Below, in pieces: positions 1 through 64,000 of a stretch of 64,000 bases of DNA (within the stretch, counting starts at the first letter, position 1; each line of letters opens with the position of its first letter). The stretch comes from an uncultured Prevotella sp. (lineage in GTDB: Bacteria > Bacteroidota > Bacteroidia > Bacteroidales > Bacteroidaceae). Under the pieces are notes generated by a model. It was not told the origin of the DNA, did no database searches, and was given only the letters and a program-made list of their open reading frames with translations. The DNA lies in NCBI GenBank assembly GCA_964554115.1, contig CAZKMT010000002.1, positions 26,629-90,628 of the forward strand. The letters run 5' to 3'. Both the position numbers and the translations under genes were made by a program.

Positions 1-1
1 C

Positions 2-349
2 TTGAACATGCTGTTGCGCTGGGCAGAGAACGACCCTGTGAGCCAAAAGGAGATGGAGCGCAACGAAGCCGTGTGGCAATTGCAGGACAACCGCAACCCA
101 TTCGTTGACTACCCGGGGCTGGAACAGTATATCTGGGGCGACATGCAAGGCGTGGCCTTCAGCTATGACAACTACGGTGACGCGGCATCACCGGACGGCA
201 TCATCGCCATTGAGGTCTCGCCTGCTACCGTCAGCGTGTACACCATCACGGGAACGCTCGTGCGCAGCAACACCGAAAAGGCTGCCGCGCTGCGCGGGCT
301 GCCCAAGGGAATATACGTGGTTGGCAGCCGCAAGTATGTGGTAAAGTGA
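2..349 (+). CDS. 3' part of a secreted endonuclease I-family nuclease with T9SS-type C-terminal domain (truncated by window start)
   Basis: LLRWAENDPVSQKEMERNEAVWQLQDNRNPFVDYP matches the endonuclease I family C-terminal motif; ends in a CTD-like VYTITG...LPKGIYVVGSRKYVVK. Confidence 0.8.
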   Translation: MNMLLRWAENDPVSQKEMERNEAVWQLQDNRNPFVDYPGLEQYIWGDMQGVAFSYDNYGDAASPDGIIAIEVSPATVSVYTITGTLVRSNTEKAAALRGLPKGIYVVGSRKYVVK

Positions 350-457
350 GGCTTGAGCCGCCATGCCAGGCGCGGGTTGCACCGCAACGCGGCATTTTGC
401 GGCGGCAACACTTGCACAATTGAAAACAAAAGGGTATTTTTGCAAATGCAAAAGCCA

Positions 458-1738
458 ATGAGCGACAAGATGAAGATATTATTGTTAGGTAGCGGCGGGC
501 GCGAACACGCGCTCGCGTGGAAAATAGCGCAAAGCCCGAAAGTGGACAGGCTGTTCATCGCGCCGGGCAATGCGGGCACGGCCGACTGCGGCGAAAACGT
601 GCAGATAGGTGTCAACGAGTTCGACAAGCTGAAAGACTTCGCGGCAGAAAATGGCATAGACATGGTTGTGGTAGGTCCCGAAGACCCGCTTGTGAGAGGC
701 ATATACGATGACTTCAAGGCCGATGTCCGCACAGCCGGAATACCCGTGATAGGGCCGTCGAAAGCCGGAGCCGTGCTCGAAGGCTCCAAGGACTTCGCAA
801 AGGAATTTATGGAGCGTCACCACATTCCCACCGCACGCCACCGCACGTTCGACAGCAATACGCTTGACGAGGGCCTGGCGTATCTCGACACGCTGCACGC
901 CCCTTACGTGCTGAAAGCCGACGGACTGTGCGCCGGCAAGGGCGTTCTGATACTGCCAACGGTCGAGGAAGCCAAACGGGAGTTGCGCGAGATGCTTGGC
1001 GGCATGTTCGGAGGAGCTTCTGCCCGCGTGGTGATAGAGGAGTACCTCAGCGGCATTGAGTGCTCGGTGTTTGTCATCACAGACGGGCGGCACTACAAGA
1101 TACTGCCTGAAGCCAAGGACTACAAACGCATAGGTGAGCACGACACAGGCCTGAACACGGGCGGCATGGGCAGCGTAAGCCCCGTGCCTTTTGCCACGGA
1201 AGAATGGATGCGCAAGGTGGAAGACCGCATAATACGCCCCACCGTCGACGGACTTGCCGAGGAGAACATAGACTACAAGGGATTCATCTTCTTCGGATTG
1301 ATTGATGTCAATGGCAATCCCATGGTGATAGAGTACAACTGCCGCATGGGCGACCCGGAGACGGAGACCGTGATGTTGCGCCTCAAGAGTGACATAGTAG
1401 ACCTGTTTGAGGGCGTGGCGGCAGGCGACCTCGACAAACGCACGATAGAGTTCGACCCGCGCGCCGCAGTCTGTGTCATGATGGTTAGCGGCGGTTATCC
1501 GCAGCACTATGCCAAGGGCTACCCGATAACGGGCATAGACAGCGTGGAAGACAGCATCGTGTTCCACGCCGGAACGACCGTCGCAGACGGGCGCGTGGTA
1601 ACGGATGGCGGGCGCGTGATTGCCGTCAGCTCCTACGGAAAGGACAAAGACGAGGCGTTGCGCAAATCGTTTGTTGGAGCGCAGAAGATAGAGTTCACCG
1701 GCAAATATTTCCGCCGCGACATAGGGCAGGACTTATAA
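458..1738 (+). CDS. purD: Phosphoribosylamine-glycine ligase (start at 458 or 470, not 353)
   Basis: [58 protein letters not shown]. Confidence 0.97.
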
Positions 1739-1754
1739 CGCGGCGAAAGTAGGG

Positions 1755-2699
1755 ATGGCGAAGGCACGACGACTACAGAAGATGGTGGCCGGCAGTCGCA
1801 TGACGCTGCCTGTCACGGTTGTTTTTGCCGTGATAGTGTGGATGGCATGTGGCTTGTTGCAGGGCGGGATGTGGGTGCAGTTGACATGCTTCGTGGTTTC
1901 GGTCTGGCTCATGGGAGTTCTCAGCAACGGCAATGCACTCATCAGAATCTACAGCAGCTTGGTGTCGAGTGCGTTTGTGGCCATCTCGTGCTCGGCCTGC
2001 TTTTTGTTCGATTCGGTGCGGGGCACAGCCACCGGGATGTTTGCCATACTGTCATTGGTGGTGCTTTTCACCACGTATCAGAATCGTTCGTCTGCCGGTT
2101 CCACGTTCTATGCATTCCTTTCCATCGGGATTGGCAGCCTGTTTTGTGCCACATTACTTTATTATGTTCCCGTGGCATGGCTGCTGATGGCGACGTTCCT
2201 CCGCTCGTTGGGGTGGCGGACGCTTGCCGCTTCGGTGTTCGGCGTGTGCCTGCCATATTGGTTTGCCTGCGCCGTCATGGTATATACGGAAAACTTCGGG
2301 CTTCTTGCAGCCCATCTGTCCGCAATGGCCTCTCCCGGCTCTTTGTGCCATTATGACGGGTTGCCGGCGGGCCGATGCGCTGCCTTCGCGTTCATCTTGC
2401 TGCTTGGCATCACCGGAACCATACACTACCAACGTCGTAGCATTGACGACAAGATACGCACCCGGATGTATTACAAGTGCCTCATGACATTGTTTTGGAT
2501 AGCGTCAGCACATGCCGTATTGCTGCCGCAACACATTGATGTGGCTCTGCGCATGATGGTAGTTGGAGCGAGTCCGCTCATAGCCCATTTCCTTGCCCTC
2601 ACCGACACGCGGCTCACCAACGCCGCCTTTTGCGCCATTATCGTGGCAACACTGTCCTTAACGGCTTTCAACCTATGGATGCCTTCAATGATATTCTGA
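1755..2699 (+). CDS. Multi-pass membrane protein of unknown function (DUF6427-like from recall)
   Basis: About 9 hydrophobic segments; sits in the purD-yqaA-Zn ABC gene run typical of Bacteroidales. Confidence 0.65.
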   Translation: MAKARRLQKMVAGSRMTLPVTVVFAVIVWMACGLLQGGMWVQLTCFVVSVWLMGVLSNGNALIRIYSSLVSSAFVAISCSACFLFDSVRGTATGMFAILSLVVLFTTYQNRSSAGSTFYAFLSIGIGSLFCATLLYYVPVAWLLMATFLRSLGWRTLAASVFGVCLPYWFACAVMVYTENFGLLAAHLSAMASPGSLCHYDGLPAGRCAAFAFILLLGITGTIHYQRRSIDDKIRTRMYYKCLMTLFWIASAHAVLLPQHIDVALRMMVVGASPLIAHFLALTDTRLTNAAFCAIIVATLSLTAFNLWMPSMIF

Positions 2700-3127
2700 T
2701 AAACTACGGCTATTGGGGATTGCTCCTCGCGTCGTTTCTCGCCGCCAGCCTGCTGCCGTTTAGCAGCGAGGTGGTGATGGTGGGACTACTGGCAGCCGGT
2801 CTCGACCCCGTGGGGCTGATTGCCTATGGCACTGTTGGCAACGTGGCCGGCAGCATGTTCAATTATGGCATAGGACGCCTTGGCAAACCGGAGTGGATAG
2901 AACGCTACCTGCACGTGAAGAAACACGACCTCGAGCGGGCCAAACGCTTCATGGCGGGGCATGGCGCGTGGATGGGCTTTTTCGCGTTTGTGCCCGTGAT
3001 AGGCGATGCCATAACCGTGGCCTTGGGCCTGTTGCGCGCCAATGTGGTCGTGACGGCATTATCCGTTACAGTGGGCAAGCTGCTTCGTTACTTCGTCTTA
3101 ATTTACGGGGCGGAACTGATATTGTAA
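2675..3127 (+). CDS. YqaA/DedA (VTT) family membrane protein
   Basis: GYWGLLLASFLAASLLPFSSEVV, GNVAGSMFNYGIG, FVPVIGDAITVALG; start 2675 overlaps the upstream stop region. Confidence 0.88.
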   Translation: MDAFNDILINYGYWGLLLASFLAASLLPFSSEVVMVGLLAAGLDPVGLIAYGTVGNVAGSMFNYGIGRLGKPEWIERYLHVKKHDLERAKRFMAGHGAWMGFFAFVPVIGDAITVALGLLRANVVVTALSVTVGKLLRYFVLIYGAELIL

Positions 3128-3131
3128 GAAA

Positions 3132-3971
3132 ATGGACATTAAGAAGACACTATACCTCGCGTTGCTGGTGGCTACACTTACGGGCTGCGCCAATGAAACC
3201 GACCGCAGACCCACGGTGATGGTGACCATTGAGCCACTGCGATACTTCGCCGAACAGATTGGCGGCGACCGCTTCAGGGTGGTGACCATGGTTCCCAAAG
3301 GCATCAGCCCGGAAACTTATGAGCCTACGGCGCAGCAGATGGCAGCCATGGCGCACAGCGAACTCTACATAAAGGCAGGCTCGCTTGGCTTTGAACGCAC
3401 ATGGGCAGACCGCCTGGAGGCCAATGCCCGCCACTTGATGACAGTCGACACGTCGGAGGGTATAGAGCCGGTGCGCGGCTCAACTGACGCTTATGCCGAC
3501 CCGCACACGTGGACATCGCCAAACAACGCCATTGTGATTGCCCGCAACATCTATCGTGCCATGGCGCGCGTCAGTATCAAAGACACTGCCTATTTCCGCG
3601 CGAACTTGGATTCGCTGGAGATAAAAATAATGGACACCCACGCGGCGATAAGCCGAATGATGGATGAAGCGCACCACCGGTCGTTCGTAATCTACCACCC
3701 GGCACTGACCTATTTTGCCCGCGACTACAACATAGAGCAGTTGCCTATGGAAGTGAATGGCCGCGAGCCGTCGCCCGCCTCGCTCAAGCAACTGATCGAC
3801 GCTGCGCGCCAGAAAGGCACAAAACTGATGTTCGTACAGGCCGAATACAGCAACCGCAACACGGAAATCGTGGCTCAGGCCATAGGAGCAAGAACGGTGG
3901 AGATAAATCCGTTGAGCTACGACTGGCAGGCGGAATTGATGGACATAGCCACTGCCCTATGCTCGGACTGA
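3132..3971 (+). CDS. znuA: Zn/Mn ABC transporter substrate-binding lipoprotein
   Basis: Lipobox LTGC; VMVTIEP, PETYEPT, DPHTWTSP, YHPALTYFA. Confidence 0.88.
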   Translation: MDIKKTLYLALLVATLTGCANETDRRPTVMVTIEPLRYFAEQIGGDRFRVVTMVPKGISPETYEPTAQQMAAMAHSELYIKAGSLGFERTWADRLEANARHLMTVDTSEGIEPVRGSTDAYADPHTWTSPNNAIVIARNIYRAMARVSIKDTAYFRANLDSLEIKIMDTHAAISRMMDEAHHRSFVIYHPALTYFARDYNIEQLPMEVNGREPSPASLKQLIDAARQKGTKLMFVQAEYSNRNTEIVAQAIGARTVEINPLSYDWQAELMDIATALCSD

Positions 3972-4612
3972 TACGTCTCGACAATGTGACGGCGGGCTAC
4001 GACGGCCGTCCTCAGATACGCAACATAAGCCTTGAGGTGGCGGGTGGCTCTTTCTTAGGCATTACAGGTCCCAACGGTGGAGGCAAGACCACATTGCTAC
4101 GCGTGCTTCTCGGACTGCTGAAGCCCATGGAGGGCACCGTGGCTTACTACCGCGATGGCCGTGCCGTAGCCAATCCGGCAATCGGCTACCTGCCTCAGCA
4201 TAACGCCATGGACAAAGACTTCCCCATTTCCGCAGGCGAGGTGGTGCTCTCGGGGCTGTGCACCAAGAAACGGCTCTTTGCCAGATTCACTGCCGCACAC
4301 CGCAACCACGCAACCGAGGCCATGCGCATTGCCGGGGTCGAAAGCTTGGCGCACCGCCCTATCAAGGCTCTCAGTGGCGGTCAGTTGCAGCGCGTGCTCA
4401 TGGCCAGGGCATTGGTGTCGCACCCCGAAGTGCTTGTGCTCGACGAACCGGACACGTATGTCGACACCCTCTTCAAGCAACAGATGCGTGACGTGCTCGA
4501 CCGTCTGCGGGGCAGCTGCACCATAATAATGGTGAGCCATGACACCGATTATTTGCACGTGGCTGCCGACAGCGTGGTGCAAATAGACGAAACGCTTACT
4601 CCATTGCGGTGA
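3959..4612 (+). CDS. znuC: Metal ABC transporter ATP-binding protein
   Basis: Walker A GPNGGGKT, LSGGQLQR, Walker B VLDEP, H-loop VSHD; overlaps znuA end. Confidence 0.88.
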   Translation: MLGLIRLDNVTAGYDGRPQIRNISLEVAGGSFLGITGPNGGGKTTLLRVLLGLLKPMEGTVAYYRDGRAVANPAIGYLPQHNAMDKDFPISAGEVVLSGLCTKKRLFARFTAAHRNHATEAMRIAGVESLAHRPIKALSGGQLQRVLMARALVSHPEVLVLDEPDTYVDTLFKQQMRDVLDRLRGSCTIIMVSHDTDYLHVAADSVVQIDETLTPLR

Positions 4613-4733
4613 GCAAGGAATCCGGCAAAGCGAAACTCTTTACGGAAATTGGCTTCGGGACAGCATATAGCGGTGCAACAAACCCGCAAGCGAACAAATA
4701 ACGAAAGCCCGATATAAACAAAACATAGAAGTT

Positions 4734-4774
4734 GCCTGCCATTGATAACTCCCGCCAACGGCAGGCTTCTTTTC
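4734..4774 (+). terminator. Possible intrinsic terminator between convergent znuC and DUF4293 genes
   Basis: GCCTGCC(4734-4740)...GGCAGGC(4760-4766) then TTCTTTTC; loop is long. Confidence 0.4.
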
Positions 4775-4906
4775 AAAGAAGCAGTAATCTGCATTGACCG
4801 GAGAGCGCATTGGCAATGAAATTGTTGAATGTGCGGTATCCGAAATGCTCCGCGACAGCACCATCCGACACAAGCGACAGGCGCATCACAACCATGCCGC
4901 AATCCC

Positions 4907-5374
4907 TCACCTTATCCGGTCTGCCGCTCTGACCAGCTTCTCATCCGCCCTTATGGAACGCATTGCCATGAAGTAAAAGATGATGGAGACCAACGGCAAC
5001 ACCGCCGTCAAGTGCGGAGTGAACGATGCGGCATCAAGCCAAGATGGCTTTGCAAGCGCAAAAATGGCGTAACAGACATACCACGCCACTGCCATGACCA
5101 CGCAAAAAGAGCCGATACGCAATTGCAAATGGCGGTTGGCATACTTGAAAATGTCATAGATGGCCATCGCCGCCGACAATAGGAGCACGGCAAACATCGG
5201 CCACACACCGAAGCTGTACCCTCCCGCATCCGCCCCATGGGGAGCTATGAACAGGTTATACTCCCTGGCAACCACCATTCCGTCGGCAGAATATGTTCCG
5301 ATGGGCAGGCACAGGCAGACTATGGAGGCTATCGCAGCAACAAGCAAATAAACGGTTTGTATGCGCTGTATCAT
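4907..5374 (-). CDS. DUF4293 family membrane protein
   Basis: MIQRIQTVYLL start and DEKLVRAADRIR end typical of the family; downstream of rpoZ. Confidence 0.88.
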   Translation of the reverse strand: MIQRIQTVYLLVAAIASIVCLCLPIGTYSADGMVVAREYNLFIAPHGADAGGYSFGVWPMFAVLLLSAAMAIYDIFKYANRHLQLRIGSFCVVMAVAWYVCYAIFALAKPSWLDAASFTPHLTAVLPLVSIIFYFMAMRSIRADEKLVRAADRIR

Positions 5375-5388
5375 GGCAATGGAGAGGT

Positions 5389-5733
5389 TTATTTCATTTC
5401 GTCAGCCAGCTGGCCGTCCTTTGCCGGGTCTCTCCAATATATCTTTTTCTCAACGAACTCTTGCGTGGCAAGCAATGTGGGCTTGGGCAATTTCTCGTAG
5501 TAACGCGAAATCTCTATCTGCTCACGGTTCTCAAACACCTCTTCCAAACTGTCGTTATACGAAGCGAACTCAGCCAACTTCTTGCTCAAGTCTTCCTTGA
5601 TTTGAACAGAAATCTGGTTTGCGCGCTTGGAAATGATGGCCACACTCTCGTAGATATTGCCTGTATCATCGCACAAATCCATGATGTTGCGCGTCACGGT
5701 GTTGACCGGAGCCTTTGATTTCTTGTAATCCAT
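5389..5733 (-). CDS. rpoZ: RNA polymerase omega subunit (Bacteroidetes type)
   Basis: MDYKKSKAPVNTVTR...TGNIYESVAIISKRANQI...EISRYYEKLPKPTL; bamD-rpoZ-DUF4293 synteny. Confidence 0.9.
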   Translation of the reverse strand: MDYKKSKAPVNTVTRNIMDLCDDTGNIYESVAIISKRANQISVQIKEDLSKKLAEFASYNDSLEEVFENREQIEISRYYEKLPKPTLLATQEFVEKKIYWRDPAKDGQLADEMK

Positions 5734-5774
5734 GCTACAATTGATATATGTGTTTGTATCTTTAAAAGTGAAAA

Positions 5775-6599
5775 TCACTCGCTGGTTATTTCCTTGCACT
5801 TCTTGATGTATTTCCTCGCCGTATCGGCTTCCTTGCTGTCGGGATATTCATTCAGGAAGCCATAGCATTCGTCTTCGGCGTCGCGATAGCGTTCCATACG
5901 CTTGTCCTCCACGCTCTGCTCCGCCAGTTCGAACTTGCTTTTCATTATGAGCACGGCAAAGTCTTCACGCATTGTGGTGTAAGGATAGGTGTCCAAGGCA
6001 CTCTGGGCAGTCACTATGCACGCCTCAAAGTTCGAGCCTCCGCTTGTGCAATTGCCGAAATAGTCGCCAAGGTCATAGTAGAGTTTGGCCGAAAGATATT
6101 CCTTCATCACCAGCTTGTCCTGCAAATCAAACAAACGCTGCTGTGCAATCGGGCGCAGGCTTGACTCGGGATACAGGTCGAGAAACTCTTGGAAAGCATT
6201 TATCGCACCGATGGTCGGAGTCTGGTCAAGGCGCGGTTCGGGGGTGCTCCGGTAGAGAGCCTGCCCAATGTAATAAGATGCCTGCTCCGCGTAGATGCCC
6301 TTTGGATATGACGAATGGTATTTCCTGAAAGTGGCAGAGGCACTCTCGTAATCACGGCTGCTGAACTCCGCCATTCCCAGCATGTAAAGACATTCCTCTC
6401 CGCTGTCCGTTCCCTTCATGATGGTTACAAGCTCCCTGAGCAACGACTCGGCTTGAGTGAACTTGCCCCGGGCAAAGCACTCTTTCGCGTACTCATATTT
6501 ATAGCTGTAATCAGACGACTTGTAAACTCGGTTGAACTCTGTGGAGCAACCACAGCTTAGAGCCGCAATGCATAACATGATGGATATCCTTATGTTCAT
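5775..6599 (-). CDS. bamD: Outer-membrane assembly lipoprotein BamD
   Basis: Lipobox, TPR-like helices, SPEPRLDQ-like TPEPRLDQTPT, AKLYYDLG. Confidence 0.9.
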   Translation of the reverse strand: MNIRISIMLCIAALSCGCSTEFNRVYKSSDYSYKYEYAKECFARGKFTQAESLLRELVTIMKGTDSGEECLYMLGMAEFSSRDYESASATFRKYHSSYPKGIYAEQASYYIGQALYRSTPEPRLDQTPTIGAINAFQEFLDLYPESSLRPIAQQRLFDLQDKLVMKEYLSAKLYYDLGDYFGNCTSGGSNFEACIVTAQSALDTYPYTTMREDFAVLIMKSKFELAEQSVEDKRMERYRDAEDECYGFLNEYPDSKEADTARKYIKKCKEITSE

Positions 6600-6618
6600 T
6601 GATTGCTCTTTTGGATTG

Positions 6619-6626
6619 CAAAAGTA
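6619..6626 (-). promoter_or_regulatory. Bacteroidetes -7 promoter element for bamD operon
   Basis: CAAAAGTA = TACTTTTG on minus strand, about 20 nt upstream of the ATG. Confidence 0.65.
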
Positions 6627-6711
6627 GTCATTTTCCCAAAATATCCAAATTATTTCGTCCTCTTTTTATGAAAAGGCGCGCCAATATAACGTTTGTTACG
6701 ATGAAAATGAT

Positions 6712-6719
6712 TACTTTTG
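6712..6719 (+). promoter_or_regulatory. -7 promoter element for uvrB
   Basis: TACTTTTG ending 7 nt before ATG 6726. Confidence 0.65.
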
Positions 6720-6725
6720 CCCGCC

Positions 6726-8759
6726 ATGAGCGACTTTAAGCTTACGTCGAGATATATGCCGACCGGCGACCAACCGGAGGCAATAAAGGAACTGGTGGAC
6801 GGACTGAAGCGGGATGTCGGGGCGCAGGTGCTTCTCGGTGTCACGGGATCCGGCAAGACGTTCACCATGGCCAATGTCATCGCAAGCATCAACCGCCCCA
6901 CCCTGATTCTCAGCCACAACAAGACGCTTGCCGCGCAACTGTACGAGGAAATGAAAGGCTTCTTTCCCGACAACGCGGTGGAATATTACGTAAGTTACTA
7001 CGACTACTATCAGCCGGAGGCTTACATACCAAGCACCGACACATACATAGAGAAAGACTTAGCCATAAACGAAGAGATAGACAAACTGCGGTTGCGCGCC
7101 GTGTCATCGCTGCTGTCGGGACGAAACGACGTGATTGTGGTGTCTTCGGTGAGCTGCATATATGGCATGGGCAGCCCCGTTGCGCTCTCGGAAAACGTAA
7201 TCGAGCTGTGCAGGGGGCAGAGCATGGACAGGAATGCCCTGCTCAGAAGACTGGTGCAAGCGCTGTATGTGCGCAATGACATAGACCTGCAACGCGGAGC
7301 CTTCAGGGTCAAGGGCGACACGATAGACATTGCCCTCGCTTACAGTGAGGCCGTCTTGCGGATTACGTTTTGGGACGATGAGATAGACGGCATAGAAGAG
7401 CGTGACGCCGTGACGCTCGACCGCCTTGCCACATTCGACGAGTACAAGCTCTATCCCGCCAACCTTTTCATGACCACACAGGAGCAGACAAACGTGGCCA
7501 TACGCAACATCCAAGACGACCTCGTGAAGCAAGTGGCCTACTTCACAGACATGGGCGACGCCATCAAGGCGCAACGGATAAAGGAACGGGTAGAGTACGA
7601 CATGGAGATGATTAAAGAACTGGGCCACTGCTCGGGCATAGAGAACTACTCACGCTATTTTGACGGACGCCGGCCCGGAGAGCGGCCATATTGCCTGCTC
7701 GACTTTTTCCCAAATGACTATCTCATGTTCATCGACGAAAGCCATGTGAGCGTACCGCAAATCAGTGCCATGTATGGAGGCGACAAGGCAAGAAAGACGA
7801 ACCTCGTGGAGTTCGGGTTCCGCCTGCCGGCGGCCTTCGACAACCGCCCGCTGACGTTCGACGAGTTCCACAGCATGACGCACCAAGTGATATATGTGTC
7901 GGCAACGCCTGCCGATTACGAACTGCGAGAGGCTGAGGGCGTGGTGGTGGAGCAAGTCATCCGCCCCACGGGACTGCTCGACCCGGAAATTGAAGTGAGG
8001 CCGAGCGAGAACCAGATAGACGACTTGATGGAGGAGATACAGCTGCGCATGACGCGGAAGGAGCGCGTGCTCGTGACCACACTGACAAAGCGCATGGCCG
8101 AGGAGCTGACGGAATACCTGCTCAACCACGACATCAGCACGGCCTACATACACAGCGACGTGGCCACACTGGACCGCGTGAGAATACTGACCGAGCTGCG
8201 CGAGGGTAAGTACGACGTGTTAGTGGGCGTCAACCTGCTGCGCGAGGGGCTCGACCTGCCCGAGGTGTCGCTCGTGGCCATCCTCGACGCCGACAAGGAG
8301 GGATTCTTACGCAGCCACCGCAGCCTGACGCAAACGGCCGGCCGAGCCGCACGCAACGTAAACGGCAAGGTGATAATGTATGCCGACACCATAACCGCCA
8401 GTATGCAACAGACCATCGACGAGACTTCGAGGCGCAGGATAAAACAGATGCAATACAACGAGGCCCACGGCATAACGCCCACTCAAATCAGGAAATCACT
8501 GAAGTCGAACACACTGGTGGCCAACGACGGAGCGGAAAGCACTGAGGCAAAGACAATAAGAATGGTTTACACAGACCCTGACGAGGGAGCCTTCGCCGCC
8601 GACCCCATAGTGGCACGAATGACGAGGCCGCAATTGGAAAAGAGCATCGCCAACACCACAAAGCTGATGAAAGAGGCCGCAAAGCGGCTTGACTTCATTC
8701 AAGCCGCGCAATACAGGGATGAGATAATAAGGCTCCAGAAGGAACTGGAACTGAAGTAA
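6726..8759 (+). CDS. uvrB: Excinuclease ABC subunit B
   Basis: LLGVTGSGKTFT, HNKTLAAQLY, YYDYYQPEAY, DESH, NLLREGLD, C-terminal UVR helices. Confidence 0.98.
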   Translation: MSDFKLTSRYMPTGDQPEAIKELVDGLKRDVGAQVLLGVTGSGKTFTMANVIASINRPTLILSHNKTLAAQLYEEMKGFFPDNAVEYYVSYYDYYQPEAYIPSTDTYIEKDLAINEEIDKLRLRAVSSLLSGRNDVIVVSSVSCIYGMGSPVALSENVIELCRGQSMDRNALLRRLVQALYVRNDIDLQRGAFRVKGDTIDIALAYSEAVLRITFWDDEIDGIEERDAVTLDRLATFDEYKLYPANLFMTTQEQTNVAIRNIQDDLVKQVAYFTDMGDAIKAQRIKERVEYDMEMIKELGHCSGIENYSRYFDGRRPGERPYCLLDFFPNDYLMFIDESHVSVPQISAMYGGDKARKTNLVEFGFRLPAAFDNRPLTFDEFHSMTHQVIYVSATPADYELREAEGVVVEQVIRPTGLLDPEIEVRPSENQIDDLMEEIQLRMTRKERVLVTTLTKRMAEELTEYLLNHDISTAYIHSDVATLDRVRILTELREGKYDVLVGVNLLREGLDLPEVSLVAILDADKEGFLRSHRSLTQTAGRAARNVNGKVIMYADTITASMQQTIDETSRRRIKQMQYNEAHGITPTQIRKSLKSNTLVANDGAESTEAKTIRMVYTDPDEGAFAADPIVARMTRPQLEKSIANTTKLMKEAAKRLDFIQAAQYRDEIIRLQKELELK

Positions 8760-8923
8760 CCGGGCAAAAGCTCTCACGAACATCAGCAAAACGCCCATGC
8801 CACGGGCAAGCCTGCAAGGCCGCTTCTCTCACACCGGCTCGCCACATGCCATGATTAATATTTTTATGTTAAAGGCCGCCATCGAGCCGCTCTCACATAA
8901 CCATCTGGCAACCAACGCATTGC

Positions 8924-9033
8924 AAAATGTGTCGTTTTAGCCTGCAAAACGCCCCGTTTCAGAGCGCGAAACAGGCCGTTTTGGCTCGCGAAATGGCCTG
9001 TTTCGCGAGCCAAAACGGCACAAGCCGAAAATC
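8924..9033. repeat. 22-bp-period quasi-palindromic array, copy A
   Basis: Units AAAATGTGTCGTTTTAGCCTGC / AAAACGCCCCGTTTCAGAGCGC / GAAACAGGCCGTTTTGGCTCGC / GAAATGGCCTGTTTCGCGAGCC / AAAACGGCAC...; 19-bp perfect inverted repeat 8975-8993/9001-9019. Confidence 0.85.
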
Positions 9034-9185
9034 GGGTCGCGGCAGACCGTCGTTAGCTGCGTATTTGCATGTATGGGCAATCCGCTGACATTCATATAAA
9101 ACAATGTTAATCTGTGTAATCTGTTCCACTAATAATCGGATATTTTGTACTTTTGCCACAACAAACAAACAGTGTCTTTTTAGCT

Positions 9186-9794
9186 ATGATGAAGAAAATG
9201 ATTGCCATCGCAATGGCATTGCTACCCATAATACCCACCATGGCACAGAACTCATGGGAGACGGGAGAAGAGGGAGGAACAGAGGGAAATCCCGACCAGA
9301 AATACCTTGTCGGAGCGGTGCCGGTGGTCGACGGCATGGTTGAGTTCTCAACCGAAATAGAAGCTCCCGGCAAGAGTGCCGCCCAGATATACGGCATCCT
9401 GAAAGACTACATGACGCAACTTACGAAAGAAGAAAATCAATTTGAGCAAAGCAGGTTGGTCTTGCAAGATTCCGTAAACCATGAGCTGGGAGGCTCATAC
9501 CAGGAGTGGCTGGTATTCAAGAGAAAGGCTCTCGTGCTCGACCGCACACGATTCATGTACACATTGCTGGCCGAATGCGAGGACGGCAAGGCCACCGTAA
9601 CGATGCGGCGCATATATTATTTCTATGACGAGGAGCGCAACCCGCAGACACTGAAAGCCGAAGAATGGATTACCGACGAGTACGGACTGAAGAAAAACAA
9701 GCAAAGTCTGTCGAGGGTCAGCGGCAAATTCCGTCGCAAGACTATCGACAGGAAAGACTATCTCTTCAAGAAGATGTCCGACATCCTGAACTGA
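9186..9794 (+). CDS. Secreted protein, DUF4468-like (START/TBP-like fold)
   Basis: Signal peptide ...PTMA|QNS; YLVGAVPVVDG, AEEWITDEYGL, KFRRKTID; -7 element TACTTTTG at 9148-9155. Confidence 0.75.
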   Translation: MMKKMIAIAMALLPIIPTMAQNSWETGEEGGTEGNPDQKYLVGAVPVVDGMVEFSTEIEAPGKSAAQIYGILKDYMTQLTKEENQFEQSRLVLQDSVNHELGGSYQEWLVFKRKALVLDRTRFMYTLLAECEDGKATVTMRRIYYFYDEERNPQTLKAEEWITDEYGLKKNKQSLSRVSGKFRRKTIDRKDYLFKKMSDILN

Positions 9795-9863
9795 CCACAG
9801 GCGCGCATCGCCCCGTCACGCGCATCCAAAAGCATGTCCATCCACAGACACATAAGCACATAA

Positions 9864-10109
9864 ATGGAAAAAGGAGATGAAATAGACCGGATAGTTGAGC
9901 AACGACTGTCGGAACGCCATAACAAACCGGACAACAAGGCATTGACATTGCGCAAGGCCAGAAACGTACTGAACCTTGTTTTCATGCTCGGGGCTGTCGC
10001 AGGCATAACGGTTTATCTCTCAGGAAACCGGACAATGGGAACATACATAGTGCTGGCCGCAATGGTTTTCAAGATAATTGAGGCGGCCATAAGAATATTA
10101 CGACTGTAA
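9864..10109 (+). CDS. Small two-TM hypothetical membrane protein
   Basis: RNVLNLVFMLGA...YIVLAAMVFKIIE; stop abuts the porin ATG (TAAATG). Confidence 0.7.
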   Translation: MEKGDEIDRIVEQRLSERHNKPDNKALTLRKARNVLNLVFMLGAVAGITVYLSGNRTMGTYIVLAAMVFKIIEAAIRILRL

Positions 10110-12455
10110 ATGAAGAGAATCCTCATCGCACTCTTGTGCGTTGCCACTGCCGCCGCAAAGGCCCAGACATACAACGAAATAGACGCCACGGGGCAAATCA
10201 CAGAGCAAGACGAATACAGCAGCAGAAACTTCAACAAGCACAGCAAAGACACAACAACGCACAAGGAAATACCGAGAGGAATATACGTGTGGACCGTGGA
10301 CCGCAGGTTTGGCGACACTACGCCGGCCATTGTGGACACCATGCAACACATGTACATGAACTCCATATTCAACACGGGGCTTTACGGAGAATACAACACG
10401 ACAGGCAACAACTATACGGCAAGGCAAAGCCGCATAGTGATAGACCGCCCGCTGACGGACCAATTCATCTTCACGCAGCCGTACAGTTACATAATCAAGC
10501 AGCCCGACCAACTGCACTTCACCAACACCCTGTCGCCAATAACCAACATATCATACGACAACTGCGGCAACAAGACAAACGGCGAAGACCACATCGACGC
10601 AAAGTTTGCCGTAAACGTCAACAAGAAGTTTGGCTTTGGCTTCGATATCAACTATGCCTACGCACGCGGATATTATGCCAACCAGAGCACATCCCACTTC
10701 GGAACGACGCTCTATGCCTCATATCTTGGCGACCAATACAACATGCACGCCATGTTTTCCACTTATCACCAGAAAGTGGCCGAGAACGGAGGAATAACCG
10801 ATGACAATTACGTAACCCACCCCGAAAGCTTTGACGACAGCTACACTGACAGCGAAATACCGACAATACTGGAGGAGAACTGGAACAGGAACGACAACAT
10901 TCACGTGTTCCTGACGCACAGGTACAGTCTCGGATTCTACCGAATGGAAAAGATGACCGAGGCCGAGATAAAGGCAAGGCAGTTTGCAGCAGAATCGAGA
11001 AAGGGAAAAGAAGAGGAAGAGCGAAATGGCGACATGATGGCACCCATGGGGCGGCTCAACGGCGACATGATGTCCGCCGCCCCGACAGGACGTCCCGAAG
11101 GAGCTGTCATCGCGGGGGATGAGCCCACCGACGCAACGGACGTGCCAATAGACACTACCCGCATCAGCGTGGAGTCTCTGGCGCAGATGGACAGTCTCAG
11201 AGCCGCAAAGCAGCGTCAAGACTCCATCGACGCCACCATGAAGCGTGTGTTTGTGCCCGTAACCAGCTTCATCCACACCATCGACATAAACAAATACGAC
11301 CATATTTACCAGGCATACAGCTCACCCGACGACTATTACGCCAACACATACTACACCAACAACGAGGACATGAGCTATGGCGGCGACTCCATTTATGACC
11401 GCACCAAGCTCCTGTCAGTGAAAAACACTCTGGCAATAGCGTTGCTCGAAGGATTCAACAAATACGCGAAAGCAGGCTTGAAAGTGTTCGCGAGCCACGA
11501 GCTGCGCCGGTTCGACATGCCGGAAACATTCCAAAGCGGCGATTACACACTGGCCCGCATGGCCAGATGGAACGAGAACTCAATAAGCGTTGGCGGGCAG
11601 ATAGTCAAGACACAAGGCAATACCTTGCACTATAACGTCCTGGCCGAGACGTGGATTGCGGGCGAGGATATCGGACAACTGAAAGTAGACTTCAACACTG
11701 ACGTCAACTTCCCGCTCTTCGGCGACACCGTAACCCTGGCCGCAAAGGCTTACTTCTACCTCTTAAACCCCACTTTCTACGAGCGGCGTTACCACTCCAA
11801 GCACTTGTGGTGGGACAATGACTTGAGCAAGGAGACGAGGTTTCGGGTAGAGGGAAGATTCTATTATCCCAAGACAAACACCAGTTTGCGCGTGGCCATA
11901 GAGGAAATAAAGAACTACACTTACTTTGCCATGTCCTACGACGCGACGACTGAAGCCCGAACCAACCTGACGGCAAGGGTAAACCAGCACGGAGGAAACA
12001 TCAACCTGCTCACGGCACAGCTGAAGCAAGATTTCAGGATAGGGATTTTCAACTGGGAAAACATCATAACTTACCAGAACTCGACGGACCAAGAAGTGCT
12101 GCCTGTGCCCGCCATCAACCTGTTCACCAACCTATACATCAGATTCAAAATAGTGAATCAGCTCACCGTTGAGCTTGGGGGCGATGGCTATTTCTTCACC
12201 AAATACTATGCCCCCGACTTCATTCCGCAGCTCAACCAGTTTGCCGTGCAGGAAAACAGCGAAAGCCGCGTGGAACTCGGAGGCTATCCTTTCTTTGATG
12301 TCTACGCCAACTTACACTTGAAGCGCACCCGTTTCTTCGTGATGTACAGCCACGCCACGGCCGGAACCGGCAACAGAATGTATTTCCTCACGCCCCACTA
12401 TCCGATGAACGGGAGCATAATCCGCTTCGGCCTGTCATGGAACTTCTTCAACTAA
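10110..12455 (+). CDS. Putative outer-membrane beta-barrel porin (Bacteroidetes putative porin family)
   Basis: Signal peptide AAAKA|QTY, amphipathic beta-strands, C-terminal RFGLSWNFFN. Confidence 0.85.
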   Translation: MKRILIALLCVATAAAKAQTYNEIDATGQITEQDEYSSRNFNKHSKDTTTHKEIPRGIYVWTVDRRFGDTTPAIVDTMQHMYMNSIFNTGLYGEYNTTGNNYTARQSRIVIDRPLTDQFIFTQPYSYIIKQPDQLHFTNTLSPITNISYDNCGNKTNGEDHIDAKFAVNVNKKFGFGFDINYAYARGYYANQSTSHFGTTLYASYLGDQYNMHAMFSTYHQKVAENGGITDDNYVTHPESFDDSYTDSEIPTILEENWNRNDNIHVFLTHRYSLGFYRMEKMTEAEIKARQFAAESRKGKEEEERNGDMMAPMGRLNGDMMSAAPTGRPEGAVIAGDEPTDATDVPIDTTRISVESLAQMDSLRAAKQRQDSIDATMKRVFVPVTSFIHTIDINKYDHIYQAYSSPDDYYANTYYTNNEDMSYGGDSIYDRTKLLSVKNTLAIALLEGFNKYAKAGLKVFASHELRRFDMPETFQSGDYTLARMARWNENSISVGGQIVKTQGNTLHYNVLAETWIAGEDIGQLKVDFNTDVNFPLFGDTVTLAAKAYFYLLNPTFYERRYHSKHLWWDNDLSKETRFRVEGRFYYPKTNTSLRVAIEEIKNYTYFAMSYDATTEARTNLTARVNQHGGNINLLTAQLKQDFRIGIFNWENIITYQNSTDQEVLPVPAINLFTNLYIRFKIVNQLTVELGGDGYFFTKYYAPDFIPQLNQFAVQENSESRVELGGYPFFDVYANLHLKRTRFFVMYSHATAGTGNRMYFLTPHYPMNGSIIRFGLSWNFFN

Positions 12456-12645
12456 GCCGACACTCGCAGGTCGCGCAATTGCCGGTCTCATTCATTGTCG
12501 ACACTGCCATTTCCACGGAAGAGACATCCGCAAAAACCGTGGTTTCCGCCCATCCATAATAGCAACGGTATGCCGATGCCCAAAAGTTTGCATCGTCCAC
12601 TTGCCGTAAAGCGACTTGCAGAGACCGCAAAAGGAGGGCACACAC

Positions 12646-12694
12646 CAGTGTTCGCTCCTCGCCATACGGCTCATGAAAGCATTTGCGAACACTG
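12646..12694. terminator. Hairpin between convergent porin and GH43 genes
   Basis: CAGTGTTCGC(12646-12655)...GCGAACACTG(12685-12694); no clear U-tract. Confidence 0.35.
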
Positions 12695-12782
12695 ATATGT
12701 GCCCCAATGTCACGCTCCGACCCATTCCCACCTCATCCGAAAGTCTGTCCGGAGAGGCAGAGAACGGTAGGAACACGCTCCA

Positions 12783-14432
12783 CTATTTGGTCAGCCTTAT
12801 CCAATCCACGTCAAGGAAGCCCGACGGAGCTTTTCCGGCCGGCTCTTCGGCCAGGAATCCGAACTTAGCGCCAATCCATTTTCCTTCGCGCATTTGGAAC
12901 TCATCGCCTACCGTCTCAAACTTCTTTCCGTTCTTGCTGTATGCAAAAGACATCTTGGCTCCGTCCTTTACAACAAGCCTAAGATATATTTCCTCATATA
13001 TGGCAGGCTCGTAATCTACCTTGTCTCTGTCCGTGGGAGCCAATTCCGCGAGCACCTTTATTGTCTCCTGACTTCCCTTGTCGGCTTTCAGGCAGGTAAC
13101 TTGCTGAAGCTGGAACTTGTCGCCCACCCTTTTCACCACGAGTGCGCTGTAGTCCATTCCCATCATTATTATGCCGGCAAACTGCCCCTCTGCCTTTGCC
13201 GCAAACGTCATCTTTGCCGTGGCGGTGAATGCGTCTGCCGGTGTCTTTTGCAACAATAGGTTTGGAGCTTCCCACAGATTCACGAAGCCATCGCTCAGCT
13301 TGTTGGTGTAAAGCCGGTAGAATCCGTATGGCGTCGGCTGCCCGAAGCGCGCGTTGTAATTGGAATGCCACTGCCACTGCTTGCCCAGTTCAGGGGTGTT
13401 GAACTCATCGCTCTCCACAGGATTGCACACAGAGTATGTGGTTCCCACGTCCGGCTTCTTATGCCGTATCACCGGACTGCCGCACAAGTCGCCGTCATCG
13501 TCGACGCCAATCACAGGCCAGCCATCGACCCAATTCACCGGCTGCAGATGCACTACGCGCCCATACGCCCCCTTGTCTTGGAAGTGTATGAACCAATCTT
13601 CGCCCTGAGCCGTACGCACCAATCCACCCTGATGAGGGCCATTTATATCGGTATCGCCCTGCGCCATAACCATCTTGCACTCGTAAGGGCCGTAAGGATT
13701 ATCGGCACGCATAGCCAACTGCCATCCCGTAGGCACCCCACCCGCAGGAGCCAGAATCCAATACGTGCCATCAATCTTGTAAAACTTGGGACCCTCCACG
13801 GTACGGTTTTCATTGTTTCCATCAAACACTATCACAGGATTGCTTATCGCCTTGGTGCCATCGGCAGACAGTTCGCACACCGACAGTACGCTCTTGAATC
13901 CCGCACGGCTGCCGGCCCAGGCATGCACAAGATAGCACCTGCCGTCGTCATCCCACAGCGGCGTGGCATCAATCATGCCCTTGCCCTCAATCACCAGCAC
14001 CGGCTCTTCCCACTGACCGGCCGGGTCTTTGGTCTTCACCATGTAAATGCCATAGTCCGGATCGCCCCAATAGATGTAGTATTCACCATTGTGATACCTG
14101 ATGCTCGGAGCCCATACGCCCATGCCATGGGCAGCATTGTCAAACACCTCCTTGGGTTTCAGCTCCTTGAGGGCATGTCCGACAATTTCCCAGTTAACCA
14201 AGTCTTTCGAGTGAAGGACGGGCAATCCGGGGATGCAGTTGAACGAACTCGCCGTAAGATAGAAGTCTGTGCCCGATGCGCCCACACACACATCTGGGTC
14301 GCTATAGTCGGCATTGATGATGGGATTGGTGTAAGTGCCGTCGCCATTGTCCGGACACCACACCTCCGAACGGTATTGCGCCGCGGAAGCCATAGGCAAC
14401 GCAGCCATCAGCAGCAATAGGTGTAATTTCAT
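12783..14432 (-). CDS. Secreted glycoside hydrolase family 43 (beta-xylosidase/arabinofuranosidase-like) with C-terminal beta-sandwich
   Basis: TYTNPIINADYSDPD, WAPSIRYH, IDATPLWDDDG, VEGPKFYK, GPHQG; signal peptide. Confidence 0.93.
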   Translation of the reverse strand: MKLHLLLLMAALPMASAAQYRSEVWCPDNGDGTYTNPIINADYSDPDVCVGASGTDFYLTASSFNCIPGLPVLHSKDLVNWEIVGHALKELKPKEVFDNAAHGMGVWAPSIRYHNGEYYIYWGDPDYGIYMVKTKDPAGQWEEPVLVIEGKGMIDATPLWDDDGRCYLVHAWAGSRAGFKSVLSVCELSADGTKAISNPVIVFDGNNENRTVEGPKFYKIDGTYWILAPAGGVPTGWQLAMRADNPYGPYECKMVMAQGDTDINGPHQGGLVRTAQGEDWFIHFQDKGAYGRVVHLQPVNWVDGWPVIGVDDDGDLCGSPVIRHKKPDVGTTYSVCNPVESDEFNTPELGKQWQWHSNYNARFGQPTPYGFYRLYTNKLSDGFVNLWEAPNLLLQKTPADAFTATAKMTFAAKAEGQFAGIIMMGMDYSALVVKRVGDKFQLQQVTCLKADKGSQETIKVLAELAPTDRDKVDYEPAIYEEIYLRLVVKDGAKMSFAYSKNGKKFETVGDEFQMREGKWIGAKFGFLAEEPAGKAPSGFLDVDWIRLTK

Positions 14433-15493
14433 AATGGTTGTATTTTTAGTTTGTACTTATTGTTGTCAACTTCTATGCGCATCTCTCTCTTCGTCTGCCC
14501 GGAGGCAGGCGACAGAGCCAAGGCCACATGTCCCATGGTCCGGCGAAGGTTCACTTCCACGCACGGATGCAGCCGTGCTTCCCCTCCGTCACCGCAGACA
14601 ATCATCATGTCGATGCCTACCGGGCCTTCATACACGCCCTTACATGCCGAGCCGAGCGCAGCCATCGCCTTGGCTTTGACCTCATCCGCCAGCGTTGTGG
14701 CGACATGCCTGCCTATGATGCCGCGCTTCTCGCTTTCCGTCGCCAGCAGACTGCCGGTGTATGCCTGCCCTGCGGAGCGGAAAACGGAAAGGCCGCAATA
14801 GCTCACGTTTCCCGCGCCATCGCAAAGAAACTCCATTCCAAAGTCCATTGTTTTGCTATAATACGGCTCAACGGTCACGCTCCCCTGCTGCTTTAACATG
14901 TTTTTTATCCATCCGCTAACATTGGATTGGGCGGAATCAGCAGCCCCGATGAAGCGCACGCCACGGCCACTGCAACTCCAAGGAGCCTTTACCACTGCCT
15001 TGGGATTGGCCTCGATGAAGTCAAGCACTTCCGCACAGTCAGACAGACAATAGGCTTCGCCCACCGTACCGGGCAACCTCAAGGCACCCAACAGCGCAGA
15101 GGCAAAGCGCCTGTGCGACATTTCCCTGATGGCGGCAAGAGCGTCTGCGGACGGCAACAGCGATGGATTGACGCCCCCCGAGGCCAGCCTGTGGCGCAAG
15201 GCTCTGTCCCATCCCCACGGCTCTATGCCTGTTATGGGCAGTCCGCGCAGTTCTCTCTCCGTCACAAACAGTGGCATTGCCACATTTGCATCCGCAGAAT
15301 GCCTCAACTCCATTAACCCGCGCTCAGCCGCGTCCACATCGTCAACCAACACAGCATCGCCCTCGCCTGCCCACAACGCGGGCAGAAAGCCCAAGTCATG
15401 CCTGAGCCTCTTGGCAGCGTCAGGCGGGGTGAAGCCCTCCGTATTGGCAGCCAAGGCCATGTCGTGCTCCGGGTTAAATACGTGCAATGTCAT
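14429..15493 (-). CDS. ATP-grasp-like protein of unknown substrate
   Basis: Starts MTLHVFNPEHDMALA; VVKAPWSCSGRGV, VEPYY, PVGIDMM, CVEVNLRRTMG; -7 element at 15526-15533; ATGA overlap with GH43. Confidence 0.72.
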   Translation of the reverse strand: MTLHVFNPEHDMALAANTEGFTPPDAAKRLRHDLGFLPALWAGEGDAVLVDDVDAAERGLMELRHSADANVAMPLFVTERELRGLPITGIEPWGWDRALRHRLASGGVNPSLLPSADALAAIREMSHRRFASALLGALRLPGTVGEAYCLSDCAEVLDFIEANPKAVVKAPWSCSGRGVRFIGAADSAQSNVSGWIKNMLKQQGSVTVEPYYSKTMDFGMEFLCDGAGNVSYCGLSVFRSAGQAYTGSLLATESEKRGIIGRHVATTLADEVKAKAMAALGSACKGVYEGPVGIDMMIVCGDGGEARLHPCVEVNLRRTMGHVALALSPASGQTKREMRIEVDNNKYKLKIQPL

Positions 15494-15725
15494 TCCAAGC
15501 AAACTGTCCGAGACGTTTACGTCTGCAAAATTACACCATTCCATCCAAAAAGCAGACAACGCCACACACATTTTCTGCCGCAACGCCGCGGCACGGCAAC
15601 AGCGCACCAACGTCGGCTCGGGCGAAAGCGGACGTTCGGCGGAAAAGGAATGAATGTCCGCGATGTTCCCGACAAACCGTCCGCACCATTTTCTTGTGCA
15701 TCCGCCCTGCCGTGAAAGCCTGTTG

Positions 15726-15949
15726 TTTTGTAAAGATATTTCGCAGTGCAAACCGTCTTTCCGACGCATTCCCGCAACATCCCGCAAGCATTTGGTTTCC
15801 AGACGGTTTGCGACATGCGCCGTTTCACACCGCGAAATAGCCCGTTTCGGAGGGCGAAACAGGCCGTTTCATGCCGCGAAACGCACCGAATTGCAAGGCA
15901 AAACGGCACGCATGACGCCGCAGGCTCATGCTTTGTAAACATTATTTAC
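15726..15949. repeat. Dispersed ~224-bp intergenic element, copy B (22-bp array at 15812-15921)
   Basis: Reverse complement is collinear with 38393-38615; 21-nt exact terminal match CTGCGAAATATCTTTACAAAA. Confidence 0.85.
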
Positions 15950-16073
15950 CCGAAAAACGCAATTCATTTACATTCCCAATCATTGCTTACAGCCGCACAA
16001 AACACGCCCCGCCGGAAGCGGCGGACGCGCACAGCCAATCGAAAGATGCCGAACGACAGCGCAACGGATGGGG

Positions 16074-17861
16074 TCACAACGGCGCGCAAGCGTCGGCAAG
16101 CCACTGACGGTCGTCCTCGTCAAGCAACGGGGCGAGCCGAGAATATACCGTGCTGTGGTAACCGTCGAGCCATTCGCGCTCCTCGGCGGTGAGCATCCCG
16201 ACGATTATCGGAGCCTTGTCGATGGGGCAGAGCGTGAGAGACTCGAAAGAGAGGAAACGCCCGAACTCGGTTTCCGCATGGGGAACGATGAGCAGGGTGT
16301 TCTCCGTCCGCACGCCGAAACGCCCCGCGAGGTAAATGCCCGGCTCATCGGTGACGGTCATGCCAGCTCGCAACGGCGCCGGCTTCCACTCCATGCGTAT
16401 CTGGTGGGGGCCCTCATGCACATTGAGATATGAGCCAACGCCGTGTCCAGTGCCATGCAGATAGTTCAAGCCCTCGCGCCACAGCGGCTCGCGAGCCAGC
16501 GCGTCTATCTGCGTGCCCGAAGCGCCATCGGGAAACACCGCGCGCTCCAAGGCTATGTGAGCCTTGAGCACGAGGGTGTAGACGCGCCGCTGCTCATCGG
16601 TGACCGGCCCCAGGGCGATGGTGCGCGTTATGTCTGTGGTGCCGTCGAGATACTGTGCGCCACTGTCGATGAGCAACAGTCCCTCGGGACGCAGGGGCAC
16701 ATCGGTGTCATGCGTCGGCTCGTAATGAACTATGGCACCGTGAGCCTGATAGGCGGAAATGGTGTCGAACGACAGGCCGCGGTAGAGCGGCTGAGCGGAG
16801 CGCAGCTCCTCGAGGCGCGCGCTGACGCTAAGCTCGGTCTGTCCGCCGGCCTCGACGGCGGGGCGCAGCCAGTGCAGGAAGCGCACCATGGCCACGCCGT
16901 CGCGGAGCATGGCGCGGCGGAAGCCCTCACGCTCAGTGGCATTCTTCACGGCTTTCATGGCCGGCACGGGCGACGGGCCGTCTATTATCTCCGCCCGTTC
17001 CACCGCCTTGTACAGGGCATGGCAGGTAGTGGCAGAGTCCATCAGTATGTTGTACTCCCCATAACCGCGCAACGCACGGGTCACATCGCCATAAGGAGCG
17101 GCGGCCACGCCGATTGACGAGAGGTAGGCACTGACCGCAGGCGACAGCTTGGCGGTGTCGGCAAAGAGTGTCGTCCGGTCGCCCTCCATGAGCAGGTAGG
17201 CCACGAACACGGGGTTGCAATGCACATCGGAGCCACGCAGGTTGAGCGTCCAGGCAATGTCGTCGAGAGCCGACATCAGCATCCCATAGGCATGGCGGGC
17301 ACGCAAGGCGGCGCGAATGCGCTCCATCTTCGCGGCAGCCGCCTCACCGGCATACTCCAGAGGGTAGAGCTGTATGGATGCCGACGGCAGCGGCGGACGG
17401 TCTGCCCAGATGACCGCGAGGGGGTCGAAGTTAGTGCGGAGCGTGATACCGCCCTGTCCGCGCAGGCCGGCCACGAGTTCCCTGACCGTGGCGGCGGAAG
17501 CCACGGTGCCATCGATGCCCACCTCCGCGCCCTCTATGCGTGACAGTTTGCGGCCGAGCCATTCCACCACTGACGGCGTGCCGTCGAGACCCTCGCGCAT
17601 AAGCTCATAGCCACTGCCGCGCAAGGCTTCCTCGGCGGCAATGAAATAGCGCGAATCCGTCCAAATGGCGGCCTCATCCATGGTGACTACGGCCGTGCCG
17701 GCAGAGCCGTCGAAACCGCTGACATACTCGCGCCCTTTCCAGTGATCGGGCACATACTCCCCACAGTGCGGGTCGGTGCTTGGAAATATGAAAGCGTCGA
17801 GACCCTCGCGGCGCAACGCCTCGCGCAATCCTGCCAATCTGTTGCTTATCGTATCGCTCAT
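16074..17861 (-). CDS. Xaa-Pro aminopeptidase (M24B, aminopeptidase P family)
   Basis: DPHCGEY, SGFDGSAG, WTDSRY, IDSGAQYLDGTTDITRT, HGTGHGVG, VHEGP, DEPGIY; -7 element at 17888-17895. Confidence 0.95.
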   Translation of the reverse strand: MSDTISNRLAGLREALRREGLDAFIFPSTDPHCGEYVPDHWKGREYVSGFDGSAGTAVVTMDEAAIWTDSRYFIAAEEALRGSGYELMREGLDGTPSVVEWLGRKLSRIEGAEVGIDGTVASAATVRELVAGLRGQGGITLRTNFDPLAVIWADRPPLPSASIQLYPLEYAGEAAAAKMERIRAALRARHAYGMLMSALDDIAWTLNLRGSDVHCNPVFVAYLLMEGDRTTLFADTAKLSPAVSAYLSSIGVAAAPYGDVTRALRGYGEYNILMDSATTCHALYKAVERAEIIDGPSPVPAMKAVKNATEREGFRRAMLRDGVAMVRFLHWLRPAVEAGGQTELSVSARLEELRSAQPLYRGLSFDTISAYQAHGAIVHYEPTHDTDVPLRPEGLLLIDSGAQYLDGTTDITRTIALGPVTDEQRRVYTLVLKAHIALERAVFPDGASGTQIDALAREPLWREGLNYLHGTGHGVGSYLNVHEGPHQIRMEWKPAPLRAGMTVTDEPGIYLAGRFGVRTENTLLIVPHAETEFGRFLSFESLTLCPIDKAPIIVGMLTAEEREWLDGYHSTVYSRLAPLLDEDDRQWLADACAPL

Positions 17862-18016
17862 GACTTTAATTTGAAAATTAGACTTCACAAAGGTATTGAT
17901 TTTCAGAATTAATAACAAATTAAAGACAGCATAAACACACGCCATCCGCTTTTTTTTCTTAACTTTGCGCTGGATTTGAGTAATCAGGAACGTTTAATCC
18001 TTATATAAAAACAAAT

Positions 18017-19009
18017 ATGGCATTTTTAACAAACGAGAAATTGACAATCGTCGGCGCAGCCGGCATGATTGGTTCAAACATGGTTCAGACCGCACTAACG
18101 ATGGGACTGACGAGCGACATCTGCCTCTACGATGTGTTCTCGCCCGAAGGCGTGGCCGAGGAAATGCGCCAGAGTGGTTTCGGCGACGTTAAAATCACGG
18201 CCACGACAGACCCCAAGGAAGCATTCACCAACGCAAAGTACATCATATCTTCGGGCGGCGCACCGCGCAAGGCGGGCATGACGCGCGAAGACTTGCTTAA
18301 AGGCAACTGCGAGATTGCCGAGGGCTTGGGCAAGAACATAAAGGAATATTGCCCCGATGTAAAGCATGTCATCATAATCTTCAACCCGGCCGACCTGACA
18401 GGACTGGTAACGCTGCTGTACTCCGGGCTGAAACCCTCGCAGGTGACAACGCTCGCGGCACTCGACTCCACACGCCTGCAAAGCGCGCTGGCCAAGAAGT
18501 TCAACGTGATGCAGAGTGAGGTGAAGGGATGCGCCACCTACGGCGGCCACGGCGAACAGATGGCCGTGTTCGGCTCGCACGTCACCATCGACGGGCGCAA
18601 GCTCACAGACATCATCGGCACCGATGAGTTCAGCGAGGCCGAATGGGAGCAAATGAAGAAAGATGTGACCCAGGGCGGAGCCAAGATAATAGAGCTGCGC
18701 GGACGCTCTTCGTTCCAAAGCCCGGCTTACCTGTCTGTGGAGATGATTCGCGCCGTCATGGGCGGAGAGCCTTTCCGCTACCCGGTGGGAACTTACGTGC
18801 ACACCGACAAATACAGCCACATAATGATGGCCATGGACACCACACTCGACACCAACGGTGCCAACTACGAAGTGCCGCAGGGCACCGCCGAGGAGAACGC
18901 GAAGCTCGATGCAAGCTATGAGCACCTCTGCAAGATGCGCGATGAGCTGGTGACGCTGAACATCGTACCGCCCATCGCTGAGTGGAGCAAGTTCAACCCC
19001 AACCTGTAA
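18017..19009 (+). CDS. mdh: Malate dehydrogenase
   Basis: IVGAAGMIG, PRKAGMTREDLL (MDH-type Arg), LDSTRL, YGGHGE; -7 element TAACTTTG at 17960-17967. Confidence 0.93.
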   Translation: MAFLTNEKLTIVGAAGMIGSNMVQTALTMGLTSDICLYDVFSPEGVAEEMRQSGFGDVKITATTDPKEAFTNAKYIISSGGAPRKAGMTREDLLKGNCEIAEGLGKNIKEYCPDVKHVIIIFNPADLTGLVTLLYSGLKPSQVTTLAALDSTRLQSALAKKFNVMQSEVKGCATYGGHGEQMAVFGSHVTIDGRKLTDIIGTDEFSEAEWEQMKKDVTQGGAKIIELRGRSSFQSPAYLSVEMIRAVMGGEPFRYPVGTYVHTDKYSHIMMAMDTTLDTNGANYEVPQGTAEENAKLDASYEHLCKMRDELVTLNIVPPIAEWSKFNPNL

Positions 19010-19039
19010 TCGACGCGGGAGCGAAATGACACAAACGAC

Positions 19040-19077
19040 AACGGAGCGCGGGCTTTGCCCACGCTCCGTTATTTATT
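19040..19077 (+). terminator. Intrinsic terminator after mdh
   Basis: AACGGAGCG-CGGGC-TTT-GCCCA-CGCTCCGTT then ATTTATT. Confidence 0.75.
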
Positions 19078-19171
19078 CCCGACAAGCGGCAACGATGGTG
19101 CCCCCGCACAGGCCGAAAGAGAAATGACGGGCTCACAACGGAAAAACCGCCGCGCCGCATCGACGACCGCG

Positions 19172-19543
19172 CTACACCTTGGCCATGAAACGCTCGCGGT
19201 CAACGATGAAGCGCAGGTGCGTGCCCTCGCCAATCACCGTGTCGCCCTGCATGGCTATGACATTGAAATACAGCTTGCGGCCATCGACTTTCTCCAATGT
19301 GGCCGTGGCCGACACCGCCGCACCCACCGGCGTGGGCTTCAAGTGGGCCACCTCAATGCGCCCTCCCACCGTAGTGCTGCCTTCGGGCAACTCTGCCGCC
19401 ACGGCAAGCATGGCAGCATTTTCCATCAGTGCCGTCATGGCCGGAGTGGCATATACGGGCATGTCGCCCGAACCCAATGCCACCGCAGTGTCGGAAGCGG
19501 CCACTACGGCACTGCTTGTGTGTCTCAATCCTGATTCTATCAT
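19172..19543 (-). CDS. Hot-dog thioesterase (fluoroacetyl-CoA thioesterase-like)
   Basis: ALGSGDMPVYATPAMTALME, HLKPTPVG, GEGTHLRFIVDRERF; -7 element at 19592-19599. Confidence 0.9.
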   Translation of the reverse strand: MIESGLRHTSSAVVAASDTAVALGSGDMPVYATPAMTALMENAAMLAVAAELPEGSTTVGGRIEVAHLKPTPVGAAVSATATLEKVDGRKLYFNVIAMQGDTVIGEGTHLRFIVDRERFMAKV

Positions 19544-19730
19544 AATGCGTCCTGTGTAATGAAACATGGAGAGCCGATGCCCTCACCATCGCAAAAGTAC
19601 GTATTTCTTTTCAAAAGGACAAGGCGCAAGGGGCAATTTACGGCAAAAATAAACTAATTTTGCACAATGAAACATGAGGGCTGCGGCACTGCGCCGCACC
19701 ACAGACACGACACAGACTGACACAAACATC

Positions 19731-20240
19731 ATGGCACTGATAAAAACAATAAACGGGATGGCCCCGAAATGGGGCAGGGACTGCTACTTCAGCGAAAACG
19801 CGACAATAGTAGGCGAAGTGACGATGGGCGACGAATGCTCCGTATGGTTCAACGCCGTGGTGCGCGGCGATGTGGCGCCGATAACCATCGGCGACCGCAC
19901 CAACGTGCAGGACGGCGCATGCATACACGTGACCAACACCACAGGCCCCACCGTCATTGGCAACGACGTGACCATCGGGCATAACGCCACCGTACACGCC
20001 TGCACCATACGCGACGGCGCGCTGATTGGCATGGGTTCCACCCTGCTCGACAATTGCGAGGTGGGCGAGGGAGCTGTGGTGGCCGCCGGTGCCCTGGTAC
20101 TGCAAAACACAAAGATAGGCGCGCACGAACTGTGGGGAGGCGTACCCGCGAAATTCATCAAGATGGCACGCGACGGACAGGCGGAGAGCTTCGCGCAACA
20201 CTACGTGGAATACTCCAAGTGGTATATTGAGCAGTCGTGA
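19731..20240 (+). CDS. Gamma-class carbonic anhydrase family (hexapeptide repeat) protein
   Basis: SVWFNAVVRGD, NVQDGACIH, TIGHNATVHAC, GVPAKFIK; -7 element TAATTTTG at 19655-19662. Confidence 0.92.
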   Translation: MALIKTINGMAPKWGRDCYFSENATIVGEVTMGDECSVWFNAVVRGDVAPITIGDRTNVQDGACIHVTNTTGPTVIGNDVTIGHNATVHACTIRDGALIGMGSTLLDNCEVGEGAVVAAGALVLQNTKIGAHELWGGVPAKFIKMARDGQAESFAQHYVEYSKWYIEQS

Positions 20241-20593
20241 ATGTCCGTGGCGGAACGCCGACACGCGCCACCACAAACGATTGTTCCCACCGAGGGAATG
20301 GCACAAAAGGCCATATCCGCCCCCAGTGGGAACAATGTCTTATCATAGACAGAACATGATGGCGGAGCCTGCGCCCCGCCCCTTTGTTGTCTCCTTTCCG
20401 ATTTTCCGCAGGACTGCTCCCGCCCCATGCTTTCATCGGCGCGCTGTGCAGCTCCGCATTGCCCTTGCCGCCATCGCGACATGCCGGGAACAGCCATACG
20501 GCTGACTTGAAACCGACCGCCGGTTTTCCCTATGAACAAGGCCTGGGACAGCCGAATACGACGATGCCACACGTCCGCAGGCAGTCAAGCCGG

Positions 20594-20923
20594 TCAGGCC
20601 TCGCCCTTGCCAACGTTGAAAGGAGCGATGGTACGCGGCCCAGCTGCACCCTGCGCCGGAACCTTTATTTGGCCGAACTCGCGCTCATAGCGCACGATGT
20701 TTTCTTGCAATGCCATGAGCAGTCGCTTGGCATGTTCGGGAGCCAGTATCACACGGCTCTTCACCTGCGCCTTCGGCACGCCCGGCAGTATGCGCGCAAA
20801 GTCGAGCACAAAGTCGCTGCTCGAGTGTGTTATTATCGCGAAGTTGGCATACTCCCCTTGTGCGGTTCCCTGCGGCAGTTCTATCTGCAACTGCCCTTGT
20901 TGTTTGTTTTCGTTCTCGTTCAT
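20594..20923 (-). CDS. DUF3467 family protein
   Basis: GEYANFAIITHSSSDFVLDF, KSRVILAPEHAKRLL. Confidence 0.88.
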   Translation of the reverse strand: MNENENKQQGQLQIELPQGTAQGEYANFAIITHSSSDFVLDFARILPGVPKAQVKSRVILAPEHAKRLLMALQENIVRYEREFGQIKVPAQGAAGPRTIAPFNVGKGEA

Positions 20924-21493
20924 TTTGCTTGTCGTTGATTAAGTTTGTTTTCAGACAGATGCAAAGGTAGTGTTTTTCGCCCACAACGGCAAATTCTAAG
21001 AAACTGTTTTGAATTTTTTGTTCAATGGTTTGAGATGTATTTTCGAGGTATCTTAGATTATTATTTGAGTAAGTTTAGTGGGCTAAACATTGAAAATAAT
21101 AATTAGAAATGGCCGAAAAGACGCTCAAAGCATGAACAAAGAGCCGGGAAGCTCCATTGTAATACAATTCATGCAGAAATTCAAAGACAGTTTCTTAATC
21201 CATTTATCACGCATACCCGCTGCCGGCTTGCCACAAGCCGGCAGTGCCTGCGCCGTAAGGATGAAAGAGACCGACAGGGAATGGCGATGGATAAGTCCGT
21301 GACAGCCACGACACAACCCGCGGACTGCATTCTCAAAACACACTGCCGCCAACGTAACGCAGACACCTTTCCTAACGCGCCGCGACTGGCTGTTGTGCAC
21401 GACAGCCGTCTTTATTGGTTAAATATAGTTAAGTCATCACACTATGTCTATTTATTTTTTACATACAAATCACTATATTCTGCCTTTTATAAC

Positions 21494-21501
21494 TACCTTT
21501 G
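21494..21501 (+). promoter_or_regulatory. -7 promoter element in an AT-rich tract, probable promoter of the surface-protein operon
   Basis: TACCTTTG within very AT-rich 21418-21545, ~320 nt before ATG 21820. Confidence 0.55.
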
Positions 21502-21819
21502 TACGCATGGCATGACAATATTTATTATATATATAAAATATTGGCTAACCGGAATAAGGATGATGCGGCACGGCTGTTTGCACATGAAGCCCTGGCATAA
21601 GCAAGTGACGGATGCAACGGCCAACCCTGACAGGAAGATGTGAGTTGTCACAGACGAAACGCACAAAGTGCTCTTTTTACGACTGACGGAAGCCTAAATG
21701 GTCACCCGCACAGGCGGAGTGACACAGCTTTTTGCCGTGCGTTGGCACGTCGCATCGCCGTGCGCGCAGACGACCGGCCGCCCATGAGGGAAACATACAA
21801 TCATATAAAATTACATACA

Positions 21820-24800
21820 ATGAAGAAAACATTTATCTTTACGTTGATGGCATCGGCCATGGTGGGTGCCGTCATTGCAGGAAACAACCGACCGGCCGAC
21901 ACGGCCACAGCGTTTCCAAGTGGCAACGGCGCGGAAAGCGCACAGACAACGCCGCTCGCCCTTGCTGACGGCACCGCCGACTCGCTGAGCGCGGTGCTCA
22001 CCGACGGGTCGCTGCCGCTCACCTTCCACAACGACGACACATATCCCTGGACAGTGGAAGACGGGTACATACAAAACGGGAACTACAACGTGAGAAACTC
22101 CGCCTCGGAGTTTTCCGCCACGTTCACCATCGAAAAGGCATCGAAATTCTCGTTTGACATGTACGTACACCGCAGCGACAATTCCACGAGCAGCAATACC
22201 TACCACTACCTGTACTTCTACATCAACGGCAAACAATACCTGTCGCAAAACAATCAGACGGACTGGGGTCGCACGTGTGTACTTCTGGAACCGGGCACAT
22301 ACACCCTCAACTGGGTGGACACCATCTCCAACTCATCAAACACCTACTACAGCCAAATTCGCAACATGGAGCTGTCGTCAGACTGGTTGGACGTGGAGCT
22401 GGCTTCACCCGGCACGCTCGGAGTGGAGGTGCTCTACAAGGTGGACGTGCTCACCGACGTGGAACTGCTCAAGGTCAAGGGCACACTTAACTCCACCGAC
22501 TGGACGAACCTAAAGCAGATGAGCAACCTCGTGGGCCTGGACCTCTCGGAAGCCTCGTTCGACGAAGTGCCCGAGTACGCATTCGACGGTCTGAACTACC
22601 TGTCGGGCGTGAAGCTGCCCGAGGGCATGACGTCCATCGGGCAGTATGCTTTCCGCAATACGCAGATATTAAACATCGAGATTCCTGCCTCCGTAACCTC
22701 CATCGGGCAATACGCCTTTGCAGGCACGCGCCTTGCCGGAATAACCTTTGCCGAAGGCTCCCGGCTCACCACCATAGGTTACAGTGCATTCAGAGAATGC
22801 TCCTCGCTTGAAGAATTTATAATGCCGAACACGGTGACAACATTGCAAACTTCTTCAAGCAGCTCATATACTTTCTATAACTGCACTTCGCTAAAGAAGC
22901 TGCATTTCTCCGATGCCTTGAAGACAATAAACCAAAACACTTGCTACGCATGCACCGCCCTTGAAGACTTGCACCTGCCCGACAGTCTCGAAACCATAAA
23001 TGCTTATGCTTTCTACAATACAACGTCGCTCCGCAAGGTGGACTTCCCGGAGACATTGCGGACAATAGAGTACAATGCGTTCGAATATTGCGGGGTTGAT
23101 TCCGTCAAACTGCCTGTAAAATTATCGTCTTTGGGTAATAATGCTTTTTATCGTTGCACTAACCTCAAATACGTGGAACTGCCGTCATACATAGAAAGCT
23201 ATAATTACAATTTCAGTAACTGCACAGCCATAGACAAGGTAGTGTGCCGCTCGGCAACGCCTCCGTCGGTCTCTAACGACCCGTTCAATGGCCTGTCAAA
23301 GAGCAACGCCACGCTCGTGGTGCCATCGTTCGCCGTTGTCAACTACAAGCTCGACACATACTGGTATCAGTTCGGCTCCATTGAGGAGGGCGACGACATC
23401 GACTACTGGAAGATAGCCGCCGCGCTGTCGCTCACCAACAACCGCCGCATGGAAGGCAAGCCCGACGTGGATCTCTACTTCGGAGGGCAGTTCACCGTGG
23501 GTGGCAACGCGCCGATGGAGACGGCACAGTTCAACATCTACATAAACGAATCCAACCCCGGACGACTGCTCAACGACTGCCCCGACTTCACGGCCGACAG
23601 CATCAACACCTACTATTCGGTCAGCGCCAACCAATGGTACTTCCTTACTCCCCTCCACGACGTAGACCTCTCGAAAGTGTCGCACAGCGCAGACGCCTCG
23701 TATGTGTTCCGTTACTATGACGGCGACAGCCGCGCCACCAACGGCACGGGCAACAGCTGGAAGAACGTGGAAGACGGATGGCTGCGCGCCGGGCAGGGGT
23801 ACATATTCCAGTGCAACGCCGCCGGCACCTTGACCCTGCCCGCCGAAGCCGAAGCCCATGCGCAAGTAGTGAACACTGAAGACGTGACCACGGCCCTCGC
23901 CACCCACGAGGCCACCTCATCGGCCAACAGGAGCTGGAACTACGTTGGCAATCCCTACCCCGCCTACTATGACGTATATTACATGGACTTCACCGCCCCC
24001 ATCACGGTGTGGACGGGCAGCACTTACAAGGCGTACTCCATCGTTGACGATAACTTCGTGCTGCGCCCCATGCAGCCGTTCTTCGTTCAGAAGCCGGATG
24101 CAGTCGACAACATAGTGTTCCACAAAGAGGGCAGACAGCTCACCTCTGAGGTGCAACGGGCATCGTATACCAAGAAGCTCGCAGCCGCAAGCTCCGACCG
24201 ACACATATTTAATATAACGATAAGCGGCGACGATGGACTGACCGACGAGACCCGTGTGGTGGTGAACGCCGATGCCGACAATGGCTATGAGATAGAACGC
24301 GATGCCGCCAAGTTCATGAGCATGGAGGAGGGCGTACCGCAAATATTCACCACCGACGCACAAGGCAACAGCTACGCCATCAACGAGAGACCGCTGGCCG
24401 ACGGCCGCGTGGCAGTGGGCTACAGCGCGGGCAACGCCGGCTTCTACACCATCAGCGCAACGCGCGCCGACGGCACGGTGACACTCACAGACGGTCTGCT
24501 CGGCAAGAGCGTCGACCTAACGTCGCAAGACTACACGTTCTACACCAACGCCACCGCCGGCACCAACCTGTCGCGTTTCTCCATCGTGATTGGAGTGAAC
24601 AGTTCGGAGACCACCGGCATAGACTCCGCCACAGACAACAACGCCGTGAGCGTGACCGGCGCGGCAGGGCGCATCGACATATCGGCTCACCACGGAGCTT
24701 CCGTAGCCATCTATGCGGCTGACGGCCGATGTGCCTACAGGGGCAGCATCGACGGCACGTCGTCAAGCATTGCCCTGCCCAAAGGCCTGTACATCGTGAA

Positions 24801-24837
24801 CGTCGATGGACACGTGGGTAAGACATTCGTTTATTAA
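21820..24837 (+). CDS. BspA-like (TpLRR) leucine-rich-repeat surface protein with T9SS CTD
   Basis: Signal peptide; repeats like LPEGMTSIGQYAF, IPASVTSIGQYAF, FPETLRTIEYNAF; SWNYVGNPY module; CTD ...LPKGLYIVNVDG. Confidence 0.88.
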   Translation: MKKTFIFTLMASAMVGAVIAGNNRPADTATAFPSGNGAESAQTTPLALADGTADSLSAVLTDGSLPLTFHNDDTYPWTVEDGYIQNGNYNVRNSASEFSATFTIEKASKFSFDMYVHRSDNSTSSNTYHYLYFYINGKQYLSQNNQTDWGRTCVLLEPGTYTLNWVDTISNSSNTYYSQIRNMELSSDWLDVELASPGTLGVEVLYKVDVLTDVELLKVKGTLNSTDWTNLKQMSNLVGLDLSEASFDEVPEYAFDGLNYLSGVKLPEGMTSIGQYAFRNTQILNIEIPASVTSIGQYAFAGTRLAGITFAEGSRLTTIGYSAFRECSSLEEFIMPNTVTTLQTSSSSSYTFYNCTSLKKLHFSDALKTINQNTCYACTALEDLHLPDSLETINAYAFYNTTSLRKVDFPETLRTIEYNAFEYCGVDSVKLPVKLSSLGNNAFYRCTNLKYVELPSYIESYNYNFSNCTAIDKVVCRSATPPSVSNDPFNGLSKSNATLVVPSFAVVNYKLDTYWYQFGSIEEGDDIDYWKIAAALSLTNNRRMEGKPDVDLYFGGQFTVGGNAPMETAQFNIYINESNPGRLLNDCPDFTADSINTYYSVSANQWYFLTPLHDVDLSKVSHSADASYVFRYYDGDSRATNGTGNSWKNVEDGWLRAGQGYIFQCNAAGTLTLPAEAEAHAQVVNTEDVTTALATHEATSSANRSWNYVGNPYPAYYDVYYMDFTAPITVWTGSTYKAYSIVDDNFVLRPMQPFFVQKPDAVDNIVFHKEGRQLTSEVQRASYTKKLAAASSDRHIFNITISGDDGLTDETRVVVNADADNGYEIERDAAKFMSMEEGVPQIFTTDAQGNSYAINERPLADGRVAVGYSAGNAGFYTISATRADGTVTLTDGLLGKSVDLTSQDYTFYTNATAGTNLSRFSIVIGVNSSETTGIDSATDNNAVSVTGAAGRIDISAHHGASVAIYAADGRCAYRGSIDGTSSSIALPKGLYIVNVDGHVGKTFVY

Positions 24838-24855
24838 TCCATAAAATCTTTCGCC

Positions 24856-27800
24856 ATGAGAGGTTTCAGATACTTACTCCTCATGCTGGCACTGGCCGTC
24901 AGTGCCGGCATGAGGGGGCAATACAACCCGACGAACCCTGCCGAGCCGGGCGTGTACTACACGCTTACGCTGCAGGCAACGCCGGCCAACGGTGGCAGCT
25001 TCAACATAGGCACCACCACTACCTACTCCGAAGGCACGAGCGTGTCGCTGCGCGCATACACAAACTCCAACTTCAAGTTTGTGGCTTGGGAGCAGGACGG
25101 AGAGGTGGTGTCGACGTCAAGCTCGTTCACATACATCATGCCGGCCCGCAATGTGACGCTCGTGGCGTGCTACGTCTACGACCCATCAAGTCCGGCAGAG
25201 CCGCCCGAACCCGACATTCCAGTGTATTCGCGGCTCACTCTCTCGGCCTCGCCCGCCGCCGGCGGCTACTTCAACATTTCGAGCGGCAACAGCTACGAGG
25301 TAGGCTCGCAAGTGAGCCTGCGGGCATACAACAACTCCAACTTCATGTTCGTAAGCTGGACGGAGGACGGGGAAGTGGTGTCAACGTCAAGCTCTTTTAC
25401 GTATGAGGTAACCGAAGGCGACCACCACCTTGTGGCCAACTTCAGCTACTCGCCGTCAAGTCCGGGCGAGCCATCGGAACCGCAGGTGCTCCACACCCTG
25501 CAACTGCAAAGCTCACCCGCCGACGGCGGTTACTTCAACACGTCGAGCGGCAACTCTTATGCGTCGGGGACATCGGTGTATTTGCGGGCTTATTCCAACC
25601 AGTGGTACACGTTTGATAATTGGACATGCAACGGCGAGGTGGTGTCAACAGCCGCCAGCTTCTATTTCACCATGCCCGATGCCAACGTCACGCTCGTGGC
25701 CAACTTCACATACAACTACGACCCGAGCAATCCGAGTGAGCCGAGCGAACCGTCGAACGGCAATGTGAACATTTACGGAATGACGGAAAACGGCGCAAGG
25801 GGGCAGGCCATAGCCTATCCCATCTACCTTGAGAATCCGGTAGACATCACCGGCATGGCGGTAGACATACAGTTTCCGGATGGCTTCGCCGTGGACGCAG
25901 ACAACGTGCAGCTGGCCGGACGCGCCACCGGACACGAGATGACCGTCAGCGGCCTCGACTCCAACACATACCGCTTCGTGCTTCTCGGCACGACTAATTT
26001 CGACGGCAACAACGGGAAAGTGTTTGACGTGATGGTGACCATCCCAGACACGGCCACCACGAACCACAACTACCCCGTGACGCTTTCGCACGGCGTGGCA
26101 CACACCGTAGACGGCAACCAAGAAGCCGTGTCGGCGCGCAGCGGATATATATATGTGGAACAGCCGTCGGAAGACGGACTCTATGCGCGCTTCTCTTACG
26201 ACAAACTGTTGGGGAGGGTGCAGTTTACCAACCTGTCATCGGAAAAGGCACTGCGCTATGAGTGGGATTTCGGCGATGGCACCACGAGCACCGAAGACAG
26301 TCCGCTGCACACCTACGGCACGCCGGGCTATTATGACGTGACGCTGACGGCCTACGGAGAGTATGGCGAAGACGCGGCCACAACGACAGTGCTCATCAAC
26401 GACAGCGCGTATTGGACTGTCGGCGGAACATTCATACTTGCCAACGAGATGAGGGGCGTGCGCTACTTCGACACAGTCGATTCGCTGCTGGCCTTTGTGT
26501 CGGCAGCCACATTGGCCGACAACATCACGCTCATGGTGGAGGCGGAATCATCTTTCCCGCTCGCCATGACCGACACAAACAAGCACAGGCTGGCCGCCTT
26601 GGCTGAGGAAATGGCAACGCAATCGCTGTCGCTGAACATCTCGAAGACAGGCGAAGGTGCCAACCCGACGATAGCTTTCGGCGACAGCGGCGACGAACTG
26701 ACAGCGGAACATATCGAACTGTACAACAAACTGGGTGCATCGGCCACGTGCTACGGTGTCACGACCAAGCTGTGCGGCATCGAATACAACCCTGCCATGA
26801 TAAATGCCATTGCCGACCAGACCGTAAACTCGGGTGTGCCCACGGCGGAAATTGATTTCTCGCCCATCAGCAATGATCTCACTTTCGCATGGACACTGAC
26901 CACCACGCCCGATGAGGAAGCCGTGACGGGCTACAAAATGTCGGGCGAGGGAAACATACCGTCAATGACAATAGACAACATCGGCGAAGAGGATGCCGTG
27001 TTCACTTACATGATATCGGCATCCCATGACAGCCTGACATTCTGCGAGTTCAGCCGTTCAATAACGGTGAGGCCGGGCAGCGCGATACTGGAGCAGGCCG
27101 AGTGGGATCTGCTGAACACCCTGCGCGAGGTGCTCGTTGACGGCGGGTGGCAAGAGCCGTGGGACATGACATGCGGACCGGAAGGCGCATCCACACTGCG
27201 TGGCGTGACCGTGGAGCGTGGCCACGTGACGGGCATCGACCTCTCAAGTGAGAGCATCGGCGGAGGCTTCCCCACCGTGGCCCTGCAACTTCCACGCCTC
27301 GTCACACTGTCGATGGCCGACAACGACATGACCGGCGACGTGGCGAAAGACATATTGCAAGACATGACCATATACACCGCCGCCAACCCCGGATTCAAGT
27401 CAACGCTGCGCAGCATCGACATATCGGGCAACGACTTTACAGGCAACATAGGGTTGCTGTCCGCATTGTCGTCTGTATTCGCCGACCTTGAGGAACTGGT
27501 GGTGAGCGGCAACGCCGTATGCGAAGTGTCGCCGGCACTGCCGCCATCAATCACAAGGCTCGACCTGACGGGACAACGCACCGACAGCATGATAAGCGTA
27601 GACTTGGTGAACTTCGACTTCGAGGCCGTGGCGGCGCAGTTGCCGTCCATAATGCTTTATGACCACGGCGCACAGGCGTACATGGACACGCCAATGCTGA
27701 GACTCACCAACCGCCAGCCCGGAGAGACGGGAGCACAAGACGGCTATTGGGGCATGGACATCGATGCCACGACGGGAGAGCCCGTGCTTGCCGCCATAAG

Positions 27801-28587
27801 CACAAACGCCTACGAGGGACAAAGCGGCGACACGGTGTTCGTGTCGTATCCTTGCGCAGCAACTGAAGTGGCCGACTGCCATTGCCTTGCCACCATCAAC
27901 TTTGAGCCAGGCGATGCCAACTTCATCGGGGGCGTGACAGCCGCCGACCTTCAGGCAACCATACTCTACGCTTTCGGCGATTACACAGGCAGGCCATTCA
28001 ATCTGACAGCCGCCGACACGTACACCGATGGGACAATAAACGTGCAAGACGTGGTATGCACGGTTGACATACTCCTCTCCGCAACCTCGGGCGACAGCGA
28101 AACCATGCGAAATGTCCAAAAAACGAAAGTCGGTGCAACGACCTCTTCGGCCACCGAAGCCGATGCCTGCATCTACATAGACAACGGAAACGTGATTCTC
28201 AAATCGCCCGTCCCGGTGGCTGCAATCAGCGTCACTGCCTCCGGCAACATTTCATGGACGCTGGACAACTACGGCATGGCGCAGGCTTCGGCAGGCGCGA
28301 ACCTCGTGGGCTACTCACTGACGGGGCATACCATCCCGGCGGGAACTGCCGTGATAGGCTCATGCCGTGGCGAAGCCGCGATACGCAGCACCACGCTGGC
28401 CGATGTGCAAGCCATGCCAATAAGCGTCTCGGTTGGCGAATCCACGCCGACATCCATTGACGGCGTGCAGACAGAATACGGCGGATTGCGCATATTCAAC
28501 ATGAACGGAGTGGAAGTGAACGGTCTGCAAAAGGGTGTGAACATCATACGGAAAGACGGACGTTCCATAAAGGTGATAAACAAATAA
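24856..28587 (+). CDS. Multidomain T9SS surface protein: 3 InlB-B-like repeats, cohesin-like, PKD, LRR, dockerin-like, CTD
   Basis: Repeats flanked by YxPxxPxEP; PKD WDFGDG; LRR IDISGNDFTG; dockerin GDAN...ADTYTDGTINVQDV; CTD IFNMNG...KGVNIIR. Confidence 0.82.
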   Translation: MRGFRYLLLMLALAVSAGMRGQYNPTNPAEPGVYYTLTLQATPANGGSFNIGTTTTYSEGTSVSLRAYTNSNFKFVAWEQDGEVVSTSSSFTYIMPARNVTLVACYVYDPSSPAEPPEPDIPVYSRLTLSASPAAGGYFNISSGNSYEVGSQVSLRAYNNSNFMFVSWTEDGEVVSTSSSFTYEVTEGDHHLVANFSYSPSSPGEPSEPQVLHTLQLQSSPADGGYFNTSSGNSYASGTSVYLRAYSNQWYTFDNWTCNGEVVSTAASFYFTMPDANVTLVANFTYNYDPSNPSEPSEPSNGNVNIYGMTENGARGQAIAYPIYLENPVDITGMAVDIQFPDGFAVDADNVQLAGRATGHEMTVSGLDSNTYRFVLLGTTNFDGNNGKVFDVMVTIPDTATTNHNYPVTLSHGVAHTVDGNQEAVSARSGYIYVEQPSEDGLYARFSYDKLLGRVQFTNLSSEKALRYEWDFGDGTTSTEDSPLHTYGTPGYYDVTLTAYGEYGEDAATTTVLINDSAYWTVGGTFILANEMRGVRYFDTVDSLLAFVSAATLADNITLMVEAESSFPLAMTDTNKHRLAALAEEMATQSLSLNISKTGEGANPTIAFGDSGDELTAEHIELYNKLGASATCYGVTTKLCGIEYNPAMINAIADQTVNSGVPTAEIDFSPISNDLTFAWTLTTTPDEEAVTGYKMSGEGNIPSMTIDNIGEEDAVFTYMISASHDSLTFCEFSRSITVRPGSAILEQAEWDLLNTLREVLVDGGWQEPWDMTCGPEGASTLRGVTVERGHVTGIDLSSESIGGGFPTVALQLPRLVTLSMADNDMTGDVAKDILQDMTIYTAANPGFKSTLRSIDISGNDFTGNIGLLSALSSVFADLEELVVSGNAVCEVSPALPPSITRLDLTGQRTDSMISVDLVNFDFEAVAAQLPSIMLYDHGAQAYMDTPMLRLTNRQPGETGAQDGYWGMDIDATTGEPVLAAISTNAYEGQSGDTVFVSYPCAATEVADCHCLATINFEPGDANFIGGVTAADLQATILYAFGDYTGRPFNLTAADTYTDGTINVQDVVCTVDILLSATSGDSETMRNVQKTKVGATTSSATEADACIYIDNGNVILKSPVPVAAISVTASGNISWTLDNYGMAQASAGANLVGYSLTGHTIPAGTAVIGSCRGEAAIRSTTLADVQAMPISVSVGESTPTSIDGVQTEYGGLRIFNMNGVEVNGLQKGVNIIRKDGRSIKVINK

Positions 28588-28600
28588 ACCACAAAGCATT

Positions 28601-31600
28601 ATGCAAACAAGACTTTTGATGACAACGATATGCGCCATATCACTGAGCGTGATGGCAGCCTTTGCGCAGGGCAACACACTGTCTGTGCCCGACGTGTCGG
28701 TGGCGCAAGGCCGCACAATCGACTTGCCAATAAACATGGACAACACTTCCGACGTGGTGGCCGTGCAGTTCACGCTATTCGTTCCGGAGGGAATAACTAT
28801 CGACCCTTCGTCTGCCGCAGTGTCAGAACGTGCCGAAAGCCACACCGTGACAATGAAAAAGGTGGATGCCAACGAATACATGGCAATGGTGTTCTCGGCA
28901 GACAACAGCGTCATTACGGGACGCACGGGAAAGCTGATAACCGCCAAACTCACGGCTGCTACAGACATGTATGAAGGCACTGAGCTGCAGTTTGTGCTCA
29001 AGGACGTGATACTCAGCGCACGCGACGGGTCAAACATCGTCTCCGGATACAGTGCCGGCAAGATAACAATCACAAAAACAGCCGACCTCGAAGTATCGGA
29101 CGTGAAAGTCAATGCCACTTCCGTCACTCCCGGCGGCACACTGCCGGTGTCATGGCAGGTAAGCAATGTAGGGCAGGTGGCCACAGATGCCGGATGGAGC
29201 GAGCGGGTGTTCCTTGACGCTCCCAACGGGACATCTAAACTGATTGGCACAATATACTATACCGATATCTTGTCGGCAGGCGGCACCGTTAGCCGCTCTG
29301 CGGAGCTGACCGTGCCACAACAGTTGGGCATCAACGGCGAGGCGACCGTGAGGGTCAAGCTCTCTCCGGCCAGTGACACAGGCGAGCCCTCATGGATGCT
29401 GGCCAACAACGAAGCTTCGGCACCGACATCAATATCCGTGCGCAAGGAACTTGTGCTATCGCCGGAAACCATTCGTGTGGACGAAGAGGCGCAAACGGTG
29501 CGTTTCAAGCTCTCCAGGACGGGGAGCACCGCCTCAAAAGAAACATTCACCGTACAACCATCGACAGACAACAGGGTGACGCTGCCATCATCGGTAACCA
29601 TACCATCGGGACAGTCGAGCGCTTATTTCACAGCCTCCATCACACCGAACGCCGTCATCGACGCCGACTCTGTTGTGGCCGTGGCCATCTCGGGAGACGA
29701 CTATCCGACCGTGGAAGGACGCATAGTGATTGACGATGACACGAAGCCTGCGCTCTCCTTGTCGTCAGAAGCGCAAGATGTCACCGAGGGCGGAAGCCTG
29801 ACGCTCACCATATCCACACAAAAAGCAGTAAGTGAAAACACCGAGATACTGCTGTCGTGCGACTATCCGACACGCTTCAGCCTGCCCTCATCGGTAGTAA
29901 TCCAGGAGGGCAGTGCAAGCGTGGAAGCCACGGTAAACGCCATCGACGATGACAATCCCGATGTGGAACAAGTGGTTACTTTCACCGTCTCTGCCGCAGG
30001 CTACGAGTCAGCATCCATGCTTACTACGCTCGTTGACAATGACATTCCCACGCTACAGATAGAGCTGGAGCCTTCCGCCATATCGGAATCGGCCGGCCCG
30101 ATAGCCGTTACGGCAAGGATATGGCGCACGGACAACACCGACCGCAAGGTGACAATAAACCTATACGATGACTCCGATGGTTGCATATATTACCTGTCGC
30201 AGTCTGTCGAGATGGCCGCCGGACAGACTGAGGTCACTGTGAACCTGGGGCCCATCGACAATAACGACGTTGACGGCGAACGCACATACAACGTCTCAGC
30301 CGCCGTCTACATAGCGTCGTGCAGTTGCAACGCCGGCGGCGGCACGGCAGGGGGAGCGGTCAGTGCGCCGCTTACCGTATATGACGATGATGGCCCCGCC
30401 CTCGCCTTGGCAGCATCATCGTCAGCCATTGGCGAGGGTGGCGAACTGACAGTGACCGTAAGCCGCAATACTGACACGTCATCGCCTCTTGACGTTGCTT
30501 TCGTAAGTGACCACGATGACGGCATCGACTATCCCCGGTCAATTACCATACCCGCAGGCCAATCATCGGCATCCGTGGCAGTAAGCGCAGTCAACAACGC
30601 GGTAACGGGCGATGGGTTCGTGGCCACGTTAACCGCATCGGCCGAGGGGCACTCCAAAGCTACCGTGATGTTCTCTGTAAGCGACAAGACGCTTCCTGAC
30701 GCACAGATTACATCTTTTGACGTTGCGGAAAACGAAGTTGAGGCCGGCGGCACTGTCACTGTAACGCTGACATTGGCAAACACAGGCTCTTACGAACTTC
30801 CGGAGATGACAAAGACAGGCATATATGTAAACTCTGAAACAACGCCTACAGCCGTCATCTACCTCCAGTCGCCACTCGCGGCCGGACAGTCCGTACAGCT
30901 CAACCGTGAGATAACGCTGCCCTCGTCCGTCGGAACGCACCGTATCTACGCCGTCGCAAACGATGGGCATGGCGTAAACGAACTCCTTTATACCAACAAC
31001 AATTCTACCGTGGCGCAAGTGCAGGCATTGTCGCCGTTTGCAGCAACGGCCTCCACCGACAAGGCTGTCTACGAAAAAGGTGAGGAAGTGCATATATCAG
31101 GCAGTATAAGCGGCGGAGATGTGGCTGACAAGAGTGTCGAAGTTTACGTCATAAATGATGGCTACCGCCACACAATCAACACAACAACCGATGCAAACGG
31201 TGCCTTTGCCGTTGCCTACACACCATTTGCCGCACAAGTCGGACACTTCGATGTGGGTGCATGTTATCCCGGCGAAGGCACGACTGATGCCCTATGCTCG
31301 TTCGACATCTACGGCATGGAGCTCGCCAACACGGGTTACGTCACTGTGGAAACCGTGCCGGGCGAGCCTTATTCCGGCACCATTAAAGTCACCAACCGTG
31401 GTAGATTGCCATTGACTGGCATCAGAGCCACTGTGACGGGACAGCCCGACAATTGCGACGTGCAACTGACATGCCCCGAGACAATCGGCGGTGGGCAGGA
31501 CTTTGCAATCGACTATGTGATTACCGGAAGCGAGCCAAGCGCGGGCACCGATTGGGAATTGATAACCCTCAACATAGAGTCGGCCGAAGCCCCGGCCATA

Positions 31601-34600
31601 GAAGCCACTGTCTATTATTATTGCCGCAGCCAAAGTGGAAAACTGCTTGCCGACGTGCAGAGCATAAACACCACCATGACAAAGGGGCAGACGCGCAACT
31701 ACCCAATCACCATCACCAACATAGGCAAGGGTGAAACGGGAACCATCACCGTGACGCTGCCCGATGGCGGATGGATGAAGACGGCAACGCCTGTGGAGAT
31801 GCCATCGCTCGCAACCGGCGAGACGGCAACGGTGACACTCCTTTTGACTCCCACAGAGAGCCAGTCGCTCAACGTGCCAGTCACGGGCAGGCTCGGCATC
31901 AACTGCGCCAACGGGGATGGCATTCCCATCCAATTCTGCATCACACCGGTGTCTGAGGCCACAGGCACATTGGTTGTCGATGCATGCGATGAGTGGACAT
32001 ACAACACCACCAACGGCCCGCACGTGGCCGGTGCGGAAGTCACCGTAAAGGATGTCAGCACCGGAGCCGTGGTGACGAGCGGCGCCACGGACGCCGATGG
32101 CCTATTCACCGTAGAGCTGCCCGAAGGCTATTACGCCCTCAGCGTGACGGCCGACAAGCACGACTCTTACTCCAACAACATCCTCGTAGACCCCGGCACA
32201 ACTACGCGAGAGGTGGCACTCCTCAGCTATCAGGCCATACAGATAGGCTATGAGCTGGTAGAGACAGAGATATCCGATGAATACATCATTGAAAACATCG
32301 TGACATTCGAAACCAATGTGCCAAAGCCCGTGGTGGTGATTGACGGCCCAAGCAGCATCGACGGCGAAGCGATGGCCGATGGCGAGCAGGCCGTGCTCTA
32401 CTTCACGTTGACAAACCACGGCCTCGTCCGCTCCGACAATGTTCGCTTCTATTTGCCCGAGCCAACCGACGAGTGGCTCTTCGAAGCCCTCGACTACACG
32501 GAGTCGTTCTCTCTCGGCCCCAACCAGAGCGTAACCATTCCCGTGCTCCTCACTCACTATCCCGCATCCTCGCATTCATCTTTAAAGGCTTCAGGGCAGG
32601 CCACGTTACAGGTTAACGTAATGGAGGCGTGCATGGCTCACATAGAAGCGTTGTACGAAGTGATTTGCGGCACGCGCCTATATGACAATGAGGCTGCCCA
32701 CCGCATGTCAATGAAAGCCTGTGCCACATCGGCCATAATGAATGCCATCGGGCAGGGACTCTCCGGAGTCATAAGCGGCGGTTCGGGCGGCGGTGGTGGA
32801 GGCAATGGCGGGCCGACAAGCCCGACATCTCCGACAAACAACAAAGTTGATCCCGAAGATGTTCAACATCCGATAGAATCCACCAACGAAACCACATTCT
32901 GCGATTCATGTTACACCCAGTTAATGGAGAACCACCTGAACCAAATCATTGACCATGTGCCTATACTGGGAGCCTTAAACAGTCTGTTAGACGCCATGTA
33001 CGAGCACACCAGGTATGGCACATCGTGGGGTGAGCTTCTGGCCAGATACATTATTGAAAACTATGAGGACTTCTTCCCCGATGAAGAGCCGGAAGACCTT
33101 CTCGGACTGCTCAATAGCCATCTCAACGACCTCATCGGTGACTTGAGAACCTTAGCAGAAAACATGGAGAATTACGAGGAATGCCTGCGGTCGCGAAACG
33201 GGGAGCAGGCCGATGTGCAGCGTTACGCCGGCGAAACGGGCAACAGTTGGATAAACGCGCTTGCCGATGCAGCCGCGTCGTTCAGCGAAGAGGCGGAAAC
33301 GCTACAGGTCATGATGCAAGAACTGTGCGGCGACTCCGTATGGTTAACAAGCTCTGATGCCTCCATGCATAATTTCTGGCAGGCCGTAAGCGAGGCGGAT
33401 GCCGACGCTCCGCTCAATGCTGACACGCTCATGTCCGTCAAGCCAGAATCTGTCACGGAGGCACAGTTGCGCGCACTCGTAGAGCGGCTCAACGGTACTT
33501 CGCCCGACAACGTGCCCGACGACGAGCTGTTGCAGACCTGCGCCGACAGGATAACGGAGATAGAGACAGCGGCCATCGAAGCTGGTTATGAGTCGATGGA
33601 GGACAAGTTCTACAGTGCTTACGACAACTTCAACGCAAGGGGCGAAGAGGAGTCAAGCTCCGTGTGCTCGTCAATCACGCTGCGTTTCGAGCAGCGCATG
33701 GTCATGACGCGCCAGGCTTTCCGCGGCACGCTCACGGTCTACAACGGAAACACAGACACCCCCATGACCGATGTGGTGCTGTCATTGCGCGTAAGTGACA
33801 CCGATGGTGCCATAGCCACGTCGCACGAGTTCCAGATAAGCCTTGAGACGCTCAACGGGTTCTCCGGCGATGCCGCGCTCGGAAGCGCATGGCAATTGGA
33901 TGCCGAAGCCAGCGGTTGCGCCACAATCCTCTACATCCCCACCAAGTATGCCGCGCCCACTGAGGCCAAGGAATACGTGTTCAGTGGCACGCTCTCTTAT
34001 GTTGACCCATACAGCGGACAGGCCGTTACGCGCGACATCTATCCCATAACGCTCACCGTCAAGCCGTCGCCCAACCTCAACTTGACGTATTTCATGCAGC
34101 GCGACGTGATGGGCGACGACCCGCTCACCGAAGAGATAGAGCCGAGCGAGGATGCCGAGTTTGCCTTGCTCATAAACAATGTGGGCTATGGCGATGCCAA
34201 CAACGTGCAGATAGTGACCAACCAGCCTGAGATAATAGACAATGAGAAAGGCCTGCTCATCGACTTCGAGCTTGTGAGCAGCCAGCTCAACGGAGGCGAC
34301 AAGGTGTTGGCGTTGGGCGGCAGCGTGGCCACCGACTTCGGCGACATAGCTGCCGGAAGCCAGGTCTACGCCCAATGGTGGCTACGAAGCTCGTTGCTGG
34401 GGCACTTCACCGACTATGATGTCAGCGTCACCCACGTCACGAGCTACGGCAACCCCGACCTGTCTCTGCTCAATGAGGTTACCGTCCACGAACTCATACG
34501 CAGCCTTGAGGCTGGCGATGGCGACCTCGTGGGCTTCATGACCAACGACATAGAAGACATCAACGACTATCCCGACATGCTCTACCTCTCCGATGGCAGC

Positions 34601-36715
34601 GTAGAGACTGTGGCCGCAGTCGGCTCATCGTCCATCGCCAAGGTGTCCGACACGGAATATACGCTCACTGTCAGTCCGTCGTCCCTTGGGTGGAACTACG
34701 GCAACATCACCGACCCCACCTATGGACTGTCCGAACTCGTGGCGGTGACGCGCAACAGCGATGGCAAGACCGTAAGCCTGCGCAATTTCTGGCAGACCGA
34801 CCGCACACTGCGCGACGGCAAGGATCCGCTTTACGAAAACCGCCTCCACTTTGCCGACGACTTCGGGAGCCTCACACCCCAGACCTACACGCTTACGTTT
34901 GAGCCTGCGCCGACCCTCGTGCTCGCCGTGGCCTCGATAGACGGCGTACCCTCCGGCGTGGCGTTCGAGCCTGTGGCCTATGTAGACGTGATGTTCAACA
35001 AAACCATCGCCCCCGCCACATTCACCACTGACGACATAACCATATCCGTCGAGGGCGTGCGGCAGGACGTTTCAACGGTAGACATCTCAACCGATGACAA
35101 CAAGACGTTCAGGCTCGACCTATCGCGCTTCAACGACACTGTCGGCAATGGCTACTATACCCTCACGGTGCAGACGGCAAACATAACCGACGCCGAAGGC
35201 TTCAATGGCAGCAGTGGCAAGTCGGTGGGCTGGTCGCTCTTCCTCGGTGGATTTGTAAGGCTCTCAACGGATGTAACGCCGGCCGAGGCCGGCACAATTA
35301 TGACAGCCGCCGGGGCTTCCGCCACTGCCCTGTCAGAGCCGGCACAGGCGGAGAGCGAGGCCGAGTATGGCTCCACCGTCACGCTCATGGCAGTGCCCGC
35401 AGAGGGCTACGCTTTCTCTTACTGGACCGTCAATGACGTGGAAGTTGACTCCGGAGCAACAATCACCAATGTCGTCATCGGCGACATGGACGTGGTGGCA
35501 AACTTCGTGCCCACACAGCATACCGTGACGATTACATCATCCGATGGCGGAGGCACCGTGACCGGCGACTATGGCGGCATTTATCAATATGGCGAACAGC
35601 TATCGTTCACGGCCATGCCGGATGCCGACCATGCCTTTGTCTGCTGGACCGTCAACGGCGACACCGTGGACAATGCCACCGACACGCTTGCCGTGACCGT
35701 AAACGCCGACATGTACATAGACGCCTCGTTTGTGCGCCGGGTGTACAGCCAGCGGCTGTCGCTTTTCCAAGGCTGGAACTGGATATCATCCTATTTATCC
35801 GAGCCTCTGGCCACCGACGCTTTCACGTATGCCTCGCGCATATTAGGACGCGCAGACAATGGAGCGACAGATGCCGGCGGCATCGACCTCGACACAGACT
35901 CGCTGACTCCCGGCTGCGGCTATAAGGTTGAGGCCACACTGCCTTTCGTACTGTCGTTCAGTGGCACCATGTATGATGCAACTGCCGCGCCCATCGTTGT
36001 GGCGGCGGGCTGGAACTGGTTGCCGTGCCCATATTCCGAGGCCGCCACGCTGTCGTCGGCCATCGTCAATGCCGACGATGGCGATGTCATCGCATCGCAG
36101 GCCGGCTTCGCCGAGTATGACGGGGGCACGTGGACGGGCACGATCTCAACTCTTGAGCCGGGCAGTGCCTATCTCTACAAGTCTGCAACAGACAAGACCC
36201 TTGAGTTCAGCAGTGCCCCAACGGCACCCCTGCCGGGCGGCGGCACGTCGGCACCCCAGGCTTACATGCGCCAGTATCCCGCAACAATGAACATTACGGC
36301 GTGTCTCTACCGCAACGATGCGCCGCTTGAGGGCGATGGTTTCAGCATAACCGCCATGGTTGACGGCGAGCAGCGCGGAGTGAGCCAAGCCATCGACGGC
36401 AAGCATTACATCACGGTCTATGGCGACGCGCCGGCCACAGTGTCGTTCGTGATAGAGGATGTGGCCACCGGCGAGACGTTCACCTCCGCCACTATGCCCG
36501 CTTTCTGCGACGACGTACTGGGCTGCATCGCATCTCCCTATGCCATAAGCATTGGCGAAGCAACATCAATCGCCGATGCCATCGGCAGCGGGCGCAAGGT
36601 AAGGGTGTACACCATCCAAGGCTTGCTCGTCACATCTGAGGCCACTCGCGAGACTCTCGAGCGGCTGCCGCGTGGTGTCTATATCATCGACAACCGCAAA
36701 TACGTGGTGAAATAG
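28601..36715 (+). CDS. 2704-aa T9SS surface protein: cohesin-like N-terminus, CARDB and Ig-like domains, carboxypeptidase-regulatory-like domain, helical insert, InlB-B-like repeats, CTD
   Basis: Signal peptide AAFA|Q; LPINMDNTSDVVAVQFTL; ADLEVSDV...VSWQVSNVG; YAVANDG...ELLYTNN; CTD VYTIQG...LPRGVYIIDNRKYVVK. Confidence 0.82.
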   Translation: MQTRLLMTTICAISLSVMAAFAQGNTLSVPDVSVAQGRTIDLPINMDNTSDVVAVQFTLFVPEGITIDPSSAAVSERAESHTVTMKKVDANEYMAMVFSADNSVITGRTGKLITAKLTAATDMYEGTELQFVLKDVILSARDGSNIVSGYSAGKITITKTADLEVSDVKVNATSVTPGGTLPVSWQVSNVGQVATDAGWSERVFLDAPNGTSKLIGTIYYTDILSAGGTVSRSAELTVPQQLGINGEATVRVKLSPASDTGEPSWMLANNEASAPTSISVRKELVLSPETIRVDEEAQTVRFKLSRTGSTASKETFTVQPSTDNRVTLPSSVTIPSGQSSAYFTASITPNAVIDADSVVAVAISGDDYPTVEGRIVIDDDTKPALSLSSEAQDVTEGGSLTLTISTQKAVSENTEILLSCDYPTRFSLPSSVVIQEGSASVEATVNAIDDDNPDVEQVVTFTVSAAGYESASMLTTLVDNDIPTLQIELEPSAISESAGPIAVTARIWRTDNTDRKVTINLYDDSDGCIYYLSQSVEMAAGQTEVTVNLGPIDNNDVDGERTYNVSAAVYIASCSCNAGGGTAGGAVSAPLTVYDDDGPALALAASSSAIGEGGELTVTVSRNTDTSSPLDVAFVSDHDDGIDYPRSITIPAGQSSASVAVSAVNNAVTGDGFVATLTASAEGHSKATVMFSVSDKTLPDAQITSFDVAENEVEAGGTVTVTLTLANTGSYELPEMTKTGIYVNSETTPTAVIYLQSPLAAGQSVQLNREITLPSSVGTHRIYAVANDGHGVNELLYTNNNSTVAQVQALSPFAATASTDKAVYEKGEEVHISGSISGGDVADKSVEVYVINDGYRHTINTTTDANGAFAVAYTPFAAQVGHFDVGACYPGEGTTDALCSFDIYGMELANTGYVTVETVPGEPYSGTIKVTNRGRLPLTGIRATVTGQPDNCDVQLTCPETIGGGQDFAIDYVITGSEPSAGTDWELITLNIESAEAPAIEATVYYYCRSQSGKLLADVQSINTTMTKGQTRNYPITITNIGKGETGTITVTLPDGGWMKTATPVEMPSLATGETATVTLLLTPTESQSLNVPVTGRLGINCANGDGIPIQFCITPVSEATGTLVVDACDEWTYNTTNGPHVAGAEVTVKDVSTGAVVTSGATDADGLFTVELPEGYYALSVTADKHDSYSNNILVDPGTTTREVALLSYQAIQIGYELVETEISDEYIIENIVTFETNVPKPVVVIDGPSSIDGEAMADGEQAVLYFTLTNHGLVRSDNVRFYLPEPTDEWLFEALDYTESFSLGPNQSVTIPVLLTHYPASSHSSLKASGQATLQVNVMEACMAHIEALYEVICGTRLYDNEAAHRMSMKACATSAIMNAIGQGLSGVISGGSGGGGGGNGGPTSPTSPTNNKVDPEDVQHPIESTNETTFCDSCYTQLMENHLNQIIDHVPILGALNSLLDAMYEHTRYGTSWGELLARYIIENYEDFFPDEEPEDLLGLLNSHLNDLIGDLRTLAENMENYEECLRSRNGEQADVQRYAGETGNSWINALADAAASFSEEAETLQVMMQELCGDSVWLTSSDASMHNFWQAVSEADADAPLNADTLMSVKPESVTEAQLRALVERLNGTSPDNVPDDELLQTCADRITEIETAAIEAGYESMEDKFYSAYDNFNARGEEESSSVCSSITLRFEQRMVMTRQAFRGTLTVYNGNTDTPMTDVVLSLRVSDTDGAIATSHEFQISLETLNGFSGDAALGSAWQLDAEASGCATILYIPTKYAAPTEAKEYVFSGTLSYVDPYSGQAVTRDIYPITLTVKPSPNLNLTYFMQRDVMGDDPLTEEIEPSEDAEFALLINNVGYGDANNVQIVTNQPEIIDNEKGLLIDFELVSSQLNGGDKVLALGGSVATDFGDIAAGSQVYAQWWLRSSLLGHFTDYDVSVTHVTSYGNPDLSLLNEVTVHELIRSLEAGDGDLVGFMTNDIEDINDYPDMLYLSDGSVETVAAVGSSSIAKVSDTEYTLTVSPSSLGWNYGNITDPTYGLSELVAVTRNSDGKTVSLRNFWQTDRTLRDGKDPLYENRLHFADDFGSLTPQTYTLTFEPAPTLVLAVASIDGVPSGVAFEPVAYVDVMFNKTIAPATFTTDDITISVEGVRQDVSTVDISTDDNKTFRLDLSRFNDTVGNGYYTLTVQTANITDAEGFNGSSGKSVGWSLFLGGFVRLSTDVTPAEAGTIMTAAGASATALSEPAQAESEAEYGSTVTLMAVPAEGYAFSYWTVNDVEVDSGATITNVVIGDMDVVANFVPTQHTVTITSSDGGGTVTGDYGGIYQYGEQLSFTAMPDADHAFVCWTVNGDTVDNATDTLAVTVNADMYIDASFVRRVYSQRLSLFQGWNWISSYLSEPLATDAFTYASRILGRADNGATDAGGIDLDTDSLTPGCGYKVEATLPFVLSFSGTMYDATAAPIVVAAGWNWLPCPYSEAATLSSAIVNADDGDVIASQAGFAEYDGGTWTGTISTLEPGSAYLYKSATDKTLEFSSAPTAPLPGGGTSAPQAYMRQYPATMNITACLYRNDAPLEGDGFSITAMVDGEQRGVSQAIDGKHYITVYGDAPATVSFVIEDVATGETFTSATMPAFCDDVLGCIASPYAISIGEATSIADAIGSGRKVRVYTIQGLLVTSEATRETLERLPRGVYIIDNRKYVVK

Positions 36716-36734
36716 TCTGCGCCACCGCGCATTG

Positions 36735-36778
36735 AGGCCGACCCAAAATATCTTTTGTGGTCGGCCTTTTTAGTTTTT
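36735..36778 (+). terminator. Intrinsic terminator closing the three-gene surface-protein operon
   Basis: AGGCCGACC-CAAAA-TATC-TTTTG-T-GGTCGGCCT then TTTTAGTTTTT. Confidence 0.88.
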
Positions 36779-37026
36779 GCGTCGGCAAATGACAGCCCAC
36801 TCCGCAACATCTACGTCTTCCGAGCATGTCGCGACCCAATCGCCACGAACGAAAGCGACCGGGCTCATTGCCCGACATGCAAAGGACACCTCTTTTGCAA
36901 AAGTATTATAATTTGTTGGATTTATAGGCGACTGCCTTGAACCGTTATGCGCGAATTCCGCTAACTTTGCACGCTGAATGACCTCCGAAGTCTCTGTGGA
37001 GGCCATGCGAAAAGACTTAATACATA

Positions 37027-38319
37027 ATGACAATGGAAAGGAAACTGAAGCCGGCTTCGCTTTGCATACATGCGGGATGGAGCCCCAAAAACGGTGAGCC
37101 TGTGCAGCCGCCGATTGTCCAGAGCACCACATTCAAGTATGACGACAGCGAAGAGATGTCCATGCTCTTCGACCTTAAGAAAAGTGGATACTTCTATTCA
37201 CGCCTGCAAAACCCCACCAGCGATGCCGTGGCAGCCAAGATTGCTGCCCTTGAGGGTGGAGTGGGAGCCGTGCTCACATCGTCGGGACAGGCCGCCAACT
37301 TCTACGCGGTGGCCAACATCTGCGAAGCGGGCGACCACATAGTGGCTTTCAACGACATCTATGGCGGCACGTACAACCTCTTCGGCGTGACGCTCAAGAA
37401 GTTCGGCATTGACTGCACGTTTGTAAACCCCGAGGCCGACGATGACGAGTTGCAAAAAGCCTTCCGCCCGAACACCAAGGCCCTGTTCGGAGAGACCATA
37501 TCAAACCCGGGGTGCAGGGTGCTCGACATAGAGAGGTTTGCGCGGCTGGCTCATGCCAACGGCGTGCCATTGGTGATTGACAACACTTTCGCCACGCCCA
37601 TCAACTGCCGCCCGTTTGAGTGGGGCGCCGACATAGTGACGCACTCCACGACCAAGTACATGGACGGGCACGCGCTACAAGTGGGCGGGTGCGTGGTTGA
37701 CAGCGGGCACTTCGACTGGATGGCCCATGCAGACCGCTATCCGGGCCTGTGCAGCCCCGACATGTCGTATCATGGACTGGTGTTTGCCGAATCGTTCGGC
37801 CAAATGGCCTACGTCACCAAGCTCGTGGCGCAGCTCATGCGCGACCTCGGCTCCAGCCCCGCGCCCATGAACGCTTTCCTGCTCAACATCGGTTTGCAGA
37901 CGCTCCACCTGCGCATGCGCCAACACTGCGCGAACGCGCAGCGCGTTGCCGAGTTCCTGCATGGCGATTCGCGTGTGGCATGGGTCAACTATCCCGGTCT
38001 GGCCGACAGCGAATATCATGCGCTGGCCGAGAAATACCTGCCCAACGGAAGCTGCGGCGTGCTCGCCTTCGGCCTTAGCAAGAGCGACCGCGACACCGCC
38101 GTGAAGTTTATGGACTCACTAAGGATGGTGAGCATCGTGACCCACGTAGCCATGAGCCGCACTTGCGTGCTCCAACCCGCCAGCCACACCCATCGCCAGC
38201 TCTCTGACGAACAGCTGCGTGAGGCCGGCATAGCCCCTGACTTAATCCGCCTTTCCGTGGGCATCGAGGATGCGGACGACATCATAAACGACATACGCCA
38301 AGCCCTCGACAAGATTTGA
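37027..38319 (+). CDS. metY: O-acetylhomoserine aminocarboxypropyltransferase / sulfhydrylase
   Basis: YFYSRLQNPT, LEGGVGA, SSGQAA, ETISNP, HSTTKY (PLP lysine), PASHTHRQL; -7 element TAACTTTG at 36962-36969. Confidence 0.9.
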   Translation: MTMERKLKPASLCIHAGWSPKNGEPVQPPIVQSTTFKYDDSEEMSMLFDLKKSGYFYSRLQNPTSDAVAAKIAALEGGVGAVLTSSGQAANFYAVANICEAGDHIVAFNDIYGGTYNLFGVTLKKFGIDCTFVNPEADDDELQKAFRPNTKALFGETISNPGCRVLDIERFARLAHANGVPLVIDNTFATPINCRPFEWGADIVTHSTTKYMDGHALQVGGCVVDSGHFDWMAHADRYPGLCSPDMSYHGLVFAESFGQMAYVTKLVAQLMRDLGSSPAPMNAFLLNIGLQTLHLRMRQHCANAQRVAEFLHGDSRVAWVNYPGLADSEYHALAEKYLPNGSCGVLAFGLSKSDRDTAVKFMDSLRMVSIVTHVAMSRTCVLQPASHTHRQLSDEQLREAGIAPDLIRLSVGIEDADDIINDIRQALDKI

Positions 38320-38392
38320 CGCCGGGCAGGAAAGAAAGCCGCACTGCGGAATTGCCGCTCCGTAGCACTGCATCGGCAGGGCTGCCGCAACA

Positions 38393-38615
38393 GTAAACAA
38401 TCTTTACAATATGCCGCAGGCAAATGCGGTTTGCGCCGCTTTGTGTTCCAAGACGGGCCGTTTCGCTTCATGAAACGGCCCGTCTTGCGTTGCGAAACGG
38501 GTCGTTTTGGAACGCAAAACGGCATGTATTGCATACTCACTGACAGTCAGACGGTTACAGCTTTGCACAGAATGGAGGGCATGTATCAGTTACGCTGCGA
38601 AATATCTTTACAAAA
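38393..38615. repeat. Dispersed ~223-bp intergenic element, copy C (22-bp array at about 38428-38537)
   Basis: Units AAGACGGGCCGTTTCGCTTCAT / GAAACGGCCCGTCTTGCGTTGC / GAAACGGGTCGTTTTGGAACGC / AAAACGGCAT...; 15-bp perfect inverted repeat 38450-38464/38472-38486. Confidence 0.85.
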
Positions 38616-38700
38616 AAGCATCAGAATGCGGTGACATGGCGGGGCATCGCAAGGCTACTTCCGGATTTGCCGCAGCCACAGTGGCTGCGGCATGAGGGCA

Positions 38701-38762
38701 CAAAAAGGCCTCCGCCCCGTTACCATGAGAGGCAAAAGGAGCGGAGGCCTAACTATCTTTTC
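38701..38762. terminator. Probable bidirectional terminator between metY and the M23 gene
   Basis: AGGCCTCCGC(38706-38715)...GCGGAGGCCT(38741-38750) with 5' A-run and 3' T-run. Confidence 0.7.
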
Positions 38763-38818
38763 GCGTGATGCCACAATGCCTTAAACGGACTTATGCCATA
38801 ACAGTCATGCCATGAAAT

Positions 38819-39988
38819 TCATTTCCCTTTGGCCATGTAGTTATTGTCAGACTTTATGGTGATGCCGTTGCCACGTTTGGTGAACGTGAGCAGCTCCATC
38901 TTTATGGAGTGGTTGGCATAATCGAATATCTTTGCTGGGTCAAACGTAATGCCATTGATGCGGCACTCGAAGTGCAGGTGCTCCGTGGTGGCACGCCCCG
39001 TGCGCCCCGTGAGGGCTATCACCTGCCCCGCCCTCACAGTGTCTCCCTTGCTGACGAGGTTCTTGCTGTTGTGGCTGTAGCATGTCTCAATGCCATTGGC
39101 ATGTTTTATCTTGATGTAGTTGCCGTAGGCATAGTAACGCTGCGACATTGTTACCACGCCGTCGAAAGCCGCGTGTATCTCATCGTTGGGCTTCGTCTTC
39201 AGATCCACGCCAGTGTGGCGTCGTCCGTTGCGTATGCCGTAACGGCTTATCACCTTGCTGTCTTGCAGCGGATAGCACCATTCCCCTGGCGACAAGTTGG
39301 CAAGGTTTATGCTGAAATTGTCGCCGTCGGCAAAGGGGTCTATATCGAAGTCTATCTGTTTCTTCTGCTCTTCCTCGCCATCCGTGGCATTGCCGTCAGT
39401 GTTGGAATGCAGCACGCTGACGCTGACCAGCCGCCCGGCTTTCTTGCATAGTATGGTCTGGCGCAGCAGGCGGTGGTTTTCCGGGTTGAGCAGCGTCGCC
39501 GGGTTGATGCAGCCGCCGTTAACCATTATGGCAAATGTGCATCCGGCTTGCCCGTCGCGAGAGCCCACTACGGCTATGGTCTGGCCGGCCTCCACGTGCT
39601 GCCCCACGCTGACAAGGTTTTGCGCGTTGTTGCCATACACAGTTTCGAGGCCGTTGTCGTGGCGTACCACTATCACGTTGCCAAACGAAGAGATGTGACG
39701 CGCAAGGCGTACCGTGCCATCGAACATGGCCTTTACCTCATCGCCTTCGGTGGCAGTGATTTCGAGCATGTTGCCTTTCACCGCCTTTGCCTTGCCCACG
39801 GGCAACGGGAAGCAGTAGTCGGCAGGGCGCATCGTGGCAAAGTCGATGATGAAAGCGTCGGCTTTGTCAAACAGTCCCGGCGTGGGAACGCTTATTTGCT
39901 TTTGCTCCATCGGCGTAAAACTGTCGGAATATGCCGATGTCATTGTGACCACCACAATGGCCGCCGTGATAAGTTTCCTTAGTCCCAT
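38819..39988 (-). CDS. Secreted tandem M23 peptidase (degenerate plus intact domain)
   Basis: C-terminal domain HTGVD, YSHN, HLHFE; N-terminal domain has YGNN and no HxH. Confidence 0.88.
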   Translation of the reverse strand: MGLRKLITAAIVVVTMTSAYSDSFTPMEQKQISVPTPGLFDKADAFIIDFATMRPADYCFPLPVGKAKAVKGNMLEITATEGDEVKAMFDGTVRLARHISSFGNVIVVRHDNGLETVYGNNAQNLVSVGQHVEAGQTIAVVGSRDGQAGCTFAIMVNGGCINPATLLNPENHRLLRQTILCKKAGRLVSVSVLHSNTDGNATDGEEEQKKQIDFDIDPFADGDNFSINLANLSPGEWCYPLQDSKVISRYGIRNGRRHTGVDLKTKPNDEIHAAFDGVVTMSQRYYAYGNYIKIKHANGIETCYSHNSKNLVSKGDTVRAGQVIALTGRTGRATTEHLHFECRINGITFDPAKIFDYANHSIKMELLTFTKRGNGITIKSDNNYMAKGK

Positions 39989-40796
39989 TCTCTCTTGTCA
40001 GTTTCCAATCTGTCACTCTTCCTGTCATTATCCCGCTGAAAATCCTCCCGCACGCGGAGCCGAGGCGGCGCGCCGAGAAGAAATCGTCGGCATGAGAGTA
40101 TGTGCATACGCCGGCCACATGGATGTTCGCATGCGCAAGGCCGGCCTCTGCCAGTTGCAGACGATTGCACTCCCAAAGGTCTACGTGCCACTTGTCGTAG
40201 CGGCGGCTTATCCGCTTCATGTCGAATCCCGCCGAGGCAAAGGCTTGCCACACCTCATCGCCCACCTCAAACCGCTCCAATGATATGGATGGCCCGATGC
40301 AAGCGCGAAGGTCGCGCGGCTGCGTGGCGTAGGCCGCCGTCATGGCGCGCACAGCCTTTGCCGCTATCATGGCCACTGTGCCGCGCCATCCGGCATGTAC
40401 GGCGCAACACGCATGGTGAGCAGCGTCATAGAGCAGGATGGGCACACAGTCTGCCGTCGACACCCCGACACACAAGCCCGACGCGCATGTCATTACAGCG
40501 TCAACGCCATCGAGCGTCTGTTCGCGCGAGGCGGCGGGCAATGCGGCAAACGTCTCGTCCACGACCCTCACTTCAGTTCCGTGGACTTGGCGGGGCATTG
40601 CGAGGTGGGCCGCGTCTATGCTGATTGTGCCGCATAGCAACGCGGCGTTCTTCTCCACGGACATTATGTCGTCGCCACAGTGTCGGTTAATGTTGAACCC
40701 ACCATAATTACCGCTGCCACAGCCTCCGTGGCGCGTGGTGCTGAAAGCCAGCACATCCGCCCCGAGGTCATAGCGGAGCAACTGCGGTTCAGACAT
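39867..40796 (-). CDS. pgeF: PgeF/YfiH (purine nucleoside phosphorylase, laccase-like) protein
   Basis: [48 protein letters not shown]. Confidence 0.92.
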
Positions 40797-41982
40797 TCAG
40801 TCCCTCCAAATCGTCGTATTCGTAATCGTCGTAATCATCGACGGAAGCGGCTGACGTCGTCCCGTCGTCGTCCACGAACACTATTTCGCCGTCTTCTCCC
40901 TCGGCGGCCAGTTCGGCGGCCACCGTGCCCATGTCCTTGTCGCGGTGCACGAGGGTATCTTCAGCGGTTATATCCTTCAGTTTGTTGCTCTCGCTATTGA
41001 GTTCTTGCCAGAGCATATCTTTCAGTTCGCTTAACCCCTGGCCGGTAACAGACGATATGAACACAACGGGAATATCTGTCGGCACCGTCTCGCCCAACAT
41101 GTCTATCAGCTCGCTGTCAAGCAGGTCGGCCTTGGTGACAGCCAGTACGCGGTGCTTGTCAAGCATTTCGGGGTTGAAGTTGCGCAACTCATTGAGCAGT
41201 ATCTCGTATTCGTGCTTTATGTCATCGGTGTCGCCCGGCACCATGAATAGGAGCAGTGAATTGCGCTCTATGTGGCGCAGGAAGCGAAGGCCGAGACCGC
41301 GCCCTTCGCTCGCGCCCTCGATTATGCCCGGAATATCGGCCATCACGAACGACTGGCGGTCGCGGTACTCCACGATGCCGAGCGAAGGTTCAAGCGTGGT
41401 GAATGGGTAATTGGCTATCTTGGGGCGCGCGCTCGACAGTGCCGAGAGCAGTGTTGACTTGCCGGCGTTTGGAAATCCCACAAGCCCCACGTCGGCCAGG
41501 AGCTTCAGTTCGAGTATGACGGTCATCTCCTGCATCGGCTCGCCAGGCTGCGCAAAGCGCGGAGCCTGGTTGGTGGCTGTGCGGAATTGGAAATTTCCAA
41601 GGCCGCCGCGCCCACCCTTGAGCAGCATGACCACTTGTCCGTCGCGTGACACGTCACAGATGTACTTGCCCGTCTCGGCATTGTAGGCCACCGTGCCGCA
41701 TGGCACATCGATGTAAACGTCCTTCCCGTCATTGCCGTGACACTTGTCACGACCGCCGTCGCCGCCGTGCCCGGCCCTTATGTGACGCTCGTAGCGCAGG
41801 TGGAGCAGTGTCCAATAGTTGTGGTTTGCGCGCAGGTAGACATTGCCGCCGCGCCCCCCATCGCCCCCATCGGGGCCTCCATTGGGCTGATATTTGGCGT
41901 GGCGCAGGTGCATGGAGCCTCTCCCACCCTTGCCGGAGCGACAGTATATCTTGACGTAATCTACAAAGTTGGATTCTGCCAT
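40789..41982 (-). CDS. obgE: GTPase ObgE
   Basis: [44 protein letters not shown], acidic tail. Confidence 0.97.
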
Positions 41983-41987
41983 CTGCC

Positions 41988-42563
41988 TTATTGTAAGTTG
42001 TCTATGACCGAACAGATGTCGGCAAAGATACGGTCGAGGTCGCCGAGCCCATTGATGTGGTGGCGGATTCCCTCCTTCTCGTACCACTCGATGAGCGGCG
42101 CCGTCTGGCTGTGGTAGACGTCAAGGCGCTTCTTTATTGTCTCTTCGTTGTCGTCGGAGCGTCCGCTCTCGCGCCCTCTGTTGAGCAAGCGCGCCATGAG
42201 TTCGTCTTCCGGCACGTCAAGTTCTATCATGGCGGCCACCTTGTGTCCCCGCTCTCCAAGCATGGCTTTCAGGGCTTCGGCTTGCGGTATGGTGCGTGGG
42301 AAACCGTCGAAGATTACCCCTTGGTGGTCGCTGCCGAATTTGTCGTAGACGCTTGCCAATATGCTTACCATCAGTTCGTCGGGTATCAGCTGTCCGTTGT
42401 CGATGTAGCCCTTGGCCGTCTTGCCCAGTTCGGTGCCGTTTTTCATCTCGCTTCGCAGCACGTCACCCGTGGAAATGTGTCCCAGTCCGTATTTCTTTAT
42501 TATGAAATCGCTCTGTGTTCCCTTGCCGGAACCGGGCGCGCCGAATATCACTATGTTCCTCAT
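41988..42563 (-). CDS. adk: Adenylate kinase
   Basis: [26 protein letters not shown]. Confidence 0.97.
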
Positions 42564-42639
42564 CTTGTTGTCTTTATTTGTTGTTTGTTTTGTCGTGTTG
42601 TGCTTGCGGCAGTCCTCTCATGCTGACTTTCCCATGCCG

Positions 42640-43182
42640 TCAGGCATCGCCTTTCAGCGTGTATATGTCGCGCAGCTGCCTGCCTTGCTGGTTGTAATCA
42701 AGCCCATAGCCCACTATGAAGTCATTGGGAATCTTGAATGCCACGTAGTCTATGTCGAGAGGCACTTCCAGTCTGTCGGGCTTTTGGAGCAAGGTGCAGA
42801 TGTGCACGGAAGCGGGATTGCGCGTTCCGAGGCTTTCTGTCATCTGCTTCAAGGTGTGCCCGCTCTCAACAATGTCCTCCACTATTATCACCGTGCGTCC
42901 CGATAAGTTTTCGTTGATGCCAATGACCTCTTTCACCTTGCCGGTGGATGTGGTGCCCTGATATGACGCGAGCTTCACAAACGAAATCTCGCATGGTATG
43001 GTCAGTTCCCTCATCAGGTCGGCGGCAAAGACAAATGCGCCATTGAGCACCGCCAGCAACAGCGGGTTCTTGCCCGCCATGTCGCGGTTTATGTCTTCCG
43101 CAACGGCCTTTACGCGCCGCTTTATTTCCGTCTCCCTAATTGAGGTCTCAAACAGTTTGTCATGGATTTTGACTATTCCCAT
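42640..43182 (-). CDS. hpt: Hypoxanthine phosphoribosyltransferase
   Basis: VLNGAFVFAADL, VEDIVESG, FIVGYGLDY; -7 element at 43207-43214. Confidence 0.95.
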   Translation of the reverse strand: MGIVKIHDKLFETSIRETEIKRRVKAVAEDINRDMAGKNPLLLAVLNGAFVFAADLMRELTIPCEISFVKLASYQGTTSTGKVKEVIGINENLSGRTVIIVEDIVESGHTLKQMTESLGTRNPASVHICTLLQKPDRLEVPLDIDYVAFKIPNDFIVGYGLDYNQQGRQLRDIYTLKGDA

Positions 43183-43271
43183 CTTTGGATTTTAGATATT
43201 TTGTCGCAAAATTACTAAAAATCTGCCAAAGCATACCCATCGGTTAGCATTAATTTTGTATTTTTGCACGT

Positions 43272-44789
43272 ATGAAGATTTTCACCAACGTCCAGATGCG
43301 CGAACTGGACAAATATACGATAGAGCACGAACCTGTGGATTCCATTGACTTGATGGAGCGTTCGGCAGAGGCCATTGTGCGCTCGATAGTGGAAGAATGG
43401 AACGACTCGGTGCCCGTGGTGGTGTTCGCCGGGCCAGGAAACAATGGAGGCGACGCACTGGCCGCAGCCCGGATGCTGGTAGAGCGAGGCTATGAAGTGA
43501 CGGCATACCTGTTCAACACAAGTGGCCATCTGTCAGAAGATTGCGCCACCAATAAAGACAGGCTGGTTTCCATGAAACGCTTGAAAGGCTTCTTTGAGGT
43601 GACACAGGAGTTCGACCCACCGCAGCTTGAGAAAGGAATGCTGGTAATCGACGGCCTCTTTGGCTCCGGACTCAACAAGCCCCTGTCGGGCGGCTTCGCC
43701 TTGCTCGTGAAGTATATCAATGCTTCGGCGGCCTCGGTGGTTAGCATCGACTTGCCGTCGGGGCTTATGGCTGAGGACAACACAGGCAATATCAGTGCCC
43801 ACATAATATGCGCCGACCTCACGCTCACGCTCCAGGCACCGAAGCTGTCGTTCCTCTTCGCGGAGAACCAACAATACATCGGCAGGCTGAAAGTGCTTGA
43901 CATACACCTCAGCGAGAAGGGAATGGCCATGATTGACGCACGCTACCGCATAGTGGAAGAGGCCGAAGTGCGCCCACTTGTCAAGGGACGCAATGACTAT
44001 TCCCACAAGGGAAACATGGGCACGGCACTGCTCGTGGCGGGCAGCCAAGGCATGGGCGGAGCGGCCGTACTGGCTGCGCGCGCCTGCTTGCGCTCCGGTG
44101 TGGGCAAGGTGGTGGTTCACACGCCCAAGTGCAACAACCTATTGCTGCAGCTGTCGGTACCGGAAGCCGTGGTCCAAGCGGATTCCGACGAAGCCGTTTT
44201 TTCCGAAGCCGTAGACACTCGAGACTTCAGCGCGTTGGGCATAGGCCCCGGACTGGGGCGTAGCGAGACCACGGCCATAGCCATGATCGGACAGCTGAGG
44301 CTCGCGCAATGCCCGATAGTGGCCGATGCCGATGTGTTCAACATTCTGTCAAACCACCGCGCATGGATGCAACAGCTGCCGAAAGGCATGGTGTTCACGC
44401 CCCACCCGAGGGAGTTCGACCGCCTGTGCGGCCACTGCGCCGATGGCTACGAGCGCATAGTCAAGGCGTGCAACCTGGCCGAGCGGCTCGGAGCCTACAT
44501 CATTATCAAGGGACATTATTCGGCTTTGTGTATGCCCGACAAAAGCGTGGCATTCAATCCCACTGGCAATGCGGGCATGGCCACAGCAGGCAGCGGCGAC
44601 GTGCTTACCGGCATAATAACCGCCTTGCTGGCCAGGGGCTACAAACAGGCTGACGCCTGCCTCGTGGGCATGTACCTGCACGGGCTGGCCGGTGACCTCG
44701 CCGCCCGCGACCTTGGCAAGGAAAGCCTTGTCGCCGGCGACATCATCAGGTATCTGCCACATGCTTTCCGGCGGTTCACCAACAGATAG
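43272..44789 (+). CDS. nnr: Bifunctional NAD(P)H-hydrate epimerase/dehydratase
   Basis: GPGNNGGD, DGLFGSG, HKGNMG, GPGLG, TPHPRE, ATAGSGDVL. Confidence 0.95.
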   Translation: MKIFTNVQMRELDKYTIEHEPVDSIDLMERSAEAIVRSIVEEWNDSVPVVVFAGPGNNGGDALAAARMLVERGYEVTAYLFNTSGHLSEDCATNKDRLVSMKRLKGFFEVTQEFDPPQLEKGMLVIDGLFGSGLNKPLSGGFALLVKYINASAASVVSIDLPSGLMAEDNTGNISAHIICADLTLTLQAPKLSFLFAENQQYIGRLKVLDIHLSEKGMAMIDARYRIVEEAEVRPLVKGRNDYSHKGNMGTALLVAGSQGMGGAAVLAARACLRSGVGKVVVHTPKCNNLLLQLSVPEAVVQADSDEAVFSEAVDTRDFSALGIGPGLGRSETTAIAMIGQLRLAQCPIVADADVFNILSNHRAWMQQLPKGMVFTPHPREFDRLCGHCADGYERIVKACNLAERLGAYIIIKGHYSALCMPDKSVAFNPTGNAGMATAGSGDVLTGIITALLARGYKQADACLVGMYLHGLAGDLAARDLGKESLVAGDIIRYLPHAFRRFTNR

Positions 44790-44816
44790 CTTACCCAACC
44801 ACATACGCAAATTAAT

Positions 44817-45890
44817 ATGAGAAAGTTTTTTATGGCGGGACTGCTCATGATTGGATGCGGAGCATGTGCCCAGACAGAAATAAGCACTTATAAGCCGGGA
44901 GTCACGACAGAGGGAGCTGTCTATTTCCTCCCCAAGACTGTGTTGCGCTTCTCCGTACTGGTTGAAAAAACCACTTATACGCCAGGCGACTTTTGCAAAT
45001 ATGCCGCAAGATACATGCGGCTGACGGATGTGAAAGAGGAGACGGACGTCAGCTACCGCATTATCGACATAGGGATGACGACATACGGCGAAGCCGACAA
45101 GACCAAGGCATACGCCGTCAAGTTCAATGCCAAGAGCGCCGCGTCAAACATATCACTGGCAAATGACGGCACTCTGCTGGCAATCAACGCCACCCCATCG
45201 AAGATTGTGCTCCCAGTGCCGTTTAAGTCAGCACCCAAACCGACACAACAAAACCCGCGCACCTACCTCAGTGAGGACGTGCTAACCGCCGGGAGCACCG
45301 CCAAGATGGCTGAGCTGACCGCGCAAGAGATATTCGAAATACGCGACAGCAAGAATTACCTGAACCGAGGCGAGGCCGACTACATGCCAAAAGACGGCGA
45401 GCAGCTGCGCATAATGCTGGCCAACCTCGACGAACAAGACCGCGCCTTGACGCAGCTCTTCACCGGAACCACGGTCAAAGATACCATGGAATACACCGTA
45501 ACGCTGTGCCCGCAGCGGGGCATGGAGCGGCAAGTGCTTTTCCGCCTCTCGCAGAAACGCGGCGTTGTGGACAATGACGACCTTTCTGGAGCACCTTATT
45601 ACATAACGGTTACCGATGAGCAGAACCTGCCCGAAATGTCGCCCGAGGCTGCCACCAACACCAAAAAGAAAGGCCGCGAAGACGGCATCTACGTAAACAT
45701 ACCGGGAAAAATCACCGTTACACTGTATCAGGGAGCCGGCGTCTACGATTCCTATGAGACGAGCGCAGCCCAATACGGATATACGGAGCTACTCAGTGGC
45801 GAGCTGTTCAACAAGCGGTTCACCACCCACCTCACGCTCAGTCCGGCAACCGGTGCCATAGAGAAACTTGACGCAGAGCAACCCAAGTGA
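44817..45890 (+). CDS. Secreted DUF4831-like protein
   Basis: Signal peptide; EGAVYFLPKT, YAARYM, GSTAKMAE, EIRDS...RGEAD. Confidence 0.72.
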   Translation: MRKFFMAGLLMIGCGACAQTEISTYKPGVTTEGAVYFLPKTVLRFSVLVEKTTYTPGDFCKYAARYMRLTDVKEETDVSYRIIDIGMTTYGEADKTKAYAVKFNAKSAASNISLANDGTLLAINATPSKIVLPVPFKSAPKPTQQNPRTYLSEDVLTAGSTAKMAELTAQEIFEIRDSKNYLNRGEADYMPKDGEQLRIMLANLDEQDRALTQLFTGTTVKDTMEYTVTLCPQRGMERQVLFRLSQKRGVVDNDDLSGAPYYITVTDEQNLPEMSPEAATNTKKKGREDGIYVNIPGKITVTLYQGAGVYDSYETSAAQYGYTELLSGELFNKRFTTHLTLSPATGAIEKLDAEQPK

Positions 45891-46306
45891 AGCCTTTCCG
45901 CAGGCATTCCTTACATGATGGCGAAGCCATTGTGACGGGAGTGCCTGCCGTCAGGTATGACCATCATTTTTCAGCAGCCACACTCTGGAGGAATGCCGCA
46001 GTGTGGCTGTGCTGTTTCATGGGGCGAACCATGAATCCGCACATTGCGCACGCTAATGGCGCATGTGCGGCATTGTTATGCAAGCAGGCCGCCACCGCCC
46101 GGCATCGCATGGGCATGTGATGGAGAACAAAGCCTAATGACACTTTAAATTGAAGAGAGAGCAATGGCGCATTGACAAGCAGCCCCACCCTAACAGCCTG
46201 ATTCTTATTTAGTTTTTGTTCACACTACAACACCTTTTCACGTTTTTTATCTTGCCGCTTTGGAATATTATTCGTACTTTAGCCGCACAATTCAAACTGC
46301 AATGAC

Positions 46307-47191
46307 ATGAAGAAGAGCATAATTATCGTGCTTTGCGCAGCCATGACACTCAGCGGTTGCGACACGTACACAGGGCAAGGAGCCATGACGGGCGCGACCT
46401 TTGGCACCATACTCGGCTCGGCCATAGGCGGCGCAGCAGGCGGCCCGCGAGGCAGAGACATAGGCACCGTAATTGGCATGGCAAGCGGAGCGGCTGTCGG
46501 GGCAGGCATAGGGTCGGCCATCGACGACGCAAAGCAAGAGCAGTATGACCAATACATGAGCTACCGCAGGGCGCGCTATGGCGACTACAACTATGGTTAC
46601 GGCAACGCCAATTCGTCGGGGAGCGCGTATGTGGCGTCACAGAATGCCGACGACGAGAGCGGCTTTGACCCCACGCACAGCGGCGATGACCGAATAGAGT
46701 TTGAGACTGCCGATGATGACGGGCAGCAATCGTATGAAGATGGAGTGTATACAGACTTAAGTCCGGATGCCGGCGAATCGTACACATTGTCGGTCAATGA
46801 GCTGAAAACGGCGTTGCCGGGCTACAAAACGGCCATCAACAAAGGCATAGTGGTGCGCAACGTAACCTTTGCCGATGGGAATGGCGATGGCGCGCTGAGC
46901 CGCCGCGAAAGCGGAAAGGTTACGTTTGAGGTCATGAACAATTCCGGAGTCACGATTTACGACGTTAATCCCATCGTGGTGGAAACCACAGGCAACAAGC
47001 ACATTCACATATCACCGCCGGTCAGAGTGGGAAGCATCGCCCCCGGGCGCGGCGTGCGCTACACGGCAACCGTATATGCCGACTCGCGCGTAAAGGATGG
47101 GATGATTGCCATCAAAGTGGCCGTCGTGCAGGGCGACCGCGAGATTACGTCGCAAGTGAAAGAGTTACGCATAGCGGTCAAGCGCAAATAG
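46307..47191 (+). CDS. Glycine-zipper lipoprotein with C-terminal Ig-like domain
   Basis: Lipobox LSGC; GATFGTILGSAIGG...GAAVGAGIG; DGNGDG motif. Confidence 0.8.
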   Translation: MKKSIIIVLCAAMTLSGCDTYTGQGAMTGATFGTILGSAIGGAAGGPRGRDIGTVIGMASGAAVGAGIGSAIDDAKQEQYDQYMSYRRARYGDYNYGYGNANSSGSAYVASQNADDESGFDPTHSGDDRIEFETADDDGQQSYEDGVYTDLSPDAGESYTLSVNELKTALPGYKTAINKGIVVRNVTFADGNGDGALSRRESGKVTFEVMNNSGVTIYDVNPIVVETTGNKHIHISPPVRVGSIAPGRGVRYTATVYADSRVKDGMIAIKVAVVQGDREITSQVKELRIAVKRK

Positions 47192-47280
47192 CGCAGCCGC
47201 AACGGCAACGAGGTGTGTCCGACAGGGCGTGCCGAGACTTTGCGGAAGTCCATCCGGCAGCGTCACAAGCTGTCGGTCAA

Positions 47281-47817
47281 TTATTGAGTCCCGTCATCTT
47301 TTGTTTCCTGCCGGTCGTCGTCGCCATTGTCTTCGTTCCGGTCGTTCATAGCTTTCATCTCGCTCCACGTAGGCCTCAGCAGGTCGTCCATGCCGGATGT
47401 CTGGAAGTCCAGCTCCAACAAATCCTCGTCATCGCTCGGCTTAAACGGCACGACAATCTTGTCGGCACGCACCACCTCCACCGTTGCCACACCCTGGACG
47501 AGTATGCCCAACTCCTTGGCCGCACGCCACGACAGGTCTATAATCCTGCCTCTGACAAAGGGGCCGCGGTCAGTGACGCGAACCACCACCGAGCGGCCAT
47601 TGGCCGGGTTGGTCACTTTAAGCATTGTGCCAAACGGATAGGTGCGATGGGCGCACGTAAGACTGTCGTGGTGCAGTCTCTCTCCGCTGCTCGTGCGTGC
47701 CCCGGTAGCTCTCTTTGAGTAATAAGAGGCTTTGCCACGCTGCACCTCCTGTGCTGCGAGCGCGGCAAAGCCACAAGCGACCAATACAAAAGTCAGGCGA
47801 ATCCTTCTGAAATCCAC
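47281..47817 (-). CDS. rlpA: Septal ring lytic transglycosylase RlpA family
   Basis: [30 protein letters not shown]. Confidence 0.92.
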
Positions 47818-47833
47818 TTCTCCTTAATATTGT

Positions 47834-49171
47834 TTATACTACGCCTTGTGCCATCATGGCATTGGCAACTTTCATGAATCCGGCTATGTTTGCGCCTTTC
47901 ACATAGTCCACGTAGCCATCGACCTCACGTCCGTATTTCACGCATTGGTCGTGGATGTTGTGCATGATGTAGTGCAGTTTGTCATCGACTTCGGCCTCGC
48001 TCCAGCTCAGGCGCATAGCGTTTTGCGTCAGTTCCAAGCCCGAAGTGGCCACGCCGCCTGCGTTGACGGCCTTGCCTGGAGCGAAAAGCTGCCTGGCTGC
48101 CACAAACTTTTCGGCAGCCTCGGCAGTGCATCCCATGTTGGAGACCTCGGCCACGCACAGCGGCTTGTTGGCCAGCAGCATGTCGGCATCGTGGCCGTCC
48201 AGTTCGTTTTGCGTGGCGCAAGGCAAGGCAATGTCACACTTCACCTCCCACGGCTTGCGCCCCGGACGGAACTCGGAGTCGGCAAACTCGTCGGCGTATG
48301 GGGCGCACACATCGTTGCCACTCGCACGCAACTCAAGCATATAGTCTATCTTCTCGTCGTCAAGGCCGGCGGGGTCGTAGATATAACCATCGGGACCTGA
48401 GATGGTTATCACCTTTGCCCCTAGCTCAACGGCTTTCTTTGCGGCTCCCCACGCCACGTTGCCGAAGCCGCTGATGGCTATGGTCTTGCCGTTCATGTCG
48501 TGGCCGTGGGTCTGCAACATCTGGTTGACGAAATACAGCGCGCCGTAGCCCGTGGCCTCGGGGCGTATGCGTGAGCCGCCCCACTCGAGACCCTTGCCCG
48601 TCAACACGCCGTTCCAGCGATGCGTCAGCTTCTTGTACATGCCGAAGAGATAGCCTATTTCGCGTGTCCCAACGCCGATGTCGCCGGCCGGGATGTCCTC
48701 TTCCGGACCTATCACACGATACAGCTCTGTCATGAACGACTGGCAGAAGCGCATTACCTCATTGTCGGAGCGGCCGCGGATGGAGAAGTCCGCCCCGCCC
48801 TTGCCGCCGCCCATGGGCAGCGTGGTCAGCGCGTTTTTAAACGTCTGCTCAAAGCCGAGAAACTTCAGTATGGACAGGTTGACAGACGGGTGGAAGCGAA
48901 GCCCGCCCTTGTAAGGGCCTATGGCACTATTGAATTGCACGCGGTAGCCGAGGTTTACGTGTACCTCGCCGCTGTCGTCCACCCACGGCACGCGAAACGT
49001 CACTACACGCTCAGGCTCCACTATGCGCTCTATAATCTTTGCTTTCTCAAACTCCGGATGACGGTTGTAGACGTCCTTCACTGATATGAGAACTTCCTTT
49101 ACGGCCTGCAAGTACTCAAGTTCGCCCGGATGCTTCTGCTCCAGTTCCTGCATTATTTTTTCCACTTCCAT
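47834..49171 (-). CDS. gdhA: NADP-specific glutamate dehydrogenase
   Basis: GPYKGGLRF, LPMGGGKGG, DIPAGDIG, RPEATGYG, GFGNVA; -7 element at 49230-49237. Confidence 0.96.
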   Translation of the reverse strand: MEVEKIMQELEQKHPGELEYLQAVKEVLISVKDVYNRHPEFEKAKIIERIVEPERVVTFRVPWVDDSGEVHVNLGYRVQFNSAIGPYKGGLRFHPSVNLSILKFLGFEQTFKNALTTLPMGGGKGGADFSIRGRSDNEVMRFCQSFMTELYRVIGPEEDIPAGDIGVGTREIGYLFGMYKKLTHRWNGVLTGKGLEWGGSRIRPEATGYGALYFVNQMLQTHGHDMNGKTIAISGFGNVAWGAAKKAVELGAKVITISGPDGYIYDPAGLDDEKIDYMLELRASGNDVCAPYADEFADSEFRPGRKPWEVKCDIALPCATQNELDGHDADMLLANKPLCVAEVSNMGCTAEAAEKFVAARQLFAPGKAVNAGGVATSGLELTQNAMRLSWSEAEVDDKLHYIMHNIHDQCVKYGREVDGYVDYVKGANIAGFMKVANAMMAQGVV

Positions 49172-49587
49172 AGTAAACGGTTTTTATAAAGGTTGAAAGT
49201 TGTTGTGTCATTATGTCATTTGGTCTCCACAAAAATAGACAAAATTCGGATTAACGCCAAGTAAAAAGGCGAAAAACTTTGTCTTTTTGCTTTCTTTTTG
49301 TTATGTCGCCTTGATTCCCTGAAGAGTGCGAAACGGCATTGGGCCGCGATGCGCCCGCGGAAGTCGCGCGAAATGGCGCGCCGCTCGCCACAGGGCATAG
49401 CATCCCGGACGGAACAAACGCGCGGTCGGTGTCGGCACTGACGGCCAATCCGGCATTGAGGCGACAAAGCCGGAACGGGAAAGTGCGCTGCCGGGATTCA
49501 CCTTTTAACATTTGATTTTTGCGCAAAATAGATGTCGCCGAGACGGAAAAAGCGAATGAAAACGCCTTGTTCGTGGCAACGCGGAAC

Positions 49588-49675
49588 GAAACATACCGTT
49601 TTACGCTGCGATATGGGCCGTTTGGCATTGCGATATGGTGCGTTTTGCGATGCGATACGGCCTGTTTCGCATCGT
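49588..49675. repeat. 22-bp-period array, copy D
   Basis: GAAACATACCGTTTTACGCTGC / GATATGGGCCGTTTGGCATTGC / GATATGGTGCGTTTTGCGATGC / GATACGGCCTGTTTCGCATCGT; about 43/54 nt ungapped match to copy B reverse complement. Confidence 0.8.
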
Positions 49676-50001
49676 TTTCATCTATACATTTACCTGTTCT
49701 ATCGCCATCTTGCGGATGTCTTGGGCAACGAGGCATTGCACTACCATTGCATATCGACAATTGATTACCTGACAATCAAGCCGTTAAGATTGCACGCCCA
49801 TTTTCGTGCCATTTGCGGACAAAGGCTTTGTTCTTTTGCCGGACGCGAATCTCGCAAGCCTTTTGTACCACGATGTTTAACGTTTTTAACCATTGATAAC
49901 CATGTGGATTGGCGTGCTTGCGGCCGGCGCGTTGAATCCAAAAAACAAACCCATTCGATGCGGAATCGCCCAAATGGAGAGCGTCACAGCCGGAAAGCAA
50001 T

Positions 50002-51669
50002 CTACCCGAGCCGCAGGGCACTGTCGCAATATTCCATCACTGCCGCCCTGTGGGTTATGAAGATTACCGTCTTGTCGCGCGAACCGAGAATGTTGTGAAG
50101 CAGCATTCTCTCGGTGGCCGGGTCGAGCGCGCTCGTAGCCTCGTCGAAGAGCATCACGCCTCTGTCCCTGAGCAGTGCGCGGGCTATGGCTATCCGTTGC
50201 GCCTGTCCCTCGCTGATGCCCCCGCCGTCCTCGCCGATGGCGGTATCGATACCGTCGGGCAGCGTGAGCGCAAAGTCGGCGCAGGCCATCCGCAGAGCCT
50301 TCTCCATGTCGGCCTCGGTGGCAGATGGGTTGCCCAGCAGCAAGTTCGACCGTATGGTGCCGTTCAGCAATGTGTTGCCTTGCGGCACGTAGACAAAGTT
50401 GCACCGCGAGCCGGCAGTGACGTCCACGCTCTCGCGGGCGTTGTAAAGCTCTATCCTGCCGCCTTGCGGACGCACGAGCGCGAGCATGAGCCTTATCAGC
50501 GTGGTCTTGCCGGCGCCCGTCTTGCCGAGGATGGCGGTGCAGGTGCCGGGACGGAAATCGAAAGACAGGTTGTCAATCACGTTGCGCTTGCCATCGCCAT
50601 AAGCGTAAGTCACGCCTGTAAGGCGCACGCCGCAAGGCATGTCCAATGGTTGGGGGCTGTCGCAGTCGTCGCAAGGCATGTCCTCAAGCTCCATGAGCCG
50701 CTCGGCGGCGGTGACCGCCGCCACGAACGCCGGTACCAGTTTCGCGAGGTCGCGTGCGGGCGTCTGTATGCGGTACACGAGCTGCAGGAAAGCTGTCATG
50801 CCTCCGAAAGTTATGGCACCGTGCGACAGCCGCACCGCGCTCCAGAGAAAAGCCACGAGATATCCGATTGAGAAGCCCGCGTTGACCATGAGGTTGGAGA
50901 GCACCGAGAAAACCGTGCGCCGGCGCACGTGGCGGCGCAGCGAGGCCTGCCCCGCATCGAGGCGGCTCACCATGACGGCGGCACACTCGAGCGTCTTTAT
51001 CAGCATGCGGTGCTGCACGGCATCCTGCAGCAAGCCCTGCACGCGGCTGTCGCAACGCCTCACGCGCCGCGTGAACTTGCGCATCCGCACCACATAGATG
51101 CGGCTCAACAGCATGAACAGCGGCAGGATAGCCACCGTGGCTATGGCCAGCACAGCGTCCATGTGCAGAAGATAGAGGAAAGCTCCGACAAACATCGCGG
51201 CCACGGACAGAGCGTTAGGCAGCGTCTCGGTGACGAAATCGGCCACCGTTGCCACATCTTGCTCCAGCCTGTTAATCACGTCGCCACTGTGGTAGCGTTC
51301 CCTACCGCTCCACTCGGAGTGCAGCAGGCGGTCTACCATCCGCTGCTGCATGTGGTTACGAGCCTTGATGCCAAGGATATTGCGTATCCAGACATGGCAG
51401 ATGTCAAGGCCGAAATCGCAGGCTATGAACAGTGCCATAAGCCCCACTGCCCAATAGAGCGAGCCGGCGCGCGCGCCGGAGGCAATGTCGATGGCACGCT
51501 GCACGCTCCATACCGAAGCCAGGCTGACGGCCACCCCCGCCAGTCCTGTGGCTGCGTTGAGCCCAGCCTGCAGTCTGTTGCCGCGCAGGGCATGCCACAG
51601 CCAGAGCACCGTCCGGCGCGTGCCAAGGCGCGGCATCTTCGTATTCAAAATGTCACTGATGCTTGTCAT
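50002..51669 (-). CDS. ABC exporter, fused permease and ATP-binding domains
   Basis: N-terminal TM region; GKTGAGKT, ISEGQAQR, LFDEATSALD, ITHR. Confidence 0.9.
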   Translation of the reverse strand: MTSISDILNTKMPRLGTRRTVLWLWHALRGNRLQAGLNAATGLAGVAVSLASVWSVQRAIDIASGARAGSLYWAVGLMALFIACDFGLDICHVWIRNILGIKARNHMQQRMVDRLLHSEWSGRERYHSGDVINRLEQDVATVADFVTETLPNALSVAAMFVGAFLYLLHMDAVLAIATVAILPLFMLLSRIYVVRMRKFTRRVRRCDSRVQGLLQDAVQHRMLIKTLECAAVMVSRLDAGQASLRRHVRRRTVFSVLSNLMVNAGFSIGYLVAFLWSAVRLSHGAITFGGMTAFLQLVYRIQTPARDLAKLVPAFVAAVTAAERLMELEDMPCDDCDSPQPLDMPCGVRLTGVTYAYGDGKRNVIDNLSFDFRPGTCTAILGKTGAGKTTLIRLMLALVRPQGGRIELYNARESVDVTAGSRCNFVYVPQGNTLLNGTIRSNLLLGNPSATEADMEKALRMACADFALTLPDGIDTAIGEDGGGISEGQAQRIAIARALLRDRGVMLFDEATSALDPATERMLLHNILGSRDKTVIFITHRAAVMEYCDSALRLG

Positions 51670-51710
51670 GTCTCTCGTATAGCGAAATAACGGCTGTCGG
51701 TGCGACTGTC

Positions 51711-52595
51711 TCACTCGCGCACATCGATTCCCCACATCATCTTCTTGCGCAGGGTGTCGAAATAGCTTTGGCCCGGGTGTTTCACAATCCGCACGCGGTA
51801 GGGTGCCTTGCGCAGGCTTATGGTGGTTCCCTCGGCGCATTTCTCAGAGCGTCCGTCGACAGCTATTAGGAAGTTGTGGCTGCGGCTCTCCACCCGGAGC
51901 GTGACCACCGAGTCGTCTGAGATTACTATCGGGCGCACGTTGAGGCTGTGGGGAGCCACCGCCGTGAGCGAAAACACGGGAGTGCCGGGCGTGATGACGG
52001 GGCCGCCGTTGCTCAGCGAGTAGGCCGTGGAGCCTGTGGGCGTGCTCACTATCAGTCCATCGGCCTGGTAAGTGGTAAGGTATTGGCCGTTGATGTGGGC
52101 GCGAATGGTTATCATCGAGGCATCGTCGCGCTTCAGTATGGCTACGTCGTTGAGGGCCGTCACGGTATCTGTGGCCTCACGGCCTATGTCGGCGAGCAAC
52201 ACGGAACGGTCGTCGATGTCGTAGTCACCGCTGTGCAGGGCCATCAGGCAAGGCTCTATGCCGTCGGGGCTCACGTTGGCCAAGAAGCCCATGCGCCCCA
52301 TGTTGACGCCAATTATCGGTATCTGCTTGGCACCCACGCGCGCCGCCGCCTTTAGAAACGTGCCGTCGCCACCCATGGATATAACGAAGTCGGCAGTGAA
52401 ATCGTTGCCCGTGAACACGCGGCGTACCGCCATGCGCGCCCCGTAGCCGGATGTTATGAAGTCGTGAAAGGCTTTGTCCATGCTCACATCGGCGCCATAG
52501 TCGGCCAACACATCGAGCACCCTGCGTATGGACGCTGACTTCTTGGCCTGGAAAACATTGCCGAATATTGCGAACCTAAGTCTCTTTGATGCCAT
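51711..52595 (-). CDS. nadK: NAD kinase
   Basis: SMGGDGTFL, GRMGFL, ALND, DGLIVSTPTGSTAYSLS; -7 element at 52695-52702. Confidence 0.95.
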   Translation of the reverse strand: MASKRLRFAIFGNVFQAKKSASIRRVLDVLADYGADVSMDKAFHDFITSGYGARMAVRRVFTGNDFTADFVISMGGDGTFLKAAARVGAKQIPIIGVNMGRMGFLANVSPDGIEPCLMALHSGDYDIDDRSVLLADIGREATDTVTALNDVAILKRDDASMITIRAHINGQYLTTYQADGLIVSTPTGSTAYSLSNGGPVITPGTPVFSLTAVAPHSLNVRPIVISDDSVVTLRVESRSHNFLIAVDGRSEKCAEGTTISLRKAPYRVRIVKHPGQSYFDTLRKKMMWGIDVRE

Positions 52596-52751
52596 GCAAA
52601 TAATGTCTTTTTTATATATCTTTAGTCCTGCCAAATGCCGTTGTTTGGCAAACATTTAGTATTTTTGCGGTTGGTAACGCCACGCAAACGTATGCAAAAA
52701 TACACATTTATCGCGAGATGGCGTGCCATGACGACTTTAAATTGACGGAAT

Positions 52752-53474
52752 ATGACCAAATTGAGCGTTAACATAAACAAAGTGGCCACCATCAGAAACG
52801 CGCGCGGAGGCAACAATCCCGACGTGCTGCGCGTGGCCATCGACTGCCAGTCATTCGGCGCAGACGGCATAACCGTACACCCGCGCCCCGACGAAAGGCA
52901 CATAAGATACAGCGACGTGAGGGGGCTCAAGCCCCTCATAACCACAGAGCTCAACATCGAAGGCAACCCAATAGGCAAGTATATAGACCTCGTGCTGGAG
53001 GTGAAGCCCACGCAGGTGACGCTCGTGCCCGACGCCGAGGGGCAGATAACGTCGAACCACGGCTGGGACACCAAGGCCAACCGCACTTTCCTCACCGATG
53101 TGGTCGGGCGGTTTCGCGAAGCGGGCATACGCACGTCTATCTTCGTTGACGCCGACCCCGAAATGGTAATCGCGGCGAAAGAGTGCGGGGCCGACCGCGT
53201 GGAGCTGTACACAGAGCCTTACGCCGCCGGCTACGACACCGACCGCGAGGCTGCCATAAGGCCATTTGTGGCCGCCGCCGAGGAAGCGCGCCGCCAAGGG
53301 CTGGGCCTCAATGCGGGCCACGACCTTAGCCTTGCCAACCTCCGTTTCTTCATCGAGCGCATACCGTGGGTCGATGAGGTGAGCATCGGCCATGCCTTGA
53401 TATGTGACGCGCTGTACCTCGGACTGCGCCAAACAATCGACATGTACAAACGGGCGACAGGCGCGACGGAATGA
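52752..53474 (+). CDS. pdxJ: Pyridoxine 5'-phosphate synthase
   Basis: [44 protein letters not shown]; -7 element at 52660-52667. Confidence 0.96.
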
Positions 53475-53609
53475 AAAAGGAGTGATGGCATGGCGGACGG
53501 CATTGCCGCTCCGGCAGTTGGCACGGGGTTGCCCTTGCGCCTCCCTCAACCAACATTGAGAATTGCCGCCATTGAACTGACAAAACGTCAAACACAAACA
53601 TAAATTATC

Positions 53610-54173
53610 ATGGTATATGAGTTTCTTGCCGAGGGCTTTGAGGACATAGAGGCCCTGGCTCCGGTAGACATCTTGCGCCGAGGCGGCGTAGAGATAAAGA
53701 CAGTCAGCGTGACGGGCAACCTGACAGTGGAATCGGCCCACGGCGTGGGGGTGAGGGCAGACCTGCTCTTCGAAAACATCGACCCTGCCTCCGCAGACAT
53801 GCTCATGCTTCCCGGAGGACTGCCGGGAGCGACAAACCTCAACGGACACGAGGGCTTGCGCAAGGCTCTCGTGGAACACGCCTCAAAGGGCAAGCGCATA
53901 GGAGCCATCTGCGCCGCGCCCATGGTATTGGGCGGCCTGGGACTGCTGAAAGGACGCCGCGCCACGTGTTACCCCGGCTTCGAGAAATATCTGGAGGGAG
54001 CCACGTACACCGCCGAGCTGTGCACCGTGGACGGCAACATCATCACGGGGCGCGGGCCGGCAGCCGCCTTGCCATACGGCTACACCATCCTTGAACAGTA
54101 TGTCGGCAAGGAGATGGCCGACCAACTGCGCGACGGGATGATTTACACCCAGTTGCTGGAGCGCGGCGAGTGA
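53610..54173 (+). CDS. DJ-1/YajL (ThiJ) family protein
   Basis: [29 protein letters not shown]. Confidence 0.92.
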
Positions 54174-54871
54174 TGGACTACGCCATAATCGTAGCCGGAG
54201 GCAAGGGGCTGCGCATGGGCAGTGAGTTGCCGAAGCAGTTCATTCCCGTGGGCGGCAGGCCGATACTGATGCGAACCATAGAGCGTTTCCGCGAGTATTC
54301 ACCCACAATGGCGATAGTCATTGTGCTGCCAAGGGAACAGCAGGACTATTGGCGCGGACTGTGCCGCGACTACGGCTTCGGAGGGGATTGCCTCGTGGCC
54401 GATGGCGGTGCCACGCGCTTCCACTCCGTGAGGAACGGCCTCAGCCGCATACCCGACGAGGAGGATGGCGTGGTCGGCGTGCATGATGGCGTGCGCCCGT
54501 TTGTCGCCACAGGTGTCATTGCGGAGTGCTACGAAGCAGCACGCCGCACGGGGGCTGCCATACCTGTGGTGCCGGTGGTCGAGACGCTGCGCCATGCATG
54601 CAGTGGCACGGTGCCGCGCACCGACTACCGGATGGTGCAAACGCCGCAGGTGTTTTCGATAGCGTTGCTCAAGCGGGCTTACAGACAGCCTTACAGCGAC
54701 GCTTTCACTGATGACGCATCGGTGGTGGAAGCGGCAGGACAAGCCGTCACCCTTGTCGATGGCAACCGCGAGAACATAAAGATTACCACGCCACTTGACC
54801 TTGCCACAGCCGAGGCATTGCTCGCCATGCAAGGTCGCAACGGGACTTTCGCATCTCCAAACACCCACTGA
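54170..54871 (+). CDS. ispD: 2-C-methyl-D-erythritol 4-phosphate cytidylyltransferase
   Basis: [35 protein letters not shown]. Confidence 0.93.
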
Positions 54872-54880
54872 CGAGAAACC

Positions 54881-56980
<2,100 letters not shown>

Positions 56981-57314
56981 TGACATCCCGACCGCCATTC
57001 TCTACCGGTTAGCTCCGACAGCATGATTCGCACGAGACAGGCGCGCCGAGCACAGCGACAACAGCAGAGAGGAGTGATGCCGGCATACGCCAACACTCTT
57101 TTTCACTTCTAATTGCCAAAAAAATCATTTATCACGGTCATTTGTTAAATATCCGACAAAATGTGTTAAGGCGTTCGACTTTTACAAAATATTTGCTATC
57201 TTTGCAACGTCCTATACAAAACGGGAGTCATGGCATGGCTATAATTGGATTATAATTATTATGCCTTTCCCGCACACAATGAACGCCCCAACACTTGAAA
57301 CAATGGCAGAATTA

Positions 57315-58250
57315 ATGATTAGAAAGTTAAAGACAGCAGTTATAGTGACAATTATGTCGGTCAGCGCACTTCCCACCACAGCGCAAGACCTACTGGCACG
57401 CCAGGCACCGATAGACAGAAAAATGAAAGCGGTGGACTCCGTAGCACTGAGCAGACTAATCCAAACGGAGCAATTGGAATCGCCGGCAGCCGACCTCTAT
57501 GACGACTGGGATAACAAATACGCACACCGCGCGACGGAATTGCCAGACTCTTTCCGGATAGACCTGCGCAATTTCTGTATGCCAACCACGAGCCGCGTGC
57601 TCACTTCCAACTACGGAGCGCGCTGGGGCAGGCAACACAAAGGACTGGACATCAAGGTTTACATCGGTGATACCATACGCGCGGCATTCAGTGGAAAGGT
57701 GCGCATGGTCAAATATGAAGCCCGTGGCTACGGCAAGTATGTAGTGATACGCCACTACAACGGATTGGAAACCATCTACGGGCACATGTCAAAACAGCTT
57801 GTGAAAGAAAACGATGAGGTTCGCGCCGGTGACCCAATCGGGCTCGGCGGCAACACAGGCAGGAGCACAGGGTCGCACCTTCACTTCGAGACAAGGCTCT
57901 GCGGCGTGGCACTCAACCCCACACTGATGTTTGATTTCAGAAACCAAGACGTAGTGGACGACTATTATATGTTCCACAAGGATACTTATGAGCGCGAAGG
58001 ACGCATCGCCAACCGCCTGCGTGGGGTGAACGCTGAAAACCGTTCCAACACCGATGACAAGAGCCTTGCGGAAGCTGACATTGATGAAGAAGAGGTTGTG
58101 GCGACTCCGAAATACCACAAGGTGCGCAAGGGCGATACCCTTGGTGCCATAGCCCGCCGCTTCGGAACTACGGTCAACGCCCTCTGCCGTCTCAACGGCA
58201 TAAGCAAGAGTTCGCGACTCATGCCCGGCCAACGGCTGAGATACAACTGA
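57315..58250 (+). CDS. M23 peptidase with C-terminal LysM domain (start between 57261 and 57315)
   Basis: HKGLD, YGH, HLHFE; LysM YHKVRKGDTLGAIARR; -7 element TATCTTTG at 57197-57204. Confidence 0.92.
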   Translation: MIRKLKTAVIVTIMSVSALPTTAQDLLARQAPIDRKMKAVDSVALSRLIQTEQLESPAADLYDDWDNKYAHRATELPDSFRIDLRNFCMPTTSRVLTSNYGARWGRQHKGLDIKVYIGDTIRAAFSGKVRMVKYEARGYGKYVVIRHYNGLETIYGHMSKQLVKENDEVRAGDPIGLGGNTGRSTGSHLHFETRLCGVALNPTLMFDFRNQDVVDDYYMFHKDTYEREGRIANRLRGVNAENRSNTDDKSLAEADIDEEEVVATPKYHKVRKGDTLGAIARRFGTTVNALCRLNGISKSSRLMPGQRLRYN

Positions 58251-58276
58251 CAAGACTTCTAAACAATGCTTACAAT

Positions 58277-58316
58277 AATAATGGCGGGGTGCACCATTGC
58301 GCATCCCGCCATTATT
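58277..58316 (+). terminator. Terminator-like hairpin after the M23-LysM gene
   Basis: AATAATGGCGGG...CCCGCCATTATT, 12-bp stem. Confidence 0.7.
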
Positions 58317-58671
58317 GTGATTCCCTTCGCACCATGATGCCCGACTCAAAATATCATTTCAGTAAATACCCATGCACATAATGGAAACTCTTGCAGAGAC
58401 GGTACACACACCCATCGTGCCAACATCAGCAAGACAGTAAAAAGACATGCATTTCCGTGGAGCCAGCGAAAAATCCATGTGGATGGATTCCAGTAAAGGG
58501 TCATACCTTTGTGCCATGATGGAATCCGCCTTTATACATTGGCACAATTGATAGAGCCGGGAATGCCGACTTGCGATGCCGTGCGAGCAATGCGCATCAA
58601 GCATCGACCGATTTTGGTTCATGGCTATCCGCATTTATTTTCCGCTGCCCCCGTTTTTCCTCCACCATGTC

Positions 58672-58706
58672 AAAATAAAAGCGTCCAAGAACTTCTTCCT
58701 GGACGC
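58672..58706 (-). terminator. Probable terminator of the SusCD locus transcript
   Basis: GCGTCCA...TGGACGC stem preceded by AAAATAAAA (U-tract on minus strand). Confidence 0.6.
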
Positions 58707-58798
58707 TCAATAGTGTAACTATTTTTCGCTTCAATTATCAAACAACGATCGGTTTTTCAACATGCCCGGTTATACTACAAACCCAAGCGCGCCGCCAA

Positions 58799-59707
58799 TC
58801 ACTTGTTGAAAACTTTCTTTCCGTTTATTATAATCAGACCCTTGGCATTCTTGTCAACCCTTTGCCCTGCGATGTTGTATGCCGGAGCATCGACAGCGGC
58901 AGCGGTGTCAACATTCACTTCAGCTATGCCTGTCGTTTCGCTACCGGGAACTTCACCGCCGTCAAGCAGAGTGTTGGTGTCTGTCGTGATTGTGGCATCG
59001 CCCGTGGTGTCGAAAACGAAGCCGCCGAGAGTCATCTTGGAACCGGTTGCAAGCACGTCATAACGGCAATCGGCAAAGACTTGGAACTTTATCACGCCGT
59101 TGCCTGTCGTAGAAACAGACTGCCCTTCGCAAATCTGGGAAACCTGCTGTATGTTATAACCGTCAGTTACAAGATAGCCGTCGATAGACTCGTCATAAGA
59201 GGTAGCTCCGTCCAACTCATTGAGATCATACGCATAAACCGAAGAAGCCGGCGACGCATCATTCGTATTCTCCATGGATAAGATGTAAGGTATGCGTACT
59301 TGCTCCTCAAATACCACATAGCACTTGTTTCCTGAAGCGGAAATAATAGCATAGATATATCCATCCTGGCTTGGAACGAACCTATATATACATCCTTGAG
59401 TAGGATATGTGCCTGCGCTTGCTGCCGTACCCGGGCCATTGGTGTTGCCCTGAATGGCGCTATTAATAGCCAACAGGTCACCGTTGAACGAAATCGTGCC
59501 ATCCTTCATTCCGGAAACCTTGTAGGTGTCGTCATAAAGCACTGTACACGTAACACTCTCTGTCGAGGCTACCTCCGTTCCCGCGGTAAGCGTCACCCCA
59601 TCACTGGTAGTAAGAGCCTCAGCATCTACCGCTACAAACTCATAGCTCTGTGCGTTAACCGTAAGTGCGGCCATCACCAATGCCACACTGAGTAATGTTT
59701 TTTTCAT
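58799..59707 (-). CDS. Secreted acidic beta-rich protein with T9SS-type CTD, SusCD-associated
   Basis: Signal peptide VNA|QSY; CTD AYNIAGQRV...KGLIIINGKK; no catalytic motif recognised. Confidence 0.75.
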   Translation of the reverse strand: MKKTLLSVALVMAALTVNAQSYEFVAVDAEALTTSDGVTLTAGTEVASTESVTCTVLYDDTYKVSGMKDGTISFNGDLLAINSAIQGNTNGPGTAASAGTYPTQGCIYRFVPSQDGYIYAIISASGNKCYVVFEEQVRIPYILSMENTNDASPASSVYAYDLNELDGATSYDESIDGYLVTDGYNIQQVSQICEGQSVSTTGNGVIKFQVFADCRYDVLATGSKMTLGGFVFDTTGDATITTDTNTLLDGGEVPGSETTGIAEVNVDTAAAVDAPAYNIAGQRVDKNAKGLIIINGKKVFNK

Positions 59708-59799
59708 AATGTCTTTAATGATTAAGTTGATTTTAATTATTTGGAATTAAGATGTGCCCGGAAGCTACCCGCAAGTAATTTCCCGGGCACATCTGAAAG

Positions 59800-60279
59800 T
59801 CATTCTTGCGACTCTTCCTCGCCTTGCAGCTGTCCCTCGAAAGAATAGTAATAGGTGTAGGTTTGACGTCCCGACCTCTCCGTCAGGCTGAAAGAGGCCG
59901 TCAGATTGCCATCACCATCAATCCGTCCCGAAAAGGCAGCCCCCAAGCCGTTTGACGTGGAAGCGTTTGAGAACACAAAGCCATCGTTGGCATGGGCTAT
60001 GTTGGTAACAGACGTGGCGTTGTACTCGAAGTCTCCACTACAGTCAAACGTGATGTCTGCGCAATAAGCGGAGTCTGTGGGCACTATCGTCGCTGTGCCG
60101 GCTGCATAAAGCGTGTCTGTTGTCCCGTCTTCAATCCTCATGAAAGTTCCGGCATAGACACCGGCAGCATCTATCTCAGGCGTATTGGCGAATGTCACCT
60201 CACAGTCGTCATCGTCACAAGCAACGAACAGGCAGCCAAGCGCAAACGCCGAGAGCAAAGGAAACAAAATCTTTCTCAT
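59800..60279 (-). CDS. Surface lipoprotein, SusCD-associated
   Basis: Lipobox FVAC followed by acidic DDDD patch (Bacteroidetes lipoprotein export signal). Confidence 0.75.
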   Translation of the reverse strand: MRKILFPLLSAFALGCLFVACDDDDCEVTFANTPEIDAAGVYAGTFMRIEDGTTDTLYAAGTATIVPTDSAYCADITFDCSGDFEYNATSVTNIAHANDGFVFSNASTSNGLGAAFSGRIDGDGNLTASFSLTERSGRQTYTYYYSFEGQLQGEEESQE

Positions 60280-60311
60280 GTCTATTTAGTTTATCCGTTG
60301 TTAGCAATTGA

Positions 60312-62123
60312 TTAATAGCCCGGGTTCTGGTCGTCAGAGGTCAGTGCCGTGTTGTTGCTTATTTCGCCAGACGGTATTGGCCTGTACCACTTCACCTCGC
60401 CTGCCGTATTCTCCATGTCGGTGATCGAGCTTATATCCGAGTTGAACGCAACATTGTACCTTACGAGCTGACGTGTACGGCGCAGATCCATCCACCTGTC
60501 CCTCTCTGCGAACAGTTCGCGCGCCCTCTCATCGAGAATGACATCCAGCGCGGTTATGTTGCCGAAACTTGCCGGCCTTGAATAATCTGCTTCGTATGCG
60601 GAGAACGAAGACAACGCACCGGCATTCGAGCGGTTACGCACATCATTGACTAATTCAAGAGCCTCGCCCTCGTTGCCAGCCATAAGCTCGGCCTCGGCCC
60701 ACGTCAGGTACATGTCGCTCACATGGAACAGCGGGATGTCACGGTAGCCGTTGCTCGTATTGAGAGATTCCTGTGCGGTGTTCGGGTCGTCAAACTTCTT
60801 CACCACTGTCGTGCCATACACATTCACACAGTTTAATTCATAATCTTCTGTCGACTTTGTGTAACTGCCATCCGAACTAAACGTGTATATGACAGTCTCT
60901 TCGCCGAGTATGTATGCCGACACATCGTTAATGCAATCGTCCATTGCATACCTCTCAACATTGGCATCAAACTCAGCCTCAGCCTCCTCTTCCGTAGTGT
61001 AATACGGGAAGTACCTCAAGCCGATGTTCAAGTTGTCAACATTGCTTGCATTGTAATAAGCGTAATAGCCAGTCGTAGACCATGTGCCGTTATAATTGTA
61101 CATCGTGGTCATAAAGGTTGCATCAAAACGCTCGTCGCCTTCTCCCCACAGGTAAATGGCCTTTTCCGATGGAGCCATATTCGAGTCGCAGTACTTGTAG
61201 CCTGAAGACGTGCAGTCACCGTAGTAGCATCCGTAGGTGTTCTGCAAGCCGTGGCCGCCGTCGCTTGTGCTGCCCGGATATCCGGCCCTGTCATACTGCA
61301 CGGAGAATATCTCCTCCTCATTCCCCTCGTTGTCGGGTGACCATTTGTCCTCGAACGACATCGTAAGGCTGACCCCGTTCATGGCCTCTTCAGCATACTG
61401 CGCAGCCAAAGTGAAATATTGGGTGTCATTAATATTATACGTACCGGATAGAGAGTCTGTGAGCGTGGTGCCCAAATCCCATCCCGCAGCCAGACACACT
61501 TTGGCAAGCAAGGCGTTGACCGCCTGCCGGCTGATGTAGCCCTCATGGCTTTCTGCCGGAAGGTATTCGTCACTCGTTAAGTCCTCAAGCTCTTCTATCA
61601 ATGCCGTGTATATCTCTGAGAGATCTGTTCTCGGATAACTTCTCTCCGCACTTTGTATGTAGTCCGTAACATAAGGCACCGCGCCGAAATGCTGTGTCAG
61701 CAGGTAATAACCGTAGCAACGCAGGAACTTAGCCTCGGCTATCACGAGCCCATCGCCGTTTGCATAATAAATCATGCAGTTTGCGTTGTTTATCAGAGAG
61801 TAAAGGTCTGTGTAGAAGCTCTGCACCGTGGAGTTTTCAGCAGTGAGCGTGTACCTGTGCAGTTCGCCAGGGTCGTTGCCACGAGTAGCCACGTAGAGGT
61901 CTGTGCCCCACTCGAACATGTCCAGATAATCTGCCGCGATAGGCTTCAACAGCGAATACGTGTACACCCTAAGCCCTTCAAGTCCATCTTCCGTGCTGAA
62001 GTAGTCTTCAGCTGAAACGTTCGTCTTGTTCTCGGCATCGAGGAAGTCGGAACAACCGCTCAACGTGCCGGCACCCGCCATCATTGCGGCTGAAAATGCT
62101 ATATATAATATCTTCTTCATCAT
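60312..62123 (-). CDS. RagB/SusD family outer-membrane lipoprotein
   Basis: LSG|CSDFLD, EAKFLRCYGY, GAVPY, SDMYLTWAEA, ILDERAREL, RWMDLRRT, QNPGY. Confidence 0.95.
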   Translation of the reverse strand: MMKKILYIAFSAAMMAGAGTLSGCSDFLDAENKTNVSAEDYFSTEDGLEGLRVYTYSLLKPIAADYLDMFEWGTDLYVATRGNDPGELHRYTLTAENSTVQSFYTDLYSLINNANCMIYYANGDGLVIAEAKFLRCYGYYLLTQHFGAVPYVTDYIQSAERSYPRTDLSEIYTALIEELEDLTSDEYLPAESHEGYISRQAVNALLAKVCLAAGWDLGTTLTDSLSGTYNINDTQYFTLAAQYAEEAMNGVSLTMSFEDKWSPDNEGNEEEIFSVQYDRAGYPGSTSDGGHGLQNTYGCYYGDCTSSGYKYCDSNMAPSEKAIYLWGEGDERFDATFMTTMYNYNGTWSTTGYYAYYNASNVDNLNIGLRYFPYYTTEEEAEAEFDANVERYAMDDCINDVSAYILGEETVIYTFSSDGSYTKSTEDYELNCVNVYGTTVVKKFDDPNTAQESLNTSNGYRDIPLFHVSDMYLTWAEAELMAGNEGEALELVNDVRNRSNAGALSSFSAYEADYSRPASFGNITALDVILDERARELFAERDRWMDLRRTRQLVRYNVAFNSDISSITDMENTAGEVKWYRPIPSGEISNNTALTSDDQNPGY

Positions 62124-62138
62124 GATAACAATTGTAAA

Positions 62139-63998
62139 TTAGAACTTGATGCTTGCTCCAAACTGCCAAGTGATGGTACTCGGCCCGTCGTCTTTCAGGC
62201 TTGCGCTTGCCCATTCAGGGTCGAAGCCCTTGTAGCTGGTAATCACGAACGGATTCGTCACCGTGCAATACAGGCGCAGATATGAACATCTGAATTTCTC
62301 TGTCCATTGTTTCGGGAAAGTATAACCGAGAGTTATGTTCTTGACTTTCCAATAAGATGCGTCAACATACGTGTTCAGTCCGTCAAGCCAATAGCTCGAA
62401 CCGGTGCCGCTGTTGGCCGCAGCGTTGTTAGGGAACGGATAGCTTCCGTAAACCGTAGTCTCCTGATAGACCGGATTGATGTAAGTACCGTCCGCGTTCA
62501 CTCCGTCACAGTCAATAAGCGTACCTGCCGGTATATAGAAGTCCACGTCAAGTTTCATTCGCCCGCGATCATTAAGGCCGAGATACTCGCCATAGAAAGC
62601 CGAGCTTACATAGTAATTCTGCTTCGTGTACAAGGATGCCGACAAGTCCCAGTTCTTATAGGTAACAGTGGTTGATATGCTTCCTGTCCATTTCGGATCC
62701 ATGTTATAGATTTTCTTGTCCTCGTCAGTAAACTGCCCGTCGCCGTTGCGGTCTACGATTATGGGCAAGCCTTCCGTCCATCCATAACACTTGTAATAAT
62801 ACTCATATTCCTTGACTGTCGTACCCGGGGTAAAGCCCATCCGGCGCGCTATCTCCGTGTCCGGCACAATCATATCCTTGTCGCTCACGATTCCGGCCCA
62901 CTCGTAGCCATAGATGTTGTTGACAGGATAGCCTATGAAAAGGTTGCCGGTATCGTCGTCCGATATCACGCTGCCGCCCACGCCATTGATGTCACGCACT
63001 TCATTATTGTTGTGTGCGAATGTGAATGTCGCGCTCCAGTTCCAGTCTTTCGTCTTGACAATATCCGTAGTGAGAGAAACCTCAACACCCGTGTTTCTCA
63101 CTGAACCGACATTCGTTGTCAAGCTGACACCGCCAGCCTCCAAAGGCAGGTCCACACTATAGAGCAAATCTTTGGAAGTCTTGACATACCAGTCGAAAGT
63201 ACCACGTATGCGTCCGTCCAAGAAACCGAAATCGAGACCCACGTTGAACTCGTTGGACTTCTCCCACGAAAGCTCAGAGTTCACTATGCCACTGGGATAA
63301 TATCCCTGGTAGTACGTGCTGCCAAACGGATAGTAGACAGGGCCGGATGTTGTCAGCTGTGTAGCATAGTTGCCAATGCCGCTGTTGTTACCGGTGACAC
63401 CATAAGAGAGGCGTATCTTGGCGTTGGAGAGCCAACTGCGCGTCTTGGCCATGAACGACTCCTCGGAAAGTCGCCAAGCGAATGCCACAGACGGGAAGCT
63501 GCCCCAACGGTGGCCATCGGCAAACCTTGAAGAACCATCCCAACGGATTGTGGCCGTCAACATGTAGCGGTCTTTCAATGTGTAGTTGGCACGGAGGGCA
63601 TACGAAATCATGCTGTATTCCGAATATGAGTTATAAGACTCATCGGCGTTGTACGATCCACTGTTGAGATTCCACCAATATGTGTCGTCAAGCACTCCAT
63701 TATAATATAGGTATTGGTACTCCGTGTCGGAATGCAGCATTGAGAACAATCCCATGACGTTCAGTCTGTGGTCGGTGCCAAAGGTGTTGTCGTAGGTTAT
63801 CATGTTGTCCCACGTCCAGTCAAAAGCCCTTTCCGTCTCCTTTGTCGCCGTATTCTCAGCGTCTCCTATGAGCGTGCCATAGAAATATCCCTCACGAGAA
63901 TAATCGAAGTTCGGAGAGAATGTTGACTTCAGGCTGAGCCCCTTGAACGGAGTTATCTGAAGATAGATATTTCCCAACGCGCGCCACTGCTGGAGATT
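62139..63998 (-). CDS. SusC/RagA TonB-dependent transporter, C-terminal part (open to window end)
   Basis: YALRANY, RWDGSSRF, WGSFPSVA, LSWEKS, DRNGDG, GFDPE, QFGASIKF. Confidence 0.95.
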   Translation of the reverse strand, partial: NLQQWRALGNIYLQITPFKGLSLKSTFSPNFDYSREGYFYGTLIGDAENTATKETERAFDWTWDNMITYDNTFGTDHRLNVMGLFSMLHSDTEYQYLYYNGVLDDTYWWNLNSGSYNADESYNSYSEYSMISYALRANYTLKDRYMLTATIRWDGSSRFADGHRWGSFPSVAFAWRLSEESFMAKTRSWLSNAKIRLSYGVTGNNSGIGNYATQLTTSGPVYYPFGSTYYQGYYPSGIVNSELSWEKSNEFNVGLDFGFLDGRIRGTFDWYVKTSKDLLYSVDLPLEAGGVSLTTNVGSVRNTGVEVSLTTDIVKTKDWNWSATFTFAHNNNEVRDINGVGGSVISDDDTGNLFIGYPVNNIYGYEWAGIVSDKDMIVPDTEIARRMGFTPGTTVKEYEYYYKCYGWTEGLPIIVDRNGDGQFTDEDKKIYNMDPKWTGSISTTVTYKNWDLSASLYTKQNYYVSSAFYGEYLGLNDRGRMKLDVDFYIPAGTLIDCDGVNADGTYINPVYQETTVYGSYPFPNNAAANSGTGSSYWLDGLNTYVDASYWKVKNITLGYTFPKQWTEKFRCSYLRLYCTVTNPFVITSYKGFDPEWASASLKDDGPSTITWQFGASIKF

Positions 63999-64000
63999 CA

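Follow-up and report, generated by a model that had tools for sequence, protein, structure and literature searches.

Dispersed intergenic modules in the window and in related genomes

The window, i.e., the whole 64-kb stretch of DNA analyzed here, contains four copies of a short element, all of them intergenic and, as stated in the first-pass annotation, located next to unrelated housekeeping genes. Copy A (array coordinates 8930-9017) has uvrB, a DUF4468 gene and a porin gene as neighbors, copy B (15818-15905) is adjacent to genes for an Xaa-Pro aminopeptidase ("pepP") and a GH43 glycosidase, copy C (38437-38524) to genes for an O-acetylhomoserine sulfhydrylase ("metY") and an M23 peptidase, and copy D (~49594-49681) to gdhA and an ABC transporter gene. 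As for the earlier remark on the lack of a nearby transposase or integrase, Pfam searches of ~45 window ORFs agree with it, having detected no transposase, integrase or Y1 enzyme. Spurious ORFs are placed on the modules by public gene callers.

The reverse complement of 15726-15949 (copy B) can be aligned with 38393-38615 (copy C) with a single 1-nt gap, as originally noticed (MAFFT alignment of the reverse complement of 15700-15975 with 38370-38640). The end CTGCGAAATATCTTTACAAAA is indeed identical in all 21 positions, the other end, GTAAAyAATsTTTACAA, is identical in 15 of 17 positions (scored previously as about 15/18), and the central part in 64 of 91 (previously about 62/90). Both linkers had been described as near random in sequence with preserved length. 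The length is preserved and the short linker is unconserved, with 2 of 23 identical positions, fewer than expected by chance, whereas the long linker retains 45% identity (32 of 71 positions) and so is not fully random. With up to two mismatches, AATATCTTTACAA occurs four times against 0.54 expected, a count that none of 100 shuffles reached; with up to three mismatches, GTAAAYAATSTTTACAA occurs five times against 0.23 expected. An nhmmer profile built from B and C recovers both A (8896-9027, E=6e-20) and D (49591-49671, E=9e-9) in the window; taken together, its matches to these copies, at E values from 1e-8 to 1e-20, span ~8896-9033 and ~49577-49674.

Related genomes were sampled through contigs that encode close homologs of metY, pepP and uvrB, followed by a profile search, so that the sequence covered consists of 64 kb of the source genome and ~300-350 kb of relatives; the closest public proteins share 78-90% identity, and those with a named source are from Prevotella or Xylanibacter, which makes the source a high-GC, poorly sampled member of the Prevotellaceae. 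A census of the window together with related Prevotellaceae contigs yielded 15 copies in ~206 kb, or about one per 14 kb, every one of them intergenic: four in the window, three in L035, two each in L037, L050 and L051, one each in L044 and L047, and none in L041. The ~50%-GC contigs L058-L063, from lower-GC relatives, hold further copies. The copies in relatives had been overlooked by a crude half-site density count and were found by the profile search. Four copies (D, L037b, L037c and L050a) are degenerate, and the polarity of D, L037c and L050a is uncertain. The family is therefore not limited to B and C, which are confirmed as real members of a dispersed, apparently unnamed family of intergenic modules in a Prevotellaceae clade.

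The initial impression that this is not a named element agrees with all database searches. No Rfam family matches the window and four related loci at the gathering score; at E-values up to 10, copy B has no match and L035 has chance-level microRNA or hammerhead matches only. BLAST searches of plasmid and phage collections returned no match, and a two-unit pattern produced four chance matches and no arrays in IMG/VR. The 18-mer GCGAAATATCTTTACAAA gave 34 single, chance-like matches in unrelated phyla in a genome collection whose representatives do not include the source species, and the full 21-mer gave one chance match, to a eukaryote-like contig, in a metagenome scan. Fragments of the locus are present in three sequencing runs only, all of bird-gut DNA at a depth of ~2-3, and in none of the RNA sequencing runs.

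Several loci have retained their copies across species. In particular, the site downstream of pepP (copy B) is occupied in L050 and L051, with pepP 78% identical, the site between uvrB and the DUF4468 gene (copy A) is occupied in L058, L060 and L062, with uvrB 88-90% identical, and a copy upstream of GH43_rel is common to four species groups. The pepP-downstream copy has opposite polarities in the window and in L050/L051, and the copy upstream of gdhA is present in the window and L037, and absent from L035, L044 and L041. Units within one array are more alike than orthologous units, as in D with its GATAyGG units and L047 with its GCCCGTTCT units, which suggests concerted evolution within arrays. 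The 21/21 L site common to B and C is missing from the pepP-downstream copies of other species. The polarity switch, the variable presence near gdhA, the likeness of units within arrays and the L site shared by B and C only all point to turnover or concerted evolution. At two loci, comparison of three to five strains per species revealed no insertion polymorphism; strain pairs with ~98.4% identity do not differ in the presence or absence of copies, and between them the element diverges at least as fast as its surroundings.

Module anatomy and spacing

A well-preserved module is ~180-230 bp long and consists, in this order, of an L site, a leader, exactly four head-to-tail 22-bp units, a spacer of ~25 bp and an R site. 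Element polarity is taken here to point from the side with the long leader to the side with the short spacer, which puts B on the plus and C on the minus strand. The features in the window are:

8855..8875, plus strand: copy A (subfamily 2, see below), L2 near-palindrome TTAATATTTTTATGTTAAAGG, with the start of TATGTTAAA exactly 65 nt ahead of the array
8930..9017, plus strand: copy A, four-unit array (22 nt each), in which units 3 and 4 make up a perfect palindrome of ~18 bp
9042..9079, plus strand: copy A, R2 block GCAGACCGTCGTTAGCTGCGTATTTGCATGTATGGGCA, with the start of ATTTGCA exactly 45 nt past the array
15726..15746, plus strand: copy B, L site TTTTGTAAAGATATTTCGCAG, 21/21 identical to the L site of C; TGT 89 nt before the array
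15747..15817, plus strand: copy B, leader, 45% identical to that of C and ~22 nt (one unit length) longer than those of relatives
within 15747..15817, plus strand: copy B, 11-bp stem GCAAACCGTCT...AGACGGTTTGC in the leader
15818..15905, plus strand: copy B, array of four 22-nt dyad units (CCGTTTy-N7-GCGAAAy), delimited by the unit matrix, which is negative on the flanks
15906..15930, plus strand: copy B, GC-rich 25-nt spacer, identical to other copies in 5-12 of 25 positions, with conserved length
15931..15951, plus strand: copy B, R site CTTTGTAAACATTATTTACCC; TGTAA-N7-TTAC dyad at 15934-15949; TGT 28 nt after the array
38393..38409, minus strand: copy C, R site, GTAAACAATCTTTACAA when read on the plus strand; the minus strand carries an exact TGTAA-N7-TTAC
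38410..38436, minus strand: copy C, spacer from the array to the R site
38437..38524, minus strand: copy C, array of four 22-nt units, with a perfect 15-17-bp hairpin/palindrome at ~38451-38486
38525..38594, minus strand: copy C, leader
38595..38615, minus strand: copy C, L site; TGT 88 nt before the array
49594..49681, no strand assigned: copy D, degenerate array upstream of gdhA; ends poorly preserved, polarity uncertain

Tandem Repeats Finder detects a 22-nt period in the array, the unit of which reads GGCCGTTTy-N7-GCrAAACG (consensus GGCCGTTTnGCnnnGCnAAACGGCCC). Every unit bears a CCGTTT/AAACGG dyad, and each unit-unit junction is itself a palindrome, AAACGG(S)CCGTTT; together, these dyads place A/T tracts at intervals of 10-12 bp, separated by GGCC-rich segments. 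A position matrix of the unit gives four consecutive high scores in each good copy and negative scores directly on either side, so that the array is a fixed set of four units rather than a variable minisatellite. The degenerate copies have three units; in D, GATAyGG replaces GAAACGG in three units.

In B and C, the L and R sites are same-orientation copies of one type of AT-rich dyad site with the core TGTAA-N7-TTAC; in element polarity, the R site reads TTTGTAAACATTATTTACC for copy B and TTGTAAAGATTGTTTACTG for copy C. The 206 kb contain six exact TGTAA-N7-TTAC sites, each of them located within 120 nt of an array, compared with zero to four such sites anywhere in shuffled sequence. This confinement indicates that the end sites are part of the element and excludes the end motif as a general genomic target site. 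The sequence ATAAAACAATGTTAATC to the right of A (~9096-9112), which was considered as an element end, was rejected as well because it belongs to the conserved promoter region of the DUF4468 gene.

The well-preserved modules fall into two subfamilies. Subfamily 1, with TGTAA-N7-TTAC end sites, includes B, C, the GH43_rel-upstream copy of four species groups, L051b and L051c. Subfamily 2 includes A, L035c and two L060 copies, and combines a left site that is a 20-bp palindrome, TTTAACAT-TTTT-ATGTTAAA, with the right block GCAGAC.GTC.TTAG...ATTTGCA.GTATGGGCA. The organization of the array as exactly four 22-nt units, the direct orientation of the ends and the assignment of A to a second subfamily were all absent from the first-pass annotation.

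Six copies of subfamily 1 have R at 27-28 nt from the array, with spacers that are identical in only 5-15 of 25 positions. L precedes the array by 66, 75, 78, 79, 88 or 89 nt, and the L-to-R distance is 180, 181, 181, 181, 182, 193, 204 or 205 nt. In L051b and L051c, the array is ~10 nt nearer to R and ~10 nt further from L, and the total is still 180-182 nt. In subfamily 2, L2 is located at exactly -65 and R2 at exactly +45 from the array in four of four copies, from four loci in three genomes, with linkers that are 29-50% identical. Linkers as divergent as these imply many substitutions per site, so that lengths which remain constant or change in steps (~11-12 and 22-23 nt) point to selection on spacing. 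The three length classes rest on about a dozen independent copies, and gain or loss of half or whole repeat units would give the same classes (steps of ~11.5-12 bp). The original suggestion of selection on geometry extends to copies in at least six other genomes, and the view that spacing is under selection while the linker sequence drifts is strongly supported by these comparisons.

Candidate functions of the module

The first-pass annotation offered three readings, namely a nucleoprotein site, a non-autonomous mobile element and a structured RNA. The first of these fits best, the structured RNA lacks covariation, and the classical non-autonomous transposon failed the inverted-repeat and target-duplication tests. 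We tentatively favor, at somewhat less than even confidence, the reading of the element as a double-stranded DNA module that assembles putative DNA-binding proteins according to a looping or synaptic logic, and that serves either as a recombination skeleton or as an architectural site of the host. This reading is preferred because of the phased 22-bp dyads, the conservation of sequence rather than covariation and the discrete end-to-end distances. The element would then act as double-stranded DNA, with the four in-phase dyads, two helical turns apart, cooperatively binding a dimeric protein along one face of the helix; alternatively, the array could be an anisotropically bendable 88-bp segment. 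The bend in the DNA would bring together the putative proteins bound at L and R in a loop or synapse of ~180-205 bp that might tolerate changes of length in steps of about one helical turn. Such a complex might be the cis-acting skeleton of recombination or transposition, which would explain the spread of the family, or instead a host architectural or regulatory site.

Several observations count against the nucleoprotein reading. Neither in the window nor in the gene calls for the fetched related loci was a binding protein, recombinase or transposase identified, and the existence of degenerate copies is what would be expected if many copies were dispensable. Further points on this side are the rate of change of the element between the ~98.4%-identical strains, which equals or exceeds that of its surroundings, the strong single-strand folding (z of about -5), the fact that the length steps are explicable by unit gain or loss, and the small number of independent copies.

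The folding bears most directly on a possible but unlikely alternative, under which the module is a hairpin repeat similar to REP/BIME or BOX elements that works as single-stranded nucleic acid. At the RNA level, hairpins in transcripts would be 3'-UTR stabilizers or processing/termination sites; at the DNA level, hairpins in single-stranded DNA at replication would allow a trans-acting HUH/Y1 enzyme to spread or homogenize the element via hairpins and GTAA-type ends. Folding is indeed far below shuffled sequence, with z of -5.1 for the minus strand of B and -5.3 for the plus strand of C (-2.2 and -3.4 for the respective opposite strands) and of -4.6 to -7.1 for arrays alone. Copies A (units 3 and 4) and C contain long perfect palindromes that are unique to each copy, unit 3 of L035c remains perfectly paired with both arms altered, and the abundance, the exclusively intergenic position, often downstream of gene 3' ends, and the likeness of units within arrays are all REP/BIME-like. 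Against this stands the lack of covariation beyond column composition. The covariation term of RNAalifold is 0.04 kcal/mol for nine copies, and for 43 units, 76.5% of the cells of the dyad are paired, compared with 74.7 +/- 1.2 after shuffling; the observed value is reached by 46 of 500 shuffles. Pairing, with no clear excess over column composition, is explained by the conserved palindromic sequence, and in these alignments the unit sequence itself, not merely the ability to pair, is shown to be conserved. A strand bias is not clear either from the G.T and A.C mismatches (34 vs 21). The polarity of the modules relative to neighboring genes is inconsistent, with B antisense to both neighbors and the pepP-downstream copy flipped in L050/L051. 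The spacer has no significant hairpin in five of six copies, which also excludes the reading of the spacer and R site as a terminator. Finally, the GTAG/CGTC tag of the described REP superfamilies (PMC3733652) is absent, the number of units is fixed at four, unlike in REP clusters, and no RAYT (Y1 transposase) was found either in the window or in the gene calls for ~300 kb of related loci.

A classical non-autonomous transposon, i.e., a MITE like BrickBuilt that is mobilized by a transposase in trans, with the repeats as a passenger minisatellite or transposase sites and most copies as inert relics, is improbable. The modules are multi-copy, short, free of ORFs and exclusively intergenic, share the leader-repeat-tail modularity of BrickBuilt (PMC4596501), include degenerate copies, and differ between lineages in polarity at one locus. 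Comparison of orthologous loci, one of the checks proposed at the outset, showed that related species differ in the presence or absence of the gdhA-upstream copy. The other part of that check was negative, with no duplicated flanking bases at B, C, A or the subfamily-2 copies. The ends are direct rather than inverted: the best inverted match of L and R is GTAAA only, and L2 shows no similarity to the reverse complement of R2. The number of repeats is fixed at four compared with 1-22.8 in BrickBuilt, and the IS5-type inverted repeat of BrickBuilt, GAGACCTTTGCA, is not present in the sequences of A, B, C and D. The same loci keep copies across deep species splits, and the strain comparisons at two loci, described above, are free of insertion polymorphism.

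We regard as quite improbable a gene for a structured non-coding RNA of ~200 nt that would possess a promoter and terminator of its own and fold into four hairpins serving as a protein sponge or scaffold. The strong predicted folding is compatible with such a gene, as is the better folding of one strand in some copies (-46.8 vs -33.3 kcal/mol for the minus strand of B, -42.6 vs -28.9 kcal/mol for the plus strand of D), and the Prevotella-only palindromic candidate RNAs HMP2_6893 and HMP2_905 could, by their description, belong to this family (PMC8040213). The favored strand, however, differs between copies relative to element polarity, the covariation and Rfam searches were negative, and the combination of stems conserved in sequence with variable loops is the opposite of what is typical of protein-binding RNAs. 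Promoters were sought at the end motifs; these contain TTTG but do not conserve the TA of TAnnTTTG, the -7 box of Bacteroidetes, so that a promoter reading is excluded; a sigma-70 scan of these motifs found nothing, and terminator-like matches are sporadic only. An inverton with inverted repeats flanking a promoter was not found either, given that the end sites are direct and there is no internal TAnnTTTG promoter.

It is very improbable that the modules are remnants or decoys of a partition centromere or of a replication origin of the iteron type: the four in-phase 22-bp dyad repeats beside AT-rich sites resemble the layout of iteron origins and some centromeres, but the modules occur about once per 14 kb rather than once per replicon, have no adjacent rep or par gene and no similarity to plasmid or phage records, and are conserved at housekeeping loci.

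Returning to the double-stranded DNA module, a more specific version of it, which we consider unlikely but concrete, is a self-contained looping or recombination unit of an undescribed kind. A putative protein would bind the four phased palindromes and bend the ~88 bp of the array so that the directly repeated end sites, ~181, 193 or 205 bp apart, could synapse, yielding a minicircle or an architectural node. In the first case, the module might be excised and re-integrated as a ~200-bp minicircle, which would explain dispersal without inverted repeats or target duplications. In the second case, synapsis would create a chromosomal architectural node, of which there might be a few hundred per Prevotella genome.

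Little of the non-coding DNA of Prevotellaceae, which rank with the most abundant bacteria of the gut, has been charted. With a module every ~14 kb, a genome would contain on the order of a couple of hundred, and the phased palindromes, the fixed or stepwise end distances and the free linkers appear to be the signature of a protein-DNA machine. The partner protein, once found, could reveal a new mechanism of mobilization, a nucleoid-organizing system or a global regulator in the phylum. In practical terms, the family could be employed as a marker of assembly breakpoints and rearrangement sites, as a target for strain typing, and as a mask in screens for RNA motifs and small ORFs.

Comparison with known systems

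Tandem repeats of 20-22 bp beside an AT-rich segment are characteristic of iteron origins and centromeres, e.g., lambda ori, the R6K gamma origin and pSK41 parC. The modules resemble these sites in having tandem direct repeats, of 17-22 bp in such sites and four units of 22 nt here, in helical phase, and differ from them in the presence of four copies in 64 kb, the housekeeping neighbors and the absence of an adjacent initiator or par gene.

The accessory sequences of cer/psi, lambda attP and the GalR-HU repressosome are composite sites of ~200-240 bp in which spacing and helical phase outweigh linker sequence. The modules would resemble them in these respects and in having a bent or wrapped segment between or beside core sites. 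These systems, however, are single-copy functional sites with defined neighboring genes and known proteins, whereas the module recurs about once per 14 kb. It also lacks the 28-bp Xer core (11-bp arms around a 6-bp center), since the L and R dyads have 4-5-bp arms around 7 bp. The L2 site contains ATGTTAAA, which we take to resemble the XerD arm of E. coli, but its arms abut with a center of only 4 nt.

The BOX elements of Streptococcus pneumoniae have the structure boxA-boxB(n)-boxC, with zero to eight copies of boxB and mutually complementary ends, and no transposase is known for either these or the modules. They share with the modules the conserved end sections around tandem central repeats and the dispersed, intergenic location. 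The modules differ by having exactly four units, a 22-bp phasing and ends that are not a complementary pair, and the two are unrelated in sequence.

The BIMEs of E. coli are bound by architectural proteins (IHF, gyrase). Like REP/BIME elements and REPINs, the modules are abundant, short, imperfect extragenic palindromes that are often found after gene 3' ends, in clusters, and are long retained at their loci. In contrast to the alternating, variable clusters of REP/BIME elements, the units are arranged head-to-tail in a fixed number of four, with conserved end sites at set distances. The tags that define the described REP superfamilies, GTAG or CGTC (PMC3733652), are missing from the unit consensus, and no RAYT gene is located nearby in the window.

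Among known elements, BrickBuilt of Porphyromonas gingivalis comes closest in architecture as well as in taxonomy. It has been described as a MITE that contains a 23-nt minisatellite, with IS5-type terminal inverted repeats and 1-22.8 repeats, and is confined to P. gingivalis and P. gulae (PMC4596501). Both are dispersed intergenic elements of Bacteroidales without ORFs that are composed of a leader, a tandem repeat (22 vs 23 nt) and a tail, with some partial leaders or tails. The Prevotellaceae modules differ in their direct dyad ends, exactly four palindromic units, fixed spacings and occurrence in several species or genera, and the two share no sequence. The combination of a fixed unit number with a fixed geometry that these modules appear to possess is, so far as the comparisons made here go, not described for known dispersed intergenic repeat families. 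Finally, a microbiome-wide screen reported the palindromic candidate RNAs HMP2_6893 and HMP2_905, of 139 and 205 bp, which are found only in Prevotella, near a uvr gene (PMC8040213), and to judge from this description, both could be representatives of the same module family.

Copy A and the second subfamily

Copy A of the dispersed intergenic module is a member of a second subfamily and not a decayed form of copies B and C, which represent subfamily 1. The left end site of this second subfamily is a 20 bp palindrome, TTTAACAT-TTTT-ATGTTAAA, the right block is 38 nt long, and the placement of the two is base-for-base identical in all four copies, which come from four different loci in three genomes:

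Copies of the second subfamily (L035 and L060, loci of related Prevotellaceae)
8855-9079, window, copy A
20557-20790, L035
about 17677-17902, L060
about 21605-21830, L060

Copies B and C and their surroundings

The 25-nt spacers of B (15906-15930) and C (38410-38436) are identical at only 2 of 23 positions. The reverse complement of the 9-nt word GCCTGCGGC of the B spacer is present at nearly the same position in the C spacer, and each spacer contains a hairpin centered on the same alignment column.

A module is found 3' of pepP (Xaa-Pro aminopeptidase) in three lineages (window, 15726-16074; L050, 11872-12130; L051, 11857-12100). Its orientation relative to pepP in the window is opposite to that in L050 and L051, and the next gene is SusC-like in these two relatives versus a hypothetical gene followed by GH43 in the window. 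Because both the polarity and the downstream gene differ, this module is located at a rearrangement breakpoint.

Copy C is placed between metY (O-acetylhomoserine sulfhydrylase) and a GC-rich hairpin (38714-38750) bordered by runs of A and of T. This hairpin, in the interval where metY and the M23 peptidase gene converge, looks like a bidirectional intrinsic terminator. Between B and C, three neighboring genes (21640-36715) encode very large putative surface proteins (1065, 1243 and 2704 aa) with BspA-type LRR, InlB B-repeat, PKD, CARDB and CarboxypepD_reg domains; internal DNA repeats with spacing of 132 and 264 nt are present in these genes at 25248-25686.

The motif of the right end site of subfamily 1 also occurs alone, without an adjoining array, at 58259-58317 (CTAAACAATGCTTACAA, 2 mismatches), 9 nt past the stop codon of an M23/LysM peptidase gene and next to a terminator-like hairpin with a 12-bp stem. 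This solo motif could be a chance match or a remnant.

The gdhA upstream region

The direct repeat AATGACAyAATGACAC, located directly upstream of gdhA and downstream of its TAnnTTTG box, is conserved in every relative that was compared, which makes it a candidate site for the regulation of glutamate dehydrogenase:

Direct repeat upstream of gdhA
about 49199-49221, minus strand, window
15500-15530, L035
16840-16865, L037
5420-5445, L041

Gene calls and published candidate RNAs

The modules are overlapped by genes called in public contigs and by mechanical ORFs of the window, none with a Pfam match; these calls are probably spurious, produced by the GC-rich repeats:

Calls over modules
5824-6309, L037, called gene
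5854-6306, L047, called gene
12109-12393, L051, called gene
12059-12202, L058, called gene
15517-15942, minus strand, window ORF
38016-38540, minus strand, window ORF
49251-49775, minus strand, window ORF

A published screen reported two Prevotella-only candidate structured RNAs, HMP2_6893 (139 bp) and HMP2_905 (205 bp), whose loci, close to a uvr gene, overlap in opposite orientation (Fremin and Bhatt, 2021; PMC8040213). These candidates could be the member of the module family that lies next to uvrB.

Follow-up and report, generated by a model that had tools for sequence, protein, structure and literature searches.

Arrays with a period of 22 nt

The window, i.e., the whole 64-kb stretch of Prevotella DNA analyzed here, contains four intergenic arrays with a strict period of 22 nt, which are located at positions 8925 to 9020 (array A), 15812 to 15921 (array B), 38437 to 38529 (array C), and 49585 to 49672 (array D). 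All four lie outside credible genes: array A is flanked by uvrB and a DUF4468 gene, array B by an unannotated ORF and an M24 aminopeptidase gene, array C by metY and an M23 peptidase gene, and array D by gdhA and an ABC transporter gene. The label metY is used for a gene encoding a PLP enzyme of Cys/Met metabolism, which forms a convergent pair with the M23 peptidase gene. The period of 22 nt makes an in-frame protein repeat impossible. With at most one mismatch allowed, the motif CGTTT-N8-RAAA-N5-CGTTT matches the window 16 times, compared with 0.02 matches expected by chance from dinucleotide-preserving shuffles, and all 16 matches fall within four clusters (8925 to 9017, 15821 to 15883, 38451 to 38521, and 49597 to 49645). 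Tandem Repeats Finder also gives a period of 22 at 15820 to 15882 and 49596 to 49667. The 22-nt register that a preliminary description had reported for the four arrays is confirmed by this count, and the excess of such arrays over shuffled DNA is found within the window.

The arrays differ in the regularity of their units. In array B, to which the preliminary description was devoted, CGTTT is located at 15821, 15843, and 15865, followed by a degenerate CGAAT at 15887; successive 22-nt units read CCGTTTCACACCGCGAAATAGC, CCGTTTCGGAGGGCGAAACAGG, CCGTTTCATGCCGCGAAACGCA, and so on, and the end units are degenerate. Array A has four cores, with tail-like motifs on both sides, and its segments 8975 to 8993 and 9001 to 9019 form a perfect hairpin of 19 to 20 bp. 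Array D consists of three variant units of the form GCGATAYGG-N-CCGTTT, in which the A-tract is interrupted and the A-tract half-site reads GATAYGG, and it has neither leader nor tail. The earlier statement that each array holds four to five units is thus correct for the exact period, but array B has three clean units plus degenerate ends and array D three variant ones. The short motif GACGGTTTG occurs three times around array B (15748 to 15758, 15801 to 15811, and near 15683), and these copies may be degenerate half-units outside the array.

A logo built from 350 units of many genomes reads AAACG-gnc-CGTTT-yGCannGCr, with which the earlier consensus, (G/A)AAA-N5-CGTTT-N6-GC, agrees. The unit is a 19-nt palindrome followed by 3 nt. 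Successive same-strand copies of CGTTT or AAACG in the arrays of many genomes are exactly 22 nt apart in 201 of about 225 cases, and most of the other distances are 44 or 66 nt. Measured from start to start, AAACG is followed by CGTTT after 8 nt and CGTTT by AAACG after 14 nt, so that the two half-sites form an alternating chain with one half-site about every 11 bp and two dyad centers per unit. The centers of the A- and T-tracts are approximately 10 to 12 bp apart, which bears out the alternation of the two tracts at about 11 bp that had been noted for the array.

The number of units is confined to a narrow range, with three or four in 52 of 57 arrays and a maximum of six. The triplet at the center of the palindrome varies by species: it is GNC in the window and in P. 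lacticifex, TGC or GCA in the metagenome-assembled genome (MAG) E24__bin252, and CAC in the MAG HGM04944. The arrays of HGM04944 (L031:4898-4998, L044:2116-2194, and L112:5499-5577) are nearly perfect direct tandem repeats (GCAAAACGCACCGTTTTAGAAT) without a global dyad, which suggests recent duplication or homogenization of units, unlike the mosaic arrays elsewhere.

Modules of the full-length element

Array B is the core of a modular element of approximately 220 bp, which extends from 15726 to 15950 on the minus strand and in which the four units are preceded by a leader box and followed by a conserved tail and a second box. The preliminary description had treated the array as the feature; the array is real, but the conserved leader, tail, and terminal boxes around it had been overlooked. 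The leader and box 1 of element B occupy 15922 to 15950 (GTAAATAATGTTTACAAAG), with TnTTTACAA starting at 15941, and element C and eight copies of P. lacticifex carry this module ahead of their arrays. The tail module of element B (15775 to 15816, minus strand) is a weak version of GYAAC-N3-yTGR-N3-5-yCAr-N4-GTTAC, a module found behind the array in 32 of the 45 copies, from several species, to which an orientation could be assigned. Box 2 (15726 to 15746, minus strand) has the sequence CTGCGAAATATCTTTACAAAA, and this exact 21-mer is also present at 38595 to 38615 on the plus strand, in element C. Downstream of element B, the minus-strand ORF at 14429 to 15571 has no Pfam match; its start is likely the in-frame ATG at 15571 and not the TTG at 15787, which overlaps the element.

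Element C (38396 to 38612, plus strand) is a second full-length copy and lies between convergent genes. Its box 1 is near 38391 to 38414, its array at 38437 to 38529 contains a perfect hairpin of 16 bp, its tail is at 38526 to 38567, and its box 2 is at 38595 to 38615. Copies B and C, which are on opposite strands, thus have the 21-mer in common approximately 66 nt past the array, and both carry a similar box, aat[g/c]TTTACAA, approximately 25 nt ahead of it.

The eight copies of P. lacticifex JCM 34664 align with one another, and their borders are sharp. They are arranged in the order of box 1 (GAAATAtnTTTACA), a leader of about 20 nt, four units, the tail (catGtaTt..TAA....cTGAtaaTCA.....ttaCAaaG), about 25 variable nt, and box 2 (TGAAtTAttTTTACAT). 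An nhmmer model built from this alignment matches element B over its full length (15946 to 15728, minus strand, E = 4e-19) and element C over model positions 4 to 196 (E = 1e-29), while its match to arrays A and D is restricted to the array part. At two P. lacticifex loci, L024 and L029, similar sequence is also present upstream of box 1, which suggests a larger segmental duplication rather than an independent insertion.

The sequence TnTTTACAA has four occurrences in the 64-kb window, all of them at the ends of elements B and C, and the boxes are thus element-specific terminal direct repeats. They resemble promoters, yet they differ from the generic Bacteroidota -7 box, which reportedly reads TAnnTTTG (Bayley et al. 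2000). A generic-promoter reading of the boxes is weakened by the -7 boxes of the genes, which are TAnnTTTG, and by the confinement of TnTTTACAA to the element ends.

The region that separates element C from the M23 peptidase gene, which has its 3' end on this side, contains two further hairpins, namely, a near-perfect palindrome of 25 nt at 38668 to 38692 (gccgcagccacagtggctgcggc) and a GC-rich hairpin at approximately 38724 to 38750 (aggcctccgc...gcggaggcct); both are probably ordinary terminators. Elsewhere in the window, three very large ORFs follow one another at 21640 to 36715 (1065, 1243, and 2704 amino acids); with their BspA-type leucine-rich repeats, InlB B-repeat-like domains, and PKD domains, they look like a surface-protein cluster.

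Distribution and genomic placement

A scan of a species-genome collection with a two-unit pattern gave at least 113 loci. Among the matches listed, multi-unit arrays occur almost only in Prevotella, the matches in other phyla being single chance matches, and the array-bearing genomes include P. lacticifex and, from gut and rumen, the MAGs E24__bin252, BRZ_QA__bin92, BRZ_MT__bin52, HGM04944, HGM04908, and SRP313737_co1_76, among others. In the uvrB and gdhA regions, the window is approximately 80% identical in nucleotide sequence to two of the listed array loci and therefore represents a further Prevotella-like species. When metagenomes were scanned with metY, 80 orthologous loci were obtained, and only in the two closest (86% amino acid identity) is metY followed by an array; the other 78 (at most 81% identity, about 550 kb) contain none except for a marginal model match of 19.9 bits in L151. 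The family is thus limited to a sub-clade.

Arrays occur about once per 16 to 22 kb in the window and in the loci of E24__bin252, and k-mers of the arrays reach 10 to 27 times the depth of the flanks in rumen DNA runs, in line with the earlier expectation of many arrays per genome. A second short stretch near the P. lacticifex element at L019 (7188 to 7275) has two to four times the flank depth in these runs and represents another repeat. Short-read assemblies break at every copy of the element.

The tail allowed 45 copies to be oriented, and every one of them is intergenic. The gene-orientation classes count 13, 12, 9, and 6 copies, so that every class is occupied, and the gene ends that face the element are 3' ends in 45 cases and 5' ends in 40. 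Clustering of the neighboring genes revealed no gene family that recurs beside the arrays, and the annotated neighbors are housekeeping genes. In E24__bin252, a gene for a predicted AAA-ATPase that also contains a PD-(D/E)XK nuclease domain (PF09820 and PF08011) has arrays on both sides (L111:2267-4514), and a homologue adjoins an array in HGM04944 (L031:4870-6312), which may be a coincidence. In the gdhA region, the array is upstream of gdhA in the window but downstream of the neighboring gene in HGM04944 (L112). No match to the element was found in plasmid and phage collections, and our literature search found no description of this kind of Prevotella repeat.

Nature of the element and its possible role

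We consider it very probable that the element represents a family of non-coding interspersed repeats of the BIME, BOX, or BrickBuilt kind. The closest published analogue is BrickBuilt of Porphyromonas gingivalis (Klein et al. 2015, PMC4596501), which consists of a leader, 23-nt tandem repeats, and a tail, is always intergenic with about 19 copies, and has promoter activity; because the published sequence is given as logos only, sequence similarity is not comparable. Both families are hosted by Bacteroidales, both combine a leader, tandem repeats of about 22 to 23 nt, and a tail, and both are found between unrelated genes in tens of copies with a restricted host range, including copies with a partial leader or tail. 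On the other hand, the ends of BrickBuilt are IS5-like terminal inverted repeats, its copies contain from 1 to 22.8 tandem repeats, and indels occur inside these (PMC4596501), whereas the Prevotella element has no inverted ends, keeps a strict 22-nt phase with usually four palindromic units, and is bounded by boxes in direct repeat.

REP and BIME sequences, which enterobacteria and Pseudomonas carry along with RAYT transposases (PMC2817692), are likewise high-copy extragenic palindromic units in regular clusters with mixed or alternating orientation, and neither they nor the Prevotella element have inverted ends or target duplications. The Prevotella units are short, extragenic palindromes of high copy number, with the 19-nt palindrome and the array k-mer depth of 10 to 27 times the flank given above. 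The E. coli BIME variants RIP and RIB carry an IHF site, to which the IHF-consensus-like motif in the tail is a parallel. The Prevotella unit is shorter, however, its logo contains no GTAG or GTGG tetranucleotide tag at the 5' end, and it exhibits no bias toward gene 3' ends and no sign of compensatory stem evolution. The BOX element of Streptococcus pneumoniae, as generally known, has the same three-part plan with a repeated middle, boxA-(boxB)n-boxC, and is also intergenic and multi-copy; by its description it is set apart by its phylum, its 45-nt boxB, and its inverted-repeat ends.

Several other candidates do not fit. A CRISPR array is rejected, as the preliminary description had proposed, because the unit is 22 nt with only 9 variable positions and the neighbors are housekeeping genes, compared with repeats of 24 to 48 nt, spacers of 26 to 72 nt, and cas genes. 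Operators of the parS, LacI, and FNR types have a half-site spacing that does not match. Iterons, the ParR centromeres of R1 parC and pSK41, and OxyR-type operators with four half-sites are generally known as same-face repeats of 10 to 11 or 20 to 22 bp that are bound cooperatively, and by analogy the Prevotella array may work like such phased sites. They stand beside their own rep, par, or target genes with one or a few per replicon, in contrast to the many Prevotella sites with housekeeping neighbors; a plasmid iteron or centromere as such is rejected, given that the four sites of the window lie beside uvrB, the M24 peptidase gene, metY, and gdhA and that the plasmid collection has no match.

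Each array of the window is predicted to form a long hairpin on at least one strand (z-scores of -3.4 to -6.1), and several copies of the family, among them arrays A and C, have perfect stems of 16 to 20 bp and fold z-scores of -5 to -6. Contigs from rumen RNA libraries traverse the P. lacticifex element together with its flanks, and for P. lacticifex and the window taken together, every second full-length copy is flanked by convergent genes. These features would suit a function of the hairpins in RNA or single-stranded DNA, the arrays being clustered stem-loops, co-transcribed with the genes next to them, that act as bidirectional terminators or 3'-end stabilizers, as proposed for REP and BIME, but we regard such a role as improbable. 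The fold energy does not differ between the sense and antisense strands (21 versus 24 copies, Wilcoxon p = 0.64), and G-T mismatches, which correspond to G-U pairs, are as frequent as A-C mismatches, which leaves no strand-specific wobble-pair signal. Complementarity between spacers is the same within an array as between arrays (4.0 of 9 positions) apart from a modest lag-3 effect, and covariation is observed in the outermost spacer pair only (69 Watson-Crick pairs versus 52 expected). The tail dyad pairs at 61% of positions versus 63% in shuffles, and RNAalifold gave no structure for 32 tails, in which a dyad of 11 bp drawn by hand lacks covariation as well. Missing covariation in the half-site arms is uninformative because the arms are almost invariant. 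Since the strands and mismatch types are equal and neither the spacers nor the tail exhibit compensatory change, it is the half-site sequence and the helical phase that are conserved, not the pairing. The hairpin role is further opposed by the plain direct repeats of HGM04944, by the orientation of the element, which faces the 5' and 3' ends of genes equally often and is present in divergent promoter regions, and by Rfam, in which there was nothing at the gathering score for the whole window and nothing up to E = 10 for 15650 to 16000. The RNA contigs are undirected and broken at the repeat and could include DNA; one run described as metatranscriptomic WGS behaves like DNA. The lack of a strand-specific structure signal and of an Rfam match also counts against small-RNA genes, in which box 1 would be a -7-type promoter of a structured RNA of about 170 nt that extends to near box 2. 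Although the boxes resemble TAnnTTTG and are placed at fixed distances from the array, in an element with a defined polarity from leader to array to tail, they read TAnnTTTA, while the genes of the window that have a -7 box use TAnnTTTG. The restriction of TnTTTACAA to the four ends of elements B and C, the lack of a conserved -33 element upstream of box 1, and the absence of the boxes from arrays A and D and from most copies in other species make small-RNA genes a very unlikely explanation.

A purely selfish, non-autonomous mobile element, such as a MITE, a REP/RAYT-type element, or a miniature att cassette whose units are sites of a transposase or recombinase, would explain why the family is multi-copy, confined to one clade, purely intergenic, and different in position between species, as in the gdhA case. 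Species-specific core triplets would be expected from co-evolution with a partner protein or from recent amplification, and BrickBuilt, the closest analogue, has been classed as a MITE (PMC4596501). The terminal direct repeats TnTTTACA, absent elsewhere in the window, loosely recall the att sites of Bacteroides CTnDOT, in which the core ends in TTTGC, arm-type sites are present, and E. coli IHF can replace the host factor (PMC2817482). The parallel of the boxes, array, and tail to these sites is loose, and we consider it speculative; both element ends share TTTACA(A). Against an element of this kind, the eight-copy alignment of P. lacticifex contains no terminal inverted repeats, its ends being direct repeats of TnTTTACA, and no copy-specific target-site duplication; box 1 and box 2 conform to separate consensus sequences, outside of which the copies are unrelated. 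The copies of a single genome have diverged from one another. Strain comparisons were made on P. lacticifex loci because no contig with an identical metY protein and no run with the window DNA was available; at L080, L019, and L001, in four to six rumen samples, the element was always present, and the contigs contained no empty-site joint. Neither a transposase nor an integrase is located beside any array at approximately 60 loci or among the 30 of about 40 window ORFs scanned with Pfam, and no RAYT (Y1 transposase) was found among the array-flanking genes and ORFs of the window that were scanned; the plasmid and phage collections gave no match, as noted above. A family that is multi-copy, clade-limited, and at non-orthologous positions must have spread once, and we infer that it spread in the past and is now static, with no sign of current movement. 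A purely selfish element is, in our judgment, unlikely; the mobile, hairpin, and small-RNA readings overlap in part with one another and with that of a protein docking site.

The curvature of the arrays was calculated as a DNA path by a wedge model, the values of which are indicative only. Array A has a predicted bend of 81 degrees per 100 bp (top 0.5% of the window segments) and array B one of 58 degrees per 100 bp (top 4% of the 100-bp window segments), while arrays C and D have ordinary bend values with no predicted curvature. Among 55 arrays of other genomes, 71% are in the top 5% of their local windows by the same model. The intrinsic curvature suggested in the preliminary description is thus predicted for arrays A and B and for most arrays of other genomes but not for C and D. 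Together with its second suggestion, a row of same-face sites for a dimeric protein, curvature is favored by the sequence statistics, in which RNA-type asymmetry and covariation are lacking, and both readings have the standing of predictions. In the tail, 12 of 56 arrays have WATCARNNNNTTR, the IHF consensus, at a distance of 10 to 24 nt from their end, versus about 0.5 expected; this consensus is that of E. coli and may not fit Bacteroidota proteins, and the match is a lead and not a demonstration.

We propose, at an evenly balanced level of confidence, that the element is maintained in its double-stranded form and provides a putative protein with a phased, bent array of docking sites. The full element measures approximately 200 to 220 bp. 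A box TnTTTACA and a leader of about 20 to 25 nt precede the 22-bp units, of which there are usually four; behind them come a conserved tail of about 40 nt, in which a dyad motif and the IHF-consensus-like ATCAA-N4-TTR are found, and a further box that is oriented like the first. The AAACG and CGTTT half-sites, alternating every 11 bp or so, all lie on roughly one face of the helix, and on this intrinsically bent, phased stack of dyad half-sites a putative DNA-binding protein may assemble cooperatively. Candidates for this protein are a nucleoid-associated protein, a recombinase, or a domesticated transposase, possibly together with an IHF/HU-type protein at the tail. A more specific form of the proposal, which we offer only tentatively, is that the arrays are chromosomal docking sites of a lineage-specific protein that polymerizes on the phased half-sites, with a tail bend by an IHF/HU-type protein, at an extrapolated 100 to 200 intergenic sites.

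Prevotella and its relatives are dominant in many gut and rumen communities, and to our knowledge their non-coding DNA is almost unexplored. In one sub-clade, the family described here accounts for a measurable part of the DNA between genes. The exact period of two helical turns, the constrained number of units, the species-specific centers, and the absence of an RNA-type signal make the docking hypothesis testable in the cultured P. lacticifex JCM 34664. If the bent double-stranded DNA is indeed recognized by a protein, the family would be a bacterial interspersed repeat that has been selected for helical phase instead of hairpin formation; if not, it is a useful new REP/BOX/MITE-like entry in the catalogue of such repeats and a lineage marker. 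If the more specific proposal of a polymerizing, lineage-specific protein is true, the arrays would represent either a clade-restricted system of chromosome organization or global regulation or a domesticated recombinase and its sites, with protein and sites co-evolving in each species by way of the central triplet.

Follow-up and report, generated by a model that had tools for sequence, protein, structure and literature searches.

Cohesin and dockerin modules in a putative operon of three predicted type IX-secreted surface proteins with no recognisable enzyme

Three adjacent genes of an uncultured Prevotella sp., here called P1, P2, and P3, encode large proteins with predicted export signals, and two of the three carry modules of the cohesin and dockerin families. 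Homologues of P2 and P3 occur in many gut Bacteroidales, where a dockerin-bearing gene directly precedes a gene whose product starts with a cohesin. On the basis of sequence comparisons, we consider it likely, though well short of certain, that the dockerin of P2 plugs into the N-terminal cohesin of P3 and that the two proteins form a non-enzymatic assembly for adhesion or recognition on the cell surface.

The genes and their flanking elements lie as follows in the window, the whole 64-kb stretch of DNA that was analysed.

21494..21540, + strand: promoter-like element (consensus scan plus inspection of the sequence; candidate only)
21820..24837, + strand: P1, 1005 aa (Pfam and family profile against PDB)
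24856..28587, + strand: P2, 1243 aa (Pfam; profile against PDB)
28601..36715, + strand: P3, 2704 aa (Pfam)
36734..36780, + strand: intrinsic terminator, 15-pair hairpin plus UUUUUAGUUUUU (-34.2 kcal/mol)

The intergenic gaps are 18 nt (P1-P2) and 13 nt (P2-P3). The ATG start of P1 at 21820 is internal to a longer GTG ORF that begins at 21640. The promoter-like element is consensus-like only, with TTTG at 21498-21501 and ATGACA-16-TAAAAT at 21512-21539, and a leader of ~280 nt lies between it and the P1 start; no Rfam family was found in this leader or elsewhere in the window. The terminator hairpin (36734-36768) and its U-run gave z = -5.05, and none of 200 shuffled sequences folded equally well. 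The original prediction of three co-oriented genes with these short gaps and a strong terminator downstream agrees with the coordinates in the ORF list and with the shuffling result. P1, P2, and P3 are probably co-transcribed as a single unit. The window also encodes a GH43 protein and a SusC/SusD pair, 7 and 24 kb away, respectively, on the opposite strand.

P1 is a BspA-type LRR protein. Its features are listed below.

aa 1-20: signal peptide (judged by eye, cleavage after VIA)
aa 60-249: N domain, no assigned family
aa 250-560: BspA-type LRR_5 (Pfam LRR_5, E 1.1e-53)
aa 561-932: C domain, no assigned family
aa 933-1005: long T9SS-type CTD, 73 aa (Pfam DUF6383)

The assignment is based on the LRR_5 repeats and on the family profile, which matched only BspA-type LRR structures in the PDB (4fs7 at 7.5e-87). 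Neither a cohesin nor a dockerin was detected in P1, and the gene accompanies the P2-P3 pair in closer relatives only. A possible kinship between P1 residues 561-932 and the C-terminal region of P3, suggested by a WN..NPY-like motif in both, was dropped since the BLASTP similarity was not significant.

The docking modules are confined to P2 and P3, which have one cohesin each.

P2 signal peptide: judged by eye, cleavage before QYNP
25762..26166 (aa 303-437), + strand: P2 internal cohesin (AF2, Foldseek, profile against PDB)
aa 516-744: P2 middle region, no assigned family
27088..27855 (aa 745-1000), + strand: P2 LRR region (profile against PDB: plant LRR receptors, E 5e-33)
27910..28080 (aa 1019-1075), + strand: P2 dockerin (Dockerin_1 family matches, PDB profile)
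28453..28584, + strand: P2 short CTD, 44 aa (cleavage between PT and SI; B, IFNMNG; D, GVNII (GxN); E, KVINK)
P3 signal peptide: judged by eye, cleavage before QGN
about 28670..29080 (aa 24-160), + strand: P3 N-terminal cohesin (homology to P2-family cohesin; proposed socket)
aa 1320-1684: P3 variable Gly-rich and helical insert, no assigned family
33653..35305 (aa 1685-2235), + strand: P3 most conserved block, all-beta, about five sandwich domains (AF2 pLDDT 80)
36566..36712, + strand: P3 short CTD, 49 aa (cleavage between AT and SI; VYTIQG, GVYII, RKYVVK)

From N to C terminus, P2 consists of the signal peptide, three InlB-B-like repeats, the cohesin, a PKD domain, the middle region, plant-type LRRs, the dockerin, and the short CTD. 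Its profile matched only LRR and PKD structures in the PDB beyond the cohesin and dockerin modules, and it has more than 1247 homologues. The first half of P3 comprises the signal peptide, the N-terminal cohesin, and a chain of CARDB, Calx-like, and Ig-like domains; the insert, the five-sandwich block, two InlB-B-like repeats, a C-terminal region, and the short CTD make up the rest. P3 has more than 1216 homologues, with lengths of about 2650-2770 aa, and at E<=1e-30 the family has 1855 representative clusters at 50% identity (>1,200 at 90%).

The identity of the cohesins was assessed by structure prediction and by family profiles. An AF2 model of P2 residues 296-445 (pLDDT 92.8, pTM 0.85, 10 strands) shows the nine-stranded beta-sandwich jelly-roll fold of cohesins (Pfam PF00963). 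A Foldseek search of the PDB with this model returned cohesins for all of the best 50 matches (TM 0.59-0.81), led by 2xdh (E 5.7e-10), instead of the generic Ig or CBM folds that the original prediction had named as evidence against itself. The cohesin family profile matched only cohesins in the PDB, including all of the top seven (best 1.2e-5), and 9 of 34 aligned homologues matched Pfam Cohesin (best 2.5e-8). Family profiles were needed for this: neither cohesin-like domain of the window matched PF00963 when searched singly, and single-sequence PDB searches with both segments gave no match. The N terminus of P3 is related to the P2-family cohesin by phmmer (down to 1e-14) and by the P2-family HMM (1.3e-35, with the same P3 segment among the 34 sequences of that HMM). 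Pfam Cohesin was matched by some P3 homologues, and 88 of 125 full-length representatives of the P3 family have a cohesin at the start. A third cohesin-like match, at P3 aa 1022-1115, was weak (E 2e-4) and overlaps Pfam NPCBM_assoc; it was not counted.

Searched alone, the P2 dockerin segment scored 19.1 bits against Dockerin_1 (PF00404; cutoff, 22.9), and 14.5 bits within the whole protein. Thirty of 37 family members matched Dockerin_1 (best E 2.3e-15), and the top PDB matches of the family profile were dockerins; a single-sequence PDB search gave only a marginal match (2y3n_B, E 0.068). Dockerin calcium loops have ligands at positions 1, 3, 5, 9, and 12, with a helix after each loop. Loop 1 of P2, DANFIGGVTAAD, is degenerate, with positions 1, 3, and 12 kept, I at position 5, and T at position 9, where 61 of 66 family sequences have D or N. 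Loop 2, DTYTDGTINVQD, is described as intact, with positions 1, 5, 9, and 12 kept. P2-type dockerins form a subfamily of their own, PFNFTAA[DN]..INVQDVV. Both the cohesin-like domains and the dockerin-like pair had been proposed from the sequence, and the Pfam matches of homologues, the PDB profiles, and, for the P2 cohesin, the AF2 model all bear the proposal out.

These module data also bear on a reading in which the modules serve a structural role only, as beta-sandwich spacers and a calcium-stabilised helical hinge, and do not bind each other, so that the operon would encode three independent T9SS adhesins behind a shared promoter. It would fit the degenerate loop 1, the scores of the window's own modules below the Pfam thresholds, the presence of a CTD on each protein, and the many non-cellulosomal cohesin and dockerin modules without a known partner (Peer 2009, as cited in PMC6487960). 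The specific retention of the cohesin fold in the P2 model speaks against it, as does the arrangement of related loci described below, and we regard it as unlikely.

Signal peptides of all three proteins were judged by eye, and the CTDs by comparison with published motifs. In Prevotella intermedia, the type A CTD occupies the C-terminal 40-82 residues and has a cleavage motif followed by motifs B (G, Y), D (GxY/GxN plus Ile), and E (basic) (PMC11969387). Read by eye and with no HMM, the C termini of P1 (73 aa), P2 (44 aa), and P3 (49 aa) fit these motifs and the short and long types of that study. Only P1 passed Pfam DUF6383 (26.4 bits; cutoff, 23.7). TIGR04183 (Por_Secre_tail; cutoff, 23) was reached by neither P1 (13.3 bits) nor the P3 family (12.9-15.8 bits, E 0.01-0.08) and was not matched by P2-family CTDs; the short CTDs of P2 and P3 were not recognised by Pfam or NCBIfam HMMs. 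No T9SS components were found among the window ORFs scanned. The by-eye reading of the N termini, the published motifs, and DUF6383 for P1 are consistent with the claim that each protein has a signal peptide and a CTD. All three products would leave the cell through Sec followed by the type IX secretion system; their CTDs would presumably be removed and the proteins attached to the outer surface.

Pfam, NCBIfam, and profile searches against the PDB detected no enzyme family in P1, P2, or P3, in line with the original description of proteins that have no recognisable enzyme and carry LRR, PKD, CARDB, and InlB-B-like modules, all of which Pfam detected. The P3 profile gave nothing significant in the PDB and only a weak CARDB-like match. 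A metalloenzyme hidden in the conserved P3 block was considered because of invariant H, E, and D residues ('HELIRS') and rejected: the block models as five beta-sandwiches, and its Foldseek matches, at TM <= 0.17, were generic chains of Ig-like domains (integrin legs, pilins, cadherin) with no enzyme fold among them. Going by this absence of matches, the proteins would be non-catalytic; the ~1,200 residues without family assignment in P1-P3 (P1 60-249 and 561-932, P2 516-744, P3 1320-1684) could hide an activity. Those residues leave some room for a cryptic, cellulosome-like degradative complex, with a new enzyme in an unassigned region or with glycoside hydrolases or peptidases that dock through dockerins of their own, and dockerin-linked enzymes do occur in rumen Bacteroidetes (PMC6487960). 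The GH43 and SusC/SusD genes among the window neighbours would suit such a complex, but their distance and strand do not. The three proteins, the Pfam lists of 240 homologues, and the loci examined showed neither CAZyme nor peptidase domains, and the best-conserved part of P3 is Ig-like throughout. We consider a degradative complex very improbable.

The main argument for P2-P3 pairing comes from gene order. The LRR region of P2 opens a C-terminal LRR-dockerin-CTD module that is kept upstream of P3-like genes across loci. An LRR-dockerin-CTD gene lies directly upstream of a P3-like gene with a starting cohesin in 54 of 54 Bacteroidales loci, a count subject to ascertainment bias since these loci were collected via the dockerin gene; the same pair was present in five loci (from two proteins) found independently from the P3 side. 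Nearly all gaps between the two genes are between -4 and 58 nt. The loci come from Prevotella, Paraprevotella, Bacteroidaceae, Paludibacteraceae, Muribaculaceae, and Phocaeicola MAGs, and the class of the dockerin tracks the class of the downstream cohesin. Literature searches for a description of this operon found none.

Other loci display the modules in further arrangements. The P3-like proteins of some lineages lack a CTD and terminate in a canonical dockerin, and at a subset of these loci a small cohesin-CTD protein is encoded by the gene that follows; loci L047 and L060 are examples of such a dockerin end with a cohesin in the next gene. This arrangement would have no evident purpose unless the modules bind, and it counts against a purely structural role. 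In L070, a 198-aa protein with a terminal dockerin is followed, 8 nt on, by a cohesin-first protein that passes the Pfam cutoff, and in L041, L043, and L030 dockerin and cohesin occur in tandem within one protein.

A further reading accepts functional modules and assigns them other partners: P2 and P3 would bind proteins encoded elsewhere, and the operon would comprise two separate small scaffolds. The internal cohesin of P2 has no dockerin partner within the 64-kb window, and related genomes encode CTD-less LRR-dockerin proteins (L039 18219-19637, L046 17721-20180, L065, and L066) that are possible outside partners. Dockerin-bearing enzymes are others; rumen Prevotella have been reported to encode dockerin-bearing proteins, including a C10 peptidase (PMC6487960). 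Unless the two are directly linked, however, it would be difficult to account for the strict adjacency of class-A dockerin and cohesin-first genes across Bacteroidales families; in addition, dockerin class co-varies with the cohesin class of the next gene. We give this reading a minor but appreciable chance, ahead of a purely structural role.

In the favoured P2-P3 assembly, P3 would be a stalk of ~2,700 residues, built of beta-sandwich domains, with its cohesin at the free N-terminal end. The P2 dockerin, just before the CTD, would fit this cohesin and so join a binding protein with LRR, PKD, and InlB-B domains to the stalk. The internal cohesin of P2 would in turn receive a dockerin protein from another locus of the genome, and P1 would be a co-expressed BspA-type LRR surface protein without a docking module. 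The scaffolded complex of three proteins originally envisaged is therefore retained in part: gene order argues for its P2-P3 portion, whereas P1 lacks modules and the P2 cohesin is partnerless in the window. Since each of P2 and P3 bears a CTD, both may already be surface-tied, which makes for an awkward geometry in which the membrane-proximal dockerin of P2 must meet the distal cohesin of P3. More tentatively, these loci may represent a general cohesin-dockerin system with which gut and rumen Bacteroidales construct non-enzymatic surface structures, the chain being laid down by gene order: the dockerin encoded by gene n would be the match for the cohesin that opens the product of gene n+1. 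We hold this broader scheme to be possible but doubtful. The giant proteins of some lineages that end in a dockerin and have no T9SS signal would then need a small cohesin-CTD partner for attachment and might cross the outer membrane pre-complexed, riding on the partner's CTD.

The two module families are those of the cellulosomes and amylosomes of Firmicutes (Acetivibrio thermocellus, Ruminococcus flavefaciens, and R. bromii). The P2 domain shares its fold with Firmicutes cohesins (PDB 1aoh, 1ohz, 2ccl, 5n5p, and 4uyp), and the dockerin of P2, its degenerate loop 1 aside, would share the duplicated calcium-loop-and-helix layout. In anchoring scaffoldins such as ScaE and SdbA, a surface-anchored cohesin holds a dockerin-ended protein, and the related loci with a small surface-anchored cohesin protein after a dockerin-ended protein follow the same logic. 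A cellulosome has dockerin-bearing CAZymes on a multi-cohesin scaffoldin; here, no enzyme domain was detected in the operon or its homologues, and the genes belong to a Gram-negative host. A T9SS CTD would serve as the anchor, in contrast to the SLH or sortase anchors of Firmicutes, cohesins number one or two per protein and do not form arrays, the P2-type dockerin precedes a CTD and belongs to its own subfamily, and pairing seems to be written in the gene order.

The best match to the P2 cohesin in both sequence and structure is 2xdh, an Archaeoglobus fulgidus cohesin; 2jh2 and 2vo8 are cohesin modules of Clostridium perfringens. Such non-cellulosomal modules likewise lie outside cellulose degradation (Peer et al. 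2009; 2xdh, 2jh2, and 2vo8), but they are single modules or parts of enzyme-toxin complexes in Gram-positives and archaea, whereas here a conserved operon of gut Bacteroidales encodes giant binding proteins with T9SS signals. BspA of Tannerella forsythia and the LRR cargo of Prevotella intermedia (PMC11969387) share with our proteins the signal peptide, the LRRs, and short or long CTDs with motifs B, D, and E. The literature examined describes neither a cohesin nor a dockerin in these oral proteins; P2, in contrast, is an LRR protein that bears a dockerin and adjoins the gene for a cohesin-tipped stalk. Fibrillar adhesins, which bear a binding domain at the tip of a long stalk of repeated Ig-like domains, resemble P3, a C-terminally anchored chain of beta-sandwich domains whose N-terminal extremity carries a distinctive domain. 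In P3 that tip is a cohesin, so the binding head would be contributed by a second, exchangeable protein.

The pairing of cohesins with dockerins is the textbook means of enzyme-complex assembly in Gram-positive fibre degraders. Here, these plug-and-socket modules belong to a large, so far unnamed family of proteins from gut and rumen Bacteroidales, in which they are combined with LRR and Ig-like binding domains and predicted T9SS anchors; no enzyme was detected. The conserved gene order suggests that gut Bacteroidales may join adhesins to one another on the cell surface in this way. Should the pairing be genuine, it would offer new orthogonal cohesin-dockerin pairs for protein engineering and raise the question of how CTD-less proteins are displayed by T9SS bacteria. 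Prevotella and its relatives would then have a means of mounting adhesin heads on long stalks and of exchanging them, with a bearing on colonisation, aggregation, and the recognition of hosts or glycans.

The original prediction described an operon of three co-oriented genes, P1, P2 and P3, and the same ORFs and gaps were found (18 nt between P1 and P2, 13 nt between P2 and P3). The features are as follows.

21498-21501 and 21512-21539: promoter-like site (TTTG, then ATGACA-16-TAAAAT), consensus level only
21541-21819: untranslated leader of ~280 nt, running from the promoter-like site to P1
21820-24837, + strand: P1, ORF of 1005 aa
24856-28587, + strand: P2, ORF of 1243 aa
28601-36715, + strand: P3, ORF of 2704 aa
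36734-36768: terminator hairpin of 15 pairs, then UUUUUAGUUUUU, folding at -34.2 kcal/mol

The terminator after P3 was as strong as claimed (z = -5.05; 0 of 200 shuffles folded equally well). The proposed upstream promoter-like element was present, but nothing beyond the consensus level was found for it. An Rfam search of the leader gave no match, and a terminator-like hairpin (21387-21408) lies just 5' of the promoter-like site and leader. Flanking genes have housekeeping functions (malate dehydrogenase, hexapeptide acetyltransferase, Cys/Met PLP enzyme, M23 peptidase and Obg), and the remainder of the window has ordinary Bacteroidales gene content. The malate dehydrogenase belongs to a cluster at 90% identity in which the members that bear names are Prevotella sp. 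and Prevotellaceae MAGs. A putative porin of 781 aa (Porin_10, Pfam E 1e-212) is encoded 9 kb upstream of the operon (10110-12455, + strand). A GH43 glycoside hydrolase (12783-14432) and a SusC/SusD-like pair (58799-63977) lie on the - strand, opposite to and distant from the operon.

Single-sequence PDB searches with the cohesin-like segments of P2 and P3 were empty. More than 1,247 P2 homologues were available, and we aligned 34 cohesin-like segments (alignment A1), including those of 32 diverse P2 homologues plus the P3 N-terminus. The top seven PDB matches of the A1 profile were cohesins only (2xdh, 1.2e-5; Ruminococcus flavefaciens 5n5p, 1.3e-4), and 9 of the 34 members matched Pfam Cohesin (best 2.5e-8). 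AlphaFold2 on A1 gave a model (pLDDT 92.8, pTM 0.85) whose best 50 Foldseek matches in the PDB were all cohesins (E down to 5.7e-10, TM 0.6-0.8), which argues against a generic Ig or CBM fold for the P2 domain. The cohesin-like start of P3 was also borne out: phmmer detected homology to the P2-type cohesin (down to 1e-14 against P2 homologues), the A1 HMM, which includes this same P3 segment among its 34 sequences, matched it at 1.3e-35, and a precomputed Pfam Cohesin match exists for some P3 homologues.

The dockerin-like pair of P2 was supported at the level of the family. Residues 1001-1090 of P2 and 36 homologues (alignment A2) share a duplicated loop-and-helix motif; 30 of the 37 matched Pfam Dockerin_1 (best 2.3e-15), and dockerins topped the PDB matches of the A2 profile (first 8ajy_B, 5.8e-5). 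The window's own segment, however, scored 19.1 bits against a Dockerin_1 cutoff of 22.9; its loop 2 is intact but loop 1 is degenerate, with I at ligand position 5 and T at position 9, where the family mostly has D, S or V and D or N, respectively. The A2 dockerins, all located just before a T9SS-type C-terminal domain (CTD), form a separate subfamily (class A; motif GDANF.G.VD..DLQ...PFNFTAA[DN]TY.D..INVQDVV); they share 41% identity on average with one another and 23-28% with canonical dockerins. An HMM scan found only a single dockerin and a pair of cohesins in the whole window.

The main new result is comparative evidence that a dockerin gene is followed by a cohesin gene. Scanning for the P2 family with one genome per species yielded 66 loci, and nearly all bear the label of a Bacteroidales MAG from gut or rumen. 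Seven had labels from other phyla (labels seen on L005, L008, L012, L013, L021 and L042, among others: Oscillospiraceae, Eggerthellaceae, Akkermansia, Roseburia, Lachnospiraceae or Flexilinea), and these contigs are most likely mis-binned. When ORFs of the loci were scored with local HMMs built from A1 and A2, an LRR-dockerin-CTD gene lay directly upstream of 54 of 54 P3-like genes starting with a cohesin (residues ~20-165), a count biased because the loci were found via the dockerin gene; nearly all gaps were -4 to 58 nt. The contigs of two P3 homologues were therefore taken independently. In both, the gene upstream (12 and 7 nt away, respectively) again encodes an LRR protein, of 1056 and 1098 aa, that carries a class-A dockerin (E 1e-34) and a short CTD of the GxN type. 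The class of a dockerin varies together with that of the cohesin in the following gene, and P1 homologues occur beside the pair in closer relatives only. At a threshold of E <= 1e-30 the large P3 family spans 1,855 representative clusters; among the best 150 representatives, 125 were full-length-like, with a cohesin at the start in 88 and a dockerin at the end in 8.

Only the LRR-dockerin-CTD C-terminal half of P2 appears from sequence comparison to be the widely conserved partner of P3. Its N-terminal half consists of InlB-B repeats, cohesin, PKD and a middle domain, and over residues 1-740 (window 24856-27075) P2 shares 57-58% identity with the beginning of CARDB-rich proteins (2,250 aa) from three of the closest Prevotella relatives; a fourth has a 2,166-aa protein with 50% identity over these residues (L003-L005 and L008, from 10001). 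The 2,250-aa proteins carry seven CARDB domains, and the CARDB-rich relatives have neither a dockerin nor a P3 neighbour. P2 has a mosaic make-up.

The same dockerin-then-cohesin order recurs in related loci with modules of other types. In L070, a 198-aa protein without a CTD has a canonical dockerin at its end (Pfam 35.9 bits); 8 nt downstream is a 601-aa protein with a cohesin start (Pfam 31.3 bits, cutoff 24.1) and a CTD end. The P3-like proteins of L045-L049, L056 and L060 lack a CTD and have a canonical dockerin at their C-terminus (55 bits for L047). These giants start with a signal peptide and then a cohesin (L047 11386-17607, L060 11252-17368) and pose the question of their route to the surface in a T9SS organism. 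The next gene in L060 encodes a small protein with signal peptide, N-terminal cohesin and CTD, as does that in L045 by eye. In L047 the next gene encodes a protein with a cohesin in its interior and a dockerin at its C-terminus, and a small cohesin-CTD protein comes after it, making three links in a row. Dockerin and cohesin occur in tandem within single P3-like proteins in L030, L041 and L043.

Many loci have a fourth gene (200-600 aa) directly after the P3 homologue (L009, L015, L017, L019, L022-L024 and L027), which shares homology with a segment of the C-terminal region of P3 (aa 2540-2670); the window has its terminator at this place. This small protein ends in a dockerin in L070 (13574-14167), L071 and L043.

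Each protein had been predicted to carry a signal peptide and a CTD. Signal peptides were assigned by eye, and Gln is the first mature residue at the predicted cuts of P2 (MRG/QYNP, window 24919) and P3 (AFA/QGN, window 28667), which would fit the pyroglutamate habit of Bacteroidota secreted proteins. TIGR04183 did not reach its threshold in P1 or the P3 family and gave no match in P2. In Prevotella intermedia, cargo CTDs have been established experimentally in two size classes, short (40-51 aa) and long (69-82 aa), with a PT/GI cleavage motif, motif B (G, Y), motif D (GxY, or GxN then Ile) and basic motif E (Ye et al. 2025, PMC11969387). Read by eye against these published motifs rather than by HMM, the C-terminus of P2 is a short CTD of 44 aa in the GxN subgroup (PT/SIDG...IFNMNG...KGVNII...KVINK), that of P3 a short CTD of 49 aa and that of P1 a long CTD of 73 aa.

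The predicted binding modules were seen with Pfam on single sequences: BspA-type LRR_5 (E 1e-53) and, alone among the three C-termini, DUF6383 in P1; three InlB-B-like repeats, PKD, weak LRR_4 and Dockerin_1 (E 0.042 only) in P2; and CARDB, NPCBM_assoc, CarboxypepD_reg and two InlB-B-like repeats in P3. These searches returned no Cohesin match and no enzyme, and NCBIfam added nothing further. Whole-family profiles against the PDB matched BspA-type LRR only (P1), LRR and PKD only (P2) or nothing significant (P3), and Pfam lists of 240 homologues held binding and Ig-like families only, in agreement with the predicted lack of a recognisable enzyme. Invariant H, E and D residues made the best-conserved block of P3 (aa 1685-2235) a suspected enzyme; this candidate was rejected, as the block modelled as ~5 beta-sandwiches (pLDDT 80) and matched only Ig-like strings (integrin legs, pilins, cadherins; TM <= 0.17). 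Searches gave no domain assignment for P1 60-249, P1 561-932, P2 516-744 and P3 1320-1684. The last (window 32558-33652) consists of a Gly-rich linker (SGGSGGGGGGNGG) and, after it, a helical stretch with conserved cysteines; it is a variable insert, absent in distant P3 homologues, and had neither a family nor a structure match.

Dockerin-bearing proteins are known in rumen Prevotella and Bacteroides (Bensoussan et al., PMC6487960), dockerins of cockroach-gut Bacteroidales are mentioned in passing (PMC10266427), and cohesins and dockerins outside cellulosomes have been described (Peer 2009, as cited in PMC6487960). In the literature covered, which mostly excluded subscription journals, we found no published description of the operon or of the dockerin-then-cohesin order.

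The observation behind the original prediction is confirmed, and its interpretation as a scaffolded complex is partly supported and extended: gene order in the loci and on the P3-side contigs favors it, but P1 has no docking module and the internal cohesin of P2 has no partner dockerin within the window. On the best reading of the sequences, the dockerin of P2 would dock into the cohesin that opens P3, with P1 as a putative co-expressed BspA-type LRR cargo. The degenerate loop 1 of the dockerin and the regions without a domain assignment are weak points of this reading. Because both partners carry their own CTD, the link may take several geometries: a loop formed on a single cell, a bridge from one cell to another or a pre-export assembly. 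The link would attach an LRR/PKD/InlB-B binding protein to a long stalk of Ig-like domains at the T9SS-decorated surface, and the product would be a non-enzymatic adhesion or recognition assembly.
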